Of a stretch of DNA of 64,000 nt, positions 1 through 64,000 are shown one piece after another. Both the position numbers and the translations under genes were made by a program. The DNA is taken from positions 838,791-902,790 of the forward strand of contig CAVQSR010000001.1 in NCBI GenBank assembly GCA_963716055.1, read 5' to 3'. A model generated the notes under the pieces. The model saw only the letters and a program-made list of their open reading frames with translations. It ran no database searches and was not told where the DNA came from. Each line of letters begins with the position of its first letter. Position 1 is the stretch's first letter. This DNA comes from an uncultured Gemmatimonadales bacterium (GTDB lineage Bacteria > Gemmatimonadota > Gemmatimonadetes > Gemmatimonadales > GWC2-71-9).

Positions 1-2866
1 GGTTCGTGAGCAGGTTCGCCGCCGCCTCGCGGAAGTGGAACGGGACGAACACCTGACCCCGCGCCACGCGATTCGACACCCGGACCGCCGTCACCATGGA
101 ATTGCGCCGCGACGTGATGCGCACCAGATCGCCGTCCGACACGCCAATGTCCCGGGCGTCGTCGGGGTGCACCTCCACGATGGGGGTCGGCTCGCGCGAG
201 TCGAGGCCGCTGGCGCGCCGCGTCATGGTCCCCGTGTGCCAGTGGTACAGCTGACGCCCGGTGTTCATCACGAACGGGAACTGCGCGTCGGGCAGCTCCA
301 CCGGCGGCGCGTACTCCACCGGCACGAACCGGGCGCGGCCGTCATCGGTCGGGAACCGGTCCGCGAAGAGGTACGACATCCCCGGGTGGTCGGGCGTGGG
401 CACGGGATACTGGAGTCCCGCGCCCTCGAGGCGGGCATACGTCACGCCGGCCCAGGAGGGCGTGACGGTCGCGATCTCCCGCATCACGTCTTCGGCCGTG
501 GCGAACGCGGTGGGCAGGCCGAGCCGGTTCGACAGGTCGATGAGGATCTCGAGGTCGCCACGGGCCTGTCCGGGCGGTGCGAGGGCGCGGTGGCTCACCT
601 GGATGCGGCGCTCGGTGTTCACGAAGGTGCCGGTCTTCTCGGCGAACGAGGACCCCGGCAGGACGACGTCGGCGTACCGCGCCGTCTCGGTGAGGAACAG
701 GTCGTGCACCACCAGGAACTCGAGCCGCCGGAACCACGCCTCGGCGTGCGCGATGTCGGGGTCCGAGATGATCGGGTTCTCGCCCATGATGTACATGGCG
801 CGGACGCCGCTCTCGGGCTTCGTGATCTCCGTGACCATCAAGCCGTCCACCGCCGACATCGCCTCGGGGTCCACGCCCCAGGCCCGGGCGAAGCGCTCGC
901 GCGCCGCCGGGTCGGTGACCGGCTGATAGTCCGTGTACACGAAGGGGATCGCCCCCATGTCGGAGGCGCCCTGCACGTTGTTCTGTCCCCGGATCGGCAT
1001 CATCGCCGCGCCCCAGCGGCCGATCATCCCGCAGGCGAACATCAGGTTGAGCAACGTCGTCACGATGTCGGTGCCGGTGGCGTGCTGCGTCAGCCCCATC
1101 GCCCACAGCGTGCTCGAGTTCGGCCCGCGCGCATAGGTCTCGGCCGCCCGGCGGATCAGGTCCGCGGGCACGCCACAGATCCGCGCCGCGGTGTCGGGGT
1201 CGTAGGCACGCACCACCTGGCGGACCGCGTCGAAGTCGTGCGTCCGCGCCGCGATGAAGTCCCGGTCCTCGAGGCCGCTCGCGATCACGTGATGGAGCAT
1301 CGCCGAGTACAGCGCGACGTCGGTTCCCGGCTGCATCTGCAGGTGGATCTCGGCCCGATCGGCGAGCTCCGTGCGCCGGGGATCGGCCACGATCAGCGTG
1401 GCGCCGCGCTCGTGCGCCCGCTTGATCGCCGCGCCGAATACGGGATGCGACTCCGTGGTGTTGGCCCCGGCGATGAAGATCACGTCGGCGGCATGCTCGA
1501 CCTCGCGCATCGAGCCGGACGCCGCCGCCGTGTTGATCGCGCGCTGCATCGCCGCCACGGACGTGGAGTGGCACAGCCGCGTGCAATGGTCCACGTTGTT
1601 CGTGCCGATGGCCCCGCGGAACATCCGCTGGATCAGGTAGTTTTCCTCGTTGGAGCACTTCGCCGAGGAGAAACAGGCCAGCGCATCGGGCCCGTGCTCC
1701 CGCTTGATGCGGAGCACCTGCTGCGCGGCGAGCTCGAGGGCTTCGTCCCACGTGGCCTCGCGGAACGGCTCGTACCAGGACGCGGGCGTGGCGACGCGGT
1801 CGCGGAGGTCCTGATCGATGCGCTCGAGCAGCGGCAGCTCCCGCACGGATTTGCCCGTGGCGCGGGGCGGGGTCCCGGGTTTCGACTGCTGGCCCTCGTC
1901 TTCGATCGTTCGCCACGGGCCGCCGCGCCGTTCCCCTCCCGTGGGACCGGTCCACGTCCAGCGCCCGTCCCGCTGCTCCCAGCCGCGACGGATGAGTGGC
2001 ACCGTGAGCCGGTCGCGGTGCTGCGGGAAGTCGTAGCCGAACCTCCCTTTGACGCAGGTCGAGCCCTGGTTCGGGGTGTCGAGCTCGATGTCGGGCGAGG
2101 TCACGCGCACCACGCGGTCGTCGGCGACGTGCAGGTCCAGCTGGCAGCCGACGCCGCAGTACGGACAGACCGTGCGCACCACCCGCTCGGGAGCCGCGAT
2201 CTGCTCGGGCCGGAACCGCTCCCGCGGCATCACCTCGAAGATCGCGCCGGTGGGACACACCCGGACGCACTCGCCGCACCACGTGCAGCCGGCCCGGTCG
2301 GCGTCGCCGTCCGCGCCGACCACGATCTGCGTGTGTTCGCCGCGGTGCGCGACGTCGAGCACGCCGACCACCTGGATGTCCTCGCACGCCCGCACGCAGC
2401 GGGTACACAGGATGCAGGTCGTCATGTCGTGGCGGATCATCGGGTCGCCCGGGCGTTCGTCGCCGGCGCGGAGCCCCAGGTCGCGGCCGCGGACCGCCGT
2501 GGGCTCGACGCCGTAGCGCACCACGTACTGCTCGAACTCGTTGCGCGGCGACGCGCCGCCGCCGTTACGCAGGTGGTCGGCCGGATACCGCTCGAGCAGG
2601 AGCCGGAGCACGCCCTTGCGATTCTGGACGGCGGCGTGCGATTCCGTGGTCACCTTCATGCCGTCCGCGACCTTGACCGCGCAGGCGGGCACGAGCTTGG
2701 GCTGGCCCTCGACCGAAACGAGGCAGATGCGGCAATTGCCGACCACCGGCAGTGTGGGGTACCAGCACAGCGTCGGAATCTCGATGCCGGCGGCCCGGGC
2801 GGCGTCGAGGATCGTCTGCTCGGGATGGGCCGTGAGGGGACGGCCGTTGATGGTCAGCGACAGCAT
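1..2866 (-). CDS. fdhF: Formate dehydrogenase alpha-subunit-type molybdopterin oxidoreductase (FdhF/FdsA-like, Cys active site); C-terminus cut by window edge
   Basis: Absent from the ORF track because it runs off position 1. Reverse-strand reading from ATG 2866..2864 gives MLSLTINGRPLTAHPEQTILDAARAAGIEIPTLCWYPTLPVVGNCRICLVSVEG (2Fe-2S). It continues with CILCTRCVRACE and CTWCGECVRVCPTGA (4Fe-4S), VCPYCGVGCQLDLHV (MopB cluster) and NVDHCTRLCHSTSV (active-site Cys). It ends ...VFVPFHFREAAANLLTN at position 2. Confidence 0.85.
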   Translation of the reverse strand, partial: MLSLTINGRPLTAHPEQTILDAARAAGIEIPTLCWYPTLPVVGNCRICLVSVEGQPKLVPACAVKVADGMKVTTESHAAVQNRKGVLRLLLERYPADHLRNGGGASPRNEFEQYVVRYGVEPTAVRGRDLGLRAGDERPGDPMIRHDMTTCILCTRCVRACEDIQVVGVLDVAHRGEHTQIVVGADGDADRAGCTWCGECVRVCPTGAIFEVMPRERFRPEQIAAPERVVRTVCPYCGVGCQLDLHVADDRVVRVTSPDIELDTPNQGSTCVKGRFGYDFPQHRDRLTVPLIRRGWEQRDGRWTWTGPTGGERRGGPWRTIEDEGQQSKPGTPPRATGKSVRELPLLERIDQDLRDRVATPASWYEPFREATWDEALELAAQQVLRIKREHGPDALACFSSAKCSNEENYLIQRMFRGAIGTNNVDHCTRLCHSTSVAAMQRAINTAAASGSMREVEHAADVIFIAGANTTESHPVFGAAIKRAHERGATLIVADPRRTELADRAEIHLQMQPGTDVALYSAMLHHVIASGLEDRDFIAARTHDFDAVRQVVRAYDPDTAARICGVPADLIRRAAETYARGPNSSTLWAMGLTQHATGTDIVTTLLNLMFACGMIGRWGAAMMPIRGQNNVQGASDMGAIPFVYTDYQPVTDPAARERFARAWGVDPEAMSAVDGLMVTEITKPESGVRAMYIMGENPIISDPDIAHAEAWFRRLEFLVVHDLFLTETARYADVVLPGSSFAEKTGTFVNTERRIQVSHRALAPPGQARGDLEILIDLSNRLGLPTAFATAEDVMREIATVTPSWAGVTYARLEGAGLQYPVPTPDHPGMSYLFADRFPTDDGRARFVPVEYAPPVELPDAQFPFVMNTGRQLYHWHTGTMTRRASGLDSREPTPIVEVHPDDARDIGVSDGDLVRITSRRNSMVTAVRVSNRVARGQVFVPFHFREAAANLLTN

Positions 2867-2949
2867 ACTGCAATAGACACCCGAAAAGAGGGTGGTTGCA
2901 AGACGTCCGGTGGACGGTAGAGTTCCAAGACGCCAAGTCGTGAGGTCGC

Positions 2950-4527
2950 ATGGATCGTCGTGATTTCGTGATCAGCACCGCCGGAACCGCCGCAGCGCTG
3001 GCGCTGGCGCGGCCCCTTCGCGCCGCCCCGCAGGCCGACGCAGCCATCCGCGAGCTGTGCCTGCGGGCCCTCGAGGCCGCGCGGGCGGCGGGGGCGGTCT
3101 ACGCCGACGTGCGGGTCAACCGCAATCGCTCCCAGTCGGTGGCCACGCGCGAGCAGCAGATCACCGGCGCCAATGAGTCGGAGACGTTCGGCTTCGGCGT
3201 CCGGGTCCTGGTCGACGGCGCGTGGGGGTTCGCGGCGAGCCGCGAGCTGACCCGCGAGGAAGTGGCGCGCGTCGCCCGCAGCGCCGCCGCCCAGGCGCGG
3301 GCCAACCGCCGCGCGACGCGCCGGCCCGTGACCCTGGCGCCCGTGGAGCCGGTCGCCGACGGCCGCTGGCAGAGCCCGATCGAGATCGATCCCTTCAAGG
3401 TGCCGCTCGAGGACAAGATCGAGCTGCTCCTCAAGGCGAATGCGCAGGCCCTCGCGGTGCCGGGGGCGCGGTTCGTCAACTCGTCACTGTCGTTCTTCCT
3501 GCAGGAGAAGACGTTCGCCTCGACCGACGACATCTTCACCGTGCAGCACATTTACCGCTGTCTGCCGCAAATGACGGTGACGGCGGTGAGTCCGCAGGCC
3601 GGCGACTTCCAGACGCGGAATTCGGCCGAGGTGGCGCCGATGGGGCTGGGGTACGAGTGGGTGCTGCGCGCCGACCTGATCGGCAACGCCCCCCGATGGG
3701 CGGAGGAGGCGGTGCAGAAGCTGTCCGCCAAGTCGGTCGAGGCGGGCCGCTACGACCTGGTGCTCGACCCCCACCATCTCTTTCTCACGATCCACGAGTC
3801 GATCGCGCATCCCACCGAGCTCGACCGGGTGCTGGGCTACGAGGCCAACTACGCCGGGACGAGCTTCGCGGCGCCGCCCGAGGCGGTGCTGGGGAAGCTC
3901 CAGTACGGGCCCGAGTTCATGAACGTCCAAGGGGACCGCGCGCAGCCCGGGTCACTGTCGGCCTGCGGCTGGGACGACGACGGCGTCGCGCCGGAAACCT
4001 ATCTCCTGATCCGCGACGGCATTCTGGTGGACTACCAGACCACCCGCGATCAGGTCGAATGGATCCGGCCGTTCACCGGCCGCACCCGCTCGCACGGGTG
4101 CTCGTACGCCGAATCGTGGGCGGACGTGCAGTTCCAGCGCATGCCCAACATCTCCCTGCTGCCGGGGGAGCGGGATCTCGCCGTGGACGATCTGATCGCC
4201 GCCACGGACAAGGGGATCTACATCGTCGGGCGCGGGTCGTACTCGATCGACCAGCAGCGGTACAACTTCCAGTTCGGCGGCCAGGTGTTCTACGAGATTC
4301 AGGGCGGCAAGATCGTGGGCATGCTCAAGGACGTCGCCTATCAGGCGCGCACCACCGACTTCTGGAACGCGCTCGACATGCTCGGGGGGCGGGCGTCCTA
4401 CGTGCTCAACGGCTCGTTCAACGACGGCAAGGGCCAGCCGTCGCAGTCGAACGCCGTGAGCCACGGGTGCCCGCCGGCCCGGTTCCGCGACGTGAACGTG
4501 ATCAACACGGGGAGGTACCGTGGCTGA
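2950..4527 (+). CDS. TldD-family metallopeptidase with twin-arginine (Tat) signal
   Basis: 525-aa track ORF. N-terminus is MDRRDFVISTAGTAAALALARPLRAAP (RR motif plus hydrophobic region). It has a TldD-type HExxxH (HESIAHPTE). Its stop overlaps the next gene's GTG start by 8 nt. Confidence 0.85.
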   Translation: MDRRDFVISTAGTAAALALARPLRAAPQADAAIRELCLRALEAARAAGAVYADVRVNRNRSQSVATREQQITGANESETFGFGVRVLVDGAWGFAASRELTREEVARVARSAAAQARANRRATRRPVTLAPVEPVADGRWQSPIEIDPFKVPLEDKIELLLKANAQALAVPGARFVNSSLSFFLQEKTFASTDDIFTVQHIYRCLPQMTVTAVSPQAGDFQTRNSAEVAPMGLGYEWVLRADLIGNAPRWAEEAVQKLSAKSVEAGRYDLVLDPHHLFLTIHESIAHPTELDRVLGYEANYAGTSFAAPPEAVLGKLQYGPEFMNVQGDRAQPGSLSACGWDDDGVAPETYLLIRDGILVDYQTTRDQVEWIRPFTGRTRSHGCSYAESWADVQFQRMPNISLLPGERDLAVDDLIAATDKGIYIVGRGSYSIDQQRYNFQFGGQVFYEIQGGKIVGMLKDVAYQARTTDFWNALDMLGGRASYVLNGSFNDGKGQPSQSNAVSHGCPPARFRDVNVINTGRYRG

Positions 4528-5869
4528 GGGACTCACCCGGGAGGAAGCGAAGCAGCTCACTGACCGCGTGCTCGCCCGCTCGACGGCCGAGGGATGCCAG
4601 GTGAGCCTGGGCTCGGGCGTAGACGGCAACACGCGTTTCGCCGCGAACCAGATCTCCACGTCGGGCGATACCAGCAACGCGGTGCTCACCGTGACCTCGC
4701 GCTTCGGGAAGCGCCAGGCGTCGGTGACGACCAACGTGTTCGACGATGCGGGGCTCGCACGCGCCGTGGAGACCGCCGAGCGGCTGGCGCGGCTGGCGCC
4801 GGAGAACCCCGAGCAGATGCCGCTGCTCGAGCCGCAGCAGTACAGCGCCGTGGCGGGGTCGTTCGGGGCCACGGCGGGCCTCGACGCGGCGGCGCGGGCG
4901 GACGCCGTGCGCATCGCGGCCGACGCCTGCGAGCAGGCGGGACTCCTCGGCGCGGGTTTCATTCAGCGCACGGCCGGGGCGTCGGCGGTGGCGAACTCCG
5001 CCGGCCTGTTCGCCTACCATGCGTCCACCGAGGCGGCCTGCACCCTCACGGTCCGCACGCCGGATGGCCAGGGGTCGGGTTGGGCCGGCACGGCGCACAA
5101 CGACTGGGCGCGCATGACGCCGGCCGCGACCATCGCTGAGCGCGCCATCGCCAAGGCGCGCGGCAGCCGAGCGCCCGCGGCGGTCGAGCCCGGCAAGTAC
5201 ACGGTCGTGCTCGAGCCCACCGCGGTCGGCAATCTGCTGGGCCTCATGGCCTTCGCCATGAACGCGCGGGCGGCGGACGAAGGCCGCAGCTTCTTCGCCA
5301 AGCGCGGGGGTGGCACCAAGCTCGGCGAGCGGGTGGTGGACGAGCGGGTCACGATCCTGTCCGATCCCGCCGATCCCGATCTCCTCGAGCGGCCGTGGAC
5401 GGGCGAGGGCCAGCCCGTCGGGCGCACGGTGTGGATCGAGAACGGCGTGGTGCGGAACCTGGCGTACGACCGCTACTGGGCGGGGCGCCAAGGGGTGGCT
5501 CCGGTGCCGTTCGGCGGCGGGATCCGCCTCGTCGGCGGGACGGCGACGGTGGACGATCTGGTGTCTCAGGTGGCGCGGGGTCTGCTGGTCACGCGGTTCT
5601 GGTACATCCGGGCAGTGGACCAGCGCAGCCTGCTGTTCACCGGGCTGACGCGGGACGGCCTGTTCCTGATCGAGAACGGGAGCGTCACGCGCGCGGTGCG
5701 CAATTTCCGATTCAACGAGAGTCCCGTGATCGTGCTCAACAACATCGAGGCGATCGGGCGCGCCGAGCGCGTGGCCGCGGCGGAGTCGGGCGGGGTGGGG
5801 AACAGCGTGGTCGTCCCGCCGCTGCTGGTGCGGGAGTTCACGTTCACGTCGATCAGCGAGGCGGTGTAG
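4520..5869 (+). CDS. PmbA/TldE-family metallopeptidase partner (no signal peptide)
   Basis: 449-aa track ORF with GTG start at 4520. PmbA/TldD-family fold is recognisable along the length. N-terminus MAEGLTREEAKQLTDRVLARS is not signal-like. Confidence 0.85.
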   Translation: MAEGLTREEAKQLTDRVLARSTAEGCQVSLGSGVDGNTRFAANQISTSGDTSNAVLTVTSRFGKRQASVTTNVFDDAGLARAVETAERLARLAPENPEQMPLLEPQQYSAVAGSFGATAGLDAAARADAVRIAADACEQAGLLGAGFIQRTAGASAVANSAGLFAYHASTEAACTLTVRTPDGQGSGWAGTAHNDWARMTPAATIAERAIAKARGSRAPAAVEPGKYTVVLEPTAVGNLLGLMAFAMNARAADEGRSFFAKRGGGTKLGERVVDERVTILSDPADPDLLERPWTGEGQPVGRTVWIENGVVRNLAYDRYWAGRQGVAPVPFGGGIRLVGGTATVDDLVSQVARGLLVTRFWYIRAVDQRSLLFTGLTRDGLFLIENGSVTRAVRNFRFNESPVIVLNNIEAIGRAERVAAAESGGVGNSVVVPPLLVREFTFTSISEAV

Positions 5870-5885
5870 GGACCTCGCAAACACA

Positions 5886-5914
5886 GCGGGCCGCGCCCGG
5901 TGGGCGCGGCCCGC
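5886..5914 (+). terminator. GC-rich hairpin after the PmbA-family gene (no U-tract)
   Basis: GCGGGCCGCGCC-cggtg-GGCGCGGCCCGC forms a 12-bp perfect stem 17 nt after the stop at 5869. Confidence 0.4.
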
Positions 5915-5937
5915 GAACGGTGGCGCGCGTCCCCTCT

Positions 5938-6105
5938 CTAGGCGCGCGGATCCACCGGCAGATGGCGGTGCACGTGGTCGTCGCCCTCCGCGTCGTCCGC
6001 GAACCAGCAATACGCCCAGATGCGCGCGGGCCGGACCGCCGCCCGCCCGATGCGCAGGACGATGCCGAGGGGTTCGTCATCGAGAATCAACGGCACTGTC
6101 GTCAT
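5938..6105 (-). CDS. Possible small protein (55 aa), hypothetical
   Basis: Below the track size cut-off. ATG 6105..6103 to TAG 5940..5938 reads MTTVPLILDDEPLGIVLRIGRAAVRPARIWAYCWFADDAEGDDHVHRHLPVDPRA. Third codon positions are almost all G/C, as in real genes here. No SD and no family recognised. Confidence 0.3.
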   Translation of the reverse strand: MTTVPLILDDEPLGIVLRIGRAAVRPARIWAYCWFADDAEGDDHVHRHLPVDPRA

Positions 6106-6226
6106 GATGCTCTCACGTTGGGGCCGGAGTACGCCCCTGACGTAGGCAAGGTGTCTGCCACGGCGTGAGATTACGTAAGTCGTTCTTGATAAATGCCTTA
6201 TCTGTTTCGCCGCGCTCCGGATGTCG

Positions 6227-7078
6227 TCACTTTGACACGCGTGCGATAGTGTCGTTTTGACTCTCGATTTTGACAGCGGCGAACCCGGCGCCGCGGGGAC
6301 TGCGGGGTCGCCGCACGATCTGCCACGCGGCGTACAGCTGTTGCAGTGTGTCCGGCGCGAGGGAGATCACGTCGCTGGCCTGGACTGGGGGCGCGACGAT
6401 GTGGACGCCGCCCGGGGGCGTGCGGGCCTGCAGATCGACCAGCGTCGCGGCGCGCTCGCGTGGCGTGGCGCCGGCCAGCGCGCCGGGATCGACGACGGCG
6501 AGCGCCGGCGCGCACTCGGGGAACCACCCGCCGAACTGGATCACGAGCGCGTCCACGCGGGCGGCCAGCTGTTCGGTGACGGCGCGCTGCTCGGCTGCCT
6601 CGATGGCGCGGAGGTCCTGGTCGAGCAGCAGGACGGGGGCGTCGTGGGCCGCGAGGAGCAGCGCCGCCGGGAGCCAGCGCGCGCCCAGCACGACCGCTCC
6701 GTCTCCCGGCTCGAGCCGCAGCGCGTAATCCACGAGCAGCGACTCGGTTTCGAGCCCCCAGTGGGTGGGCTGGCGTTGCGCATCGCGCAGCGCCCGGTGC
6801 TGCCGTTTCCACCGCGGGAACGACGGCAGCCGCAGCCGCTTCATGATGATACGGTCCACGTGCTCGAGGACCAGCACCTCGGTGAGCACGTACTGGCCGC
6901 CCGCACTGGCGTCGAGCTCCTTCACGGCCTCGTCGCCGATGGCGAGAATCTCCTGGCGACCCAACGTGCTTTTGTACTCCTCGATGCGCTGCAGCAGGAA
7001 CTCGTGGTACTCGCGCCGCTGCGAGCGCGGGTCGGGGTGGGGAGGGCGGGCGCGGCCGCGCGGGGCGGAGTTCAGCAC
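6227..7078 (-). CDS. Hypothetical protein (weak Rossmann/methyltransferase-like core)
   Basis: This is the 3' 284 codons of track ORF 6227..7540. The upstream part overlaps the CDF gene in another frame, so I start at in-frame GTG 7078 (GTGCTGA overlap with the CDF stop). It reads ...EYHEFLLQRIEEYKSTLGRQEILAIG...GAVVLGARWLPAALLLAAHDAPVLLLDQD... Confidence 0.55.
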   Translation of the reverse strand: MLNSAPRGRARPPHPDPRSQRREYHEFLLQRIEEYKSTLGRQEILAIGDEAVKELDASAGGQYVLTEVLVLEHVDRIIMKRLRLPSFPRWKRQHRALRDAQRQPTHWGLETESLLVDYALRLEPGDGAVVLGARWLPAALLLAAHDAPVLLLDQDLRAIEAAEQRAVTEQLAARVDALVIQFGGWFPECAPALAVVDPGALAGATPRERAATLVDLQARTPPGGVHIVAPPVQASDVISLAPDTLQQLYAAWQIVRRPRSPRGAGFAAVKIESQNDTIARVSK

Positions 7079-7974
7079 GGCTCGACGTGCACCGTCACTT
7101 CGGTGAGCGCGAGGTCGAGCTTGAGGCGCTCCTCGACCCGGTCCGCGATCAGGTGTGCGGCGGCGACGTTGGCGCCGCCGTCCACCGCGATCGTCACCTC
7201 GGCGTAGCGCACCTGCGCGTGGCTGCCGCCCCGCGAGCGGATGCCGTACGCGCTCATCACCCCGTCCACGCTTTCGGCGAGCGACCGGATCGTGGCGGGC
7301 GGGATCGCCCGCTGGTCGACCAGCACCGGCACCGCGCGCTGGAAGATGCCCACCGCGATCCACACGATGAAGCCCGCGATCCCGAGCGCGAGCACGGGGT
7401 CCACCCACCACCAGCCGCGGCGCGCGAACAGCATCCCGATGAGCACCCCGAAAGTAATGAAGACATCGGCCCGGGTGTGCGCCGCGTCGGCCAGGAGCAG
7501 GTCGCTCTCGAGCTCCCGTCCCCGGCGCTCCTCGTACCACGCGACGAGCACGTTGAGGGCGAGCGTGCCCACGAGGAGCGCGAGCTGCACGTCGGTGAGG
7601 TGCGGCGATGTCCGGGTCCCGCTCAGGAGGCGGCCCACGGAATCGCGCACCAGCTCGAAGCAGGTGATCGACATGAAGCCGACGATCGCCAGGGTGCCGA
7701 GGCTCTCGAACTTCCCGTGGCCGTAGGGATGGTCCTCGTCGGGCGGCTTGGCCGCGGCCCGCACGACCACCAGGGCGAGGACGTTGTTGAGGGCGTCGGC
7801 GGTGGAGTGCACGGCGTCGCCCAACACGGCGAGGGATCCGGCGGCGAACCCGATCACGACCTTGGCCCCCACCACCGCGGCGTTGGCGAGGAGGAGGCCC
7901 CAGAGGACGCGGCGCACCGTCGCGGACCGGGCGGAGCCGAGCTCGGGCATTCCGTCCAAGCTTGTGAGGGCCAT
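7072..7974 (-). CDS. Cation diffusion facilitator (CDF) family metal efflux transporter
   Basis: 300 aa with TM-rich N-terminal half. It carries LAVLGDAVHSTADALNN and ADAAHTRADV metal-site motifs and a cytoplasmic C-terminal domain. Confidence 0.9.
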   Translation of the reverse strand: MALTSLDGMPELGSARSATVRRVLWGLLLANAAVVGAKVVIGFAAGSLAVLGDAVHSTADALNNVLALVVVRAAAKPPDEDHPYGHGKFESLGTLAIVGFMSITCFELVRDSVGRLLSGTRTSPHLTDVQLALLVGTLALNVLVAWYEERRGRELESDLLLADAAHTRADVFITFGVLIGMLFARRGWWWVDPVLALGIAGFIVWIAVGIFQRAVPVLVDQRAIPPATIRSLAESVDGVMSAYGIRSRGGSHAQVRYAEVTIAVDGGANVAAAHLIADRVEERLKLDLALTEVTVHVEPC

Positions 7975-8001
7975 TCAGAGAGTCAACGGGGAAGACCCGC
8001 T

Positions 8002-9168
8002 TCAGGCCAGGGCGCGCAGCAACGCCCCCTTGAGATACCCCGTCTCGGGCACGGTCAGCAGCTCGGGATGGTCGGCGGCGGCACCCGGCCAGGCGAGCGC
8101 CTGGAGCCGGCGGCCGCTGTCGGCGGCGGCGGACGCCAGCATCTCCCCAAAACGCGTGCGAGTGACGTGATACGAGCAGGAACAGGTGAACAGGATGCCC
8201 CCCGGGGCCAGCATGCGCATCGCGCGCAGGTTGACCTCCTTGTATCCCGTGAGGGCGCGGGCGACGCTCTCGCGCGACTTGGCAAAGGCCGGCGGGTCGA
8301 GCACGATCGTGTCGAACCGCTCGCCGGCGCGTTCGAAGTCGCGCAACAGATCAAACGCGTTGGCTTCCTGCCAGCGCACGTTCACGAGACCGTTCAACGC
8401 GGCGTTGCGCGCGGCGCGACCCAACGCCTCGGCACTCTGATCAACGCCCAGCACCGAGCCGGACCGGCGCGCCAGGTGCAGCGCGAAGGAGCCGTGATAG
8501 GCGAACACGTCGAGCGCCCGGCCGCCGGCCGCCGCGTGCTGCGCCACGAGCCGCCGGTTCTCGCGCTGATCGAGAAACGCTCCGGTTTTCTGGCCGGTGC
8601 GCGGGGCCGCGAGATACCGCACCCCGTCTTCCTCGACCTCCACTTCGTCGGGTACGGATCCGTAGGCCACCTCGACGTCGAGGGGCAGGGCTTCGTGGCG
8701 CCGCACGGCCGCGTCGTGGCGTAACAGCACGCCCTCGGGGCGCAGGACGTCGCGGATGGCCCCGACGACGTCGTCGCGCGCGGCCTCGAGACCGGCCGAC
8801 AGCAACTGGGCGACCACGTAGGGACCGTACCGGTCCACCACGAGCGATGGCAGGCCGTCTCCCTCGGCGTGCACCACCCGGCAGGCCGTCGCCGTGATCG
8901 CCCCGCGCCGCTGCAGCGCGGCCGCGACGCGGGCGCGCCACCACGTCCCATCGATCGTCGCGTCGTCATGCGTGAGCAGACGCAGGCGGATTTCCGAGGC
9001 GGGTGAGTAGAGCGCGCGCCCGACGAGACGGCCGCGCCGATCCCGCACCGCCACGATCCCGGGCCGCCGGGTCGCGCCCCCGGGCTCGGCCACGACGTCG
9101 GTGCGGTAGATCCACGGATGGCCCGCGCGCCAGCGCGCGGCTCCCTTGGCGGTCACGACGACTTCCAT
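8002..9168 (-). CDS. rlmI: Class I SAM-dependent rRNA methyltransferase, RlmI-like (PUA-like N-terminus)
   Basis: Track ORF 8002..9360 trimmed to ATG 9168, which is preceded by GGGAGGAGTGGA. It reads MEVVVTAKGAARWRAGHPWIYRTDV..., ALDVFAYHGSFALHLA, VLDPPAFAKS. Confidence 0.8.
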   Translation of the reverse strand: MEVVVTAKGAARWRAGHPWIYRTDVVAEPGGATRRPGIVAVRDRRGRLVGRALYSPASEIRLRLLTHDDATIDGTWWRARVAAALQRRGAITATACRVVHAEGDGLPSLVVDRYGPYVVAQLLSAGLEAARDDVVGAIRDVLRPEGVLLRHDAAVRRHEALPLDVEVAYGSVPDEVEVEEDGVRYLAAPRTGQKTGAFLDQRENRRLVAQHAAAGGRALDVFAYHGSFALHLARRSGSVLGVDQSAEALGRAARNAALNGLVNVRWQEANAFDLLRDFERAGERFDTIVLDPPAFAKSRESVARALTGYKEVNLRAMRMLAPGGILFTCSCSYHVTRTRFGEMLASAAADSGRRLQALAWPGAAADHPELLTVPETGYLKGALLRALA

Positions 9169-9247
9169 TCCACTCCTCCCTCCCACGTCCCCGGGCAAAC
9201 GGGGACGGACACGGCGGACAGTCGCCGCTCCCCGTCTATGTTTCGGC

Positions 9248-9886
9248 ATGCCCGCGCTAGCCGCCGCACTCCGTCTGATGGTGATCACCGATCCCCTGTT
9301 GCTCAAGGGACGGGACGCGGTGGAGGCCTGCCGCCAGGCCGTCCACGGTGGCGCCACCATGGTGCAAGTGCGCTACAAGGACGGCACGCCGGCAGAAGTC
9401 GCGGCCCTCACACGCGCGCTCCTCGCCGCGCTCCCCGCGCCGGTGATCGTGAACGACCGCGTGGATGTCGCGCTCGCGACCGGCGCGGCGGGCGCGCACC
9501 TTGGCCACGACGACGTCCCGCTCGCCGCCCTGCGCCCGCACGTGCCGCCCGGGTTCTGGCTCGGCATGTCCGTGGGCTCGGCGGCGGAGGCGGAGACCGC
9601 GCTGGCGCTCGCGGCGGACTACTGGAGCGTCGGCCCGTGCTTCGCCACGGGCACGAAGCCCGACGCGGGCCCCGCGCTCGGACCCGACGGCTTTGCTCGG
9701 CTCGCCCAGCGCGCGCCCGCCGGGATGCCGGTCATCGGGATCGGGGGCGTGGACGCCCCCGGCGCGGCCGCGCTGACGCGCGCGGGCGCCGCCGGGGTGG
9801 CCGTGATCGGGGCGGTGTGGGCGGCGGCCGACCCGGCGGCCGCCGCGCGCGCGCTGCGCCAGGCGGTGGCGACCGCGCGCGGCTGA
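9248..9886 (+). CDS. thiE: Thiamine-phosphate synthase
   Basis: Track ORF 9146..9886 trimmed to ATG 9248. It reads MPALAAALRLMVITD..., VQVRYK, VNDRVDVALA, HLGHDD, VIGIGGV. Confidence 0.85.
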   Translation: MPALAAALRLMVITDPLLLKGRDAVEACRQAVHGGATMVQVRYKDGTPAEVAALTRALLAALPAPVIVNDRVDVALATGAAGAHLGHDDVPLAALRPHVPPGFWLGMSVGSAAEAETALALAADYWSVGPCFATGTKPDAGPALGPDGFARLAQRAPAGMPVIGIGGVDAPGAAALTRAGAAGVAVIGAVWAAADPAAAARALRQAVATARG

Positions 9887-9896
9887 GCGCCGCTCC

Positions 9897-10880
9897 TCAC
9901 CGTCCCCGCCGCACCCGGCGGATCGCCTCGAGGTGCTGGGCGTACGTCGTCGAGAACACGTGCTTCCCGTCCGGCTGCGCGACGAAATAGAGGTACGGCA
10001 GGGCCTTGGGGAACAGCGCGGCCTCGAGGCTCGCCCGCCCCGGTTGGCTGATGGGCCCCGGCGGCAGGCCCGCGTGGCGGTACGTGTTGTACGGCGACGC
10101 AATGCGGAGGTGCTTCTCGAACACGCGCGGCAGCCGCCGCCCATGGGCGTAGATCACCGTCGGGTCGGCCTGGAGCGGCATGCCGCGGCGCAGCCGGTTG
10201 TGATACACGGCCGCCACGTACTCGCGGTCGGGAGCGTAGCGCACCTCCGCTTCGACGATCGAGGCGAGCGTCACGAGCTGGTGGCGCGACATGCCCAGCT
10301 CACGCAGGCGCGCGTCCCAGCCGGGCGCCCAGGTGCCGCGGAACTCCTCCGTCATCAGCCGCACCAGCTCGGGGGCCTGGATCCCCACGGGGAGGACGTA
10401 CGTCGTGGGGAAGAGGTATCCCTCGGCCGTGCTCGCGACGCCGGTCAGGCCGAGTGACGCGAGGACGTCGGAATCGCGCGCCGCCGCGTGAAAGGCGTCG
10501 CGGGGGATGGCGAGCCGGGTTTCGGCGATCGCCGCCACTTCAAACAGCATGAGCCCTTCGGGAACGCCCCAGCGCGCCTCGACCCCGCGGCCCACCCGCA
10601 AAGCGCGCACGACGTCGCGATAGCGTGCGGCCGTGGGGAACCGGTACGTGCCGGCCTTGAGCTCCGCGGGGAGACCCCGCACGCGGGCGTACAGCCGGAA
10701 CCACGCCGGCGCATCGACCACCCCGGCGGTCGCGAGGGAGTCCACCGCGGCGTCGAACGACGCCCCGCGCGGAATCGTGACCGTGACGCACCCATCGGAG
10801 GCCGCGGCCCCGGGGCACGGATCCCGTCGGGAGCCGGCGCAGGCGGTGAGCGCGAGCAGGAGGAGCAGCCGGGGGGTCAT
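9897..10880 (-). CDS. mltG: Endolytic murein transglycosylase MltG (YceG family)
   Basis: Track ORF trimmed to ATG 10880 (ATGA overlap with the ruvX stop). Membrane anchor is [16 protein letters not shown]. It has LASIVEAEV and SPYNTYRHAGLPPGPISQPG motifs. Confidence 0.85.
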   Translation of the reverse strand: MTPRLLLLLALTACAGSRRDPCPGAAASDGCVTVTIPRGASFDAAVDSLATAGVVDAPAWFRLYARVRGLPAELKAGTYRFPTAARYRDVVRALRVGRGVEARWGVPEGLMLFEVAAIAETRLAIPRDAFHAAARDSDVLASLGLTGVASTAEGYLFPTTYVLPVGIQAPELVRLMTEEFRGTWAPGWDARLRELGMSRHQLVTLASIVEAEVRYAPDREYVAAVYHNRLRRGMPLQADPTVIYAHGRRLPRVFEKHLRIASPYNTYRHAGLPPGPISQPGRASLEAALFPKALPYLYFVAQPDGKHVFSTTYAQHLEAIRRVRRGR

Positions 10881-11296
10881 CGGCTGGTGTCGAGATACTG
10901 CTGGAGCAGGATCGCCGCCGCGAGCGCGTCCACGTCTTCCTTGCGGCCGCGCGTCGTGCCACCGAGCTCGTGCACGGTGCGCAGCGCGCGTGCGGTCGTG
11001 AGGCGCTCGTCCCACAGCGCGACCGGCAGGCCGGTCCGGCGCGCGATAGCGTCCGCCAGCTCCCGCGCGCCGGCGGCGGCCGCGCCCTCGGCGCCCTCGC
11101 CGTCGAGCGGCAGCCCCACCACGATCCCCACGACCGCGTGGGTCGCGCAGTGATCGAGCAAGGCCCGCATCGGGAAGCGCTTGCCGGCGCGGCGGGTCAG
11201 CGTCGCGAGCGGGCGCGCAATGGTCTGGGTTTCGTCCGAGAGGGCCAGGCCGATGCGGCGCTCACCCCAATCGACCCCCAGCAGCCGCCCCGTCAC
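10877..11296 (-). CDS. ruvX: Holliday junction resolvase-like nuclease RuvX/YqgF
   Basis: 139 aa with GTG start (GTGA overlap with the rho stop). N-terminus is [21 protein letters not shown]. Confidence 0.85.
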
Positions 11297-12552
11297 CCCT
11301 GCGCCATCGAGGCGAAGAACTCGGTGTTCGTCTTGGTCCGCTTCATGCGCTCGAGCAGGAACTCGATCGCCTCGACGGGCGGCATGTCGGCCAGGAAATT
11401 GCGCAGCAGGTAGGCCTTGTTGAGCTCCTCCTTCGTGAGGAGCAGCTCCTCCTTGCGCGTCCCGGAGCGCTGGACGTCGATCGCGGGGAACGTGCGCCGC
11501 TCCGCGATGCGTCGATCGAGGACGACTTCCGAGTTGCCGGTGCCCTTGAACTCCTCGAAGATGACCTCGTCCATGCGGGAGCCCGTGTCGATGAGCGCGG
11601 TGGCGACGATGGTGAGGGAACCGCCGCCTTCGATGTTGCGCGCGGCGCCGAAGAACCGCTTGGGTTTCTGGAGCGCGTTCGCGTCCACGCCGCCCGAGAG
11701 GATCTTGCCCGAGTGGGGCACCACTACGTTGTGCGCGCGCCCGAGACGCGTGATGGAGTCGAGCAGGATCACGACGTCCTTGCCGTGCTCGACCAGCCGC
11801 TTCGCTTTTTCGATCACCATGTCCGCCACCTGCACGTGGCGGTCGGCCGGCTCATCGAAGGTCGACGAAATCACTTCGACGTTGGGCCCCTGGACGTTCT
11901 CCTCCATGTCGGTGACCTCCTCCGGCCGCTCGTCGATGAGCAGCACGATGAGGTAGATCTCCGGGTGGTTCGCGATGATGGAATTGGCGAGCTTCTGGAG
12001 GATGATCGTCTTGCCGGCCTTGGGCGGCGACACGATCAGCGCGCGTTGCCCCTTGCCGATCGGACACAGCATGTCCATCACCCGGGTCGACAGGTCGCCG
12101 TCGGGGCGCTCGAGACGGATGCGCTGCTCGGGGTAGCGCGGGCGCAGGTTGTCGAAGGCGACCCGGTGCTTCGCTTTTTCGGGCTCCTCGCCGTTGACCG
12201 TCTCGACCTTGAGCAGCGCGAGGTAGCGCTCGCCTTCCTTGGGCGGCCGGACCTGACCGAGGATGGTGTCCCCGGTCCGGAGGTCGAAGCGCTTGATCTG
12301 GCTGGGCGACACGTAGATGTCGTCGGGGCCGTACAGGTAGTTCCAGTCGGGGCTGCGGAGGAATCCGTATCCTTCCGGCAGGATCTCGAGCACGCCCTCG
12401 CCGCGCAGCACGGTGTCGGAATCGAGGAGCGACTGTTCGATGCGGAAGATGAGATCCTGCTTGCGCAGCCCCGAGTAGTTGGAGAGGTTCAGGCTCTCGG
12501 CCAGCGCGAGCAGTTCTTCGACGGATTTCCTCTTGAGTTCGGCGATGTCCAC
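11293..12552 (-). CDS. rho: Transcription termination factor Rho
   Basis: 419 aa with GTG start. N-terminus is [23 protein letters not shown]. It has the RNA-binding domain and P-loop [15 protein letters not shown]. Confidence 0.95.
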
Positions 12553-12590
12553 GGGTGCGGGTACTCCGTTGGCCTGCGGGGAAGCGGCCG

Positions 12591-12649
12591 GGTGTGGGAT
12601 GGGTGTGGGTGTGCGGTTGTGCGGGTGTGCGGTTATGCGCGCAGAGTGC
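12591..12649 (-). promoter_or_regulatory. C-rich, G-poor tract in the rho 5' leader (rut-like; possible autoregulatory attenuator)
   Basis: The rho-sense strand reads CGCATAACCGCACACCCGCACAACCGCACACCCACACCCATCCCACACC. Hand count is 28 C and 4 G in 49 nt. It lies 39-97 nt upstream of the rho start. Confidence 0.35.
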
Positions 12650-12695
12650 GCGAAGTCGGAATCAGCGGGAGTGTACGAGTGACTATGCTACGGGT

Positions 12696-13820
12696 ATGGC
12701 CGACCTGAGTCAAGAGCGGGACCCGAACCTGGCGCAGTTCCTCGTGGCCTGGCGCACCACCGAGCTGCCGGATCGTCAAGTGATTGACGCACTTGTACAT
12801 CCGGTGCACGGCGGCCCCTCGGCGCCGCTCGCGGACGCCCTGACGCGCTGGCCGGGCTCGACCTACTGGTCGGACGAGCCCGACGGCCGCCACCTCGTGC
12901 TCACCCGTCCGCGGGCCCGCTCGGGGGAGCGCTGGGGCCTGCACGCGGCGCTGTTTCTCGCCACCCTCGTCACGACGACATACGCGGGCGCGATCCTCGC
13001 GGGCGCGATCGCGCCCGGCGATCTCCTCGGTCTGTTCAGCGCGCTGTCCCGTACCGTGGCGGCGGACTGGGTCGTCGGGCTGCGCTTCTCGCTTCCGCTC
13101 CTCGCCGTTCTGCTGGCGCACGAGATGGGCCACTACGTGGCCGCGCGGCGCTACAGCCTGAGCGTCTCGCCGCCGTACTTCATCCCGGTGCCCCTGTGGC
13201 CCTCGTTCATCGGCACGATGGGGGCGTTCATTCGGCTGCGGACCGTGCTGTCCGACCGGCGCCAGCTGCTCGACGTGGGCGCCGCCGGGCCGTTCGCCGG
13301 ATTCGCGATCGCGCTGCCGGTGCTCGCGATCGGTGTGGCGCGATCGGAGCCGCTGCCCGCGGCGGTGGGACTGCAGGGCATGGTGATCTGGTTCGGTGCC
13401 ATTCCCGCGGAGCTCGGCGACTCGCTCCTCACGCTCGTGCTGCGATGGGCGCTGGCGGGCGGCCACGCGGTCGCCCTCGACCCACTCGCGTTCGCGGGCT
13501 GGGTGGGGATGATGGTGACGATGCTCAACCTGCTCCCGATCTCGCAGCTCGACGGCGGACACGTGTTGTACGCGGCCTTCCCGCGCTGGCACGAGCGACT
13601 GGCGCGCGTCTTCTGGGTGCTCCTCCTGGCGCTGGGGTGGTACGGATGGGCCGGGTGGATGGTGTGGGCCGTGCTCGTCCTGGCGCTGTCGCGCGGCCGG
13701 CTGGCGCACCCGTCCGTGCTCGACGTGACGCGACCGCTGCCCGCGACGCGACGGTGGGGAGCGGTGGCGGCGCTGCTGCTGTTCGTGATCACGTTCGCGC
13801 CGGTACCGTTCAGGCTCTAA
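12696..13820 (+). CDS. Site-2 protease family (M50) membrane metalloprotease
   Basis: Track ORF 12555..13820 trimmed to ATG 12696. It has HEMGHY (HExxH), multiple TM segments and NLLPISQLDGGH. Confidence 0.8.
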   Translation: MADLSQERDPNLAQFLVAWRTTELPDRQVIDALVHPVHGGPSAPLADALTRWPGSTYWSDEPDGRHLVLTRPRARSGERWGLHAALFLATLVTTTYAGAILAGAIAPGDLLGLFSALSRTVAADWVVGLRFSLPLLAVLLAHEMGHYVAARRYSLSVSPPYFIPVPLWPSFIGTMGAFIRLRTVLSDRRQLLDVGAAGPFAGFAIALPVLAIGVARSEPLPAAVGLQGMVIWFGAIPAELGDSLLTLVLRWALAGGHAVALDPLAFAGWVGMMVTMLNLLPISQLDGGHVLYAAFPRWHERLARVFWVLLLALGWYGWAGWMVWAVLVLALSRGRLAHPSVLDVTRPLPATRRWGAVAALLLFVITFAPVPFRL

Positions 13821-13821
13821 G

Positions 13822-13877
13822 GGACGGGGGACGAGGGACGCGGGATGGGTCGCATCGGAGCCACCCGTCCCCCGTCC
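13822..13877 (+). terminator. Long-loop hairpin after the M50 gene
   Basis: GGACGGGGGACG (13822..13833) pairs with CGTCCCCCGTCC (13866..13877). It starts 2 nt after the stop and has no U-tract. Confidence 0.35.
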
Positions 13878-13898
13878 TGTCGTGATGTGACGGAACCT

Positions 13899-13929
13899 AT
13901 TGCGTAACCGTCGCTTAGTCTTATCTTTG
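13899..13929 (+). promoter_or_regulatory. Candidate FCB/Bacteroidetes-type promoter, ATTG-N19-TATCTTTG
   Basis: TATCTTTG (13922..13929) matches the -7 consensus TAnnTTTG exactly. TTG ends 19 nt upstream of it. The motif ends 24 nt before ATG 13953. Confidence 0.35.
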
Positions 13930-13952
13930 CCCAAACCAGCCCACGGCTCGGC

Positions 13953-14234
13953 ATGCCCGCACAACCGGCTCGCAATCCCGCGTCCGCCAATCCACCAGCA
14001 GTCCACGAATTGCCCCCCATCCGTTTCGATGGCAGCGAAGTTCCGGTTCGTCTCGCGGTGCGCCGCAGCGACGACGGGATGTGGCGGGGCCGGGTCCATT
14101 TCGGGGCGGAGGACACCGAGGGCGAGCGGGTGACCGCCGAGATCTTCTGCGCGGCCAGCGAACAGGATCTGTGGCAGTCCGTCCGCGACCTGCGGGACCA
14201 CCACCTGCGCGACCTGTACCGCTCCCTGCTCTGA
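13953..14234 (+). CDS. Hypothetical small protein (93 aa)
   Basis: Track ORF reading ...IRFDGSEVPVRLAVRRSDDGMWRGRVHFGAEDTEGERVTAEIFCAASEQDLWQSVRDLRDHHLRDLYRSLL. The stop overlaps the next start (TGATG). Confidence 0.55.
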   Translation: MPAQPARNPASANPPAVHELPPIRFDGSEVPVRLAVRRSDDGMWRGRVHFGAEDTEGERVTAEIFCAASEQDLWQSVRDLRDHHLRDLYRSLL

Positions 14235-14428
14235 TGACCGACGAGGCGGTGGACCGCATCGCCAAGCTGCGGCACGATCTGTCCAATCCTCTCGCCGCCC
14301 TGCTGATCGAGACCCAGCTGCTGCTCCAGGACGCGGGTCGCCTCGACGCCGAAACCGTCACCGCCCTCAAGGAAATCGAGACGCAGGCGCGGCGCATCCG
14401 CGACATCCTCCAGTCCACGAAGGCGTGA
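14234..14428 (+). CDS. Stand-alone histidine-kinase DHp (HisKA-like) domain protein, 64 aa, no ATPase domain
   Basis: This is the 3' part of track ORF 14081..14428, starting at ATG 14234. It reads MTDEAVDRIAKLRHDLSNPLAALLIETQLLLQDAGRLDAETVTALKEIETQARRIRDILQSTKA. The H-box HDLSNPL is followed by a second helix, then a stop. Confidence 0.55.
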   Translation: MTDEAVDRIAKLRHDLSNPLAALLIETQLLLQDAGRLDAETVTALKEIETQARRIRDILQSTKA

Positions 14429-14591
14429 GGCGGCGGCACCGGCCCCGGTTCAGTCACGCCGCGCGCTGGTGGCGCCAGCGCCGCGCGTTCCGCGTGCTGC
14501 GGGCGCGGGCGTGGCGCGGCCGATGGTGGCCCTGGCGGCGGAGTCCGTTCCCCGGTTGATCCAGCAATAATCGGCGTTTTCGGGCAGGCGG

Positions 14592-14624
14592 TCTGGCCCG
14601 GGGCTCGCCGGTTTCTTATCTTGA
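14592..14624 (+). promoter_or_regulatory. Candidate promoter TCTG-N21-TATCTTGA
   Basis: It shares the 9-mer TCTTATCTT with the 13920 site and ends 23 nt before ATG 14647. Its -33-like box is weaker. Confidence 0.3.
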
Positions 14625-14646
14625 CCGAGGTTCACTCTCCCAGGCG

Positions 14647-16350
14647 ATGATGCCAATCCGGACGCCCGTGGGGGCGGTCGTGTGCGCGGCCGCCTGCCTC
14701 GGATTCTTCAGTTGCTCGTTTCCCGACGACCAGAGCAACGCGGTCTACGTTGTCGTGTACCAGTCGGACTCGCTCGTGGCGCGCGGCGTGCTGGGCGACG
14801 GCGAGTCGGATCTGGTCTCTGCCCGCGCGTTTCGGGTCGTGAACGGCCTGCCCGACTCCGGGCGGCTGGACGACGTCGAGATCCGCAACGTCGCGTTCTC
14901 CTGGTCCAGTGACGCCGAGGCGGTCGCTACGGTCACCGCAGGCCCGCTGGGCGGGGCCGCCGTCATGGGTGTGACCCCGGGGCTCGTGACGATCCGCGCC
15001 CGGGCGCTGTCGTTCGAGGGGGCCCTCCCGGGCACGACCGACCTCCGGGTGGCCGGCCTCTACGCCGTGGACAGCGTGGCGCCGGCGACCGTGCGCTACG
15101 GCGAAAAGGTGACGCTGTACGGCGTACGCATGCAGCTGACGCTGGGAGCGGCCCTGGGCGGCGAGAACCTGTTCCTCGACCCGTTCGCCTTTGAGGGGAA
15201 CCGCGACGGCCTCGGGGTCGCCCGCCTGTGGGTCCCGCCGCGCGCCACGAGCAGCCTCCTGACCTTCGTGGGTCCGGGCGTGTTCGGGCTGAGCGACTCG
15301 GTCACCGTCGTCGAGCGGGACCTCTACGAGCCCGATTCGGCGCTGGCCACGCGCCTCGACGTCAACGGGGCGGGGGGCCAGCCGGCGATCGGCGGCAACC
15401 CGACGCTGTTCTACAACCCGGCCCTGTACTACGAGCCCGTGGCCATCGGCCGGTCGGCCGCCGACTGGTTTCGCTTCGTGCGGGCCGATACCACGCAGGC
15501 CGTCACGTTCATCCTGAACTCGACGGTGCTCAACGACACGGCCTTCTCGCTGCTGAGCGACACCCTGGAGTTCGACCCGGTCGGCGGCGGGTACTCGGTG
15601 GCCCCGGGGTCCTGGGTCAACTCACCCGGATTCTACGCCTGCAACGACCGGTTCTTTTTCCCGATCGAGAACCGCCCCGTCTCGACGATCATCGCGCTGC
15701 GAAGCCTGCCGGACACCTCGATCCAGCTGCTGTCGTTCTTCGCACGCGACGGGCGCTACGAGCTGGCGGTCGTGAGGGGTTACCACACCGTGGATCGCCG
15801 CATCGGGCCGGACCGCTTCGAGGAAAACGACATCTGGTGCCGGTACGCCGATCGCAACTTCGCCGACCCGGCCAGGCAGATCCTGATCTCCGGTGCCGCG
15901 CCCCTGTTCCAGGACACGCTCACGATCGACAACCCGCACGACATCGACTGGTACCGCTTCCGCACGACCGTCACCGACACGATTACGGTGCAGTTGCGGC
16001 CTCGTCCCCTGGCCACGGGCGTGGACGCCTCCGATATCGACTTGTACGTCATGCGTGTTTCGGACTTCGCTTTCCTGGGCGCGGACCAGGCCACGGGTTC
16101 GTTCGCCAAGATCAAGCTGTTCCTGCCGATCGGCGACTACTACGTCGGCGTCGTGGACCGCATCGGGGTGCCGACCCGGTATTCGATGTGCATCGTGCGA
16201 GGCACGGCGTGTACGCCTCCCGCCGCCGCGCCCGAAGCGCCGGCGGCGGCCGCGCTTCGCGCCCGGGGCTCCGGGCCCGCCCGTGATCCCACGACCCCGC
16301 CGCCCGGCTGGAGCGGCGGACGGAGGATGCTGCCATCGCCGCGCCCGTAG
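14647..16350 (+). CDS. Secreted protein or probable lipoprotein with Big_2-like and pre-peptidase C-terminal (PPC)-like domains
   Basis: 567 aa. Signal is MMPIRTPVGAVVCAAACLGFFSC. Ig-like segment is VATVTAGPLGGAAVMGVTPGLVTIRARA. PPC-like segment is HDIDWYRFRT...DIDLYVM...GDYYVGVVD. Confidence 0.75.
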   Translation: MMPIRTPVGAVVCAAACLGFFSCSFPDDQSNAVYVVVYQSDSLVARGVLGDGESDLVSARAFRVVNGLPDSGRLDDVEIRNVAFSWSSDAEAVATVTAGPLGGAAVMGVTPGLVTIRARALSFEGALPGTTDLRVAGLYAVDSVAPATVRYGEKVTLYGVRMQLTLGAALGGENLFLDPFAFEGNRDGLGVARLWVPPRATSSLLTFVGPGVFGLSDSVTVVERDLYEPDSALATRLDVNGAGGQPAIGGNPTLFYNPALYYEPVAIGRSAADWFRFVRADTTQAVTFILNSTVLNDTAFSLLSDTLEFDPVGGGYSVAPGSWVNSPGFYACNDRFFFPIENRPVSTIIALRSLPDTSIQLLSFFARDGRYELAVVRGYHTVDRRIGPDRFEENDIWCRYADRNFADPARQILISGAAPLFQDTLTIDNPHDIDWYRFRTTVTDTITVQLRPRPLATGVDASDIDLYVMRVSDFAFLGADQATGSFAKIKLFLPIGDYYVGVVDRIGVPTRYSMCIVRGTACTPPAAAPEAPAAAALRARGSGPARDPTTPPPGWSGGRRMLPSPRP

Positions 16351-18104
16351 TCGAGTGCCCCCACTGCCACACGCCGCTGCCCGACGGCAGCCGCTTCTGC
16401 TACGCGTGCGGGGCGGACCAGTCGGACGGCGCCGGCGGCGGCCCCCCCACCGAGCTCGAGGCGCTGCAGCGGCGCCTGCAGCGGGCGGTCCACGGGAAAT
16501 ACGAGGTCTCGGGCATCCTCGGCAAAGGCGGCATGGGTGCGGTGTTCCTCGCGCGCGACGTCACGCTCGATCGCGAGGTCGCGATCAAGGTGCTGCCGCC
16601 CGAGGTATCGCTCGATGCGCGGCTCGTCCAGCGGTTCCAGCAGGAGGCGAAGACGGCGGCGAAGCTGGACCACACCAACATCATTCCGATCTACCGCGTC
16701 GAGAGCGACGGCGGCATCAACTACTTCGTGATGAAGTACGTCGCGGGGACGTCGCTCGAGGACTTGCTGGAGGAAAAGAAGGCGCTGCCCACGGACTACA
16801 TCCAGCACGTGCTGTGGGAAGCGGCCTGTGCCCTGGGGCATGCGCACCAGCGCGGCATCGTCCATCGCGACGTGAAGCCGGCGAACATCATGTTCGATCA
16901 CGACGGGCGCGTGATGCTCACGGACTTCGGCATCTCGAAGGCGCTCCAGGCCGCGAGCGGCTTCACCGGCACGGGGATGATCATCGGCACCCCGCACTAC
17001 ATGGCCCCCGAGCAGGCCAAGGGGCAGACCGTGGACGGGCGGGCCGACCAGTACGCGCTCGCCGTGGTGGGCTACCGCATGCTCACGGGCCAGCTGCCGT
17101 TCCGCGGGGATTCCGTGCATTCGATCCTGTATAAGCACATCTTCGAGGACCCGCCGCCGCCGCGGGACGTGCGCAAGGACGTGCCCGAGTTCCTCGCGGT
17201 GGCCATCCAGCGCGCCCTGGCGAAGGACCCGGCGCACCGCTTCGCGACGATGGAGGACTTCGCCACCGCGGTGTGGCCGGAGCAGCCCGTGTCGGCGAGC
17301 CGCAGCGGCCCGATGACGCGGCCGCGGTCGCAGGCCGCGCTCTCGTCCGAGGTACCGACGGAGAAGTTCGCCACCACGCCCCCCGCGGTGGAGCGGCGGT
17401 CGGCGCCGCGCCCCACGCCGCGGCGCGAGCCGAAGTCCCGCGCGGGCGTGGGCGTCATCCTGCTCGTGCTCGCGGCGGGTGCGGGCGCTGCCTACCTCGT
17501 GCTCGGGGTGGGGATCGGCGGGCGCACGCCGGCGCGCACGGCGCAGCCCGCGGCTGCCGCGGCCCCGCTCGTGGTGGACGTGCGCGTGACACCGGCGACC
17601 GTGCAGCTGCGCGTGGGCGGGGTGGCGGTGCTCGCCGCCGCGCCGGTCGATGCCCGCGGCCAGCCCGTACCGGGCACGCCCGTCTCGTGGGTCTCCGCGC
17701 AGCCGCAGGTCGCGCAGGTCGATGGCGCCGGCCGCGTGACTGCCGTGGGACCCGGGCTCGCGCTGATCGAGGCTCGCGCCGGCGCGGTGCGCGGCCAGGC
17801 CGCGATCCAGGTGGCGGTGCCGGACGCCCAGACCGCGCCGCCGCCGCGCGTTCCCTCGCCGGCACCGTCACCCGGCGCCGCCGCCGAGCAGTGGGGCTAC
17901 GTCTCGATCAATGCCACGCCGGCTGCCACCGTGTTCATCAACGGCGTCGAGGCGGGAGAGACGCCGATCGGCAATTACCGCGTGCGTCCCGGACCGGTGA
18001 CGATCCGGGTGGAGGCCCCGGGGTACCGCACCGTGACCCAGCAGGTCACCGTGGAAGCGGGTGCCCAGGTGCGCCGGACGATCTCGATGATTCCGGAGGG
18101 ATGA
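16335..18104 (+). CDS. Ser/Thr protein kinase with N-terminal zinc ribbon, TM, extracytoplasmic Big_2 and PEGA domains (start codon uncertain)
   Basis: Track ORF 16533..18104 starts at a Met inside the glycine-rich loop (LGKGGMGAVF). The same frame is open from the stop at 16284 and encodes ECPHCHTPLPDGSRFCYACG upstream. That stretch has no ATG, GTG or TTG. ATC 16335 lies 8 nt after GGAGG (16322..16326). Kinase motifs are HRDVKPANIM, DFG and APE. C-terminal motifs are VRVTPATVQLRVGG... (Big_2) and GYVSINATPAATVFINGVEAGETP (PEGA). Confidence 0.85.
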   Translation: MAAPVVECPHCHTPLPDGSRFCYACGADQSDGAGGGPPTELEALQRRLQRAVHGKYEVSGILGKGGMGAVFLARDVTLDREVAIKVLPPEVSLDARLVQRFQQEAKTAAKLDHTNIIPIYRVESDGGINYFVMKYVAGTSLEDLLEEKKALPTDYIQHVLWEAACALGHAHQRGIVHRDVKPANIMFDHDGRVMLTDFGISKALQAASGFTGTGMIIGTPHYMAPEQAKGQTVDGRADQYALAVVGYRMLTGQLPFRGDSVHSILYKHIFEDPPPPRDVRKDVPEFLAVAIQRALAKDPAHRFATMEDFATAVWPEQPVSASRSGPMTRPRSQAALSSEVPTEKFATTPPAVERRSAPRPTPRREPKSRAGVGVILLVLAAGAGAAYLVLGVGIGGRTPARTAQPAAAAAPLVVDVRVTPATVQLRVGGVAVLAAAPVDARGQPVPGTPVSWVSAQPQVAQVDGAGRVTAVGPGLALIEARAGAVRGQAAIQVAVPDAQTAPPPRVPSPAPSPGAAAEQWGYVSINATPAATVFINGVEAGETPIGNYRVRPGPVTIRVEAPGYRTVTQQVTVEAGAQVRRTISMIPEG

Positions 18105-19144
18105 GGCGGGTGGGGCTGAGACTCGCGACCGTGCTCGCGGCGCTAGTCGTGCCCGCCGCCGCGGCGGCGCAGGCGGCCGGCGGGGGGCCGGGCGTCCAGA
18201 ACGCCACGCTGCGCCGCGCGATCAGGGCGTACGAATCGGTGGACTTCGACCAGACCCTGCTCGTCGCCCGGCAGGCGCTGCGCGAGCGCCTGACCGCCGC
18301 CGAGCGCGCGCGGGCCTACGAGCTGCTGGGGTTCGTGTTCGCGGCGACGAACCAGCCGGACTCGAGCATCGGCGCGTTTCGCGAGATGATCCTGCTCGAC
18401 CCGGACCGCGAGCTGGGCCGCGTGTCGGGCCGGATCAACGGATACTTCCAGGCGGCGCTCAGCCAGGTGCTCGTGGTGCGGCAGCTGCGCGTGGACTCGA
18501 CCGCGTTCGTGGCCGGGCAGGGGTTCCTTCCCATCCGCTACTCCGTGACCAGCTCCGCGCGGGTGCGCACCCGCGCGGTGAGCGGGGACGTCACGATCCC
18601 GATCGACTCCGCCGTCACCGTCGGAGTGGTCAATCTGCGCTGGCGCGCGCAGGGACCGGACGGGCGCCCGGTGCCGCCGGGCGACTACACCATCCAGGTC
18701 GAGGCCACGGGTGCCGGCCAGAGCGCGTTCTCCGCCGCGCGGCAAATCCGCATTGCCCACGGCAGCGTGGACACGCTGCCCCATCTCACGGCGCTGCCGG
18801 GATACGACTCGCTGCCGGCAACGGAAATCCCGCCCAAGAGCTGGCGGCCGCTCGGGCTGGCCTTCCTTTATACGGGCGTCGCGACGACCGCGGCCGTGGT
18901 GCTGCGGGGAGATCTCGATCCCGCTCCGGGCGCGCTCGTCGCCATCGGCGTGGGTACGCTCGTCACCGGGTTCGTCGCAAGTCTCCGCAACCCCGCCCCG
19001 CGGCCGGCTCGCGCCAACATGCTGTACAACGACCTGCTGCGCGAGCAGATCGGCCGGCGCAACGCGGAGATCGCGCGCGAGAACGAGGCCCGGCGACAGG
19101 CCGTCGAGATCCGCGTCACGCCGCTCGACGGCGGGCCGCGATGA
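18101..19144 (+). CDS. Secreted or membrane protein with TPR-like and FlgD-Ig-like segments and C-terminal TM helices
   Basis: This is the 3' part of track ORF 17273..19144, starting at ATG 18101 (ATGA overlap with the kinase stop). Signal is MRRVGLRLATVLAALVVPAAAAAQA. It has VVNLRWRAQGPDGRPVPPGDYTIQVEA. TM segments are LGLAFLYTGVATTAAVVL and ALVAIGVGTLVTGFVA. Confidence 0.75.
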   Translation: MRRVGLRLATVLAALVVPAAAAAQAAGGGPGVQNATLRRAIRAYESVDFDQTLLVARQALRERLTAAERARAYELLGFVFAATNQPDSSIGAFREMILLDPDRELGRVSGRINGYFQAALSQVLVVRQLRVDSTAFVAGQGFLPIRYSVTSSARVRTRAVSGDVTIPIDSAVTVGVVNLRWRAQGPDGRPVPPGDYTIQVEATGAGQSAFSAARQIRIAHGSVDTLPHLTALPGYDSLPATEIPPKSWRPLGLAFLYTGVATTAAVVLRGDLDPAPGALVAIGVGTLVTGFVASLRNPAPRPARANMLYNDLLREQIGRRNAEIARENEARRQAVEIRVTPLDGGPR

Positions 19145-19791
19145 GACGGGCGCTCGCCACGCTGCTGCTGAGCGCGGCCGCCGCCGCGCCCGCCGCGCTC
19201 GCGGCCCAGCGCCTGACGATCGGCATCGCCGGCACCGGTGGCGACTACCGCGAGATCTCGAACGCGCTGCGCTACGAGGTATCGGGCATCGCCGGCGCGG
19301 CGGTCCTCACCGTCGGCGGATTCGCGGCCGAGGGCGCCGTCATGGGGCTCACCTACCGGCCCGCAGCGGGGAGCGCCGCCGCCGAGGAATTCACGGCGAC
19401 TCAGTTCGACGGGTACCTGCGCTACCGGGTGTACCGCGGCGTGAGCCTCGAGGCGGGGATCACCCACCGCCGGGTGGACGACGAGTTCAAGGCCCAGTCC
19501 GTCGCCGCAATCCGCGTCGGCGCGCGCTCGGCCGTGCCGCTCGGCCGCGGAGCCGGTGCCGCCGTCCGGGTCAACTACCTGGCCGGCGCGCGGTTCTCGG
19601 GCGGCGGCTCGGCACCGCTCGCCCTCGACGTGGGGCTGAGCTTCCACTACGGCTTCGGCCGGGGCCGCGTGCGCCTGACCGGGGACTCGCAGTTCCTGCG
19701 GTTCAACCGCCAGGTGAACGCCGGGGTCGGGGACCAGGACGCACCGCTGCAGCAGATCCTCGGCCGGCTGGGCCTGGCGGTCAGCTTCTAG
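19141..19791 (+). CDS. Small outer-membrane beta-barrel-like protein
   Basis: 216 aa with ATGA overlap to the previous gene. Signal is MRRALATLLLSAAAAAPAALAAQ. It shows alternating amphipathic strands and a C-terminal ...LGLAVSF (terminal Phe). Confidence 0.7.
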   Translation: MRRALATLLLSAAAAAPAALAAQRLTIGIAGTGGDYREISNALRYEVSGIAGAAVLTVGGFAAEGAVMGLTYRPAAGSAAAEEFTATQFDGYLRYRVYRGVSLEAGITHRRVDDEFKAQSVAAIRVGARSAVPLGRGAGAAVRVNYLAGARFSGGGSAPLALDVGLSFHYGFGRGRVRLTGDSQFLRFNRQVNAGVGDQDAPLQQILGRLGLAVSF

Positions 19792-20554
19792 CGTGCGGCG
19801 CCGCGCTCCGCGGGGCATCAGGGTCGTGGTCTTCATCCCGGACTGCGGGTCGGACGGTGCGGCGGCGGAGCCACCACACGCCCAGCAGATCCACGATGCC
19901 GACGGCCAGACGATCCAGCATCCCGTAATGCGAGACCCCGCGGCGCCGCGGGCGGTGGCTGACCTCGACCGACTGCACGTCCCATCCGCCGCGCAGGAAC
20001 AGCGCGGGGAGAAAGCGGTGCATGTGGTCGAAATGGGGCACCGCGAGAAACGCCTCGCGGCTGAACACCTTGAGGCCGCAGCCAGTATCGGGCGTGCCGT
20101 CGCCGAGCAGGCGCGCGCGGACGCCGTTGGCGACGCGGGACGAGAGGCGCTTCAGGGCGGAGTCGTGCCGCCGCCGCCGGTGCCCGACCACGAGGCGCAG
20201 GGCGGGCCGGGCGGCGGGGCCGCGGACCAGGGGAAGGAGCCGGGGGATGTCCGCGGGGTCGTTCTGGCCGTCACCGTCCAGCGTGGCGATCCACGGGGCG
20301 CGCGCGGCATGGACGCCCGTGACGAGGGCGGCGCTCTGCCCGCTGCGGGCCGCGTGGCGCACCACGCGCAATCGGGTGTCGCCCTGCGCCAGCGCCGCGA
20401 GGCGCTCCGCCGTGCCGTCGTCGCTGCCGTCGTCCACGAACACGATCTCGTAGTCCACGTGGCCGTCCAGCGCCGCGTGGATCTCCCGCACCAGCGGCGC
20501 GACGTTGTCGGCCTCGTTGTGGGCCGGGATGACGACGGTCAGTTCGGTGGACAC
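19781..20554 (-). CDS. Family 2 glycosyltransferase (polyprenol-phosphate sugar transferase-like)
   Basis: Track ORF 19781..20587 runs into a tRNA, so it is trimmed to GTG 20554. It reads VSTELTVVIPAHNEADNV..., VFVDDGSDDGT, LDGDGQNDP. Confidence 0.8.
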   Translation of the reverse strand: MSTELTVVIPAHNEADNVAPLVREIHAALDGHVDYEIVFVDDGSDDGTAERLAALAQGDTRLRVVRHAARSGQSAALVTGVHAARAPWIATLDGDGQNDPADIPRLLPLVRGPAARPALRLVVGHRRRRHDSALKRLSSRVANGVRARLLGDGTPDTGCGLKVFSREAFLAVPHFDHMHRFLPALFLRGGWDVQSVEVSHRPRRRGVSHYGMLDRLAVGIVDLLGVWWLRRRTVRPAVRDEDHDPDAPRSAAPHARS

Positions 20555-20562
20555 GCGCGGGA

Positions 20563-20636
20563 TGCGCCAGGCGGGATTCGAACCCACGACCTTCGGCTCC
20601 GGAGGCCGACGCTCTATCCAGCTGAGCTACTGGCGC
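20563..20636 (-). tRNA. tRNA-Arg (anticodon CCG)
   Basis: RNA sense is GCGCCAGTAGCTCAGCTGGATAGAGCGTCGGCCTCCGGAGCCGAAGGTCGTGGGTTCGAATCCCGCCTGGCGCA. It folds as a cloverleaf with anticodon loop CTCCGGA. No CCA is encoded. Confidence 0.95.
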
Positions 20637-20743
20637 GAACAGGCTGCAAGATAGCGGCCCCCCTCCGCGGGCGGCAGGCCGCGAACCCGCCGGCACCGCC
20701 CCGCGGTGACCCGGGTCACTTCCCAAGGCCCCCCCTCCTCCCC

Positions 20744-22066
20744 ATGATTGGGCGTCCCCCCGGACGAAAGGACCCTGTGCGTTATCGCCTCGTGGCCGCC
20801 CTCCTGGGCGGTGCCGCCATCGCGTTGCCGCCGCCGCCTGCCGGCGCGCAGGTCATCGATGCCGGCACGATCAACCGCTACAACGTCGCCTACCGCGCGC
20901 TCCCGCCGCGCCCGGTGACCGGTCAGCGGCCCAAGGTGACCATCCCGATCCCCCTCGGCCTGATCCAGGTACTGCGCGACAGCACGGCGTGGGACCGGGA
21001 CTCGTCGTATTACAATCCGGTGCAGCTCGTCAACTACATCCTCAATCCGCCGCTCTACCTCGAGGTCAAGCGGGCGCCCACTCCCACGAACGACGTCGAG
21101 TTTTCCATCGCGCGCAACCAGTTGATCATCGACCTCGGCGCATCGCGCACGCTCGTGCCGGAGGCGTTCGAGCTCGGGGGATCGAGCCGGCCCCTCAACG
21201 TCGGCTACGGCATGGCCGGGTTCCGCGTGGGTTTGATGGTGTGGGTGCACAACGAGCTCGAGCTGCGCCTCGACGACTCGCTGCGGGCGGTGCTGCAGGA
21301 CGCCGCCCCCGTCCAGCCGAACTCGCGCTACGGCGTGACCGCCGCCGGCCTCGTCCAGGGTGGCGTCGCTCCCGAGGTGGGCTGGGGCGGGCGGGTGTTG
21401 GGCGACACCGCCGGGGGACTCTACGCGGGCGGCGCGGTGCGCTACCTCCTCGGCGCCGGCTACGCCCGGGTCGGCGGAGCGGCGGGATTCACGACGGGCG
21501 ACACGATATTCTCCGACGTCAACCCGCTCACCGAGGACGTCGCGGGCCGCGTGCTGACGGCGGACCCCGCGCTCACGGCCGGCACCGGGGTGGGGCTGGA
21601 TCTCGGCGTCGTGTGGGCGGCGGGCCCGCTCGAGATCGGGCTGGGCATGACCGACATCGGCGCGACTCTCACCTGGTCCAAGACCACCGTCGATACGTTG
21701 ATCTGGGACGCCGACTCGAACCGGGTCGTGGACAGCACGCTCGCGCGCGACGTCGAGTCGAAAACGACCCTGCCCGTCTCGACCATCGCGAGCGCCGTCT
21801 ACGCGTTCCCGACCGGCACCGTCGTGCGGGGCGGCGTGTTGCGCAACAACCGCGGCACGATCCTGTCGGCGGCCGGGGAGCAGCGCCTCGGCGTGTTCAC
21901 GGTGCGCGCCGGCTTCACGCGCGACCAACGCGCTCGGATTCAGTACGCCTGGGGCGGCGGCGTTCGCCTGGGGCCCGTGGGCTTCGACCTCGGTTTCTTC
22001 ACCCACAGCCGGTCGCTCTCCCGGGAGCGGAGCATCACGATGGCGACCACGCTGTCCATCTACTGA
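20744..22066 (+). CDS. Putative outer-membrane beta-barrel protein, family not recognised
   Basis: This is the 3' 440 codons of track ORF 19793..22066. The upstream part is antisense to the GT2 gene and crosses the tRNA. Start is ATG 20744. Signal is ...RYRLVAALLGGAAIALPPPPAGAQ. The sequence is Gly/aromatic-rich with strand pattern and ends ...TLSIY. Confidence 0.7.
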   Translation: MIGRPPGRKDPVRYRLVAALLGGAAIALPPPPAGAQVIDAGTINRYNVAYRALPPRPVTGQRPKVTIPIPLGLIQVLRDSTAWDRDSSYYNPVQLVNYILNPPLYLEVKRAPTPTNDVEFSIARNQLIIDLGASRTLVPEAFELGGSSRPLNVGYGMAGFRVGLMVWVHNELELRLDDSLRAVLQDAAPVQPNSRYGVTAAGLVQGGVAPEVGWGGRVLGDTAGGLYAGGAVRYLLGAGYARVGGAAGFTTGDTIFSDVNPLTEDVAGRVLTADPALTAGTGVGLDLGVVWAAGPLEIGLGMTDIGATLTWSKTTVDTLIWDADSNRVVDSTLARDVESKTTLPVSTIASAVYAFPTGTVVRGGVLRNNRGTILSAAGEQRLGVFTVRAGFTRDQRARIQYAWGGGVRLGPVGFDLGFFTHSRSLSRERSITMATTLSIY

Positions 22067-22620
22067 TGAGCCGCCCCATGACCACGCACCGTCTCGGCGC
22101 GATCTCCCTGCTGGCGTGTCTCGTCGCCGCCTGCGGCGAGGGGCGCGCCATCCTCAACATCGACCTGCTGAGCTTCTTTCCCAGCGCCGCGCTCGACACG
22201 GCGTACTCCGTGCCCGGCGGGACGTCGCTCACGCTCGCGGTCAATCCCGTCGAGATCACGACGGTGGCGCTCGGCGGCTCGGTCATCGACTCGGCGCACG
22301 TCACCGTGGCCGCCGAGGTACGGAACACGGCGGGGTCGGGGTCCATCGAGTTCGAGGTGTACTTCGACGAGTCGGTGGTGACTTTGTTCGCGCCGGGGAA
22401 TCTCGTGGCCGCGGACACGGCGACGGTGAGCGGCGCCGGCACCGTAACGCTCGCGCCGCCGCCGTTCCGCGTGGGGGATCCCGCGGTGTTCACGAACGAC
22501 CGGTTCTGGGTCGGCGTGCGACTCGTGGGCAGCGCCAACGTGGGGCCGTCGATGACGGGGCGGGTGCAGGTCAGTGCACTCGGTGTGCAGATCGTGGTGC
22601 AGGACGAGTTGACGCCGTAG
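22066..22620 (+). CDS. Lipoprotein, hypothetical (184 aa)
   Basis: This is the 3' part of track ORF 20989..22620. ATG 22066 overlaps the previous stop (TGATG). Lipobox is LLACLVAAC. Confidence 0.7.
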   Translation: MSRPMTTHRLGAISLLACLVAACGEGRAILNIDLLSFFPSAALDTAYSVPGGTSLTLAVNPVEITTVALGGSVIDSAHVTVAAEVRNTAGSGSIEFEVYFDESVVTLFAPGNLVAADTATVSGAGTVTLAPPPFRVGDPAVFTNDRFWVGVRLVGSANVGPSMTGRVQVSALGVQIVVQDELTP

Positions 22621-22819
22621 GAGGTCGCAGGATTCCGAGCATTCACCGAGGGGTTACCAACGTTCGCACGCGGCCGTATAGTGAGGGGATGCACCGACGT
22701 TTGAGTACACCCGATTGATGCGCCGCTCGTCGACGGAGCCATTGTACAGTCTGCCGCGGGACTCTGGTGCGATCTGCCGGGGTCCCGCGTTTTTCTCTAA
22801 TGACAGGAAGGACGGCCGT

Positions 22820-24277
22820 ATGAGAGACGCAACAGCTCGTCGCTTCGCCCCCTGCACCCTGGCCGCCGCGCTGCTGGTGTTCGCAGCGGTACCGGCGCAG
22901 GCCCAGGAGACCGTGGTCGAAGCGCCTCAACGCCTGCGCGTGACGACTACGTCGGAGGAGGCGAGCCGCCACTTCTGGGCGGGGCTCACCGAGGCGCGTA
23001 ACTTGTTCCCGACCCGTGCCGTGGGCTACTTCGACCGTGCCCTCGCGCTGGACGGCGATCTCGGGCTCGCCCGCGTGGCGCGCGGCGTATTCGCACCGGG
23101 CCTCACCAGCGACGCGCGCAAGGCCGAAGTCGAGCGCGGGATCGCCACCATGACCACCGCGACCACGGGCGAGATGGTGACGGCGCTCGCGTTCCGCGAG
23201 TGGGTGGGCGGCAACGCGCCCGGGGCGCGCACGCTGTTCACGACCGCGAGCGCGATGATGCCGGGCGACCCGGGGCTGGCGGCCTTTGCCGCCCAGATGA
23301 CGAATCAGGTCGAGGGACCCATGCAGGCGCGCGAGGCGTTCCGCGCCGTCACCGAGCGATTCCCCGACGATGGGCCAAGCTACAACAGCCTGGCCTACGT
23401 CTCGTGGTCGACGGGTGACCACGCCGCCGCGTTCGCGGCGGTGAAGCGCTACGTCGAGCTCGCCCCCGACCAGCCGAACCCGCACGACTCCTACGCCGAG
23501 CTGCTGCAGTGGGATAACCGCTTCAGCGAGGCGCTGGCGCATTACAACCACGCTATCCAGATGGATTCGAGCTTCACCGAGGCGTACATCGGCGTAGCGG
23601 AGGTCATGCAGCTCACGGGACGCGGGGCGGAGGCACGCCGCCAGATCCAGCGCGCCATGCCCCGCGCGCCGTCCACGCCGGCGCGTCTCAATTACATGCG
23701 CGCCGTCGCGCACAGCTTCCTGCTGGATGGACGGCTCACGGAGGGGATGGATCAGCTCGCGACGGCGGCGCGTGAGGCGCAAGCGGACAACCGCAGCAAC
23801 ATCGCCGCGGAGGCGTACCGCCAGATGGCGCTCGCCGATGCGATGCTGGGGCGCGGTACGGCGATCGCGGGGCACCTCAAGGCGGCCGGCGACGTCGGCG
23901 GCGCCGACACGCCGGCGCAGCTGGCCACGGTCGCCATCGCGCACGGCACGGCCGGTGATCTCGCGACGGCCCGCGCGGCGGCGCAGCAGCTCGCCGCCAC
24001 GGCGGGGACGAGGACCTGGGTCACCAACCTCGCGCATACGGCCAACGCGGTCATCTTGCTGCGGGAGAACAAGGCCACCGAGGCGCTAGCAGAGTTGGCC
24101 GCGGTGGACAGTGACGATCCGTTGGTTCGGGCCTTGCGGGCCGAGTGCCACCGGGCCACCGGCGGCACCGCGGAGGCCCGCGCGCTGCGCGGCCAGGTCG
24201 TCAACGACCCGGCCTTGAACCTGATGTCGAGTTATGAGACGCTGGCTCGGATCCGGGCCGCGCGCCTCAAGGTCTGA
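22820..24277 (+). CDS. Secreted TPR-repeat protein
   Basis: Track ORF 22715..24277 trimmed to ATG 22820, which is preceded by AGGAAGGA. Signal is MRDATARRFAPCTLAAALLVFAAVPAQAQ. TPR-like helix pairs repeat throughout. Confidence 0.8.
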   Translation: MRDATARRFAPCTLAAALLVFAAVPAQAQETVVEAPQRLRVTTTSEEASRHFWAGLTEARNLFPTRAVGYFDRALALDGDLGLARVARGVFAPGLTSDARKAEVERGIATMTTATTGEMVTALAFREWVGGNAPGARTLFTTASAMMPGDPGLAAFAAQMTNQVEGPMQAREAFRAVTERFPDDGPSYNSLAYVSWSTGDHAAAFAAVKRYVELAPDQPNPHDSYAELLQWDNRFSEALAHYNHAIQMDSSFTEAYIGVAEVMQLTGRGAEARRQIQRAMPRAPSTPARLNYMRAVAHSFLLDGRLTEGMDQLATAAREAQADNRSNIAAEAYRQMALADAMLGRGTAIAGHLKAAGDVGGADTPAQLATVAIAHGTAGDLATARAAAQQLAATAGTRTWVTNLAHTANAVILLRENKATEALAELAAVDSDDPLVRALRAECHRATGGTAEARALRGQVVNDPALNLMSSYETLARIRAARLKV

Positions 24278-24345
24278 CCGCTGAGCCGGGCGCGCGGTCC
24301 GCAGACCAGCCGCGCGCCCGAATCGGGGGAGCGGGTCCCCCCAAC

Positions 24346-24384
24346 GACAATGCTCGACCACCGCACCGGTGGTCGAGCATTGTC
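24346..24384. terminator. Perfect 18-bp hairpin between the convergent TPR gene and the tRNA cluster
   Basis: GACAATGCTCGACCACCG-cac-CGGTGGTCGAGCATTGTC. There is no U-tract on either strand. Confidence 0.5.
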
Positions 24385-24392
24385 TCACTCAG

Positions 24393-24467
24393 TCGGGGCG
24401 AGTGGATTTGAACCACCGACCTCCTGGTCCCGAACCAGGCGCGCTAACCGGACTGCGCCACGCCCCG
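24393..24467 (-). tRNA. tRNA-Pro (anticodon CGG)
   Basis: RNA sense is CGGGGCGTGGCGCAGTCCGGTTAGCGCGCCTGGTTCGGGACCAGGAGGTCGGTGGTTCAAATCCACTCGCCCCGA. Anticodon loop is TTCGGGA. Confidence 0.93.
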
Positions 24468-24469
24468 CA

Positions 24470-24543
24470 TGCGCCCGGAGGGACTCGAACCCCCAACCTC
24501 TTGATCCGTAGTCAAGCGCTCTATCCAGTTGAGCTACGGGCGC
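24470..24543 (-). tRNA. tRNA-Arg (anticodon ACG)
   Basis: RNA sense is GCGCCCGTAGCTCAACTGGATAGAGCGCTTGACTACGGATCAAGAGGTTGGGGGTTCGAGTCCCTCCGGGCGCA. Anticodon loop is CTACGGA. Confidence 0.93.
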
Positions 24544-24589
24544 GAGTCCCACTGCGGACCAGCGAATGCCATCCGCAATGTCTCACCAG

Positions 24590-24663
24590 TGGGCGGTACT
24601 AGACTCGAACTAGTGACCTCCACGATGTCAACGTGGCGCTCTAACCAGCTGAGCTAACCGCCC
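24590..24663 (-). tRNA. tRNA-Val (anticodon GAC)
   Basis: RNA sense is GGGCGGTTAGCTCAGCTGGTTAGAGCGCCACGTTGACATCGTGGAGGTCACTAGTTCGAGTCTAGTACCGCCCA. Anticodon loop is TTGACAT. Confidence 0.93.
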
Positions 24664-24741
24664 GATCGAAGGCGGACAGCCAGTCAGGCGGTGCGGCGGT
24701 CGGCCTGACCGCCTGTCCGCCCGTCCGTCTGTCCGCCCGAA

Positions 24742-24815
24742 TAGCGGGGGTGGGATTTGAACCCACGACCTCCGGGTTATGAGCCCGGCGAGCTACCAGA
24801 CTGCTCCACCCCGCG
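24742..24815 (-). tRNA. Initiator tRNA-fMet (anticodon CAT)
   Basis: RNA sense is CGCGGGGTGGAGCAGTCTGGTAGCTCGCCGGGCTCATAACCCGGAGGTCGTGGGTTCAAATCCCACCCCCGCTA. It is near-identical in layout to E. coli tRNA-fMet. Positions C1/U72 are unpaired, and three G-C pairs (GGG/CCC) close the anticodon stem. Confidence 0.9.
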
Positions 24816-24840
24816 TCGCTTGTATCTCGTGCCAGTCGAG

Positions 24841-24913
24841 AGCGGGAAACGGGACTCGAACCCGCGACCCCAACCTTGGCAAGGTTGTGCTCTACCAACT
24901 GAGCTATTCCCGC
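24841..24913 (-). tRNA. tRNA-Gly (anticodon GCC)
   Basis: RNA sense is GCGGGAATAGCTCAGTTGGTAGAGCACAACCTTGCCAAGGTTGGGGTCGCGGGTTCGAGTCCCGTTTCCCGCT. Anticodon loop is TTGCCAA. Confidence 0.93.
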
Positions 24914-24970
24914 GTCGCGCCTAATCTAACCGGCCGCCCCGAGCCTCCACCACCCCTGGGCTGGTCACCG

Positions 24971-25050
24971 GTCCGCCCCCGTCCGCCACTGTCCGCCGCC
25001 GTCCGCCCTTGCCCGCCACTGTCCGCCGCCGTCCGCCCTTGCCAGCCGCC
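24971..25050. repeat. Eight head-to-tail decamers GTCCGCCnnn, including a 30-bp unit duplicated with 1 mismatch, in the tRNA-Ala/tRNA-Gly spacer
   Basis: The units are gtccgccccc gtccgccact gtccgccgcc gtccgccctt gcccgccact gtccgccgcc gtccgccctt gccagccgcc. The 30-bp copies are 24981..25010 and 25011..25040. Confidence 0.85.
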
Positions 25051-25053
25051 GAG

Positions 25054-25126
25054 TGGAGGCGAGGGGAATCGAACCCCTGACCTCGTGAATGCCATTCACG
25101 CGCTCTCCCAACTGAGCTACGCCCCC
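25054..25126 (-). tRNA. tRNA-Ala (anticodon GGC)
   Basis: RNA sense is GGGGGCGTAGCTCAGTTGGGAGAGCGCGTGAATGGCATTCACGAGGTCAGGGGTTCGATTCCCCTCGCCTCCA. The G3:U70 identity pair is present. Confidence 0.93.
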
Positions 25127-25269
25127 GTTATATTGGGAACCCCCAACGGTTTCTGGCGGGAACACGGCATTGTATCGGAGCGTTGGGGTAGTGTCAAGCG
25201 AGCCACGTCACCGGCATGAACTTCGGGCGCGTCCCGGGGTACCACGCCGCACACGGATACCCAAGGAAT

Positions 25270-26328
25270 ATGCCCGTTAAGAAGACCGTTCCGAAGCGCC
25301 GCGCTGCCGCCCGTGCCAAGACGCCCGCCAAGGCCAAGCCGCCGGCCCGTCCGGCGGCGGCCGTGGCGTCCGGCAAGGCCGGCGCCCGGGGCATGCCCAA
25401 GGTCGTGGCCAAGGCCGCGGCGCCCAAGGGGGCCGCTGCCGCGGCGAAGGCCCCGCGCAAGCGCCGCCGCGGCATGATGAGCGGACTCGCGTCCTCGGAG
25501 CACGAGCGCGACATCCTCGACCAGTACCTCCACGAGGTTTCCAAAACCCCGCTGCTCACGCAGAAGGAGGAGATCGCTCTCGCCCGCAAGGTCCGCGCGG
25601 GTGATCAGGAGGCGATGCAGGAGCTGGTCAAGCGCAACCTGCGGTTCGTCATCTCCGTGGCGAAGAAGTACCAGAACCGCGGCCTGCCGCTCACTGACCT
25701 GATCGGCGAGGGCAACGTCGGCCTGCTCACCGCGGCGCGCAAGTTCGATCCGGATCAGGGCGTGAAGTTCATCTCCTACGCCGTGTGGTGGATCCGCCAG
25801 GCGATTCTCGCCGCGCTGGCCCGGCAGGGCCGCACGGTGCGCGTGCCGCTCAACCGCACGGCCGATCTGTCGCGCATCGTGCGGACGGCGGAGTACCTGC
25901 GCCAGACGATGCGCCGCGAGCCGACGCCGGAGGAGATCGCGGACGCCACGAAGCTGTCCCTCGAGGTGGTCCAATCCCTCGCCGCCCTGAACACGGGCGA
26001 CGTGCGGCTCGACGCTCCGCTCGATCCCGACGGGGACCGCTCGCTGATCGAGCGGTTCATCGCCGAGGACCTGCCGGACACCGAGGACCAGGCGATGGAC
26101 CGGTTCCTGTCCGACGAGATCGAGAGCGCGCTGAACACGCTCCAGCGCCGTGACGCGAAGGTGCTGCGGCTGTATTTCGGGCTCGACGGCGGGCGAGAGC
26201 ACACCCTGGAGGAGATCGGGGGGATGCTGGGCGTCACCCGCGAGCGGGTACGCCAGCTGCGTGACCGCGCTCTGAAGCGGCTGCGCGACGGCACCGTGGG
26301 AAGGGCGCTGGCGTCGTTCGCGGCGTAA
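25270..26328 (+). CDS. rpoD: RpoD/SigA-family sigma-70 factor, short form with Lys/Ala/Pro-rich basic N-terminal tail
   Basis: Track ORF 25216..26328 trimmed to ATG 25270, which is preceded by AAGGAA. It has DILDQYLHEVSKTPLLT (region 1.2). Region 2 is RNLRFVISVAKKYQNRGLPLTDLIGEGNVGLLTAARKFDPDQGVKFISYAVWWIRQAI. Region 4.2 is TLEEIGGMLGVTRERVRQLRDRALKRLR. Confidence 0.85.
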   Translation: MPVKKTVPKRRAAARAKTPAKAKPPARPAAAVASGKAGARGMPKVVAKAAAPKGAAAAAKAPRKRRRGMMSGLASSEHERDILDQYLHEVSKTPLLTQKEEIALARKVRAGDQEAMQELVKRNLRFVISVAKKYQNRGLPLTDLIGEGNVGLLTAARKFDPDQGVKFISYAVWWIRQAILAALARQGRTVRVPLNRTADLSRIVRTAEYLRQTMRREPTPEEIADATKLSLEVVQSLAALNTGDVRLDAPLDPDGDRSLIERFIAEDLPDTEDQAMDRFLSDEIESALNTLQRRDAKVLRLYFGLDGGREHTLEEIGGMLGVTRERVRQLRDRALKRLRDGTVGRALASFAA

Positions 26329-26347
26329 GGGGCGGCGCATCGGCTCG

Positions 26348-26382
26348 GGCGGCTCGGCGGCAGGTCCTTCCGCTGAGCCGCC
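26348..26382 (+). terminator. Hairpin after the sigma factor gene
   Basis: GGCGGCTCGGCGG-caggtcctt-CCGCTGAGCCGCC forms a 13-bp stem with one G-U pair, followed by TT. Confidence 0.45.
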
Positions 26383-26427
26383 TTGCCGTCTAGCCCCAAA
26401 GCCGTCCAGCAGTCTACCTTGTAGTTC

Positions 26428-27189
26428 GTGATCGACCGCATCGGCCGATCGGCCCTGACCGGCCTGGCGGAAGCCGGCCGGTTCGGTCGGTTCCTCGCCG
26501 ACATGGCCCGAGCGCTGCCGGACGCCGGCACGTGGGGCCGGTTGCTCGTCGTGCAGATGCGACGGGTGGGCGTGGACTCCCTCCCCGTCGTCGTCTTCAT
26601 CTCGGCGTTCACCGGCGTCGTCCTCGCCCTCCAGGCCTCCTACACCTTCACCGGCACCGTCCCGCTCTATATCGTCGGCACCGTCGTGGGCAAGACGATG
26701 ATGCTCGAGCTGGGGCCCGTGCTCGCCGGGCTCGCGCTCGCGGGCCGGGTGGGCGCGAGCGTCGCGGCCGAGCTCGGGACGATGAAGGTCACCGAGCAGG
26801 TGGACGCGCTCGAGACCCTGGCCTACGACCCGCAGAGCTATCTCGTGATCCCCCGGGTGCTGGCGGGTACCCTCATGGTGCCGCTCGTGGTCGCGCTGGG
26901 GACGGGCGTCGGGATCGTGACCGGATGGCTCGCGAGCGTCGTGCTGCTCGACCTCTCGACCCCGGAGTTCGTCAAGGGCCTCCAGTTCCTCTACAAGTTC
27001 AAGGACACGTGGTACGGCCTCGTGAAGAGCGCGAGCTTCGGGCTCACGATCACGCTGGTGGGCTGCATCGTCGGGCTCGCCACGCGGGGCGGCGCCGAAG
27101 GGGTGGGGCGGAGCACGACCGCGGCCGTCGTGTACTCGGCCGTCCTGATCCTCGTACTCGACGCGTTCTGGGCGATCCTGCTGCTGTGA
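26428..27189 (+). CDS. mlaE: MlaE-family ABC transporter permease
   Basis: 253 aa with GTG start and a multi-TM MlaE-like layout (...SLPVVVFISAFTGVVLALQASYTF...). Confidence 0.85.
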   Translation: MIDRIGRSALTGLAEAGRFGRFLADMARALPDAGTWGRLLVVQMRRVGVDSLPVVVFISAFTGVVLALQASYTFTGTVPLYIVGTVVGKTMMLELGPVLAGLALAGRVGASVAAELGTMKVTEQVDALETLAYDPQSYLVIPRVLAGTLMVPLVVALGTGVGIVTGWLASVVLLDLSTPEFVKGLQFLYKFKDTWYGLVKSASFGLTITLVGCIVGLATRGGAEGVGRSTTAAVVYSAVLILVLDAFWAILLL

Positions 27190-27911
27190 TCCGCTTCGAC
27201 GACCTCCACAAGGGCTTCGGGGCCAAGCCGGTCTTGACCGGCTTCAGCCTCGAGGTGCGTGACGGCGAGACGATGGTGATCATCGGGTACTCCGGCAGCG
27301 GCAAGAGCGTGGCCATCAAGCACATCGTGGGGCTGCTGCGGCCCGACAGCGGCGAAGTGTACGTGGACGACCGGGCGGTCTCGGAGCTCGATCGAGCGGG
27401 CCTCAACGCGCTGCGGCGCGACATCGGGTTCGTGTTCCAGTTCGCGGCCCTGTTCGATTCCATGACCGTGTTCGACAACGTCGCGCTCGGCCTGCGGCGC
27501 CGTGATGTGGGCGACGACGAGATCGTCGAGCGGGTGGGGGAGGCCCTGGCCCTCGTGGACCTGACGGGCACCGACGAGCGCATGCCCGCCGAGCTGTCGG
27601 GCGGGATGCGCAAGCGGGTCGGGATCGCGCGGGCGATCGCCCTCAAGCCGCGCTATATCCTGTATGACGAGCCGACCACCGGGCTCGATCCGGTGACCTC
27701 GGCCGTCATGGACCGCCTGATGGTGCGCACCCGCGAGCACCTGGGCGTCACGGGCATCGTCGTGACCCACGACATGCGGTCGGCCTACACGGTGGGCGAC
27801 CGGATCGCCATGTTGTACGAGGGCGGCATCCGGCAGGTGGGGACGGTGGCCGAGATCCAGTATTCGGACGACCCGGTCGTCCGCCAGTTCATCGAGGGGC
27901 GGCCCGAATGA
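27186..27911 (+). CDS. mlaF: MlaF-type ABC transporter ATP-binding protein
   Basis: This is the 3' part of track ORF 26532..27911, starting at GTG 27186 (GTGA overlap). It has Walker A GYSGSGKS, signature LSGGMRKR and Walker B ILYDEP. Confidence 0.9.
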   Translation: MIRFDDLHKGFGAKPVLTGFSLEVRDGETMVIIGYSGSGKSVAIKHIVGLLRPDSGEVYVDDRAVSELDRAGLNALRRDIGFVFQFAALFDSMTVFDNVALGLRRRDVGDDEIVERVGEALALVDLTGTDERMPAELSGGMRKRVGIARAIALKPRYILYDEPTTGLDPVTSAVMDRLMVRTREHLGVTGIVVTHDMRSAYTVGDRIAMLYEGGIRQVGTVAEIQYSDDPVVRQFIEGRPE

Positions 27912-28915
27912 AGCGCGGGAACGAGTTCGCGGTGGGGGTCGTGGTGATCGGGGCCTTCGCGCTCATCGTGGCCGGCGCCCTGTGGCTCTCGGGCGCCGCC
28001 ATCGGACGCGCCGAGAGCCTGTACACGGCGCGCTTCCGCACGGTTGGGGGGCTCGGCGTCGGGAAGCCGGTCGTGCTGCGCGGCGTGCGCGTCGGCCGGG
28101 TGGAGGAGATCCGCCTCGCATCCGGGAACTGGGTCGAGGCCGACCTCCGGGTCTACCAGGACATCGCGCTCCCCCCGCGGCCCGCGGTGATCGCGGCCTC
28201 CGCCTCCCTGTTCGGGGAGTGGGCGGCCACGCTGATCTCGCTCGATCAGCCGCCCGACGATCCCAACATCCGCCAGCAGCTCCAGGAGGCCGCCTCGGCG
28301 GGCGGCGGCCGGTGGCCCGGTGCCACCCTCCCCGACGTGGGCCAGCTCACGGCGCAGGCGGGCCGCATCGCCGGCGACATCGCGGCCGTGGCCGGGCGGT
28401 TCCGCACGGCCTTCGACTCCCAGGCGGCCTCGGACCTGCAGCGCTCGATCCGGGACTTCGCCAACATGGCCGACCGGCTCGCCGCCGTGACCGCCGAGCA
28501 GACCGACGTGATGCGCGCGATCGGGTCGAATCTCGAGCGCGGCTCGGAACACGTGGCCCAGGCGGCGGGCGACTTCGCGGCGACCGCGAGCCGCATGGAC
28601 TCGGCCACCGCCGAGGGTCAGGTGACCTCCGTAATGGAGAACGCGGCGGCGGCCTCCGGAGATCTCCGGGCCGCGGCGACCGATCTGCGCTCGTTGCTGG
28701 CCGCCGCCCAGCGCAACCAGGAGAGCATGGTCCGCATCCTCGTCGGCGCGGACACGGTGATGACGCGGATCGTGAACCGCAGCGGCTCCCTGGGCCTGCT
28801 GGTCGGCGACTCGACCCTCTACCAGGAGGCGACGCTCACGCTGATCCAGCTGCGGCAGCTGCTGGCCGACATTCAGGCGAACCCGCGGAAGTACTTCACT
28901 TTCAGCGTGTTTTGA
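27908..28915 (+). CDS. mlaD: MlaD/MCE-family substrate-binding protein
   Basis: 335 aa with ATGA overlap. It has an N-terminal TM (FAVGVVVIGAFALIVAGALWL), an MCE domain (GLGVGKPVVLRGVRVGRVEEIRL) and a long helical C-terminus. Confidence 0.85.
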   Translation: MKRGNEFAVGVVVIGAFALIVAGALWLSGAAIGRAESLYTARFRTVGGLGVGKPVVLRGVRVGRVEEIRLASGNWVEADLRVYQDIALPPRPAVIAASASLFGEWAATLISLDQPPDDPNIRQQLQEAASAGGGRWPGATLPDVGQLTAQAGRIAGDIAAVAGRFRTAFDSQAASDLQRSIRDFANMADRLAAVTAEQTDVMRAIGSNLERGSEHVAQAAGDFAATASRMDSATAEGQVTSVMENAAAASGDLRAAATDLRSLLAAAQRNQESMVRILVGADTVMTRIVNRSGSLGLLVGDSTLYQEATLTLIQLRQLLADIQANPRKYFTFSVF

Positions 28916-28918
28916 GCG

Positions 28919-29380
28919 ATGGCCAAGCAGCGGGCGGCGCGCGAGACGAGCGCCGGCGGCGTCGTGTTCCGGCGCCGCCCGGGCGGCGACATCCGCTTCC
29001 TGCTCATCCGCGACTCGTACGACAACTGGGGCTTCCCCAAGGGGCACCTCGAGTCCGGCGAGCCGCCGCTCGATGCCGCGCGCCGCGAGGTGGGCGAGGA
29101 GACCGGCCTCGAGCACCTCGTCCCGCGCGGCGCCCTGGGGGTGATCGACTGGTATTTCCGGTTCCGCGGCCGCACCATCCACAAGTTCTGCCATTTCTTC
29201 CTCCTCGAGTCCCCCGACGGCGAGCCGGTACCGCAGGTCGCCGAGGGGATCACCGCATGCATCTGGTTGCCGCTCGAAGAGGCCCTGACCACCATTTCCT
29301 ACGCCAACGCCCGCACCATGCTGCAGGAAGCGGCCACGCGGGTGGAGGTGCTGGTGCGCTCCGCGGAGCAGCCGTCGTGA
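28919..29380 (+). CDS. NUDIX hydrolase
   Basis: 153 aa with Nudix box GFPKGHLESGEPPLDAARREVGEETGL. Confidence 0.85.
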   Translation: MAKQRAARETSAGGVVFRRRPGGDIRFLLIRDSYDNWGFPKGHLESGEPPLDAARREVGEETGLEHLVPRGALGVIDWYFRFRGRTIHKFCHFFLLESPDGEPVPQVAEGITACIWLPLEEALTTISYANARTMLQEAATRVEVLVRSAEQPS

Positions 29381-30147
29381 CCCCCGTGGTGCCCGTGTTT
29401 CACCCGCGCCGCGACGCGCGCCATGCCGTGAAGCGCGGCTATCCGCGCCGCGCCGGGGCGGTGCGGTTGTGCCGTTCGCTCGATGCGGTCGAAGCGTTGA
29501 TTGCCGAGTGCCTCGTGGACGCCGTGGTGCTGGACGTCAAGGCAGCCACCGACCAGGCGCTCGCCCTGCCGGCCCGGTTCCCCGGCATTCCCGTGTACGC
29601 GCTGTCCGCGTTCCGCCCTCAGGACGCGGCCCTGTTGGAGCGCTGTCACCGGGCGGGTCTCGCGGGCACGCTGGTCGAGGGGGTGGACAACGCGGTGGTG
29701 GGGGAATGGGTCGCCGCGCGCACCGCCCAGGTGGGCCGGCGCCGCGCGCTGGAAGACGCGCCGGCAGTGCTGCGGCTCACCGATCCGATCCAGCTCGCCG
29801 CGTGGGAAGAGGTGCTGCGGCGCGTGGCGGTACCGCTCAAGACCTCGGACGTGGCGCGCACCCTGCGGGTGACGCGCGAGCACCTGTCGCGGCAGTTCGC
29901 GGCCGGCGGCGCCCCCAATCTGAAACGCGTCATCGACCTGGCGCGCGCCGCCTGCGCCGCCGATCTGTTGGCGAACCCGGGGTACACGGTGCGGCATGTG
30001 GGTCGCATCCTGCAGTACGCCTCCGCCAGCCACCTCGCTGCCGCGGCGCGTCGCGTCGCCGGCGTCACGCCCGCCGAGTTGCGCGACCTGGGGCCCCGCG
30101 GCGTGCTGGCCCGGTTCGTCCGCGGGCGCACCCGGTCCCGGGCGTGA
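29377..30147 (+). CDS. AraC-family HTH regulator with N-terminal pseudo-receiver-like domain
   Basis: This is the 3' part of track ORF 27982..30147, starting at GTG 29377 (GTGA overlap). HTH segments are TSDVARTLRVTREHLSRQF and GYTVRHVGRILQYASASHLAAAARRVAGVTPAELR. The N-terminal CheY-like segment (DAVVLDV) lacks the N-terminal acidic pair. Confidence 0.75.
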   Translation: MTPVVPVFHPRRDARHAVKRGYPRRAGAVRLCRSLDAVEALIAECLVDAVVLDVKAATDQALALPARFPGIPVYALSAFRPQDAALLERCHRAGLAGTLVEGVDNAVVGEWVAARTAQVGRRRALEDAPAVLRLTDPIQLAAWEEVLRRVAVPLKTSDVARTLRVTREHLSRQFAAGGAPNLKRVIDLARAACAADLLANPGYTVRHVGRILQYASASHLAAAARRVAGVTPAELRDLGPRGVLARFVRGRTRSRA

Positions 30148-30178
30148 GCGCGCTGGGGGTGGCGGCGGGGCGCGGCCA

Positions 30179-30194
30179 TGTGATACTTTTCACA
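30179..30194. promoter_or_regulatory. Perfect TGTGA-N6-TCACA palindrome (CRP/FNR-family operator consensus) upstream of atpA
   Basis: TGTGATACTTTTCACA ends 32 nt before ATG 30226. It is an AT-rich island in GC-rich DNA. It also contains TACTTTTC, one mismatch from TAnnTTTG. Confidence 0.4.
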
Positions 30195-30225
30195 AGCTGT
30201 ACCCGACCCTAACCCCCCAACCCTC

Positions 30226-34374
<4,149 letters not shown>

Positions 34375-34497
34375 TCACGGGCACCGGGTGAGCGGGATCA
34401 CGCCGCGCCCGGCTGGCGGGCAGGCCGGGAACGCGCGGCGGGACTCCGGGTACGGGTTGGCAGGCTGGTGTGGTCGTACCATTCTCGAGGAGGATTC

Positions 34498-35157
34498 ATG
34501 CGAAGGATGACGGTGCTGGTGCTGCTCACGGTGGTTGCCGCGCTCCCCGCGTCGGCGCAGTGGGCCGGGATGCCGGTGTGGAACAGCCCCAAGGGCGGAA
34601 CCGGCGTGAAGATCATGGGGGACGTCGGATTGCCGTCGAATGACGCCGGCGGCGGGACCGCGTTCGGCGGCCGGGCGTCGCTCGGCCTCAGCGTCCTCAC
34701 GCTCACGGCCGGGGTCGCGAGCTACAAGCCGGACAACGTCACGGATCGAGTCACGTCGTTCGGAGGAACGGCGGCGTTCCGCGTCGTGGGCGGCGCGCTC
34801 ATGCCCGTCAACGTGAACATCATCGGCGGCGCATCGACGACGAAGGACGTCCGCGTCACCCCCCTGACCTCGGCAGACCTCACCACGATCGTGGCGGGGG
34901 CCGGCGCCAGCGTCAGCCTGCCCATCCCGGGGTTCAGCATCGAGCCGTACCTCTCGATCACCAACCGCTGGAACAAGTTCTCGGGCGCGGGCAATACCGA
35001 GTCCGACATCGGGTGGACGGTGGGCGCCAACGTGGGTCTTGGCATGCTCGGGGTCCACGCGGCCTACGACTCGCAGGACCGCTTCGGTGCGGGGAGCGCC
35101 GGGGTCCTGGGCGTCGGCGTGCACATCGGCATCGGCGTCCCTGTCCCCGGTCTCTGA
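34498..35157 (+). CDS. Small outer-membrane beta-barrel-like protein
   Basis: Track ORF 34468..35157 trimmed to ATG 34498, which is preceded by GGAGGATTC. Signal is MRRMTVLVLLTVVAALPASAQ. The sequence is Gly-rich with alternating strands. Confidence 0.7.
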   Translation: MRRMTVLVLLTVVAALPASAQWAGMPVWNSPKGGTGVKIMGDVGLPSNDAGGGTAFGGRASLGLSVLTLTAGVASYKPDNVTDRVTSFGGTAAFRVVGGALMPVNVNIIGGASTTKDVRVTPLTSADLTTIVAGAGASVSLPIPGFSIEPYLSITNRWNKFSGAGNTESDIGWTVGANVGLGMLGVHAAYDSQDRFGAGSAGVLGVGVHIGIGVPVPGL

Positions 35158-35192
35158 GCCGGTTCACAACGTCGGGAAGAGCCACTAGCTTT

Positions 35193-35220
35193 GGGGCGCG
35201 CCATCCCGGCGCGCCCCTTT
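35193..35220 (+). terminator. Intrinsic terminator-like hairpin
   Basis: GGGGCGCGCC-atccc-GGCGCGCCCC is followed by TTT. Confidence 0.5.
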
Positions 35221-35241
35221 CCCCCTCGAGCTCGGACCCTG

Positions 35242-35613
35242 ATGCGCGCGACCCGCCGACTGTGCCGTGCCGGACTTGCGGCCGCCGTGCTGACGACGAC
35301 CGCCTGCAGCTACACGCTCGACGCCACCGCGCTCGGCGTGCCGGCAACGCTGTCCGAGCGTGCGGGCGCGCCGGTTCAGGGGACGCCGTTCCGCGTCACG
35401 AAGCACCCGGTCCATCTCTTCTGGGGCGCGTTTTCCGCCGGCACCGTCAATCTCGAGGACGCGCTGGCGGGTCAGGTCGGCACCGGCGCGGCGCTCGCCA
35501 ACGTCCGGGTGCACGTGCGGAGCAGGTTGCTCGACGTGTTCGTCACCGCGCTCACCGCGGGCGTTATCGCTCCCCGCACAGTCACGGTCGAGGGCGTGGT
35601 CATCCAGCGCTAG
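35242..35613 (+). CDS. Small lipoprotein (Bor-like, tentative)
   Basis: Track ORF 35191..35613 overlaps the terminator, so it is trimmed to ATG 35242. It reads MRATRRLCRAGLAAAVLTTTAC..., HLFWGAFS, ...TVTVEGVVIQR. Confidence 0.6.
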   Translation: MRATRRLCRAGLAAAVLTTTACSYTLDATALGVPATLSERAGAPVQGTPFRVTKHPVHLFWGAFSAGTVNLEDALAGQVGTGAALANVRVHVRSRLLDVFVTALTAGVIAPRTVTVEGVVIQR

Positions 35614-36929
35614 TCGTCGCCCCGCCGCATCAGCTCCGCCACCAGCTCCGCCGTCCGCGCCGCGGCACCACACCCGTCGCGCACCACCGTCCGGGCCGCA
35701 TTGCCGGCGCGCCGGCGCGCGTCCGCGTCGTGGTACCACACGAGCCACTGGGCGAGCAGCGCGCGCGCGCCGTCCCGGACGGGGAGGGCCGCCGCGGCGC
35801 CCCGCTCGAGCAGCAGCGCGGCATCACGGCTGTTCGACCAGCGCGGGCCGACGCTCACCGGTGCGCCGAAGACCGCGGGCTCGAGCACCGAGTGCAGTCC
35901 CGCGCGGTGAAAGCCGCCGCCCACGTAGGCGACATCCGCCGCGGCGTAGAGATCGGCCAGCACCCCCACCCGATCCACCGCGATCACGCTCGCCGCCTCC
36001 CCGGGGTCCACGCGCGACAGCCGCACGGGCGCTGGCAACCCGAGCGCGATCGCGCGGCGGGCGATCCCGGCGAGATGCCGGGCGTCGGGCTCGTGCGGCG
36101 CGATCACCAGGCGCGCCGCGGGCACCTCGTCGCGCAGCCGCGCGAACGCGGTGAGGACGACGGCCTCGTCCGGAGGCCAGGTCGAGCCCGCGATGATCGT
36201 GAAGCCGCCGGGTGCGGCGGCGCCCAGCCGCCCGACCGGCTCGGCCCCGCGGTGGAGCCGTGCGGCACGCTCGGTCACGCTGTCGTAGCGCGTGTCTCCC
36301 GTGATGCCGATCGCCTCGGCGCGGGCACCCAGCGTCTCGAGGCGGCGCGCGTCGTCGGAGCTGATGGCGCCGACCCGGTCGAGTGCCGCGTACGCGGGCG
36401 CCAGCCACCCGCGGGCCGGCCAGCGCAGGCGTCCGCTGCCGGGGGCCACCGTCGCCGCGATGAGCCCGAGCCGCACGCCCCGAGCCGCCGCGGCGAGCGT
36501 GAGCTCGGGCCACACGTCGAGCTTGCTGTACACCAGCGCCGTGGGGGTCAGGGCGTCGAGCGCGGCGGCGACGGCCCGGGGACGGTCGAACGGCAGGAAG
36601 TCGGCGACGTCCACCGGCAGCGACGCGGCGAACCGCTCGGCGGATGGTGAGAAGAACGTATAGGCGATCTGCCACGTCCCGTGGTCCTGGCGGAGCCGCT
36701 GGAGGACGGCCTTGGCCTGCAACCCCTCGCCCACCGAGGGCGCGTGCATCCACAGCAGGGGGCGTGCGGGATCCCGGTGCGCCGCACTCCACGCCGCGAG
36801 CCGCTCGGTGAGTCCGGCGCGCCCCGCCAGACCGCGCGCGACCTTGCCGTCGAGCCGGGCCGCCAGGGGCGCGGCGGCGCGCGCGGCGAGGGCCGCCAGG
36901 CGGTAGCCCAGCGCCGGACGGGCGCTCAC
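35610..36929 (-). CDS. waaA: 3-deoxy-D-manno-octulosonic acid (Kdo) transferase
   Basis: 439 aa with PLLWMHAPSVGEGLQAKAVLQRL... and GITGDTRYDSV. It has a GT30/GT-B layout. Confidence 0.85.
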   Translation of the reverse strand: MSARPALGYRLAALAARAAAPLAARLDGKVARGLAGRAGLTERLAAWSAAHRDPARPLLWMHAPSVGEGLQAKAVLQRLRQDHGTWQIAYTFFSPSAERFAASLPVDVADFLPFDRPRAVAAALDALTPTALVYSKLDVWPELTLAAAARGVRLGLIAATVAPGSGRLRWPARGWLAPAYAALDRVGAISSDDARRLETLGARAEAIGITGDTRYDSVTERAARLHRGAEPVGRLGAAAPGGFTIIAGSTWPPDEAVVLTAFARLRDEVPAARLVIAPHEPDARHLAGIARRAIALGLPAPVRLSRVDPGEAASVIAVDRVGVLADLYAAADVAYVGGGFHRAGLHSVLEPAVFGAPVSVGPRWSNSRDAALLLERGAAAALPVRDGARALLAQWLVWYHDADARRRAGNAARTVVRDGCGAAARTAELVAELMRRGDD

Positions 36930-37555
36930 CGCCCCGGCACGCGGGCGCGGTGGATCGAGTCGAGCACCGCGCGGAACACGGAGAGCGGCGCGGCTCCCTC
37001 CATCATTCCGCCGGCGATCCAGAACGTGGGCGTGCTGCGTGCGCCGGCGCGATATGCGCGCCGGGCGTCGGCTTCGACTTCGGCGCGCACTCCGTCATCC
37101 GCGAGGCAGGCCGCCAGTGCCGCGCGCTCGAGCCCGGCCGTGTCGCCCAGCGCGGCGAAGTACGGCGTGGGGTCGGCGAGCGGCGCCCACGTGGACTGCC
37201 GCTGAAACAGCGCGTCGTGCACCGGCCAGAAGCGGTTCTGCCGCGCGGCGCACATCGCGAGCTCTGCGGCCGGCGTGGCGTTGCGGTGGAACGTCGAATC
37301 GAAGAAGGACAGCGGGAAGTGGACGAAGACGAACCGGACCTTGCCGGTGCGCACGTACTCGCGCTCCAGGACCGGCATGGTTTCGAGGGCGAACTGGCGG
37401 CAGGCGGGGCACTGGAAGTCCGCCATCTCGTACACCACGACCGGGGCGTCCGGCCGGCCCTTGGACCGGGCGGCGAGCGGGTCGGGGTCCTGCGGCATCG
37501 CCGCCGGAACGGCCCATACCGCAAGCCCCAGGACGGCCGCGACCGCCCGCGTCAC
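36926..37555 (-). CDS. DsbA-family thiol:disulfide oxidoreductase (secreted)
   Basis: Track ORF 36926..38071 trimmed to GTG 37555 (GTGA overlap with the upstream stop). Signal is VTRAVAAVLGLAVWAVPAAMPQ. Active site is FQCPAC. Confidence 0.8.
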   Translation of the reverse strand: MTRAVAAVLGLAVWAVPAAMPQDPDPLAARSKGRPDAPVVVYEMADFQCPACRQFALETMPVLEREYVRTGKVRFVFVHFPLSFFDSTFHRNATPAAELAMCAARQNRFWPVHDALFQRQSTWAPLADPTPYFAALGDTAGLERAALAACLADDGVRAEVEADARRAYRAGARSTPTFWIAGGMMEGAAPLSVFRAVLDSIHRARVPGR

Positions 37556-38727
37556 CGCCCGTCCGGGGCGCCGGATCGGTGCGGGAGGTCGAGGCGCCGC
37601 AAGAGGCCGCCGCTCCGGTCCAGGGCGTAGAGGCTCTCTCCCGATACCGCCACCGACGAGACGAACCCGGCATTGCGGTCGAGCCCCATGGGCGCGAGAT
37701 CGCCTCCCGCCTGCTGGAGCAGATACAGTCCCTCCGGCCCGGCAGCCGCCGCGACGAGATTTGCCCAGACAGCGACATCGTACACGAAGCGCGGCTCCGA
37801 CCAGTGCGCCATCACGCGCGGCGCCGCCGGATTGCCGACGTGGACGAGGTACACGCCCTCGCTGCCCGCCGCCACGGCGGCCACCGTGTCGCGCAGGTCG
37901 ACGCGGCGCAAGGACCCCCGCAGGTCGACGCGGCCCGTGACCGCCAGCGGGCCGTCGGGGGCCGCGCGGTAGGCCCACAGGGCCGACTCCGTGAGCACCC
38001 ACAGCAGCGTGTCGTTTTGCCAGCGCAGGTCGGTCACCCGGTCGGCCGCGGTGGTGGAGTCGGTCCGCCACACCACCGAGTCCCCGCTCGCTTCGCCCAG
38101 ACGCAGCGCGGTGGCCGTCGCGACGGCGAGCCGCCTCCCGAGGGGCGCGATCGCCGCCACCTCTCCGCCCAGGACCCGGGTCCCGGGCGCCTCGCCCGCC
38201 AGGCCGTACAAATAGAGACCGGTCGGCGTGCTCAGCAGCAGCCGCTGGCGGTCCTGGTCCACGGCGGCATCGGTCACGTTGCGCAAACCCTGCCCGCGCC
38301 GCCCGAGGTACTCGAGGGACGGCAGCGCGGCCACGAGCTCGGCGCCCTCATCTCCCCACGCCGCCAGGAGCGCGCGATCGAGCGTGACGAATGTGGCCCG
38401 CGTCCGCAACGCCCGCGTGCGGCCCGCGAGGGTCAGGGGCGGGGCCGAGCGGTACCGCAACGCATAGTGCGAATCCGCCTCACGCCCGATCATGAACCCG
38501 ACGAGCCCTCCCACGGTCGTGGACAGGATGCCGACACACTCGCCGCTCGTGCACCATCCGATGGCGCGGTTGTGTTCGCCGGCGGAGTACACCGCGGTCA
38601 GGCCCAGTCCGACCGCCACGCCGAGGCCCGTGAAGAGCACGCGGCGGGGCAGGCGACCCTGACCGTCGAGGGTGACCGGCGCCGCCGCCGTCGCCGCGGC
38701 GAGGAGCGCGAGCGTGGCGCGTTTCAT
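37552..38727 (-). CDS. Hypothetical membrane-anchored protein with beta-propeller-like (LVIVD-like) repeats
   Basis: 391 aa. It starts MKRATLALLAAATAAAPVTLDGQ and has 2 hydrophobic segments. Repeated motifs are GLYLYGLAG, GVYLVHVGNPAAP, GLYLLQQAGG and SLYALDRSGG. Confidence 0.65.
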   Translation of the reverse strand: MKRATLALLAAATAAAPVTLDGQGRLPRRVLFTGLGVAVGLGLTAVYSAGEHNRAIGWCTSGECVGILSTTVGGLVGFMIGREADSHYALRYRSAPPLTLAGRTRALRTRATFVTLDRALLAAWGDEGAELVAALPSLEYLGRRGQGLRNVTDAAVDQDRQRLLLSTPTGLYLYGLAGEAPGTRVLGGEVAAIAPLGRRLAVATATALRLGEASGDSVVWRTDSTTAADRVTDLRWQNDTLLWVLTESALWAYRAAPDGPLAVTGRVDLRGSLRRVDLRDTVAAVAAGSEGVYLVHVGNPAAPRVMAHWSEPRFVYDVAVWANLVAAAAGPEGLYLLQQAGGDLAPMGLDRNAGFVSSVAVSGESLYALDRSGGLLRRLDLPHRSGAPDGR

Positions 38728-40982
38728 GGTGTCTCCACGACGCGCAGGGTGCGGTGCCGCAGGGCGATGCGACCGGTGCGCTGGTCGGTGACGGCGAGGT
38801 CGAGGTCGTAGGTCCCGCGCGGGGCGTTGGACAGGTCCACCGCGAGGTACACGGGCACGCGGTCACGGCCTTCGAGCGGCTCCTGCGACGTGTACTGCAG
38901 CACGACCTGGTCGTCCCCCTCCGCGGTCACGCCGACCGCGTCGAGGACGCCGCCAAAGACGCGCGCCGCGAGGCCGCCCCGCTCAATCTCGCGGACCCGC
39001 AGCCGCACCGCGACCTGGAAGCGTACCCCGGGTCCCACGCCGGCCGAGTCCTCGGGTGTGAGGCCGTAGACCTCGAGGTAGAGGTGCACCGGATCGCCGC
39101 GACGGAACTCGAGGCGCGGGTTCGGATCGATGAAGAAGTCGTGCAGGCCGCGGCCGCGGCTGTTCTCCTCGCGCGGGGCGATACGGTCCGCCACGATGAT
39201 ATCGCTGAGCGCGAGGGCGCCCGTGCCGAGGGCCTCGACCGTCATCGGGCTCATGCCCCGCGCGGCACGGTCCAGGGCGGGCAGCCGCGCTTCGAACCGA
39301 TACACGTAGGCGCCCGGGGGCACGCGCGCGGTCTCCGTGCGCTCCTCGAACTGGACGTCGGCCGTGAGCCGCACGGTCTCGCTGCCGCGCCTGGCCACCC
39401 GATCCTGCCGGCCGTCGTCGGTGACGAACAACGCCGTCTCGAGATCGCCGGCGTCGAGGTCCACGCCCTCGGCCATCTGCCGCACGGGTATGCCGGCGAA
39501 GAACAGGACTTCCGTTCCCCCGCTGTCATCCCGTGGGCGGAGCTGCGCGGCCTGCACGGGGATGGAGTCGAGACGCTGCGTGAGCGGCACGTTGTCGTAG
39601 GTCGCGGGCCGCACGAACCGCGCGTTTTCGGCATACGCGTCGAAATCGACCGCGAGCCGATGATAGTTGTACGTCGGTGGACCGGTGAAGACAAACCGCA
39701 GATTGCGCTCGGGATAGAACCACACCGTCGTCACCATGCCGGTCGCGAGGAGGTCAGCCGAGTTCTCGTACGGGCTGGGTGGGAAGGTGGCGATGACGGG
39801 CGGGGGACCGTACCGGATGTGGATCTGCCCGCGGTCGGTGAGCCAGCCCCGGAGCCGCAGGTCGGGCGCCCCGAACAAGAGCTCGGCGTGGGCGACCCGC
39901 GCCAGGTGCTCGAGGCGGTACTCGTTCTCGGGCGTGAGGCGCAGCGGCTCGGCGCTCCACCAGTAGAGGCGCTCGAACTGGCGCTGGGCCGAGTCCGCGA
40001 GACCGCGGTACGCGAGTGCGTCCGCCGCGCGCAGGATCGTGGACAGGTCCTCGAGGGGGCCCCGCTCGCTTGGGGGCAGCGTCGCGAGCGCCCGCGCGAA
40101 CGCGGAATCGGCGGCGGCCGCGCGGCCCGACCGCCAGAGGGCCAAGCCATAGAACAGGGCCGCGTTGCCGTTGTCGGGCGCGACCCGGGCGAAACGGCGC
40201 GCCTCGTCGAGGAGCTCCTCCATCCGTTCGGTTTCCGCCAGCAGCCCGAGGAGCCCGCGGTTCGCGGCCTCCGACACCGGCGCCGCGCCGACCGCCGAGC
40301 GATAGTGCTGCTCGGCCCTCGCGAGGTCGGCCTCGCCCAGCCCGGGCACCGGCGCCGAGTAGTCGAACAGGATGTCCTTGGTGTAGTGGGGGTCGCGCAG
40401 CGCGGCCTCCCAATCGAAGGTCTGCGCCGGTCCCAGCACGAGACGCCGCCGCGCCACCGCCTGATAGCGGCGGAAATAGATGTGGCCGATCTCCGCCTCG
40501 ACCACGGCCATGGCGGCGGGGTCCTCCGTGCGTTGCGCCGCCGCCAGGGCGCGGCGGAACAGGCGCTCGGCCTGGACTCGCAGCAGCGGTTGCTTGAGCC
40601 GGAGTCGGGCGATCTCGATCAGGTAGCGCGGGTTGTCCGCGTCGAGCCGGAGGGCCGCCTCGAACTCCCGGTCGGCGTCAATCCGCCGTCCCCAGGAGCC
40701 GAACCCCGCTCCGGCGGTGCGGGCCAGCAGCAAACCATAAAGGAAGCGCGCATCGGCGAGGTCGGGGGCCACACGGCTCGCGCGGGCGGCTCGGTCGACG
40801 GCTGCCGCCGTGTCGCCGCGCTCGGCCAGCTGCAAGGCCTGCTCCAGCAGGCGGCGGCCGTTCACGTGCGAGTCCGACTGGCTTTGGGCGACGAGCGACC
40901 CGCTCGCCGCGACCAACGCGAGCCCCAGCGCGATGAACGGCGCGGCGCGGCGCGCCGGACCCGGTCGCGCGCGGTAACGCAC
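38724..40982 (-). CDS. GWxTD domain-containing protein with N-terminal TPR region
   Basis: Track ORF 38724..41174. I prefer GTG 40982, which gives signal VRYRARPGPARRAAPFIALGLALVAASGSLVAQ. The 64 residues upstream are R/P/G-rich filler. GWxTD motif is LRGWLTDRGQIHIRYGPP. There is an ATGA overlap with the downstream gene. Confidence 0.8.
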   Translation of the reverse strand: MRYRARPGPARRAAPFIALGLALVAASGSLVAQSQSDSHVNGRRLLEQALQLAERGDTAAAVDRAARASRVAPDLADARFLYGLLLARTAGAGFGSWGRRIDADREFEAALRLDADNPRYLIEIARLRLKQPLLRVQAERLFRRALAAAQRTEDPAAMAVVEAEIGHIYFRRYQAVARRRLVLGPAQTFDWEAALRDPHYTKDILFDYSAPVPGLGEADLARAEQHYRSAVGAAPVSEAANRGLLGLLAETERMEELLDEARRFARVAPDNGNAALFYGLALWRSGRAAAADSAFARALATLPPSERGPLEDLSTILRAADALAYRGLADSAQRQFERLYWWSAEPLRLTPENEYRLEHLARVAHAELLFGAPDLRLRGWLTDRGQIHIRYGPPPVIATFPPSPYENSADLLATGMVTTVWFYPERNLRFVFTGPPTYNYHRLAVDFDAYAENARFVRPATYDNVPLTQRLDSIPVQAAQLRPRDDSGGTEVLFFAGIPVRQMAEGVDLDAGDLETALFVTDDGRQDRVARRGSETVRLTADVQFEERTETARVPPGAYVYRFEARLPALDRAARGMSPMTVEALGTGALALSDIIVADRIAPREENSRGRGLHDFFIDPNPRLEFRRGDPVHLYLEVYGLTPEDSAGVGPGVRFQVAVRLRVREIERGGLAARVFGGVLDAVGVTAEGDDQVVLQYTSQEPLEGRDRVPVYLAVDLSNAPRGTYDLDLAVTDQRTGRIALRHRTLRVVETP

Positions 40983-41482
40983 CGTCAGGGGCCGGGCCGG
41001 CTCGACGTTCCGTCGGGGCAACCGCCCTCCGGGCGCTGCGGGGATCGTCAATCGCGCGGGCGAGCCCCCCTTGCGGGGTCGTCCGGCGGCGGATAGCGTC
41101 GGGCCATTCGCCCGTCCGGGGGCGGGTGGTGCGCGGGCCGACACCCCTTGCGGGGTCCGTGATTCGCGTGTCACTATTTACCATAGCGTGCGGTGGGCAG
41201 GTCCGCTACTGCGCCACCGCACCTACCCACCGCCGTTGGTCAGTACCGCGCGCACGCGTGGAGTCGGATGTAGACCGCAGTCCGGACGCCGGGCGCTCCC
41301 CGGTTGCTGTCCGGGACATGCCGAGCCGTCGGCGCGGTTATCGCTCTCTCGAGGCCGTCGAGGGGTGCCGCGCAGATCTATAAAGTGACAATCGAGAAGT
41401 CCCGCGAGGGGCGGGGCAGTCGATCGTGTGCGAGCCCATTCGGGCGCGCGCCGACGGCGTTCTTCAGAAAGGGGTAGGCCCC

Positions 41483-44400
41483 ATGCGTTCACTGCTTGTT
41501 CGCATTGCGGTCGGTGCCTTCGTAGCCGCGGCGTTGGCGGCGGCGGTACCGGCGGTCGCCGACGCCCAGACCGGCAAGATCACGGGCGTCGTGCGCGACG
41601 AGTCTGGCCAACCGCTCGAAGGCGCGGAGATCTTCATCGAAGGAACGGGTCTGACGACGTTCACCGCGTCGAACGGCCGGTACTTCTTCCTCGCCGTGCC
41701 GCCGGGCACGTACTCCCTCATCGGGCGGCGTATCGGGTCCCAGACGGTGACCCAGCGCGGGATCGTGGTTTCCATCGACGTCACGCGCGAGGTCCACTTC
41801 ACCCTCGCCGGGGCCACCACCGTAACCCTGACGGAGATCGTGGTCGAGGCGCCGGCCGTGCCCCTCGTGCAGCCCGGTGTGTCCAACTCCACGATCGGCA
41901 TCTCGGGTGACGTGATCCGGGCGCTGCCGGTGGTGTCGATCGAGGGCGCGCTGAAGCTGCAGCAGGGGTTCCTGCAGGTGCCCGACAATTCCGACATCAT
42001 CTCGTTCAGTGAATCGCGCCGCAACGTGACCAACCCGATCCGCATCCGCGGCGGCCGGGGCGGCGAGACGCTCACGATGATCGACGGTATCCCCGTCAAC
42101 AACTGGATCTACGGCGGCGCGGCCATCGGCATTACGCCGGAAGCCGTGCAGCAGCTGGACTACATCAAGGGCGGCATGGAGCCCCAGTACGGCAACGCGC
42201 TCTCGGGGATCGTGAACATCGCCACCCGCGATGGCGGTACGGACCTGGCCGGCTCCCTGCGGTTCCAGAGCTCCGAAGTCGGCGGCTGGATGGGCAATGA
42301 CTCCGACGACCTGCTGAACTACAGCCTGCTCGACGGGTACATCTCGGGCCCGATCCCGGGCTTCGCCAACAAGCTGCGCTTCATGGTGGCCGGGCGGCAG
42401 CAGCGCTCCGCCGACGCCGTGTACCAGTTCGACAACGACGTGCGCGACCCCTCCTGCACGCAGCTGACGAACCCGAACTCCTGCTCGGGCAACCCCTCGC
42501 CGTTCCTGGGCGCGAACTTCATGGACGTGTTCGGTGGCTGGCGCGCGTTCGGCGCGAACAACCTGCGCGAGGTGTCCGGCAAGCTGACGTACTTCTTCCG
42601 GCCGACGATGAAGCTGGGCGTGTCGTACCTCGACAACCAGCAGCAGCGCCAGCCGTTCGACTTCACGTTCCTGCCCACCTACGGCAACCCGGTCGAGGCG
42701 CCGGTCATCGACAACCTGGCGGACTCGATCGCCGTGATCGGGAACCGGACGGGATCCCGTATCGCCCCGCTCGACTTCCCCAAGGTGGTGATGGGCTCGA
42801 TCAACGCCGGCCGCAGCCTCGCGGTCGCGCGGTGGGACCACATCCTCGGCCGGTCATCCTACACCCTGGCCGTGGGGCGACTCAGCCTCGAGCGTACGAC
42901 CTGCAACTTCTGGCAGGGCGTCTGTCTCCAGGGGAACTTCGGCGACCCGAATTTCACCGACGACCAGTTCATCTCGCCGCTGGCGGGAACCTGCCAGATC
43001 CACCCGACGTGCGGCACGGACTCGTTCTACGGCGGGGAAACGCTCAAGTCACTCATCTTCCGTGGCGACGTGCAGTCGCAGGTCACCGATCACCACCAGC
43101 TGGCCGCCGGCGGCATGTTCCTGCGCCACGACGTCACCCTCGACCTGCTGCAGAACGTCGGTGGCAACGAAGTCCGCGTCTATCCCCAGGCGTACGCCGC
43201 CAAGCCGTGGGACCTGGCGCTCTACGTCCAGGACCGGATCGAGTACGACTTCCTCACGGTCAAGCTCGGCGTGCGCTACGACCTTGGCTCGGCGGGCGGC
43301 ACTTTCTGGGCCAACCCCCTCGATCCCACCAACGGGACGACCGCGGCGGACGTGTGCGCCGATCCGTCCAGCTGGCAGGGTCGCACCTTCCCGGTGTACG
43401 ACGCATCCGGGGACTCGGTGTACAACCGCACGATGTCGGCCAACCCGGCCTGGGCCACCCAGCTGGGCCTCAACTGCGTCAACCTCGCGACGGGCCAGGT
43501 CGATGCGGCCACGCTCGACTCGGCGCGCCAGCTCGCGTCGTCCGACGACTTCAGCACGTCGAAGCAGCGCCGGCAGTTCAGCCCGCGGATCGGCGTGTCG
43601 TTCCCGCTGGGGCCGTCGAGTGCCGTGTTCTTCAATTTCGGGCGGAACACGCAGAACCCGCTCCTCAACAACCTGTTCGCCGCCACCGGCATCGGGACGA
43701 CCCGCGAGGGCACCACCGCCGGCCCGACGCTGCAGGTGCCGGGTGGCACGGCCGTGCCGTTCGTCGGCAACTCGAACCTGCTCACCGAGCAGACCACGAG
43801 CTACGAAGTCGGCTACGCGGCCGAGTTGGGCGGTGATTACGCCATCGGCGTCACGTTGTTCTCCAAGGACCAGATCGGTCTGACGGGCTTCCGGACCGGC
43901 GGGATCGTGGACGGCGTACAGGTGTTCGATCCCGGCGCGACGTACGCCGGCGACGAGACCCCGAATTACCGCATCCTCGTGAACCAGGACTTCCAGACGG
44001 TGCGCGGGGTCGAGGTGCAGCTGCGGCGCCGCGTGTCGAATTACTGGGGATTCGACCTCAACTACTCGTTCTCCGAGTCGCGCACCAATGCCGCCGACCC
44101 GGAGCGCGAGGTGGAGCGCCAGATCCAGCAGGGCGATCCGCGGCTGAATCAGGAAGTCACCTCGGAAATCGATCAGCCGCACGTGTTCAACGCGTCGCTG
44201 ATCTTCCAGACGGGCCGCAGCTACCCCCAGACGATCGTGGGGAAGGTGCTGGAGAACTTCACGACCAGTCTGGTGTTCCGGGCGGCGAGCGGGCTGCCGT
44301 ACACGCCGACGCTCGATTTCTTCGGCCTCGGCACGAACCAGCTGGTGCGCAATACAGGCCGCGCCCCGTCGACGTTCCAGCTCGACTGGTCGCTGTCCAA

Positions 44401-44644
44401 GGACTTCTCGCTGTCCAACATGCGGTACGGACTCACTGTTCAGGTGCTCAACGTGACCGACCGGAAGAACTGCATCCAGGTCTACACCACGACCGGGCAG
44501 TGCACCGTCGGCTCGGTGGACGTGTCGCGCAACCGCGAGGGCAACAACATCGCGGCCGACGCGATCACCACGACGTACCTGGACCGCGCGCAGTTCTTCG
44601 GCTCCCGCCGATCGGTGCAGGCCGGTCTCCGGGTGTCGTTCTGA
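41483..44644 (+). CDS. TonB-dependent receptor with N-terminal carboxypeptidase-regulatory-like domain (SusC/RagA-like architecture)
   Basis: Track ORF 41426..44644 trimmed to ATG 41483. Signal is MRSLLVRIAVGAFVAAALAAAVPAVADAQ. CarboxypepD_reg segment is GKITGVVRDESGQPLEGAEIFIEGTGLTTFTASNGRYFF. Plug segment is IRIRGGRGGETLTMIDGIPVNN. A long barrel ends ...QAGLRVSF. Confidence 0.9.
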   Translation: MRSLLVRIAVGAFVAAALAAAVPAVADAQTGKITGVVRDESGQPLEGAEIFIEGTGLTTFTASNGRYFFLAVPPGTYSLIGRRIGSQTVTQRGIVVSIDVTREVHFTLAGATTVTLTEIVVEAPAVPLVQPGVSNSTIGISGDVIRALPVVSIEGALKLQQGFLQVPDNSDIISFSESRRNVTNPIRIRGGRGGETLTMIDGIPVNNWIYGGAAIGITPEAVQQLDYIKGGMEPQYGNALSGIVNIATRDGGTDLAGSLRFQSSEVGGWMGNDSDDLLNYSLLDGYISGPIPGFANKLRFMVAGRQQRSADAVYQFDNDVRDPSCTQLTNPNSCSGNPSPFLGANFMDVFGGWRAFGANNLREVSGKLTYFFRPTMKLGVSYLDNQQQRQPFDFTFLPTYGNPVEAPVIDNLADSIAVIGNRTGSRIAPLDFPKVVMGSINAGRSLAVARWDHILGRSSYTLAVGRLSLERTTCNFWQGVCLQGNFGDPNFTDDQFISPLAGTCQIHPTCGTDSFYGGETLKSLIFRGDVQSQVTDHHQLAAGGMFLRHDVTLDLLQNVGGNEVRVYPQAYAAKPWDLALYVQDRIEYDFLTVKLGVRYDLGSAGGTFWANPLDPTNGTTAADVCADPSSWQGRTFPVYDASGDSVYNRTMSANPAWATQLGLNCVNLATGQVDAATLDSARQLASSDDFSTSKQRRQFSPRIGVSFPLGPSSAVFFNFGRNTQNPLLNNLFAATGIGTTREGTTAGPTLQVPGGTAVPFVGNSNLLTEQTTSYEVGYAAELGGDYAIGVTLFSKDQIGLTGFRTGGIVDGVQVFDPGATYAGDETPNYRILVNQDFQTVRGVEVQLRRRVSNYWGFDLNYSFSESRTNAADPEREVERQIQQGDPRLNQEVTSEIDQPHVFNASLIFQTGRSYPQTIVGKVLENFTTSLVFRAASGLPYTPTLDFFGLGTNQLVRNTGRAPSTFQLDWSLSKDFSLSNMRYGLTVQVLNVTDRKNCIQVYTTTGQCTVGSVDVSRNREGNNIAADAITTTYLDRAQFFGSRRSVQAGLRVSF

Positions 44645-44656
44645 GGCGTGCGGCTC

Positions 44657-44684
44657 GGCGGGTCCGGCGCAGGCCGGACCCGCC
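44657..44684 (+). terminator. Strong hairpin directly after the receptor gene (attenuator or processing site; no U-tract)
   Basis: GGCGGGTCCGGC-gcag-GCCGGACCCGCC forms a 12-bp perfect stem 13 nt after the stop. Confidence 0.4.
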
Positions 44685-44723
44685 GGCGCTCCGAAGCGGC
44701 TTCTCGACACGAGGATTCTGCTC

Positions 44724-47700
44724 ATGACGCTCCATCGTCCGTTTATGCGCCGTCCGGCGGCCGCGTGGCTCGCCGCCGCGTTGCTCCTGTTCTTCACCGG
44801 CGCGCTCACTGCCCAACAGACGGTCAACGGCTATCCCGTCGGACCCGATGGCGAGCCGGTGGCCAACCCGCCACGCCGCACGCTCGGCGCGGCGCGCGAC
44901 CGCGCCGTCTCCGACCTGCGCTCGGCCGGGTTCTTCACCCGCGTGTGCGCCGAGAACTCGACCGGCGCCTTCGACATCGACCGGTCCGGGTGCGCGCCGT
45001 TCTTCCAGACCATGAACAACGGCTTCGTGGCCGTGTGGCCGCGCGAAGCCGCGTGGGCCTGGGCGGCCCCGCCGACCACGTGGACCAACGCCGTGGCACA
45101 GGTGCCGAGCCTCGCCAACGCCATCGGCAGCGGCTGGACCGTCATCAACTCGCACCAGACCGGGTTCGACGACCTCGGGCCTTCCGACAACGGGCTGGGC
45201 CTGCACCACGCCGGCGTCACCACGGTCAACGACCGCAGCTGCCTCGACCACCGCACGTCGTACGGCACCGGCAACCCGCTGCTCGCGGGGAGCAACTGCC
45301 CGGTGACCTGGGGCACCGAGCCCGGGTCCGCGGTGCGCGATGCGAGCGACCCCGGCCGCGGCTGGGCGGGCGCGCGCCCCGTGCCCCTCGAGGTGTATTC
45401 ACAGCGGTTCGCGAGCCTGGGCGCCAACTTCAACTTCGACTTCTGGCGGGTTTCGGACGCCGAGCTCGACGCCGCGGGCGTGCCCGCGTTCAAGACGCTG
45501 GGCAATTTCCATACGTACGGCTACACCAGCGACTACAACGTCGAGATCCTGTGCGGCACGAGCGTCATCCGGAACTACGCCCACATCATCCCGGCCACGA
45601 GTCAGGTGGCCCCCGGCGGCTGCTCGGGGTCCGATCCCGCGCGGCGCCGCCCCGGCTGGCCGCTCGGCATCGAGGCGCGGTTCGACGCGTTCACGTTCCA
45701 GCTCCCGGCGTTGAAGGAAGTCCAGTACTACCAGGTGACCTTCACCAACCGGTCGGAGGCCGTGTACGGCGTCAAGCTCGATTACGACTCGGTGTACATG
45801 GGCCTGCAGATGGGCTGGTTCGGGAACTCCAACATTCAGCAGAACCCGACGTGGTGGGTCCCCGAGCTGGGCGCGGTGTTCACGTCAGCGCTCCCGATCC
45901 AGGGGCCCTGCGACGCGGGCCGCATCGTGTCCGATCTCACGTGCGCGCGCTGGGGCGCGAACTTCGGGTTCGTCCAGGGTGCGTCCGCCCTGATCGTGCT
46001 CAAGTCGCCGATCGGCGATCTGCGCAACAAGTGGTTCACCCGCATGGGCAGCGCGTTCTACGATCCGTCCCACCCGCTGGCGGGCGACACGCTGACGTAC
46101 AACCACGCGCATCTGTGCGGCTTCCGTAATTGCGGCCGTACGCAGTTCGCCACCGATCCGATCAACACGCCGGACCACGAGCAGCGCGGCTTCGGGCAGC
46201 TGTCGTCCACCGAGGTCAATACCCTGGGCAACCGCAACGTGACCACCGGACTCAACAACAACGAGTACTGGCACACGTTCCGCCCGCGCAACTTCCCCAC
46301 GGTGCGCTACACGCCGGGAGATCCCCCGTCCGTGGGCGGCGGCTACAACAAGTGGGCCCCCAACATGGCCGGCATCAACTGGGACTGGGGCGGTCCACCG
46401 GGATCGATGAACGCCAAAGACGGCGTGCAGGACACGTTGGCGGTCGACGGATGCTGGATCCAGGGCTGCGCCGGCCTCTGGGGCGACACCCTGCCCAACG
46501 GCAAGTACTCGGCGTACAGCAACACGCACGGCACCCTCGCCGTCGGCCCGATCCGGCTGATGGCCGACTCGGTCGTGTCGTACGTCGTCGCCATCACGCC
46601 GGGCCAGGCCAACGACTCCGCCGGTCTCATGGCGCAGGTGTCGGCGGCGATCGACAATTACATGAACTTCTACCTCGCCCCCGACGCGGCGCCCAAGTGC
46701 CGGATCACGGGCGTCACCCGCAACGCCGGCGCCCGGGCGCAGGACGCGGTGATTCGCGTAACGTGGGAGGACTCGTGTCATCCAGGGAACTGGACGGACC
46801 CGTTCCTCGACAAGCAGTACAACGACCTCCTCGCCGCGCCCGCGGGATCGCCGCTCGAGCGCTTGCGGCTCCTGAACCCGCGCCTCGACGATACCCTCGC
46901 GTTCCTGCGCGCGAACAACATCGCGAAGATCTATCTGTACAAGTCGTGCGAGGACGGCGCGTCGTGGACCACGGGGGATGACTGCATCGACGGCAGTCCG
47001 GCAACGGGCGCACCGTTCGACGTGCTCGGCTGGCTGCCCTACGCCACGTTTGAGCCCGGCAACATCCCGACGACCTACCAGGACCTGAACGTCCGGCCGG
47101 GGCAGACCTACACCTACAACGTCATCGGCGAGACCCGCGGCGCCAACTTCACCGTGCTCAACGGCGACTCGGTGGCGCTCTCCGGGACGGAATACATCTG
47201 CGCGCGGAACTGCCGCATCGAGACGCTGGCGCTCGCGCCGGTGCTGTTCAACACGCTGTCGGCGTCCACGGGCGAGCCCAACGTCGGGCGGGTGTACCTC
47301 CCGCTCTCGCTGCAGGGCGGCGGCTCGCGGGCGTCCGCGGCCGTGACGGCGCGCACCGGACCCGTGTCGGAGTCGCGGCTCGGCATCACGGTGACGGGGG
47401 ACTCGCTCAGCGACGCCAGCTTCCGCGTGCTGTTCGGCACCAGCGCGGCGGCCACCCAGATCGAGCGTTACACGGGGACCGACTCGGCCAGCGTGCAGAC
47501 GCGGGTCGTGCTGTACAACGCCGGCTCCCCGGCCGACAGCGTCGTCGTGTCGGGCGCGAACCTGGGCGGCCTCACCGCGAGCGGCGCGGCATCGGTCCGC
47601 ACGACCATCGCTCCCGCCGTGGACTCGGTCGCCTTCACGTGGGCCGCGGGTCCCGTCATGGCGCTGGCCCGGCTGCCGGGTGCCGCGCCCGCCGACGCGC

Positions 47701-48911
47701 TGCTCGTGTCCAACACGCTGACCGGCGACGCCGCGACGCCGGGCGGGTTCCACGGGAATCGCGACTACCCGCACTTCGACTTGGGCCTCAACAGCACGCT
47801 GCACACGCTGAATGGGACCGGCTTCAATCGGGAGGAGTTCCTGAACTCCGACAGCACCGTCGTGCCGCCGCTCGTCACCCCGACGGTCACGTGGCTCGCG
47901 GCTCGCGCGCTGCAGGATCAGGGCACGGGACTGAACGAAGCCTACGGCGACTACCGCATCAGCTGGGGCACCTACGCCTACGGCACCGGTGGCCAGGGCG
48001 GGCGCGACCAATTCGTGCTCGACTTCTCGAACCCGTCGGGCGCGGCCAGCCAGATCACCACGTCGCTCGGCGCGCGTGCCGCGGTGAGCACCGCGGTGGC
48101 CAGCGCGGAGGTCGCGACGGCGGTGCAGGCCGCGACGGGGGTCCCGACCACCGTCGACTCCCTCGTGGCGCTGAAGCTGCCGTTCACGGTGTTCAACGCC
48201 AGCTACAACCGGCCCGTCACGATCGCGATGCGCAAGCGGCCGGCGGCGGGCAAGTCGGTGGTGGTGGGCGGCAGCGCCGACACGATCCGCGTGGACGTGC
48301 CGGCGGACGCGTGGGTGCCGGGCGACACGATCATCTTCCTCGAGGCGGTGGGCGGCGGGCCGCTCGCGGTGACGTTCGAGCGGGCGGTGATCGGCTGCGA
48401 CGCGACGCGGTACACGCGCGAGTCGTGCAACCCGGTCTATCCCGGCACGCGCGGCTCGTCGGTGTACCTGAGCCCCGTCGCCGGGCAGTTCAACCGGGCC
48501 TCCTACCACGTGCCGGTGACGCCCGCGGCGGCGTTCACGCTGACGGCGACGAAGCCCGGCCGCGGGACGAACCTCACGTCGAACGCGGCGGCGATCCGCG
48601 CGGGTCTCGCCTCGGTGCGGGTGGTGCCGAACCCGTACGTCATGGTGTCGCAGTACGCCGGCAACGTGCTGCTGTTCACCCACATGCCGCCGCGCGGCAA
48701 CATCCGGGTGTACACGGTCGCCGGACAGTTCACACAGCAGATCAGCTGGACCGAGGCGGACCTCCGCGGCGACGGCGACCTCGCCTGGAACCTGCGCACG
48801 CGCGAGGGCAACGTGCTCGGCGCGGGACTCTACATCTACGTGCTGACCGCCACCGACGCGAGCGGGGCCACGATCGGCACTCGCACCGACAAGTTCGTGG
48901 TCATTCGCTAG
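44724..48911 (+). CDS. Very large secreted protein (1,395 aa) with T9SS type-A-like C-terminal sorting domain; N-terminal ~1,290 aa unrecognised
   Basis: Signal is MTLHRPFMRRPAAAWLAAALLLFFTGALTAQ. The C-terminus is VRVVPNPYVMVSQYAGNVLLFTHMPPRGNIRVYTVAGQFTQQISW...GAGLYIYVLTATDASGATIGTRTDKFVVIR. That is the Por_Secre_tail / FlgD-Ig pattern. Confidence 0.8.
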   Translation: MTLHRPFMRRPAAAWLAAALLLFFTGALTAQQTVNGYPVGPDGEPVANPPRRTLGAARDRAVSDLRSAGFFTRVCAENSTGAFDIDRSGCAPFFQTMNNGFVAVWPREAAWAWAAPPTTWTNAVAQVPSLANAIGSGWTVINSHQTGFDDLGPSDNGLGLHHAGVTTVNDRSCLDHRTSYGTGNPLLAGSNCPVTWGTEPGSAVRDASDPGRGWAGARPVPLEVYSQRFASLGANFNFDFWRVSDAELDAAGVPAFKTLGNFHTYGYTSDYNVEILCGTSVIRNYAHIIPATSQVAPGGCSGSDPARRRPGWPLGIEARFDAFTFQLPALKEVQYYQVTFTNRSEAVYGVKLDYDSVYMGLQMGWFGNSNIQQNPTWWVPELGAVFTSALPIQGPCDAGRIVSDLTCARWGANFGFVQGASALIVLKSPIGDLRNKWFTRMGSAFYDPSHPLAGDTLTYNHAHLCGFRNCGRTQFATDPINTPDHEQRGFGQLSSTEVNTLGNRNVTTGLNNNEYWHTFRPRNFPTVRYTPGDPPSVGGGYNKWAPNMAGINWDWGGPPGSMNAKDGVQDTLAVDGCWIQGCAGLWGDTLPNGKYSAYSNTHGTLAVGPIRLMADSVVSYVVAITPGQANDSAGLMAQVSAAIDNYMNFYLAPDAAPKCRITGVTRNAGARAQDAVIRVTWEDSCHPGNWTDPFLDKQYNDLLAAPAGSPLERLRLLNPRLDDTLAFLRANNIAKIYLYKSCEDGASWTTGDDCIDGSPATGAPFDVLGWLPYATFEPGNIPTTYQDLNVRPGQTYTYNVIGETRGANFTVLNGDSVALSGTEYICARNCRIETLALAPVLFNTLSASTGEPNVGRVYLPLSLQGGGSRASAAVTARTGPVSESRLGITVTGDSLSDASFRVLFGTSAAATQIERYTGTDSASVQTRVVLYNAGSPADSVVVSGANLGGLTASGAASVRTTIAPAVDSVAFTWAAGPVMALARLPGAAPADALLVSNTLTGDAATPGGFHGNRDYPHFDLGLNSTLHTLNGTGFNREEFLNSDSTVVPPLVTPTVTWLAARALQDQGTGLNEAYGDYRISWGTYAYGTGGQGGRDQFVLDFSNPSGAASQITTSLGARAAVSTAVASAEVATAVQAATGVPTTVDSLVALKLPFTVFNASYNRPVTIAMRKRPAAGKSVVVGGSADTIRVDVPADAWVPGDTIIFLEAVGGGPLAVTFERAVIGCDATRYTRESCNPVYPGTRGSSVYLSPVAGQFNRASYHVPVTPAAAFTLTATKPGRGTNLTSNAAAIRAGLASVRVVPNPYVMVSQYAGNVLLFTHMPPRGNIRVYTVAGQFTQQISWTEADLRGDGDLAWNLRTREGNVLGAGLYIYVLTATDASGATIGTRTDKFVVIR

Positions 48912-48924
48912 GAGGATGACGACC

Positions 48925-50031
48925 ATGTCGCGACATTCCGCTTCGCTTGCCGCCGTCGCCGTGCTGGTCGCGTCGGCCAGCTCGCTGCCGGCCCAGGGCT
49001 CGGGGACCGTGCTGCTCCCGGTTCCCGAGAATCCCACGACCCGCGTCGCTACCCGCGGCGCGAATTTCCTCGAGATCGGCGTCGGGGCGCGCGGGCTGGC
49101 GATGGCCGGCGCGTACACCGCCATCGCCGAAGGCGTCACCGCGCTCTACTGGAATCCGGCCGGGGCGGCCGACATCGAAGGGCCCTCCGCCGCGATCTCC
49201 ATCGCCGACCTGTACCAGGACGTCGGGATCACCCACAGCTTCGTCGGCGGCGTGCTGCCGCTGGGTGGGGCGGGCGTGTTCGGCATCGCCCTCTCGCAGC
49301 TGACGAGCGGCGACATCCAACGCACCACCGAGGAGTACCCCGACGGCGGCGACCCCGCCTTCGGCGACGTCTTCAGTTTCAAGGCGACCGCCGCCGGCCT
49401 GTACTTCGCCCGCCGGCTCACCGATCGCCTGGCGCTCGGTCTGGGCGTCAAGTTCGCGACGGAGGGCATCGACGACGCCAAGGCCAACTACGTCGGCCTC
49501 GACGTGGGGACGAAGTTCCGCACCGGCCTGTACGGGACGCACGTCGCGGCGTCGCTCTCCAACCTCGGCACATCGGGCCGCTACCGCGGCGCGGCGATCG
49601 AGCAGTTCTCGTTCGACCAGTTCCGGCCGGGCGCCACGCCGGTCGAGCTGTCGACCGACGAGCTGCAGATGCCCACCCTTTTCCGGTTCAGCATCCGTTC
49701 CGACGTGCTGGGGCCGAGCGACGCGCTGCTCGGGACCAACGAGCAATTCAACGTGCTCGCGGTGCTGGAAGCGACCGACGCGATCGACACCGACGTCCAA
49801 ACGATCCTCGCGGCCCAGATCTCCTACCGCGACCTGGTGTACGTCCGCGCCGGGAAACGCTGGGCGAACGAGAAGGAGACCCAGGACGTCCGCGGCTTCA
49901 GCCACGGCGCCGCGGTGGGCGGCGGGGTGAAGGTGCCCATCGGCCGCGGGTTCCTGGCGTTCGACTACGCCTATACGGGCATGAGCGACCTGCAGAACGT
50001 GCAGGTCTTCTCCCTCGAGTTCGGCTTCTAG
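48925..50031 (+). CDS. PorV/PorQ-family outer-membrane protein
   Basis: Track ORF starts at ATG 48916, but GGAGG (48911..48915) is optimally spaced for ATG 48925. Signal is MSRHSASLAAVAVLVASASSLPAQ. The family signature is GVGARGLAMAGAYTAIAEGVTALYWNPAGAA. It ends ...VQVFSLEFGF. Confidence 0.8.
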   Translation: MSRHSASLAAVAVLVASASSLPAQGSGTVLLPVPENPTTRVATRGANFLEIGVGARGLAMAGAYTAIAEGVTALYWNPAGAADIEGPSAAISIADLYQDVGITHSFVGGVLPLGGAGVFGIALSQLTSGDIQRTTEEYPDGGDPAFGDVFSFKATAAGLYFARRLTDRLALGLGVKFATEGIDDAKANYVGLDVGTKFRTGLYGTHVAASLSNLGTSGRYRGAAIEQFSFDQFRPGATPVELSTDELQMPTLFRFSIRSDVLGPSDALLGTNEQFNVLAVLEATDAIDTDVQTILAAQISYRDLVYVRAGKRWANEKETQDVRGFSHGAAVGGGVKVPIGRGFLAFDYAYTGMSDLQNVQVFSLEFGF

Positions 50032-50052
50032 GGCCGGAAAGGACTCCGACGC

Positions 50053-50757
50053 ATGAAAACGACCGTCGCGGCGCTCCTCGCCGTTGTCGCCCTCGGTGCG
50101 ACGACGTCGGCCGCGCAGGAGGCCACCCGTTTCCGCATCGTCCCTGTGGTCGGCGTGATGCGGTTCGACAAGACGTCCGCGCTCAACGCGCTCGACGGCG
50201 GGAAGTACTGGGCGTCGGGCGGGCTCTCGGCGAGCTACGCGGTGACGCCGGGCTTCCGGGCCGGCCTCTACCTCGAGTACCAGCGGCCCACCACGAGCTC
50301 CGAGTTCTATCCGTACGCGCTGTTCCGCACCGGCGCCGACTACCAGCTGTTCGGCGTGTCGCAGGTCGTCAGCATCCTGTCGTACGGCGTGGACGTGGCC
50401 TACCAGCTGCCCAACCGGTGGGGTCCCTTTGTCAAAGTCGGGCTCGGCCGGCACGCGGTGTACAGCGACGTGCAGGTGAACAACGCGACCGCGCACGTCG
50501 AAGGCACGCAGTTCGTGGTCGGCGGAGGCCTCAACTACACCTTCACCGAGGCCATCGGCGTGCGGCTCGAGCTGGTGGACTTCATGTGGAACGACTGGGA
50601 GCGCGACGCCCTCAACCCGGTGGATCCCGCGTACCAGAACAACACGTTCCCCGAGGACAACCCCGAGGGGATCACCTATTCCAAGCCGTCGCTGATCCAC
50701 AACATGCGCCTCGCCGTGGGGTTTTCCTTCGCGCCGTCGCGCAGCGCGTCGCGCTGA
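50053..50757 (+). CDS. Small outer-membrane beta-barrel protein
   Basis: 234 aa. Signal is MKTTVAALLAVVALGATTSAAQ. It shows an OMP_b-brl-like strand pattern (...VKVGLGRHAVYSD...GGGLNYTF...RLAVGFSF). Confidence 0.7.
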   Translation: MKTTVAALLAVVALGATTSAAQEATRFRIVPVVGVMRFDKTSALNALDGGKYWASGGLSASYAVTPGFRAGLYLEYQRPTTSSEFYPYALFRTGADYQLFGVSQVVSILSYGVDVAYQLPNRWGPFVKVGLGRHAVYSDVQVNNATAHVEGTQFVVGGGLNYTFTEAIGVRLELVDFMWNDWERDALNPVDPAYQNNTFPEDNPEGITYSKPSLIHNMRLAVGFSFAPSRSASR

Positions 50758-50779
50758 CCGAAATCGGGAGAGAACGCCA

Positions 50780-52609
50780 ATGCGCCTACAACGTTCATTC
50801 GGTTTCGCGCTCGCCGTCCTGGTCGGAGGCGCCTGCGAGCACGGCGAGCTCATCGAGGCCGTGTCGCGGGACGGTACGACCGGCATCCCGGCGATCGAGC
50901 TGACCACGGCGGCGGCGGGCGGTTTCCTGTCGGGCAGCCGCACCACGAACCGGTTCCTATCATCAGGGGTGTTCGACACGACGATCACCGACGCCTTCGG
51001 CCGGGCGACCACGAATCCGCCGTACTTCCGGGCCGATCCCAACCCGTTCTACGGCACGACGTCGCTGATCTACCTGCCCAACGCCGCCGGAGCGACGTTC
51101 ACGCCGCCCAACCGGCTGCTGCCCGCGCTCGCGGCCCCCGGTCGGCTGTTCAGCTACTACGGGTCCGGACCGAACGCGATCGCCTACATCGTCCCCGGCG
51201 GGCACGCCGGCAACGGTGCCGGCAACACCGTGTGGGAGGTCTGGATCAACGTCGACCAGCTGACCCCGGCCACGCGCTACATCATGGGGCTGGCCCGGTA
51301 CGCGCTCCAGGTGAACGGCGCCACCGACTGGGCCGAGTTGCTGCTGAACGGCACCGTCACGTCGCCGGACGCTCTGGTGTTCCGCACCGGCGATTTCACG
51401 CCGGCGGGGAAGAAGTCGGACGGCGTCTTCACCACGAATTGCGCCAGCGTCAACATCCTGCAGCCGACGGGCGGCGCCAACCCGCACCTGATCGCGGGCG
51501 GCACGACCGACGCCGGCGGCGGCGTCGAGTTCGACCAGACCATCTGCTCCAACGCGGCGTCGGCCTGGTTCAACGGCCTCGGTAACGCGCGGAGTCCCGT
51601 GCCGACGAACAACAACACGGCGCTGGGCCCCAATCAGTACAACTTCCTCGTGGTGTGGGAGGCGCTGGCCGACAGCACGCCGGACTACACGAAGCCCGTG
51701 TTCCGCATGCAGATCGGTCCGGTGCTGACCGCCGCCGGGGCGGTGGCGAACAACAGCTACGCGCCCATTCCCACGGCCGCATTGACCACCGCGCAGCTGG
51801 CGCTGCTGCCGGGCGCGACGGCGTCGCCCGATTCGATCAAGATCACGGCAAACAACCTCGTCCCGCTCGCGGCCGGCACGTCGTACCAGCTGTGGCTCGC
51901 GGAAACGGCGGGCGGCACGTTCGCCAAGGTGACGGGCAATGTCGTGCGGCTGAGCGGCACCGCCGTGGTGGACACGCTGTCCGGGGTGAGTGACTTCAAT
52001 CTGAACCCGGGGATGACGAGCGCCCGGGTCGAATTCGACTTCCTGCCGTTCCGGGGCGTGGCCTACAACGCCGCGGTCCTGGCTGTCGGGGCCACGGGCG
52101 CCGCGGCGATCCCGGCGGGGCAACCGCTGTGGACGCCGATGGTGACCCAGAAGGTCCCGGGTGGTGCCGTGCCCGTCCTGACGAGTACCCTGACCTTCGG
52201 CACCTTCGGTGGCGGCCAGAGCCGGGCGTTCGGCGCCGCCGGAAGCGCCAACGGCGGCATCTTCGGCCGCGAGCTGCGCCAGGACATCAAGCGCATTCCC
52301 CGCCCGCCCACCGGGTACGCGTACGAGGCGTGGCTGGTGAGCTCGACGGGCGCCACGGGGCCGCAGCACCTCGGCCCGTTGCTCTCTCCCTATCCGGAGC
52401 TGGCGCCACTGACCGATGCCGACGTGAGCACCGCTCCACCTGTTTCCGGCGTCGAGATCACCCAGGCGGCGCTGCGATACGAGGCGCCGAGCGCCGCGTT
52501 CTACTGCGATTGGGATCGGGTCCAGGTCCGGCTCGGGCCGAAGGCCGGCGCGGGAGCCGTGCCGCCCACGGTCGTGCTGTCGGGCGTCAATCCCCGGCGG
52601 GGATGCTGA
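50780..52609 (+). CDS. Probable lipoprotein, 609 aa, hypothetical
   Basis: It starts MRLQRSFGFALAVLVGGAC. The rest is Thr/Gly/Ala/Asn-rich beta-type sequence with no family recognised. Confidence 0.7.
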   Translation: MRLQRSFGFALAVLVGGACEHGELIEAVSRDGTTGIPAIELTTAAAGGFLSGSRTTNRFLSSGVFDTTITDAFGRATTNPPYFRADPNPFYGTTSLIYLPNAAGATFTPPNRLLPALAAPGRLFSYYGSGPNAIAYIVPGGHAGNGAGNTVWEVWINVDQLTPATRYIMGLARYALQVNGATDWAELLLNGTVTSPDALVFRTGDFTPAGKKSDGVFTTNCASVNILQPTGGANPHLIAGGTTDAGGGVEFDQTICSNAASAWFNGLGNARSPVPTNNNTALGPNQYNFLVVWEALADSTPDYTKPVFRMQIGPVLTAAGAVANNSYAPIPTAALTTAQLALLPGATASPDSIKITANNLVPLAAGTSYQLWLAETAGGTFAKVTGNVVRLSGTAVVDTLSGVSDFNLNPGMTSARVEFDFLPFRGVAYNAAVLAVGATGAAAIPAGQPLWTPMVTQKVPGGAVPVLTSTLTFGTFGGGQSRAFGAAGSANGGIFGRELRQDIKRIPRPPTGYAYEAWLVSSTGATGPQHLGPLLSPYPELAPLTDADVSTAPPVSGVEITQAALRYEAPSAAFYCDWDRVQVRLGPKAGAGAVPPTVVLSGVNPRRGC

Positions 52610-52637
52610 CGGGCTGACGGTCGGCCCGCGAGCGACA

Positions 52638-52678
52638 CCGCCCCGGCTTCCGTGAGGAGGCCGGGGCGGATTTTTTTT
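52638..52678 (+). terminator. Canonical rho-independent terminator
   Basis: CCGCCCCGGC-ttccgtgaggag-GCCGGGGCGG is followed by ATTTTTTTT. It starts 29 nt after the stop at 52609. Confidence 0.85.
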
Positions 52679-52695
52679 CTTATCTCTCCGTCGGT

Positions 52696-53634
52696 CTAGT
52701 CGACGATCGTCGCGGGGAGGACGTATTTCATCGGGTTCACCGGTTTGCCGTTCACCCACACTTCGTAATGCAGATGCGGTCCGGAGGACAGGCCGGTCGA
52801 GCCGACCAGCGCGATCGGCTGGCCCCGCTTCACCCGTGCCCCGCGTGCCACGAGGACGCGCGAGCTGTGGGCGTAGCGCGTGACGGTGCCATAGCCATGG
52901 TCGATGGTGAGCATGTTGCCGTAGCCATCCACCCATTCGACCTTCGTCACGAGTCCGGCCGCGGGGGCCTGGATCTCGGCGCCCATCGGGGCCGTCACGT
53001 CGATGCCCTCGTGCGGTCGGGAGAGATGGAGCAGCGGGTGCACGCGCTCACGCGCGAAGGCGCTCGTGAGCCAGCCTTCCGTCGGCATGATCGATGGCGT
53101 CGCGGCGAAGCGGGCTCTCTGACTCGTCATCGAGTCGTAGGCTTCGCTGACCGAGTTCGCCAGGATGTTCGCGCGGCGGATCAGCGCGTCCACGTCCTCG
53201 CGCGCCCGCAGCACCTGGGTCCCGACGGCGCCGGCCGCGGCCAGACTGTCGCGTCCCGACCAGTCGCCCGTGGGCCCGCCGATCCCCGCCGCCTGCACCC
53301 CCGAATCGGTCGGGGTGAGTCCCGCGAGCAGGCGCAGCGCCTGCTCGCGGTTCCCGACGGCGTTCAGCGTGTCGTGCAGCACGCCCAGCTGCGAGCGGAG
53401 CCGCTGAATCTCGCCGCTCAGCACGGCGTTCTCACGCGCCAGCGCGCGCCCGCGCGAGATGCTGACGCCGCGCGCGAGCGCAGCGCCGCCGAGCAGCAGG
53501 AACACCAGCACCACGACCGTGCCCAGACCGAGCGCGGTCTTGAGCACGGCCTGCGATACCTCGACGGCGCGAGAGCCTCCCGCGCCGTGCGGGACGACCA
53601 TCAGCGTCCAGCGGCGGTCCGAGTTGCGCTTCAT
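52696..53634 (-). CDS. M23-family metallopeptidase (EnvC-like: TM, coiled coil, LytM domain)
   Basis: 312 aa with motifs HEGIDV and GSTGLSSGPHLHYEV. The N-terminal TM is followed by a coiled coil. Confidence 0.85.
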   Translation of the reverse strand: MKRNSDRRWTLMVVPHGAGGSRAVEVSQAVLKTALGLGTVVVLVFLLLGGAALARGVSISRGRALARENAVLSGEIQRLRSQLGVLHDTLNAVGNREQALRLLAGLTPTDSGVQAAGIGGPTGDWSGRDSLAAAGAVGTQVLRAREDVDALIRRANILANSVSEAYDSMTSQRARFAATPSIMPTEGWLTSAFARERVHPLLHLSRPHEGIDVTAPMGAEIQAPAAGLVTKVEWVDGYGNMLTIDHGYGTVTRYAHSSRVLVARGARVKRGQPIALVGSTGLSSGPHLHYEVWVNGKPVNPMKYVLPATIVD

Positions 53635-53706
53635 ATGGGGACAGCCAAACTACCGCTCGCGCGGAGAGTCGTCAACCTGCCGATCGACTGCGTAAGCCAT
53701 TGATTA

Positions 53707-55242
53707 TCAACCTGTTGAAACATCCGCCCGCAGCTTGGGGAAGAGAATCGGGGGCGGTCCGAGCCGCAGGCCCTCGACCGCCAGGTCGGCGACTTCACCC
53801 CAGCGCACCCCGTCCAGCGACCGCCCGGTGCCGAGCGCGTCCCAGAGGGCGGCCGCGCGATCGGGCAGGTATGGCGCCGCGAGCACGGCCAGGCGCGCCA
53901 CCGTGCGGGTGAGCGCGGCGAGCGCCGCGTCGAGGGTGGCCGCCTGGGCCGGGTCCTTGGCGAGCTTCCAGGGAGCCGTTTCTTCGACATAGCGGTTGGC
54001 CCGGGCGGCGAGATCGATCAGGTGCGCCGCGCCGCCACTCAGATCGTAGGCGTCGAGCGCCGCGGCGTATTCGTCGAGCGCGGCGCGCGCGTCGCGCTCG
54101 AGCGGCGTCGCGCCGCCCGCCGGGTCGCGCGGCACGGTACCGCCCCGGTAGCGGTGCACCATCGACAGCGTCCGCGACGCCAGGTTGCCGAGCGTGTCGG
54201 CCAGATCGGCAACGTAGCGCGCGTCGAAGCGCTCCCAGGTGAAGTTGCCGTCGCCTTCGAACCCGATCTCGCGCAGCAGGAAATAGCGCAACGCGTCGGC
54301 GCCGTGGCGCTCGATGGCGCTGCCCAGACTGACGGCGGTCCCGGCGGTCTTGCTCATCTTGGCGCCCTCCCACTGCACGTACCCGTGGGCCCACACGCCA
54401 CGCGGCGGCTCGAGGCCGGCGGCAAGGAGCATCGCGGGCCAGATCACGCAGTGAAAGCGGGTGATGCCCTTGCCGATCACGTGCAGGTCCGCGGGCCACA
54501 GGCGCTCGTAGCCCGGGTCGGGGAAGCCCGTGGCCGACAGGTAGTTGATGAGGGCGTCGAACCACACGTAGACGGTGTGGCCGGGGGCGTCGGGGAAGGG
54601 GATGCCCCAGGGCTGGCGCTGGCGGGAAACCGAGATGTCCTGCAGCCCACTCTCGAGCAGACGCAGGACCTCGTTGCGGCGGATGGCGGGCTCGACCCGG
54701 AAGGCGCCGGAGGTGATCCGCTCGAGCAGCACGTCGCGATAGGCGCTCAGCCGGAAGAAGTGGTTCTCCTCCCGGGTCGGGACGAGCGTGAGGGTTGGAT
54801 GCTCGGCGCAGCGTCCGTCGACGATCTGCGCGCCCTGCTTGAACTCCTCGCACCCGGTGCAGTACAAGCCCTCGTACTCGGCGAGAAACAGGTGGTCGGG
54901 ACGCTGTGCGCGGACGCGCTGCAGCAGCGCCGTCACGGCCCGGACATGGCGCGGCTCGGTGGTGCGGATCCAGTCGTCGTGGCTCGTGTCGAGGCGCCGC
55001 CAGAAGTCGGCGAACGTCGCCGCCATGCGGTCCACCCACGCCTGTGGCGTCACCGCGCCGCCGGCGGCGGCCTGGACCACCGACTGCGCGTGCTCGTCCA
55101 TCCCCATGACGAACCAGACGTCGTCGCCCCGCAAGCGGCGCCAGCGCGCGATGCAGTCCGCGCCCACCTTCTCGAGCGCATGGCCGAGATGGGGATCGCC
55201 GTTCGAATAGTCGATGGCGGTGGTGAGGTAGAACCTAGGCAC
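53707..55242 (-). CDS. metG: Methionine--tRNA ligase
   Basis: 511 aa. It reads MPRFYLTTAIDYSNGDPHLGHALE (HIGH-type motif) and has the KMSKT loop. Confidence 0.95.
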   Translation of the reverse strand: MPRFYLTTAIDYSNGDPHLGHALEKVGADCIARWRRLRGDDVWFVMGMDEHAQSVVQAAAGGAVTPQAWVDRMAATFADFWRRLDTSHDDWIRTTEPRHVRAVTALLQRVRAQRPDHLFLAEYEGLYCTGCEEFKQGAQIVDGRCAEHPTLTLVPTREENHFFRLSAYRDVLLERITSGAFRVEPAIRRNEVLRLLESGLQDISVSRQRQPWGIPFPDAPGHTVYVWFDALINYLSATGFPDPGYERLWPADLHVIGKGITRFHCVIWPAMLLAAGLEPPRGVWAHGYVQWEGAKMSKTAGTAVSLGSAIERHGADALRYFLLREIGFEGDGNFTWERFDARYVADLADTLGNLASRTLSMVHRYRGGTVPRDPAGGATPLERDARAALDEYAAALDAYDLSGGAAHLIDLAARANRYVEETAPWKLAKDPAQAATLDAALAALTRTVARLAVLAAPYLPDRAAALWDALGTGRSLDGVRWGEVADLAVEGLRLGPPPILFPKLRADVSTG

Positions 55243-56116
55243 GGGGCGGGTTCTTGGGCGGCGCGAACGCGTCGCCCGCGGCCTCCACCTCGCGTCGCAC
55301 CTGCTCCAGGGCGACCACGCGCGTGGCGCCGTCCTCGCCGCGCAGCGTGACGCGGTCGCGGAAGATGTCGACCGCGAGCACGCGGGCGGGCCCCTCGGCC
55401 GTCCGCAGGACCTTACCCTCCTTCGGGAAGCGACGGCGGCTCTCGACGTAGAACGCGTGCTCGTAGTGCAGGCAGCACAGCAGCCGGCCGCACGGCCCCG
55501 ACACCTGCGCGGGGTTCAGCGACAACCCCTGGTCCTTGGCGAGCGACAGGCTCACGGGGCGGCCGGCGGGGAGCCAACTGGCGATGCACAGCTGGCGGCC
55601 GCAGCGCCCGATGCCGTCGAGCCGTTTGGCCTCGTCGCGCGCGCCGATCTGCCGCAGCTCGATGCGGGTGCGGAACTCGGCGGCCAGGTCCCGCACCAGC
55701 GCGCGGAAGTCCACGCGGCCGTCGGCCGTGAAGTAAATCGTGAGCCGCCGCCGGTCCCACTGCCACTCGGCGTCGCTCACCTTCATCTGGAGGTTGTGCT
55801 GGCGTACCCGCTCGCGCACGCGCCGCCGCACGTCGTCCTCGGCGGCGCGGAGCTGGCGGGCGCGCGCCACGTCCTCCTGGCCGGCGGGGCGTACCACGCG
55901 CCGCTCGAGTTTGTCGGCGGCGGCCCCGCCGCTGCAGGCGCCGCAGCGCGTGCACTTCGTGGCCGCCGTCTCACCCACCGCCGACACGTGCCCCAAATCC
56001 TGGCCCCGCTCGACTTCGACGATCACGGGCGCCTCGAGGGCCGGCGGCCCGTCGCCCGACCACGTGAAGTACTCCTTGCGGTTGCCCTTGAACCGCACCT
56101 CCACGACCGCCGTCAC
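55235..56116 (-). CDS. PSP1 domain protein (RicT/YaaT-like)
   Basis: 293 aa. It reads MTAVVEVRFKGNRKEYF... and has a PSP1 C-terminal domain with GRCGRQLCIASWL and CGRLLCCLHYEH. Confidence 0.85.
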   Translation of the reverse strand: MTAVVEVRFKGNRKEYFTWSGDGPPALEAPVIVEVERGQDLGHVSAVGETAATKCTRCGACSGGAAADKLERRVVRPAGQEDVARARQLRAAEDDVRRRVRERVRQHNLQMKVSDAEWQWDRRRLTIYFTADGRVDFRALVRDLAAEFRTRIELRQIGARDEAKRLDGIGRCGRQLCIASWLPAGRPVSLSLAKDQGLSLNPAQVSGPCGRLLCCLHYEHAFYVESRRRFPKEGKVLRTAEGPARVLAVDIFRDRVTLRGEDGATRVVALEQVRREVEAAGDAFAPPKNPPRA

Positions 56117-56117
56117 G

Positions 56118-57077
56118 TCACGACTCGCCGGTCACGCCCATCGCCAGGTACTTCTCCTCACGGCGCCGCAGCAGCTTGGGCACGCGGATGCGGCGCAGTT
56201 CGTCCAGGTGCCGCTTCAGCGAGGCGCCGAGGTGCTGGGCCGCCGTTTCGGGATCCGAGTGCGCGCCCCCATGCGGCTCTGGGATGATCTCGTCCACCAG
56301 GTGCAGATCCAACAGGTCCTGCGCGGTGAGCTTGAGCGCCTCGGCGGCCCGCTCCCGCTGGCCGGCGTCTTTCCATAGAATGGCGGCGCAGCCCTCTGGC
56401 GAAATCACGGAGTACACCGAGTTCTCGAGCATCAGCACGCGGTCGGCCACGCCGATCGCCAGGGCTCCGCCCGAGCCACCCTCGCCGATCACCGCCGTGA
56501 TGATCGGCGTCTCGAGCGCCGCCATTTCGATCAGATTGCGCGCGATCGCTTCCGCCTGACCGCGCTCCTCGGCCCCGAGTCCCGGATAGGCGCCGGGGGT
56601 GTCGACCAGCGTGATCACGGGAGCGCCGAACTTCTTCGCCAGGCGCATCAGGCGCAACGCCTTGCGGTACCCCTCGGGATGGGCCATGCCGAAGTTGCGC
56701 CGCAGGTTCTCCTTGGTGTCCCGGCCCTTCTGGTGACCGATGACCATCACGGTGACGCCGTCGAGGCGGGCCCAGCCGCCCACCATGGCGGGATCGTCGC
56801 GGAACAGGCGGTCGCCGTGCAGCTCGACGAAATCGGCGAAGACCAGCCGCAGGTAGTCGAGCGTATAGGGCCGGCGGGGATGCCGAGCCACCATCACGCG
56901 CTGCATCGGGGTGAGGCCGCGGTAGATCTCGGTCCGCAGCTCCGCGAGCCGCTCCTCGAGCTTGGCGATCTGGGTCGCCGCATCGCCCGGGCGCTCGCCG
57001 GTGGTGCGCTTCATCTCCTCGATCTGGCGCTCGATCTCGAGGAGTGGCCGCTCGAACTCGAGCGTGTAGATCGCCAT
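56118..57077 (-). CDS. accA: Acetyl-CoA carboxylase carboxyltransferase subunit alpha
   Basis: 319 aa. It reads [23 protein letters not shown]... and has [23 protein letters not shown]. Confidence 0.95.
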
Positions 57078-57080
57078 GCG

Positions 57081-60000
57081 TCAATCCGCCTTCACGAGGT
57101 GGACGTGCTCCGGACCGAGCAGCCCCCGGAGGGCCGACAGGAGGTCGTCGTCGGCGTCCACCCGCACCGCCCGGCTCCGCAGCCGCGCCGTCAATCCGTT
57201 GCCGTCGCCCCACGCCACGTACAGCGGCGCCGGTCCCGGGTGGGCGGCGCACAGTGCCGCGGCGGCGCGCGCGGTCTCCGCCGGGGGCGGGGCGGGCGCG
57301 GCCCAGGCGAGCTCTACTCCGACCGCGCCGCTCGGCCGCAGGTCGGCGAGCGGCCGCGCCGCCTCCACGATGAACGGGGCGCGTTCCTCGCCCCGGTCCC
57401 GGGGGCTGTAGCTGCCGGTGAGCAGTAACAGCGAGTCGGGCCGGATCACTTCCGCGAGCCGGGCCCACGCCTCGGGGAACACGAGGGCGTCGGCGGTGCC
57501 GTGGAAGTCCTCGAGCACGAGGCGCGCGTACTCGGCGCCGGACTTCTTGGATACCTGACGCTTCACCACGGTCACCACGGCGGCGATGGTCACCTTCTGA
57601 TCGCTCCACTCGCCCAGCGTGGCCGTGGTGCGCGCGCCGAACAGCTCGACTTCGGCGCGGAATTTCTCCAGCGGGTGGCCGGAGATGAAAAAGCCGAGGA
57701 CCGCCTTCTCGCGCGTCAGGCGCTCGTGCTCGGTCCAGACCGGCACGTCGGGCACGGGGGACGCGGGGCGGGGCACGGGGGTCTCGTCGCCGAACAGGCC
57801 CACCTGGCCCGCCTCGCGGTCCTGCTGCAGGACTTGGGCTTCGCCAAACGCGCTCTCCAGCGCCGCCACGAGCTGGGCCCGATGTCCACCGAGCGAGTCG
57901 CACGCACCCGAGTCGATGAGGGCCTCGAGCACCCGCTTGTTGCACAGCCGCAGGTCGATGCGCTCGCACAGCCGAACCAGGGATCCGTATGGCCCCTCCG
58001 CTTCACGGCCCGCGATGATCGAGCGGATCGCGCCCTCCCCCACGTTCTTGATCGCGCCGAGGCCGAACCGAATCCGGCGGTCGCCGACGACCGTGAACTT
58101 GAACCCAGATTCGTTGACGTCGGGCGGCAGCACCTCCAGCCCGAGCTCCCGCGCCTCCGCGATGTAGCGCACGACCTGGTCGGTGTCGCCGATCTCGGAC
58201 GACAACAGGGCGGCCATGAACTCCGCGGCGTAATGCGCCTTGAGCCACGCCGTCTGGTACGACAGCAGCGAATACGCGACGGCATGCGACTTGTTGAAGC
58301 CGTACCGGCCGAACGTCGCGATCTGCGCGGCGATGTCCTCCACCACCCGGCGGTCGTGGCCGGCGGCCGCGGCGCGGGCGACGAACCGCTCCAGCTCCTC
58401 GGTGATCAGCGCCTGGTCTTTCTTGCCGACCGCCTTGCGGAGCACGTCGGCTTCGGCGAGCGAGTAGCCCGCCAGCACGTTCGCGATCCGCATGACCTGT
58501 TCCTGGTAGGTGATGACGCCGTACGTGGGCTCGAGCACCTCCCGCAGGTCGGGATGCGGATAGCGCACCGGCTCGCGGCCCAGCTTGCGGTTGATGAAGA
58601 CGAGATGCATGCCGGTATCGAGCGGACCGGGGCGCAGCAGCGCGTTCGTGGCGACCAGATCGTCGAACCGGTCACACTTCATCTGACGCAGGCAATCAGT
58701 GGCGAGCGCGGACTCGAACTGGAACACCCCGGCCGTGCGCCCGGAGGCGAGCAGCCGGTACACCTCCGGGTCGGCGAGGTCGAGGGTGTCCACGTCCACC
58801 GGCACGCCGTGGCGCTCGCGGATCGTCGTGACCGCGTCGTGGATCACCGTCAGCGTCTTGAGCCCGAGGAGGTCGATCTTGAGCATCCCGGCCTGCTCGA
58901 GCGCCACCATGTCGTACTGCGTGATGATGGCATCGGCGCCCTGGGGCGCGAGGCAGACGGGCACGTACTCGCTGAGCGGGCCCGGTGCGATGACTACGCC
59001 GGCGGCGTGGACGGAGGCGTGGCGCGCGAGGCCCTCGATGCGCGATCCCAGGTCGATCACCTTGCTCACGCGGTCGTCGGCCGTCGCGGCCGCGCGCAGC
59101 TCCGGGACCCGGTCGCGCGCCTCCGCGAGCGTGTACCCGAATCCCGGTCCGGCCGGAATGAGTTTCGTGAGCCGATCCACGTCCCCCAGCTCGAGCCGCA
59201 GCGTCCGGGCCACGTCGCGGAACGCGGCGCGGGCCTTCAGCGTGCCGAAGGTGATGATCTGCCCCACCGAGTCGCGCCCGTACCTGGTCCGCGCATACTC
59301 CAGCAGCTCACCCCGGCGCTCGAAACAGAAGTCGAGGTCGATATCGGGCATCGAGATGCGGTCGGGATTGAGGAACCGCTCGAACAGCAGGTCGAAGCGC
59401 AGCGGATCGACGTTGGTGATGCCGAGCGCGTAGGCCACGAGCGAGCCGGCCGCCGAGCCGCGGCCCGGGCCCACGGGGATCCCCCGGTCCCGCGCCGCCT
59501 TGATGAGATCGTAGACGATGAGGAAGTACCCCGCGTACCCCGTGCGGGAGATCACGTCGAGCTCGTACCCGAGCCGCGCCTCGGCATCGGCGGGCAGGGG
59601 GTCGCCGTAGCGCGCCACCGCACCCGACCGCGCGAGGTGAACCAGCAAATCGCCGTCGCTCGCGAACTCGGCGGGCCGCGGATACTGCGGCAGATAGTAC
59701 CGCTTCTCGAACTCCACCTCGCACAGGGCGGCCACCCGCTCCGTCTCCGCCACGACCTCCGGACGCTCGGGGAAGAGGCGGCGCATTTCGTCCTCGGACT
59801 TGACGTAGCTCTCCTGGCCGAAGAACCGGAACCGCTTCGGATCGTCGAGGTCCTTCCCCGTTCCGATCGCGAGCAGCACGTCGTGCGCCTCGGCGTCCTC
59901 GCGCGCCAGATAGTGCGCGTCGTTCGTCGCCACAACGGGCAGTCCCAGATCCTCGGCCAGGCGGAACATCCCCGCGGCGACCACGGCCTCCTCCGCCATG

Positions 60001-60539
60001 CCGTGGCTTTGCACCTCGAGCCAGAACCCGTCCGGGCCGAACACGCGCGCGAAATAGGCGGCGCTCTCCCGCGCGGCCTCGTAGTTGCCCTGACGGAGCC
60101 ACAGCGCGATCTCGCCCGATAGGCAACCGGCCAGGCCCAGGACGCCGTCGCGGTGGCGCTCCAGGACTTCGCGGTCGATGCGCGGGCGCCGGTAGAACCC
60201 CTCCAGGAACCCGATGGACGACAGACGCACGAGGTTGGCGAAACCCGTGCGATTCCTCGCCAGGAGCACGAGGTGGGAATACGGCGCCGGGGCGTCCGGT
60301 TCCTTGTCGCGCCGGTGGCGGCTGCCGAACGCGAGGTACGCCTCGAACCCGAGAATCGGGCGGACGTGGCGGGCCCGCGCCTCGTGATAGAACGTCAGCG
60401 CCCCGTGCAGGTTGCCGTGATCGGTGATGGCGAGCGCGTCCATCTTGAGGGTCCGGACCCGGTCCAGCAGGTCGGGAATCCGGTTGGCCCCGTCGAGCAG
60501 GGAGTATTCGCTATGCGTGTGGAGATGTACGAACGGCAT
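57081..60539 (-). CDS. dnaE: DNA polymerase III subunit alpha
   Basis: This is the 3' 1,152 codons of track ORF 57081..62672, starting at ATG 60539. It reads MPFVHLHTHSEYSLLDGANRIPDL (PHP domain). It has PDIDLDF and an OB-fold C-terminus. The upstream 711 codons are antisense to a real plus-strand gene. Confidence 0.95.
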   Translation of the reverse strand: MPFVHLHTHSEYSLLDGANRIPDLLDRVRTLKMDALAITDHGNLHGALTFYHEARARHVRPILGFEAYLAFGSRHRRDKEPDAPAPYSHLVLLARNRTGFANLVRLSSIGFLEGFYRRPRIDREVLERHRDGVLGLAGCLSGEIALWLRQGNYEAARESAAYFARVFGPDGFWLEVQSHGMAEEAVVAAGMFRLAEDLGLPVVATNDAHYLAREDAEAHDVLLAIGTGKDLDDPKRFRFFGQESYVKSEDEMRRLFPERPEVVAETERVAALCEVEFEKRYYLPQYPRPAEFASDGDLLVHLARSGAVARYGDPLPADAEARLGYELDVISRTGYAGYFLIVYDLIKAARDRGIPVGPGRGSAAGSLVAYALGITNVDPLRFDLLFERFLNPDRISMPDIDLDFCFERRGELLEYARTRYGRDSVGQIITFGTLKARAAFRDVARTLRLELGDVDRLTKLIPAGPGFGYTLAEARDRVPELRAAATADDRVSKVIDLGSRIEGLARHASVHAAGVVIAPGPLSEYVPVCLAPQGADAIITQYDMVALEQAGMLKIDLLGLKTLTVIHDAVTTIRERHGVPVDVDTLDLADPEVYRLLASGRTAGVFQFESALATDCLRQMKCDRFDDLVATNALLRPGPLDTGMHLVFINRKLGREPVRYPHPDLREVLEPTYGVITYQEQVMRIANVLAGYSLAEADVLRKAVGKKDQALITEELERFVARAAAAGHDRRVVEDIAAQIATFGRYGFNKSHAVAYSLLSYQTAWLKAHYAAEFMAALLSSEIGDTDQVVRYIAEARELGLEVLPPDVNESGFKFTVVGDRRIRFGLGAIKNVGEGAIRSIIAGREAEGPYGSLVRLCERIDLRLCNKRVLEALIDSGACDSLGGHRAQLVAALESAFGEAQVLQQDREAGQVGLFGDETPVPRPASPVPDVPVWTEHERLTREKAVLGFFISGHPLEKFRAEVELFGARTTATLGEWSDQKVTIAAVVTVVKRQVSKKSGAEYARLVLEDFHGTADALVFPEAWARLAEVIRPDSLLLLTGSYSPRDRGEERAPFIVEAARPLADLRPSGAVGVELAWAAPAPPPAETARAAAALCAAHPGPAPLYVAWGDGNGLTARLRSRAVRVDADDDLLSALRGLLGPEHVHLVKAD

Positions 60540-60669
60540 CCGCTCAGTTCCACCGGGCCGCCCCGCGGGCCCCCGGTTGTCAGCTCGGGGAAAACAGCGC
60601 GAGCGACAACGGGGACGAGTCCTTCGTCCCCGTCGAGGCCGCCTCCAGCCGCTGCGGCTGGCTACTCGG

Positions 60670-60725
60670 GCAAGATACGGGCGGTCCGGTACGTTGTCAA
60701 AACCCGTTGTGGCGTCGTATCTTGC
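60670..60725. promoter_or_regulatory. Symmetric divergent promoter candidate with back-to-back (T)TTG-N20/21-TATCTTGC elements
   Basis: Plus strand has GTTG (60693..60696), N21, then TATCTTGC (60718..60725), facing the 60774 gene. Minus strand has TTTG (60701..60698), N20, then TATCTTGC (60677..60670), facing dnaE. The two 8-mers are exact reverse complements. Confidence 0.4.
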
Positions 60726-60773
60726 GCCGTCAACGGTGGTCCGTGGGCGCGCCGGCGCAGGGGGGAGCTCGGC

Positions 60774-62471
60774 ATGAAGCGATGGGCAGGATCCTGGTCC
60801 GCGGTGCCGCGGGTCAGCTTGATCGGCGTGCTGGCGGGCGCGGCATGCGCCGGGGACCGGACCGGGCCGACCCTGCCGCCGTGCTCCGCGGGCGCGGGCT
60901 TCAGCGTAGCGCTCGGCATCGGTCAGCATGCGGCCATCGATCCGGCGGCCTCGTCGGGCTGCTTCGCCTTTGCGGCGAACGGTGGGCCCGACAGCGCGGA
61001 GTACCTCGTGGTGCCGCAGTCCGCGAGCGGAACGGCCGGCGTGACCACAGGGTTCGGGCTTGCCGGGGCGGCGGCGACGGCGACGGGCTCGGGGCTGAGC
61101 GCCGCGCCGACGGCGGACGCGCGGGTGCAGGGTGCGCCCGAGCGGTTCCACGAGCTCCTGCGGCGCGCGGAGCGGGAACGCGCGTGGGGGCGCGCGGGGT
61201 CCGCTCTGGAGCCGGCGCCCGCGGCGCATCGCGCGGTGTTCCCGCCGCCCGTGGTCGGGGATCGGCGCGTGTTCAGCGTGTGCGCCACGACCACCTGCGC
61301 GCGGTTCGATCGGGTCACCGCCGTCGCCCAAGCGGTGGGACAACGGCTCGCCATCTACGTAGACACCGCGGCCCCCGTGCCCGGGCTCAGCGCGGCCGAG
61401 CTCGACAGTCTGGGTCAGCTGTTCGACACGCAGCTCTACGCGGTGGACACAGCAGCGTTCGGTGCGGAGTCGGACGTGGACGCCAACACCGTCGTGATCG
61501 TCCTGATGACCAACGTGGTAAACAGACTCGTCACGGCCCAGCAGTGCGCGGACGAGGGGTTCGTGGCGGGCTTCTTCCTCGGCGCGGACATCGATCCCCG
61601 CTTCGCGAACGACAGCCGCTTCAACCACGGCGAAGTGATCTACACGCTCGTCGCCGACCAGACCGGGACGCTCTCTTGCGACCATTCGCGCGACCAGGTC
61701 AAGCGGCTCATCCCCGTCACGTTCGTCCACGAGTTTCAGCACATGATCAGCTTCAATCAGCGCGCGCTGGTGCGCAACGGCGACGGGGAGGAGCTGTGGC
61801 TCAGTGAGGCACTGGCCCATTTCGCCGAGGAGGTCGGGGCGCGCAGCTTCCTGCCGGGCGATCAGGCGAGCTTCTCGCGGTTCCTGACCGGCAACCTGTT
61901 GAACGCGTACGAATACCTCGACGACACGGGCGCGCACTTCCTGCTCGCTGGCGCGGGGATCTCGACCCTCGCCGAGCGCGGCGCGCAGTGGCTCTTCGTT
62001 CGCTATCTGGTGGACCAGTTGGCGGCCGATACCTCGCAGGCGGCGCAAAACGTGGTCACGCGGGGGCTGGTCGCGACCACGCTCGAAGGGTCGGCCAACG
62101 TCCAGAACCGCACCGGCAGGCCCTTTGCCGAGACGGTGAGCCGCTGGGCGCTCGCCAACTGGGTGTCGGATCTGCCGGGCTTCATGGCGCCGCCGGAGCT
62201 CACGTACACCAGCTGGCAGTTCCGCACGACCTATGCCTCGCTCCACGCGCAGGCGCCCGGGTTCTTTCCCAAGCCGTTCCCGCTCGTTCCCACGGTGTCG
62301 GCCGGCGAGGCCGTGAACCTGAGCGGCACCCTGCGCGCTGGCTCGGGGGTGTTCCACCGGATCATCCAGCCGCCGGGAGCGGCGGCGTTCACGCTGAGCT
62401 TCGGCAACGCGTCCGGGGGAGCGCTCCCCGGCCAGGCGGCGCCGCGCCTCACGCTCGTCCGCATCCGGTGA
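60774..62471 (+). CDS. Probable lipoprotein zinc metalloprotease (HExxH; M30/hyicolysin-like, tentative)
   Basis: This is the 3' 565 codons of track ORF 60153..62471, starting at ATG 60774. It reads MKRWAGSWSAVPRVSLIGVLAGAAC. Active-site region is VTFVHEFQHMISFNQ with downstream WLSEALAHFAEE. A beta-rich C-terminal domain ends ...RLTLVRIR. Confidence 0.75.
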   Translation: MKRWAGSWSAVPRVSLIGVLAGAACAGDRTGPTLPPCSAGAGFSVALGIGQHAAIDPAASSGCFAFAANGGPDSAEYLVVPQSASGTAGVTTGFGLAGAAATATGSGLSAAPTADARVQGAPERFHELLRRAERERAWGRAGSALEPAPAAHRAVFPPPVVGDRRVFSVCATTTCARFDRVTAVAQAVGQRLAIYVDTAAPVPGLSAAELDSLGQLFDTQLYAVDTAAFGAESDVDANTVVIVLMTNVVNRLVTAQQCADEGFVAGFFLGADIDPRFANDSRFNHGEVIYTLVADQTGTLSCDHSRDQVKRLIPVTFVHEFQHMISFNQRALVRNGDGEELWLSEALAHFAEEVGARSFLPGDQASFSRFLTGNLLNAYEYLDDTGAHFLLAGAGISTLAERGAQWLFVRYLVDQLAADTSQAAQNVVTRGLVATTLEGSANVQNRTGRPFAETVSRWALANWVSDLPGFMAPPELTYTSWQFRTTYASLHAQAPGFFPKPFPLVPTVSAGEAVNLSGTLRAGSGVFHRIIQPPGAAAFTLSFGNASGGALPGQAAPRLTLVRIR

Positions 62472-62472
62472 G

Positions 62473-63405
62473 ATGACCCGCAACGCGCGCGCCCTCCTCG
62501 CCGGCGCCCTGGTGGGCACGGCCGCAGTCCGCGGGCTCGCCGGGCAGACCGAAGGGAGCATCGTGGCGCGCCTCGCGGGGTCGGCCCGCGCCCAGGCGCT
62601 CGGCGACGCGAGCGTCGCGCTCGCCGGCGATCCCGGGACGCTGTTCGCCAACCCCGCCGGCATCGCCACCATCCGGCGGTGGGCACTCGAGGGGTCGTTC
62701 GAGTCCTACCTCGAGGGCAGCACCTATACGGCGGGCGCCTTCGCCATGCGCACGGGTCGCTTCACCATCGGACTGGGCCTCCAATCCCTGACCTTCGGCG
62801 GCGAGCCCGAGATCGTGCCCGACCCGGCCACGGGTGGCCGGCGCGGGATGCCGACGGGGGCGGAGTTCGCGGCCGGGGATCTGCTGGCGGTGTCGACCCT
62901 GGTGTACCGGTTCGGCTTGTTCGCCGTCGGCGGCTCCGCCAAATATGCCCGGCAATCGGTCGCCGAGTGGTCGGCGGCCGGGTGGGTGGCCGACGTCGGG
63001 CTGGCCATCGCGGTCTTCGACCTCGCGGCGCTGGGTTTCGCGGTGCAGAACCTCGGCGGCGACCTCGACGCCGCGGCCGGACTGCCGACGCAAACCCGCG
63101 CCGGCATGACGTTCAATTTCACGGACCCGCAGGGATCGGTCCGCGCGCTGACCAGTATCGAAGGGCGGTGGACCCGGCACGAGGCGGCCGCGCTCCTGTG
63201 GGGCGTCGAGGCGGGCGTGCTGCGCGACGGGAAGGGGCTCGTCGGCCGGATCGGCTACCGGTCGAACGGTGATGCGAGCGACGAGTCGCGCCTCAGCCTG
63301 GGTGGTGGGCTGGTCGTCGGCGCCGTGCGGCTCGACTACGCATACCGCGATTTCGATCTGCTCGGCAGCGGCACGCACCGCTTCGGCGTGCGGTGGAAGC
63401 CGTAG
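62473..63405 (+). CDS. PorV/PorQ-family-like outer-membrane protein (second paralog)
   Basis: 310 aa, starting 2 nt after the previous stop. Signal is [55 protein letters not shown] matches the PorV-family N-terminal signature. Confidence 0.7.
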
Positions 63406-64000
63406 TCGAGCGCCGGCGCCCGTCCTGGCGCCGCCTGATCGGGCGGTTGCTCACCGGTCTGGGCCTCCTCCTCCCGCTGGGCCTCGGGATCGTCCTGCTG
63501 GTCAGCCGCGAAGCCCGTTACCTGGTGCGGGCGGGTGTGGAGGAGGCGCGCATTCTCCTGGCGCGGCGCAACATCGCGCGGCTGGTCGAGGACAGCGCTA
63601 CGCCGGCGGCGCTCCGGCAGCGGTTCGCGCTGGTGCTCGCCGCCCGAGCGTACGCGCGCGACGTTCTGCAGCTGGAGGCGGGCGACACCTACACGACTTA
63701 CGCGGACGTGGGGCGCGACACGCTCCTGCTCGTGCTGTCGGCCAGCCGGCGCGACAAACTGCGCGAGGTGACGTGGTCGTATCCCATCGTCGGCGTGGTG
63801 CCGTACAAGGGTTTCTTCGACGCGCGCGATGCGCAGCGGGTGGCGCAGGAGCTCGAGGCGGCCGGGCACGACGTGTACCTCCGGCCCGCCGGGGCGTTCT
63901 CGACGCTGGGCTATTTCTCCGATCCCCTGCTGTCCACGGCCGTCGATCGCGACACGATGGAGCTCGTCGCGATGGTGCTGCACGAGCTGACGCACAACAC
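63393..64000 (+). CDS. Membrane-anchored putative zinc aminopeptidase (COG4324/DUF2265-like); 3' end cut by window edge
   Basis: Not in the track because it has no stop in the window. The frame from GTG 63393 reads [56 protein letters not shown]... It continues ...[53 protein letters not shown]...[11 protein letters not shown] 63447 is an alternative start. Confidence 0.7.

Follow-up and report, generated by a model that had tools for sequence, protein, structure and literature searches.

Organisation of the locus

Within the window (the whole 64,000-nt stretch of DNA analysed, from an uncultured Gemmatimonadales bacterium) five co-directional genes span positions 41483-52609 on the + strand, with intergenic gaps of 79, 4, 21 and 22 nt (the second being 13 nt if gene iii is counted from its next ATG), and our ORF calls agree with the arrangement described in an initial annotation of this DNA. 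The genes encode a receptor, a 1395-aa secreted protein (the “giant”), a PorV/PorQ-family barrel, a small barrel and an Ig-repeat lipoprotein, which together form one tightly spaced, terminator-bounded set, with a high third-position GC in all five (0.89-0.93). The gene i ORF opens at a GTG at 41426, and its likely start is the ATG at 41483 (MRSLLVRIAV...).

Table 1. Features of the five-gene locus and its upstream neighbour (positions within the window).
Feature	Position	Strand	Remarks
Divergent neighbour, 816-aa GWxTD-domain protein	38724..41174	-	TIGR04514 50.6 bits (cut-off 28)
Upstream intergenic region	41175..41482	+	presumed promoter and 5' UTR of operon
Gene i, TonB-dependent receptor, 1053 aa	41483..44644	+	Oar-type layout
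Intercistronic stem-loop	44657..44684	+	G+C-rich, without U tract; directly 3' of receptor stop codon
Gene ii, giant secreted protein, 1395 aa	44724..48911	+	signal peptide aa 1-30 (...LTA/QQ)
Gene ii C-terminal domain, ~aa 1301-1395	48624..48908	+	T9SS-type tail, distinct subtype
Gene iii, PorV/PorQ-family outer-membrane barrel, 371 aa	48916..50031	+	signal peptide ending ...PA/Q
Gene iv, small outer-membrane beta-barrel, 234 aa	50053..50757	+	signal peptide ending ...AA/Q
Gene v, lipoprotein of tandem Ig-like beta-sandwich domains, 609 aa	50780..52609	+	conserved lipobox
Intrinsic terminator ending operon	52638..52678	+	14-bp stem, 12 G-C pairs, loop of 4, then T8

The upstream intergenic region is common to the operon and the divergent gene, and neither a sigma-70 consensus nor an Rfam riboswitch or leader (at E <= 1) was found in it. 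The divergent GWxTD gene also lies upstream of the receptor in loci L001, L002, L004, L005, L022, L023, L028, L029, L043, L057 and L078 of the related set described below, and in paralogous loci it is located elsewhere or absent, so that the linkage is limited to an orthologous subset of loci and the protein is only a candidate member of the five-gene system.

Both regulatory structures reported in the initial annotation proved genuine. The 79-nt spacer with its hairpin has a folding energy of -51.1 kcal/mol (z = -3.83), and none of 200 shuffled sequences was as stable. A perfect stem of at least 9 bp lying no more than 110 nt past the receptor stop was seen in 21 of 56 related loci, compared to 1 of 280 coding control windows (0.4%), with the location kept across loci and the sequence not, and such a hairpin probably uncouples expression of the receptor from that of the downstream genes. 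Contrary to the initial annotation, the terminator is not the only canonical one in the window, a second stem-plus-T5 being found at 22755-22794.

The receptor and the PorV-like barrel

The product of gene i consists of a signal peptide (ending ...ADA/Q), a CarboxypepD_reg N-terminal extension, a plug and a 22-strand barrel, and the architecture given for it initially is supported by Pfam matches to CarboxypepD_reg (63.3 bits), Plug (31.0) and TonB_dep_Rec_b-barrel (59.7). The description of the receptor as SusC-like had to be dropped, as it scores 28.6 bits against a cut-off of 368.25 on the SusC/RagA model TIGR04056, which a genuine SusC/RagA receptor from the same phylum passes, and its layout is of the Oar type.

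Gene iii was correctly assigned to the PorV/PorQ family, scoring 122 bits on the NF033709 PorV_fam model (cut-off 90), while it falls under the cut-offs of the PorV, PorQ and PorV2 equivalog models. A profile built from 12 homologs gave PorV (6h3i_F, E = 4.1e-5) as its top match in the PDB, making F. johnsoniae PorV the nearest solved relative, and the BamG model gave no match to gene iii. With the same profile, the PorV-like genes from three low-GC lineages reached 176-200 bits, and the one from a fourth lineage (L079) 89 bits. Judged by these profile scores, gene iii is a member of a separate PorV subfamily found in company with the receptor and the tailed protein.

The giant protein and its tail

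The body of the giant has a cysteine-rich conserved part (~aa 130-870) including an Fn3-like module, followed by a variable region (~870-1100), a beta-sandwich region and the C-terminal domain. Its 113 homologs are nearly all full-length and all annotated as hypothetical, and every match bearing a taxon name is from Gemmatimonadota. No Pfam family other than FlgD_ig on the tail was found in 20 giant-family members, a PDB sequence search found no homolog, and a Foldseek search of the PDB with an AF2 model of aa 32-1200 (pLDDT 87.8, pTM 0.79) gave no match at E <= 0.001. Cysteines 173, 192, 396, 465, 470, 577, 582, 742, 754, 1225 and 1235 are invariant or near-invariant, and there are conserved Asp-rich loops. 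We recognised no binding or catalytic domain, nor an invariant set of His, Glu or Ser residues suggestive of an enzyme, and therefore any role of the giant in substrate capture is purely inferred.

The tail, with the motifs VVPNPY...G.Y...GKFVVIR, had been read as a type-A T9SS sorting domain. Its T9SS-like character was upheld, the best NCBIfam matches being to the C-termini of PorZ (E = 5.8e-7) and PorU (E = 7.7e-5), but the type-A assignment was not: it scores 15.6-15.9 bits on TIGR04183 (cut-off 23), has no match to PF18962 and aligns with one bona fide type-A tail at an hhalign probability of 5.9%. On FlgD_ig it reaches 15.8 bits against a cut-off of 27. Among 22 giant-family tails, 21 matched PorZ and PorU and 20 matched TIGR04183, and the tail profile found the tail of PorU (6za2, E = 0.0074) in the PDB. 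In 1.19 Mb around the loci the subtype was restricted to giants. By these matches it is a T9SS-type tail of a distinct subtype, nearest to the uncleaved tails of PorZ and PorU. These are retained to bind PorQ and PorV, and cognate PorV-like barrels have been proposed (PMC10202324).

The small barrel and the lipoprotein

Gene iv scores 40.6 bits on PF13505 (OMP_b-brl), in agreement with the outer-membrane barrel initially annotated. Gene v was likewise rightly taken for a lipoprotein of no recognisable family: it has 40 homologs, a lipobox with a near-invariant Cys19, and invariant Cys576 and Cys609, and Pfam offered no family for it or for gene ii, beyond a weak RskA_C-like motif in gene v. 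Its AF2 model is all beta (pLDDT 88.9) and Foldseek returned nothing beyond generic tandem-Ig matches, with no significant match among solved structures.

Conservation of the locus

We compared 78 loci, 76 from named Gemmatimonadota and 2 unnamed. Among the 41 loci with enough context, 38 (93%) have a receptor homolog immediately 5' of the giant; a PorV-like gene follows the giant immediately in 52 of 60, and a small barrel of the gene iv type is present in 47 of 55 loci with context; all 10 fifth ORFs sampled were gene-v-type lipoproteins by profile (379-639 aa). The same order recurs in dozens of independent loci, far beyond chance, and the five genes form a conserved unit, in support of the initial annotation, which had treated them as one system. 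The five-gene set is also multi-copy in Gemmatimonadota, often with 2-3 copies per MAG and with tandem copies at L006, L032, L045 and L005/L026. A PorV-like paralog of its own, as had been suggested, adjoins each giant, leaving aside about six loci where no receptor or PorV partner of the giant was recognised.

Best conserved across loci are the receptor (45-71% identical between loci), the tail (51-71%, more than any other part of the giant) and the PorV-like barrel (43-71% across orthologs and paralogs), and least conserved are the variable region of the giant (27-43%), the lipoprotein (33-52%) and the small barrel (31-55%), again across orthologs and paralogs. No regulator, hydrolase or SusD-like gene was found in the Gemmatimonadota loci, so that the receptor does lack a SusD-like partner, as first described. 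T9SS core genes (SprA/Sov, PorU, PorZ, GldK/L/M/N) were not found in the window or among the large ORFs of the flanks.

The core trio is also conserved in unrelated lineages, and the idea of a system confined to Gemmatimonadota does not hold. The order receptor, tailed protein, PorV-subfamily barrel is retained in lineages of 33, 44 and 47% GC, and the tails align at an hhalign probability of 99.9%. In a lineage of 51% GC (L079-L081) all three components are present but arranged differently. No counterpart of gene iv was seen in these non-Gemmatimonadota loci. Some of them carry hydrolases with bona fide type-A tails (Peptidase_C11, ExeM/NucH nuclease), which is consistent with nutrient acquisition.

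Proposed function and alternatives

The best explanation of the locus is that it encodes an outer-membrane surface module. With middling confidence we take the giant to be a surface protein held on its cognate PorV-like barrel by an uncleaved tail, beside the receptor, in a nutrient-capture module comparable to a polysaccharide-utilisation locus; that the module is T9SS-delivered and PUL-like in function is what we infer. The giant would enter the periplasm via Sec, fold there with several local disulfides and cross the outer membrane by a T9SS-type route, whereupon its C-terminal domain would dock non-covalently on the barrel encoded next door, on the model of PorZ on PorQ, PorU on PorV and type-B tailed proteins on PorP/SprF-like barrels. 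We propose that it stays on the cell surface because this domain is uncleaved, and that it overhangs the receptor because the PorV-like barrel sits beside the latter. The giant may then capture or present a substrate, which the receptor would import with TonB energy. Substrate specificity would reside in the parts that diverge fastest (variable region of the giant, lipoprotein and small barrel), and each of the paralogous loci of a genome may be devoted to another substrate, in the manner of the polysaccharide-utilisation loci of Bacteroidota.

It is unlikely that the giant is instead a structural or adhesive protein (S-layer-like, or engaged in contact of cells with one another or with a substrate) that its PorV-like partner holds in place, with the receptor merely co-transcribed or scaffolding and importing no ligand. 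The Fn3-like and beta-sandwich modules, Asp-rich loops, variable exposed region and lack of a catalytic signature would suit such a coat, cognate barrels anchor SprB and other large adhesins with type-B tails (PMC9143113), and giants do occur on their own, but the receptor is the best-conserved member of the set and keeps its place directly upstream both in Gemmatimonadota (the 93% above) and in three of the four other lineages, while the presence of several paralogous loci within a genome, and of hydrolases at related loci, is more reminiscent of nutrient loci.

We consider it distinctly unlikely that the Oar-type barrel is a dedicated, TonB-ExbBD-powered exit for the giant through the outer membrane, with the PorV-like barrel receiving and holding the tail independently of the T9SS. 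Oar, which has the same CarboxypepD_reg/plug/barrel layout, is needed for secretion of the PopC protease in Myxococcus (PMC6434023); the strict order of receptor, cargo and PorV-like barrel in three distant lineages besides Gemmatimonadota, the tail subtype seen solely on proteins of such loci and the T9SS core genes missing from the neighbourhood of every locus (window and large flank ORFs) also speak for an exit of this kind. Against this, the giant is a 150-kDa protein in which five or more pairs of neighbouring cysteines are conserved. This implies that it folds and forms disulfides in the periplasm, and an intermediate of that kind would be difficult to thread through a 22-strand barrel. 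Some giants, moreover, have no adjacent receptor. Ordinary TIGR04183 tailed proteins in the other-lineage loci imply a general T9SS in those organisms, and a T9SS may exist in Gemmatimonadetes according to published work (PMC11285876).

That the giant and PorV-like barrel form the Gemmatimonadota counterpart of the T9SS attachment complex (PorZ-PorQ or PorU-PorV) is very improbable: although the tail's top family matches are to PorZ and PorU and its partner is a PorV/PorQ-family barrel, the match is limited to the last ~100 residues, the whole protein scores 21.6 bits against the PorZ cut-off of 260 and 14.1 against the PorU cut-off of 420, the peptidase and beta-propeller domains were not detected in the giant, a housekeeping machine part would not be expected in 2-3 diverged copies per genome and as tandem duplicates, and the constant receptor partner is left unexplained. 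Hardly credible is an aid to receptor biogenesis, in which a FadL/PorV-type barrel anchoring an extracellular canopy would help the neighbouring large barrel to insert or mature as BamG-BamH do in the Bacteroidota BAM complex, since despite the docking of the FadL-type BamG on BamA in F. johnsoniae and the retention of BamG and BamH in most FCB phyla (PMC12611786), and a faint BamG match from one PorV-like partner (L079, E = 0.0089), gene iii passes PorV_fam with no match to BamG, BamH is a lipoprotein and not a tailed protein, and a chaperone supplied anew for every receptor paralog would be unusually costly.

Comparison with known systems

In the literature searched there is no description of the receptor/giant/PorV-like five-gene arrangement, in keeping with the initial annotation, whose five-gene unit with its own PorV paralog stands, while the SusC-like receptor and curated type-A tail do not. 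BamG-BamH is comparable in that a FadL/PorV-type barrel, docked next to a larger one, carries an extracellular canopy, and it is conserved in FCB phyla (PMC12611786), but its canopy is a lipoprotein, its function is outer-membrane protein insertion and its BamG is not matched by gene iii. Oar of Myxococcus xanthus (PopC secretion) has the domain layout of gene i, in which a CarboxypepD_reg extension precedes plug and barrel; the available text of PMC6434023 mentions neither a PorV-like nor a tailed partner for it, and an export role for gene i is a rival hypothesis only.

Polysaccharide-utilisation loci (SusC/SusD with surface glycan-binding proteins, including loci with T9SS-secreted enzymes) likewise co-encode a TonB-dependent receptor with surface-exposed accessory proteins and occur as several diverged paralogous loci per genome in which the exposed parts diverge fastest, and the tailed hydrolases of the related other-lineage loci add to the likeness. 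They differ in that the gene i receptor fails the SusC/RagA model and signature, the Gemmatimonadota locus has no SusD-like gene, regulator or glycoside hydrolase, and the accessory giant is, as we propose, anchored by its tail via a barrel rather than by a lipid.

In the PorZ-PorQ and PorU-PorV pairs of the Porphyromonas gingivalis attachment complex, a protein retains its C-terminal Ig-like domain to sit on a PorV/PorQ-family barrel (PMC10202324), and the giant has the tail that best matches both and a neighbour of that barrel family. However, its body is unrelated to PorZ or PorU, the PorV-like barrel is in a separate subfamily under the equivalog cut-offs, and the pair is multi-copy with a TonB-dependent receptor upstream (38/41 loci), the binding being predicted only. 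Type-B substrates (SprB-SprF of Flavobacterium johnsoniae, PG1035-PorP of P. gingivalis) have their genes linked to those of the cognate PorP/SprF shuttles or anchors, so that a cargo gene goes with a dedicated outer-membrane barrel as here, and they too have an uncleaved tail anchoring the cargo and many paralogous pairs per genome (PMC12618676; PMC9143113); the giant's tail, in contrast, is type-A-like and not type B, its barrel is of the PorV family and not PorP/SprF, and a receptor is part of the unit in the Gemmatimonadota locus. All type-A tails are reported to use a single PorV shuttle (PMC12618676), and therefore a cargo-specific PorV paralog would be new.

Results and discussion

Organisation and surroundings of the locus

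The five plus-strand ORFs, which encode in order a receptor, a giant protein, a PorV-like barrel, a small barrel and a lipoprotein, are separated by gaps of 79, 4, 21 and 22 nt, and their third-position G+C of 0.89-0.93 is of the coding type in a window with a G+C of about 70% throughout. The ORFs, the gaps and the terminator behind gene v bear out the initial annotation of a closely spaced, co-directional set that ends at a terminator; its statement that this was the only canonical terminator in the window was wrong, as a second stem followed by T5 is present (see the table). A hairpin had also been noted after the receptor gene, and this was found in the 79-nt spacer 3' of gene i, which has a folding energy of -51.1 kcal/mol (z = -3.83). 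In 21 of 56 loci the receptor stop codon has a perfect stem of at least 9 bp on its 3' side, as opposed to 1 of 280 coding control windows. These stems are unrelated in sequence, so what is conserved in the hairpin is its position, and it may have a regulatory role. No riboswitch or leader was found upstream of the receptor gene, and no sigma-70-type promoter was found for the locus.

The flanks of the locus are housekeeping in nature (KdtA, ATP synthase subunits, an M23 peptidase, MetRS, PSP1, AccA and DnaE). The GWxTD-domain protein encoded divergently, upstream of the receptor, keeps its position in orthologous loci (e.g. L001, L002, L005, L022, L029 and L078) and not in paralogous ones. 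From the extent of the match to DnaE (Pol III alpha) in the large minus-strand ORF listed in the table, the true start of the DnaE gene is probably some 720 codons into the stop-to-stop ORF. Six tRNA genes form a cluster and a seventh sits within a 782-aa ORF on the opposite strand, which is doubtful as a gene because it has no family match.

Positions of features in the window and in related loci (L numbers)
Sequence	Feature	Position	Strand	Description
Window	Gene i, receptor	41483-44644	+	1053 aa; ATG start, ORF opens at GTG 41426
Window	Gene ii, giant	44724-48911	+	1395 aa
Window	Gene iii, PorV-like barrel	48916-50031	+	371 aa
Window	Gene iv, small barrel	50053-50757	+	234 aa
Window	Gene v, lipoprotein	50780-52609	+	609 aa
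Window	Hairpin	44657-44684		12-13 bp G+C stem-loop without a U tract
Window	Locus terminator	52638-52678	+	14-bp stem, 12 G-C pairs, then T8
Window	Second terminator-like site	22755-22794	+	15-bp stem, loop of 5, T5
Window	GWxTD-domain protein	38724-41174	-	816 aa; TIGR04514, 50.6 bits
Window	DnaE ORF	57084-62705	-	1874 codons stop to stop; match at residues 722-1869
Window	Six-tRNA cluster	24393-25126	-	
Window	Seventh tRNA	20563-20636	-	
Window	Doubtful ORF	19718-22066	+	782 aa
L009	Tail ORF	9719-10237	+	173 aa; complete giant-type tail (114 bits), directly 5' of full giant gene
L035	Large ORF	123-5990	-	1956 aa; upstream of giant locus, Longimicrobiales MAG; coding-type composition, no NCBIfam match
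L072	SusC/RagA receptor	9709-12873	+	6.5 kb downstream of giant locus, Gemmatimonadaceae MAG
L083	Second CarboxypepD_reg receptor	363-3878	-	
L083	Trio-flanking protein	13002-16409	-	1135 aa; weak FlgD_ig and Por_Secre_tail matches

Conservation of the locus in Gemmatimonadota

Scanning a single genome for each species gave 78 loci, 76 of them titled Gemmatimonadota, with the named loci belonging to Gemmatimonadales, Gemmatimonadaceae, Longimicrobiales and Gemmatimonas spp. The five-gene order is conserved across these loci, in the sense that, gene by gene, the neighbours recur in order: among giants with enough flanking DNA, a receptor homolog immediately precedes the giant in 38 of 41 loci, a PorV-like gene comes straight after it in 52 of 60 and a small barrel accompanies it in 47 of 55, and all 10 fifth ORFs that were sampled encode lipoproteins of the gene v family (379-639 aa, all with lipoboxes). 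Many MAGs carry two or three loci, some in tandem (L006, L032, L045 and L005/L026). Complete Gemmatimonadota genomes in which the locus occurs include CP070722.1, NZ_CP050872.1 and those of G. aurantiaca and G. phototrophica. About six giants (L007, L009, L012, L018, L039 and L042) are without a recognisable receptor, PorV-like barrel or small barrel beside them, and in L007 and L009 the giant is preceded by a different set of three genes (ORFs of 305-796 aa). Identity is highest in the receptor (45-71%), the C-terminal tail of the giant (51-71%) and the PorV-like barrel (43-71%), and lowest in the variable region of the giant (27-43%), the lipoprotein (33-52%) and the small barrel (31-55%).

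The receptor has an Oar-type domain layout

Gene i has CarboxypepD_reg (63.3 bits), Plug (31.0 bits) and TonB_dep_Rec barrel (59.7 bits) domains, all above the Pfam cut-offs, a combination called the “Oar architecture” in PMC6434023, and so in its domain layout it is an Oar-type TonB-dependent transporter. It had been called SusC-like, which did not hold, as it scored 28.6 bits against a cut-off of 368.25 for TIGR04056, in a match confined to residues 51-244 that spans the N-terminal extension and plug alone, and no match to the TIGR04057 SusC/RagA signature was found at E <= 0.1. The Gemmatimonadaceae receptor in locus L072, used as a positive control, scored 444.8 bits for TIGR04056 and 45.7 bits for TIGR04057. 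It is a bona fide SusC/RagA receptor, and its passing of the model means that Gemmatimonadota have true SusC-type receptors as well.

The lack of a SusD-like partner was confirmed, with no SusD-family match for genes ii-v in Pfam or NCBIfam. SusD is alpha-helical (TPR-like), and the confident AF2 model of gene v (pLDDT 88.9) predicts an all-beta protein of tandem Ig-like domains, a fold at odds with that of a SusD-like protein; when the model was compared to the PDB with Foldseek, generic Fab-like tandem Ig matches alone were obtained. Gene v does encode a lipoprotein as expected, its lipobox cysteine being near-invariant and its two C-terminal cysteines invariant among homologs.

The giant and its C-terminal tail

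The giant has a signal peptide, as read from its sequence, but no Pfam relative and no relative among PDB sequences. A confident AF2 model of residues 32-1200 has a pLDDT of 87.8 and a pTM of 0.79 and gave no Foldseek match in the PDB at E <= 0.001, the matches being tandems of FnIII domains and very weak ones to GH94 phosphorylases (TM about 0.12). In the family alignment the conserved residues include about eleven cysteines, closely paired, and many Asp and Gly, with no obvious catalytic set among them. A profile of 104 giants recovered the 112 proteins already found and one tail-only match, and no wider family surfaced in this way. Residue Q31 is near-invariant across the 104 giants, and the predicted signal-peptidase-I sites of genes i-iv (ADA-Q, LTA-Q, LPA-Q and SAA-Q, the hyphen marking cleavage) all have Ala followed by Gln, which at the sequence level resembles the “Q-rule” of Bacteroidetes, where an N-terminal pyroglutamate is formed; the rule is reportedly not shared by the FCB group as a whole (PMC5837995).

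The tail, the last 95 or so residues, has the general T9SS-tail pattern VVPNPY...G.Y...GKFVVIR, with P1302, N1303 and P1304 invariant and G1368, Y1370, K1390, F1391, V1392 and I1394 near-invariant among 104 sequences. The claim that it is a type-A T9SS sorting domain stood in part: it forms the very end of a protein exported by Sec, carries the PNP, G.Y and terminal K..[VI][VI][KR] motifs and is homologous to the tails of PorZ and PorU, but by curated models it fell short of type A, with 15.6-15.9 bits for TIGR04183 (cut-off 23), 15.8 bits for FlgD_ig (cut-off 27) and no match to PF18962 at E <= 10. At E <= 1, 20 of 22 family tails matched TIGR04183 (best 8e-5), and hhalign of the tail to one bona fide type-A tail gave a probability of 5.9%. 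PorZ (E = 5.8e-7) and PorU (E = 7.7e-5) gave the best matches, in both cases with their C-termini; 21 of the 22 family tails matched both, and a tail profile matched residues 1085-1154 of PorU in PDB 6za2 (E = 0.0074). By these comparisons the tail is a distinct subtype related to T9SS tails and closest to two of them, those of PorZ and PorU, that are known to be uncleaved. An identity of the giant itself as PorZ or PorU was rejected, having no model support.

A search of 1.84 billion representative proteins with the tail profile gave 100 matches at E <= 1e-30, consisting of giants and fragments of giants, and 7,035 at E <= 0.001, so that the fold family is broad and the subtype sharp. Within the 1.19 Mb of the window and related loci, the giant-type tail was found on no ORF other than giants. 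The short tail-bearing ORF in L009 may be the remnant of a second, broken giant.

The PorV-like and small barrels

The assignment of gene iii to the PorV/PorQ family was upheld by NF033709 (122 bits, cut-off 90), with residues 46-371 matching the full model (1-326). It falls below the equivalog cut-offs for PorV (NF033710, 26.6 against 250 bits), PorQ (NF033711, 42.7 against 220) and PorV2 (NF052325, 74.1 against 325), and the best solved relative of a profile of 12 homologs is F. johnsoniae PorV (6h3i_F, E = 4.1e-5). The barrel belongs to a subfamily separate from PorV, PorQ and PorV2; BamG was rejected as its identity, lacking model support. Gene iv is a small outer-membrane barrel as annotated, with an OMP_b-brl match, and a PorT-type identity for it likewise had no model support.

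Related loci beyond Gemmatimonadota

Among the matches of the tail search were also complete proteins, 717-1228 aa long, of low-G+C organisms. A receptor, a tailed protein and a PorV/PorQ-family barrel occur in that order in L082 (GCA_054040215.1, G+C 33%) and L083 (JGI 3300009105, G+C 44%), and a receptor, a tailed protein and a PorV-like barrel, with flagellar genes near, in L084 (GCA_029932675.1, G+C 47%), the gaps in these three loci being 10-136 nt. The components of the trio are in another order in L079-L081 (ENA metagenome assemblies ERZ247901xx-ERZ247909xx, G+C 51%), which also hold two true TIGR04183 proteins, one of them an ExeM/NucH nuclease; L082 additionally encodes a Peptidase_C11 protein with a Por_Secre_tail.

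The Gemmatimonadota PorV-like profile scored 176-200 bits on the barrels of L082, L083 and L084, compared to 26 on F. johnsoniae PorV, so these and the Gemmatimonadota barrels form one subfamily. The tails of the two groups aligned with an hhalign probability of 99.9% (E = 1e-33) and the bodies of the proteins showed weak similarity; the conserved unit is thus receptor, tail and PorV subfamily, with a cargo body that varies. Pfam gave no family for the four non-Gemmatimonadota relatives, and a PDB profile search gave a marginal Fn3-like match alone. A second CarboxypepD_reg receptor and a 1135-aa protein flank the trio of L083, which suggests that such modules cluster in this 44% G+C lineage.

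T9SS core genes

No T9SS core genes (SprA/Sov, PorK/L/M/N or GldK/L/M/N, PorU and PorZ) were found in the scanned ORFs of the window or among the large ORFs of the 1.19 Mb of related flanks. When every ORF of 800 aa or more from the window and the 78 loci was considered, DnaE, a GH65 enzyme, a helicase, the true SusC and one unassigned 1956-aa ORF (in L035) were found, but neither SprA nor PorU. An older census places the T9SS in Bacteroidetes only (PMC4793230) and a later source states that it “may also be present” in Gemmatimonadetes (PMC11285876); in the literature searched, no relevant paper turned up on PorV, T9SS or SprA in Gemmatimonadota or Gemmatimonas.

Proposed working of the locus

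The proposal of a T9SS-delivered module resembling a polysaccharide-utilisation locus was sustained for its gene content, synteny and PorV family, and its membership of the SusC/SusD class was rejected for want of model support. We propose that the giant would be exported with its tail kept and would dock on its own PorV-subfamily barrel, beside the receptor, where it would serve substrate capture for TonB-dependent import, a reading to which we give about an even chance. The divergent exposed parts and several paralogous loci could then provide different specificities, as in polysaccharide-utilisation loci. There is precedent for such docking in Bacteroidota, where PorU is seated on PorV and PorZ on PorQ with their tails retained, and cognate PorV-like barrels have been suggested by reviewers to shield tails from cleavage (PMC10202324).

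That the giant is instead an adhesin or surface coat is unlikely. More doubtful still is the main rival, that the trio is a self-contained system of TonB-powered export and anchoring, in which the Oar-type barrel exports the giant and the PorV-like barrel catches it, with no SprA or GldKLMN; Oar exports PopC (PMC6434023), which is a precedent for export by such a barrel, but the conserved cysteine pairs of the 150-kDa giant argue against its threading through the 22-strand receptor barrel. It is highly improbable that giant and PorV-like barrel are part of a secretion machine, and scarcely credible that the locus is a biogenesis aid.

Significance and comparison with known systems

The components are of known kinds, namely a TonB-dependent receptor, a PorV-family barrel and a T9SS-like tail. 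In agreement with the initial annotation, which knew of no described equivalent, the literature searched held no paper describing the conserved operon, a PorV subfamily dedicated to a cargo with a type-A-like tail, the constant receptor partner or the two unannotated protein families (giant and lipoprotein). Two of the five proteins, one of 150 kDa, belong to families without annotation or significant solved-structure match, in a module present, often in several copies, in nearly every sampled lineage. The soil and water metagenomes that yielded these loci are rich in Gemmatimonadota, bacteria whose cell-surface biology is little described. Culturable Gemmatimonas species carry related loci, so both T9SS-type sorting outside Bacteroidota and the joint action of Oar-type receptors and tailed proteins are testable there.

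If the tail-retaining, barrel-docked reading is right, the locus would represent a class of nutrient-uptake loci outside SusC/SusD, with a TonB-dependent receptor served by a barrel-anchored giant, and would contradict the current view of a single PorV for all type-A tails. The principle that a cognate barrel keeps an uncleaved tail would extend from type-B substrates, PorZ and PorU to a type-A-like tail. Bacteroidota offer two further comparisons. One is BamG, a FadL-type barrel that is docked alongside BamA and bears an extracellular canopy (PMC12611786). The other is the cognate PorP/SprF barrels, which anchor the type-B tailed proteins that depend on them and to which they are linked genetically (PMC12618676; PMC9143113); genes ii-iv have no match to a type-B tail (TIGR04131 / PF13585) or a PorP/SprF-family barrel, and the likeness to these pairs is thus a functional one, in the cognate adjacent barrel, rather than one of family membership.

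Follow-up and report, generated by a model that had tools for sequence, protein, structure and literature searches.

PorZ and PorU are T9SS proteins that retain their tails and are seated on PorQ and PorV, respectively; in Bacteroidota, the gene order is porU-porV. Type B cargo docks in an analogous way on PorP/SprF-like proteins. In the SusC/SusD systems of Bacteroidota, a TonB-dependent receptor gene is followed by the gene of a large surface-exposed partner. The described type B CTD pairs (SprB-SprF, PG1035-PorP; PMC9143113, PMC12618676) place cargo beside a dedicated FadL-like barrel, with orphan cargo copies occurring too, and cargo may rely on such an adjacent cognate shuttle/anchor (PMC12618676, PMC9143113). 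A FadL-like barrel can also be the platform to which a large extracellular protein is attached, as with BamG and the surface lipoprotein BamH of the Bacteroidota BAM (PMC12578637). The literature is divided over T9SS outside Bacteroidota (PMC4793230 vs PMC11285876). Here, we describe a locus of an uncultured Gemmatimonadales bacterium, within a stretch of 64,000 nucleotides analysed as a whole (the window), and propose, with about even confidence, that its 1,395-aa protein belongs, as the large subunit at the cell surface, to an outer-membrane module dedicated to nutrient acquisition.

A five-gene outer-membrane operon

The gene of the 1,395-aa protein is real, being a complete ATG-to-stop reading frame with a GAGGA Shine-Dalgarno-like motif 5' of it. 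It is the second of five same-strand genes separated by gaps of 79, 4, 21 and 22 bp. Each of the encoded proteins has an export signal or outer-membrane domain. The features, in order, are:

41426..44644, + strand: TonB-dependent receptor with N-terminal CarboxypepD_reg, plug and barrel
44724-48911, + strand: gene of the 1,395-aa protein, ATG to stop
44724..44813, + strand: its signal peptide, residues 1-30, predicted cleavage between ALTA and QQ
44814..46688, + strand: its N-terminal globular domain, residues 31-655, of unrecognised family and fold
46689..48608, + strand: its middle region, residues 656-1295, an Fn3-like domain carrying a helical insertion, then beta-rich domains and an alpha/beta region
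48609..48908, + strand: its C-terminal Ig-like tail of T9SS CTD type, residues 1296-1395 (VVPNPY ... GLYIYV ... KFVVIR)
48916..50031, + strand: PorV/PorQ-family (FadL-like) outer-membrane barrel, 371 aa, 4 bp past the stop of the 1,395-aa gene
50053..50757, + strand: small outer-membrane beta-barrel protein of 8-strand type, 234 aa (Pfam OMP_b-brl, 3.9e-10)
50780..52609, + strand: 609-aa putative lipoprotein, lipobox ..LVGGA before C, read by eye
52638..52679, + strand: intrinsic terminator, a stem of 14 bp, 12 of them GC pairs, then ATTTTTTTTC

The strong terminator begins 29 bp past the last stop codon of the operon. The initial annotation had presented the 1,395-aa protein as the payload of the locus; rather than free-standing, it is a subunit-like member of this tightly packed operon. 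Its gene is probably the largest in the window, as also claimed, since the DnaE Pfam domains of the longer ORF at 57081-62672 begin only at about residue 716. The 609-aa protein has no assignment in Pfam or NCBIfam, where RskA_C and anti-sigma-like stretches are sub-threshold only, and no match in PDB.

The receptor matches CarboxypepD_reg (2.7e-17), Plug (3.8e-07) and TonB_dep_Rec_b-barrel (6.2e-16) in Pfam. Its ORF opens at GTG 41426; the start is likely ATG 41480, which would give a signal peptide cleaved between ..AVADA and QTG. The order of receptor gene and large surface-exposed partner is that of SusC/SusD, as are the paralogy of cassettes within a genome and the presence of regulators and catabolic enzymes at sister loci (see below). 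Unlike SusC, however, the receptor falls outside the SusC/RagA family (28.6 bits vs a cut-off of 368); nor is the partner a lipoprotein or matched by a SusD-like profile. The anchor would be a CTD and a barrel rather than lipid.

The barrel encoded directly downstream passes the PorV/PorQ family cut-off (NF033709, 122 bits vs 90), and NCBI labels its homologues 'PorV/PorQ family protein'. As a PorV, PorQ or 'PorV2' equivalog it was rejected, its scores lying below those cut-offs. The locus thus resembles PorZ-PorQ and PorU-PorV in that a large secreted protein with an Ig-like CTD is paired with, or adjoins, a FadL-like barrel of this family, and differs from them in the equivalog scores. It shares with type B systems the adjacency of cargo and dedicated barrel; in contrast, its barrel is not of the PorP/SprF type, and the described type B pairs have no TonB-dependent receptor. 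As in BamG-BamH, a FadL-family barrel would be the platform for a large extracellular protein, but BamH is lipid-anchored as noted above, BamA context is absent here, and at one sister locus (L083) the barrel reaches only 22 bits against the BamG model, whose cut-off is 250.

Anatomy of the 1,395-aa protein

The signal peptide has a basic n-region, a hydrophobic core and an A-x-A motif; A30 and Q31 are kept in at least 90% of homologues, and we infer cleavage between them. The 20 cysteines of the protein form 10 sequential pairs, six in residues 31-655 and four in residues 656-1295, and every invariant Cys sits in one of these pairs. Among 65 homologues, the counts with both, one or none of a pair are 21/0/44 for Cys 277+300, 12/0/53 for 659+685, 30/0/35 for 826+830 and 60/0/5 for 465+470, and the joint gain and loss of the less conserved pairs goes far beyond chance. 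Because the partners come and go together, the alignment is strong evidence that the pairs are local disulfides. This covariation, together with a twofold enrichment in Trp and Asn, points to an extracellular protein and supports the earlier proposal, built on eleven quoted Cys motifs (all found, in the order given), of a secreted, disulfide-stabilised architecture. Relative to eight neighbouring proteins, Cys (1.43%, 2.1x), Trp (2.2%, 2.0x) and Asn (5.5%, 2.0x) are each about doubled, as the label Cys-, Trp- and Asn-rich requires, with most of the Trp and Asn excess lying within the N-terminal domain. Gly (10.5%) is merely 1.08x its neighbours in a genome of 70% GC, and 'Gly-rich' is therefore not distinctive. 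The reported absence of HExxH, and that of internal repeats (self-BLAST), was borne out.

The tail is the best-conserved part of the protein, at 57% mean identity vs 31-37% elsewhere. No curated CTD model reaches its cut-off on it: the best sequence matches are the PorZ tail (6.1e-5) and the PorU tail (0.0067), both far below the NCBIfam cut-offs, and the PorU CTD was the sole match among PDB profiles (E 0.12). FlgD_ig is matched by 10 of 17 tails of the family and CHU_C, a likeness to type B cargo, by 7 of the 17, all below cut-off. Foldseek gives the same two proteins, with PorZ (5m11) as the top match at E 1.4e-6 and PorU (6za2) at 1.3e-4. The sorting tail named in the initial annotation is thus supported, weakly by sequence and better by structure.

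These matches, the high conservation of the tail and an order of large CTD protein and PorV-family barrel that mirrors porU-porV could also mean that the protein is a Gemmatimonadota PorU- or PorZ-like component of a T9SS attachment complex, which with the barrel would process or anchor other cargo and be machinery rather than cargo itself. We consider this improbable. The PorU and PorZ models match the tail only, at 14 bits (NF033707, cut-off 420) and 21.6 bits (NF052228, cut-off 260), a Peptidase_C25 match is absent, and there is neither a conserved His for a Cys-His dyad nor an invariant Cys outside the disulfide pairs.

The middle region was modelled with AF2 at a pLDDT of 92.8, and domain boundaries inside it are approximate. 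The Fn3-like protein 3mpc gives a profile match at about residues 775-815, and the Foldseek matches are Fn3 arrays, PorZ and PorU. We read this region as a stalk. The initial annotation had found no recognisable catalytic or binding domain ahead of the sorting tail, and the protein indeed has no match in a known family of either kind. That about 1,290 residues could not be placed stands for the N-terminal 625 or so, but only in part for residues 656-1395, about half of the protein, which are an Fn3-like and otherwise beta-rich chain with a PorZ/PorU-like tail.

Neither profile nor fold searches place the N-terminal 625 or so residues in a known family. Residues 31-655 have no sequence match in Pfam, NCBIfam or PDB. 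Their AF2 model (pLDDT 89.8, pTM 0.92) has no convincing neighbour in PDB by Foldseek, the best E being 1.2e-3 at a TM of 0.16, and no matches in BFVD. Among 1.84 billion proteins, matches come to only 144 representatives. The domain contains the motif LKSPIGDLRNK at 426-436 and numerous invariant Asp, Asn and Arg, with D432, D455, D570 and D588 among the invariant Asp; no His is conserved among the homologues and no Glu within the domain, and no ligand-binding or catalytic site was identifiable.

The protein may instead be a secreted or surface enzyme of a new family, for instance a hydrolase or lyase of glycans or peptides, with this domain as its catalytic module; the receptor would import its products, the link between the two being metabolic only. 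The sole fold matches of the domain, all of them weak, are carbohydrate-active enzymes of beta-supersandwich plus (alpha/alpha)6 architecture (GH94, GH149, GH161, GH63, GH116, GH65 and PL12), and invariant Tyr and Trp accompany the invariant Asp, Asn and Arg, along with a DxNxDG-like loop. Peptidase- and sialidase-like genes neighbour sister loci, and NamZ, GH3, ROK and SIS genes adjoin a few Gemmatimonadota loci. Such an enzyme is a doubtful alternative, though one to be taken seriously, and it overlaps our preferred reading without excluding it. The matches have TM values of 0.16-0.20, rmsd of 8-15 A and E of at least 1e-3, with no sequence signal from GH94/GH65-type enzymes; the helices of the model are few and short, unlike an (alpha/alpha)6 barrel; conserved His and Glu are lacking, as above; and in aligned segments the residues common with the sister family look like a structural core. 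The initial annotation had named in advance what would overturn it, a place for the protein body among well-known hydrolase or peptidase domains; profile and fold searches gave no such placement.

Recurrence of the locus in Gemmatimonadota and related phyla

The five-gene arrangement is conserved phylum-wide. Across 76 Gemmatimonadota genome loci, with testable cases as denominators, the PorV-family barrel lies 3' of the large gene in 50/59, the receptor lies directly upstream in 38/42, the small barrel gene is present in 47/48 cassettes and the 609-aa protein is detected in 32/40; gene order is kept even at 28-31% identity. Two to three cassettes per MAG are common, and one locus (L009) carries tandem copies. 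Such paralogous cassettes, with a receptor each, fit substrate-specific modules better than single-copy machinery, and they set the locus apart from PorZ-PorQ and PorU-PorV. Other observations speak against a module of this kind. Seven Gemmatimonadota paralogues (L010, L013, L016, L022, L042, L047, L067) have no barrel and, where testable, no receptor, and a complete MAG chromosome pairs an intact large gene with a receptor cut down to a 369-aa fragment. The genes that flank the Gemmatimonadota loci point to no substrate consistently, and the copy in the window has housekeeping genes around it.

A distant sister family of about 960 aa has the core of the N-terminal domain in common (hhalign probability 93.3% and 96.6%). 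At 6/6 loci examined in other FCB-group lineages, which include Calditrichia, Melioribacteraceae, Zhuqueibacterota, Oleimicrobiaceae and a MAG labelled Bacteroidetes, it stands between a receptor and a PorV-family barrel (NF033709, 182-205 bits). The operon receptor matches that of the Calditrichia locus at 229 bits, and barrel homology between phyla reaches 103 bits. CHU_C (type B) similarity, below cut-off, occurs in 30/50 sister-family members. This receptor-X-barrel trio, hitherto uncharacterised, recurs across several related phyla. Sister loci also encode sigma54 two-component regulators, M14- and AstE/AspA-like enzymes, GGT and DctM-like permeases, a catabolic context. CTDs of the ordinary type A (Por_Secre_tail) occur in proteins encoded next to them and imply that these organisms possess a general T9SS.

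As a large, disulfide-rich, multi-domain protein of the surface, it could also be an adhesin or a structural part of the envelope, with no more than an incidental link to the receptor. A gldF/gldG-like ABC transporter adjoins two orphan copies of the large gene, and the window copy is surrounded by genes of envelope and housekeeping functions (KdtA, a GWxTD protein, an M23 peptidase). We give this reading little credence: adhesin-type repeats are absent, and receptor adjacency at the frequencies given above for Gemmatimonadota and sister loci is hard to call incidental.

Alternatively, the receptor-like barrel could, instead of importing, use TonB energy to export or assemble the large protein, which the PorV-like barrel would shuttle and anchor. 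The cassette would then be self-contained in secretion and anchoring, independently of a classical T9SS. Comparable TonB-energised export has been proposed for Myxococcus Oar and PopC, and the receptor has the Oar-type architecture of CarboxypepD_reg, plug and barrel. The trio is strictly kept across phyla, no T9SS core gene was seen in the window or the sampled flanks, and beyond the Bacteroidetes TXSScan detected no T9SS (PMC4793230). This strikes us as the least probable of the readings. A general T9SS is implied for the organisms of the sister loci by the type A CTD neighbours, orphan paralogues retain the tail with no adjoining receptor, and a folded, disulfide-bonded passenger of 1,365 residues would be implausible for a plugged barrel of 22 strands.

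A proposed route to the surface and role in nutrient uptake

In the nutrient-acquisition module that we favour, Sec would export the 1,395-aa protein, the signal peptide would be removed before Gln31, and the protein would fold with about ten local disulfides. A T9SS-type route, with the C-terminal Ig-like tail as its recognition signal, may then take the protein across the outer membrane, and the tail would remain bound to the barrel encoded 4 bp downstream and so keep the protein at the surface, as is the case for PorZ on PorQ, PorU on PorV and type B cargo on PorP/SprF-like proteins. The beta-rich stalk could place the 625-residue N-terminal domain beside the TonB-dependent receptor encoded upstream, where it may capture, and possibly trim, a macromolecular substrate for TonB-powered import. 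In Gemmatimonadota, the small barrel and the putative lipoprotein would complete the module. By analogy, the role of the protein would resemble that of SusD, SGBP or surface-enzyme partners of SusC, with protein docking rather than lipid as its anchor.

The large protein and its operon

The 1,395-aa protein encoded at 44724-48911 (+), here called the large protein, carries a Sec signal peptide of SPase I type (ALTA/QQ, with no lipobox Cys), has a disulfide-rich, multi-domain extracellular build and ends in a PorZ/PorU-like tail (residues 1296-1395) that is its best-conserved region, with 57% mean identity against 31-37% elsewhere. Its reading frame was confirmed from ATG to stop, has a GAGGA ribosome-binding motif on its 5' side and, in a window of ~70% GC, gave a GC3 of 0.94 against a GC2 of 0.54, which is the pattern of the genuine genes in the window. 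The gene lies second in an operon of five, and a terminator stands after the fifth gene, between the operon and a convergent M23 peptidase gene.

Features of the five-gene operon
41426-44644 (+): TonB-dependent receptor with CarboxypepD_reg, plug and barrel
44724-48911 (+): large protein, second of five co-directional genes, 79 bp after the receptor gene
Start 4 bp past the stop codon of the large gene: PorV/PorQ-family barrel, 371 aa, 122 bits on NF033709 (cut-off 90)
Fourth gene: OMP_b-brl protein, 234 aa
Fifth gene: putative lipoprotein, 609 aa
52638-52679 (+): very strong intrinsic terminator (stem of 14 bp, 12 of them GC pairs; T8 run after it)

Since the 371-aa barrel passes the NF033709 family cut-off and falls below the equivalog cut-offs for PorV2 (74 vs 325), PorQ (42.7 vs 220) and PorV (26.6 vs 250), we place it in a distinct PorV/PorQ subfamily. 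No second PorV-family gene of the same contig was among the best 120 barrel-family matches listed, and PDB searches with the receptor, the barrel and the 609-aa protein returned nothing significant. In all four operon proteins with SPase I-type signals, a Gln directly follows the predicted cleavage site (AVADA/QTG, ALTA/QQT, SLPA/QGS and TSAA/QEA, at 41480-41560, 44724-44820, 48916-49000 and 50053-50120 of the window), and in the large protein this Gln, Q31, is 98% conserved in 65 homologues. The arrangement looks like the "Q-rule" (N-terminal pyroglutamate), here in a Gemmatimonadota operon; the rule was described as Bacteroidetes-specific (PMC5837995).

This copy of the operon sits among housekeeping genes. 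Upstream and divergent is a gene for a GWxTD protein (38724-41174, -) with TPR-like matches and 50.6 bits on TIGR04514; it occupies a like position in at least 12 loci (L005, L006, L008, L011, L019, L027, L028, L032, L033, L048, L060 and L062), and no mention of GWxTD was found in the literature searched. The DnaE reading frame at 57081-62672 (-) reads 1,863 aa with Pfam domains only from about residue 716, and in DNA of 70% GC the ~700 codons before them probably reflect an ORF called too long and no real extension. A Ser/Thr protein kinase (16533-18104, +) has extracytoplasmic Big_2 and PEGA/CarboxypepD_reg-like domains; near it, the large ORFs 14647-16350 and 19793-22066 gave no Pfam match.

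Disulfides, domains and the C-terminal tail

Every cysteine motif quoted in the initial annotation is present in the large protein, which also lacks HExxH and, by self-BLAST, internal repeats, as had been reported. The claimed enrichment holds for Cys, Trp and Asn (each ~2x the level of eight neighbouring proteins) and fails for Gly (1.08x). The 20 cysteines fall into ten sequential pairs, two of which (173/192 and 742/754) are invariant in the 65 homologues. Elsewhere both members of a pair, one or neither are found, respectively, in 21, 0 and 44 of the 65 full-length homologues for 277/300, in 12, 0 and 53 for 659/685, in 30, 0 and 35 for 826/830, and in 60, 0 and 5 for 465/470. The variable cysteines of each pair are kept or lost jointly, which we take as direct comparative evidence of local disulfide bonds and hence of an oxidising, extracytoplasmic site. 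The invariant residues are otherwise Asp, Asn, Arg, Gly and Pro, and include the motif LKSPIGDLRNK. No His reaches 80% conservation at any position in the 65 homologues, and the homologue alignment has no conserved Glu in the N-domain (residues 31-655).

The unplaceable body of the protein was the core claim of the initial annotation, and it withstood the searches that might have assigned it to well-known domains. Against Pfam, the whole protein gave only a sub-threshold autochaperone stretch. NCBIfam matched weakly and only in the last ~100 residues (PorZ tail 6e-5, PorU tail 0.007), and PDB sequence and profile searches picked up nothing beyond an Fn3-like stretch around residues 775-815. 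Across the three databases, the whole protein and profiles A1, A4, A6 and A7 yielded this stretch, the tail similarities and chance-level matches only, among the last a dCMP hydroxymethylase (E 0.014). Models were made with AF2 in two pieces from the 65-sequence alignment. For the N-domain, no assignment to a GH94-type fold was made because the Foldseek matches to the PDB were weak (TM 0.16-0.20), and BFVD returned nothing. The N-domain family is unannotated and lacks a convincing structural neighbour.

Residues 655-1395 were modelled at pLDDT 92.8 and are largely beta-rich. Their top Foldseek match was PorZ (5m11, E 1.4e-6, probability 1.0), with Fn3 arrays and PorU (6za2, 1.3e-4) ranking next. 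The C-terminal segment is confidently modelled and, by its structural likeness to PorZ and PorU, resembles the Ig-like beta-sandwich of solved type IX secretion system (T9SS) C-terminal domains (CTDs), and PorU, over residues 1085-1154, is the sole PDB profile match of the tail. The CTD models considered were type A (TIGR04183/PF18962) and type B (CHU_C PF13585/TIGR04131). No CTD family matched the whole protein at E <= 1. When 17 tails were scanned alone, FlgD_ig matched 10, CHU_C 7 and Por_Secre_tail 1 (best E 1e-4, 0.014 and 0.13); the large protein's own tail reached 15.9 bits on FlgD_ig (cut-off 27) and exceeded the curated cut-off of no CTD model.

By the tests run, the large protein stands outside PorU, PorZ, SusD and every curated CTD family. 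Its PorU similarity is confined to the tail (NF033707, 14.1 bits vs a cut-off of 420), Peptidase_C25 is unmatched at E <= 1, and there is no Cys-His dyad, the invariant cysteines all belonging to co-varying pairs. A PorU-like sortase was rejected for its missing C25 domain and conserved His. Similarity to PorZ covers only model positions 660-747 of NF052228 (21.6 bits vs 260), and the Foldseek alignment of residues 655-1395 to 5m11 spans 296 columns at TM 0.12. The likeness in the tail could also be that of a PorU/PorZ-like component of the secretion machinery; lacking C25 features and a conserved His, and encoded in multiple cassettes, the large protein is quite unlikely to be one. Single-copy core machinery was rejected, since many Gemmatimonadota MAGs carry two or three cassettes each, on separate contigs.

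Among the proteins scanned from the 64-kb window and sampled flanks, a small sample, there were no T9SS core genes (SprA/Sov, PorK/L/M/N). TXSScan did not find T9SS outside Bacteroidetes (PMC4793230); a recent review counts Gemmatimonadetes among its possible holders (PMC11285876).

Conservation of the gene neighbourhood

Relatives of the large protein are rare: a set of 5.8 billion clustered proteins contains 113, each of them full-length (1,300-1,500 aa) and with no annotation other than "hypothetical". All the named ones come from Gemmatimonadota, and the Gemmatimonas MAGs L064 and L065 contain homologues. Searched exhaustively with a profile of the N-domain, 1.84 billion proteins yielded only 144 representatives. 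In 76 Gemmatimonadota genome loci, the barrel gene lies 3' of the large gene in 50 of 59 testable cases and the receptor gene 5' of it in 38 of 42; within the cassettes, the small barrel is present in 47/48 and the 609-aa protein in 32/40. Gene order is kept even at 28-31% identity, and one groundwater MAG holds two complete cassettes in tandem (L009:368-17580). The linkage of the large gene to the barrel and receptor genes looks obligatory.

Seven orphan copies of the large gene have the tail and lack the partner genes. Two of them, without receptor and barrel (L010:6176-9381 and L013:5782-9083), come right after genes for a fused ABC-2 permease/ABC_transp_aux protein and a DUF4340 protein, the two Pfam families to which GldF and GldG of gliding motility belong. 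On a complete MAG chromosome (CP070722.1, L001:8777-9886), the receptor is reduced to a 369-aa C-terminal fragment that lies beside a fragment of UbiA. The rest of this cassette looks intact; gene decay, a rearrangement or faulty assembly could account for the fragment. Pfam enrichment over 140 flanking genes of Gemmatimonadota gave no common function as a clue to the substrate (top families 4/140).

The low end of the N-domain match list holds 800-1,200-aa proteins from Caldithrix/KSB1, Glassbacteria and Gemmatimonadota, which also have T9SS-type tails and no other Pfam domain. They share the N-domain core with the large protein (hhalign probability 93.3% and 96.6%, over 300-395 columns). One of them served as the seed for a sister family, which comprises over 200 proteins of ~960 aa from Calditrichota, KSB1, Ignavibacteriota/Melioribacteraceae, Zhuqueibacterota and MAGs labelled Bacteroidota, with CHU_C-like (type B class) tails in 30 of 50 members. 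In these other lineages, all six sister-family loci examined have the order receptor, sister protein, PorV-family barrel, the barrels scoring 182-205 bits on NF033709. Between the window and Calditrichia the receptors (229 bits) and barrels (103 bits) are plainly homologous, and the proteins between them are too diverged for phmmer.

The sister loci also hold sigma54 two-component regulators, M14- and AstE/AspA-like enzymes, GGT and DctM-like permeases, and from this gene content they have the look of a nutrient-utilisation locus. Beside the trio in five of the six lies a gene for a BNR/sialidase-like protein of ~515-555 aa with a clear type A T9SS tail (L081:4284-5825, L082:4643-6184, L083:4553-6124, L085:1538-3091 and L086:10171-11835), to which the 609-aa protein is unrelated. 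Three of the sister loci have a sigma54 two-component system, and two of these three, L081 and L082, have a sensor kinase with FG-GAP/UnbV_ASPIC domains. The Oleimicrobiaceae locus has a second PorV-family gene on the strand opposite to the trio (L084:7271-12058, -), flanked by genes for a >1,150-aa protein, a 504-aa unknown protein and a GH16-malectin-FlgD_ig protein. Such a second barrel with these neighbours suggests that the pairing of CTD proteins with PorV-like barrels is a wider theme.

A proposed surface capture subunit and its significance

The meaning of the large gene derives from its partner genes. By analogy, its product would combine the behaviour of T9SS cargo that has a cognate anchor with that of an accessory subunit to a transporter. 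We give an even chance to a barrel-anchored surface protein, exported in a T9SS-like manner, that captures or processes substrate beside the receptor. The tail would direct T9SS-type export and then stay bound to the adjacent barrel as a dedicated anchor, the beta-rich middle would form a stalk that holds the N-domain beside the receptor, and the N-domain would capture or process substrate for TonB-dependent import. Retention of a tail on a barrel has precedents in PorQ-PorZ and PorV-PorU. Barrel anchoring is also known for type B cargo with cognate PorP/SprF proteins (PMC9143113, PMC12618676) and for BamG-BamH (PMC12578637).

The proposed role of the N-domain may functionally resemble that of the surface partners of SusC transporters. 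Like genes for SusD-like partners, the large gene shares an operon with a TonB-dependent transporter gene and lies directly 3' of it; unlike them, its product has neither a lipoprotein signal nor a SusD profile match, and the operon's receptor scores 28.6 bits against the SusC/RagA cut-off of 368 (TIGR04056). The large protein might instead be an enzyme of a new family, linked to the receptor metabolically only; this is unlikely, and it overlaps with the capture-or-processing role preferred here. We regard an adhesin or structural protein as very unlikely.

Tentatively, and at less than even odds, the trio of receptor, large protein and barrel may be an undescribed class of outer-membrane complex that extends across the FCB group. 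In it, a protein with a new-fold domain of ~450-625 residues would be brought to the surface, stay docked for good by an uncleaved T9SS-type tail on a PorV-like barrel of its own, and form the extracellular capture or lid subunit of a TonB-dependent transporter. No description of a trio that joins an Oar-type receptor, a CTD protein and a PorV-like barrel was found in the searchable literature. In a more radical version, the cassette would export and anchor its own cargo without a classical T9SS. A self-contained exporter with the receptor as translocon is most improbable.

Gemmatimonadota are abundant in soil and freshwater, and to our knowledge their outer-membrane biology is almost unstudied. 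The trio is shared by Gemmatimonadota, Calditrichota, Ignavibacteriota and related lineages, and it unites systems usually studied apart, namely TonB-dependent uptake on one side and a T9SS-type tail with PorV-like anchoring on the other. If the complex is real, it would provide surface capture subunits for TonB transporters in bacteria without SusD-type lipoproteins, a design anchored by protein where SusCD relies on lipoproteins. It would also give PorV-like barrels a second job and add a new extracellular fold with a ligand worth finding, and it offers a testable target in cultured Gemmatimonas.
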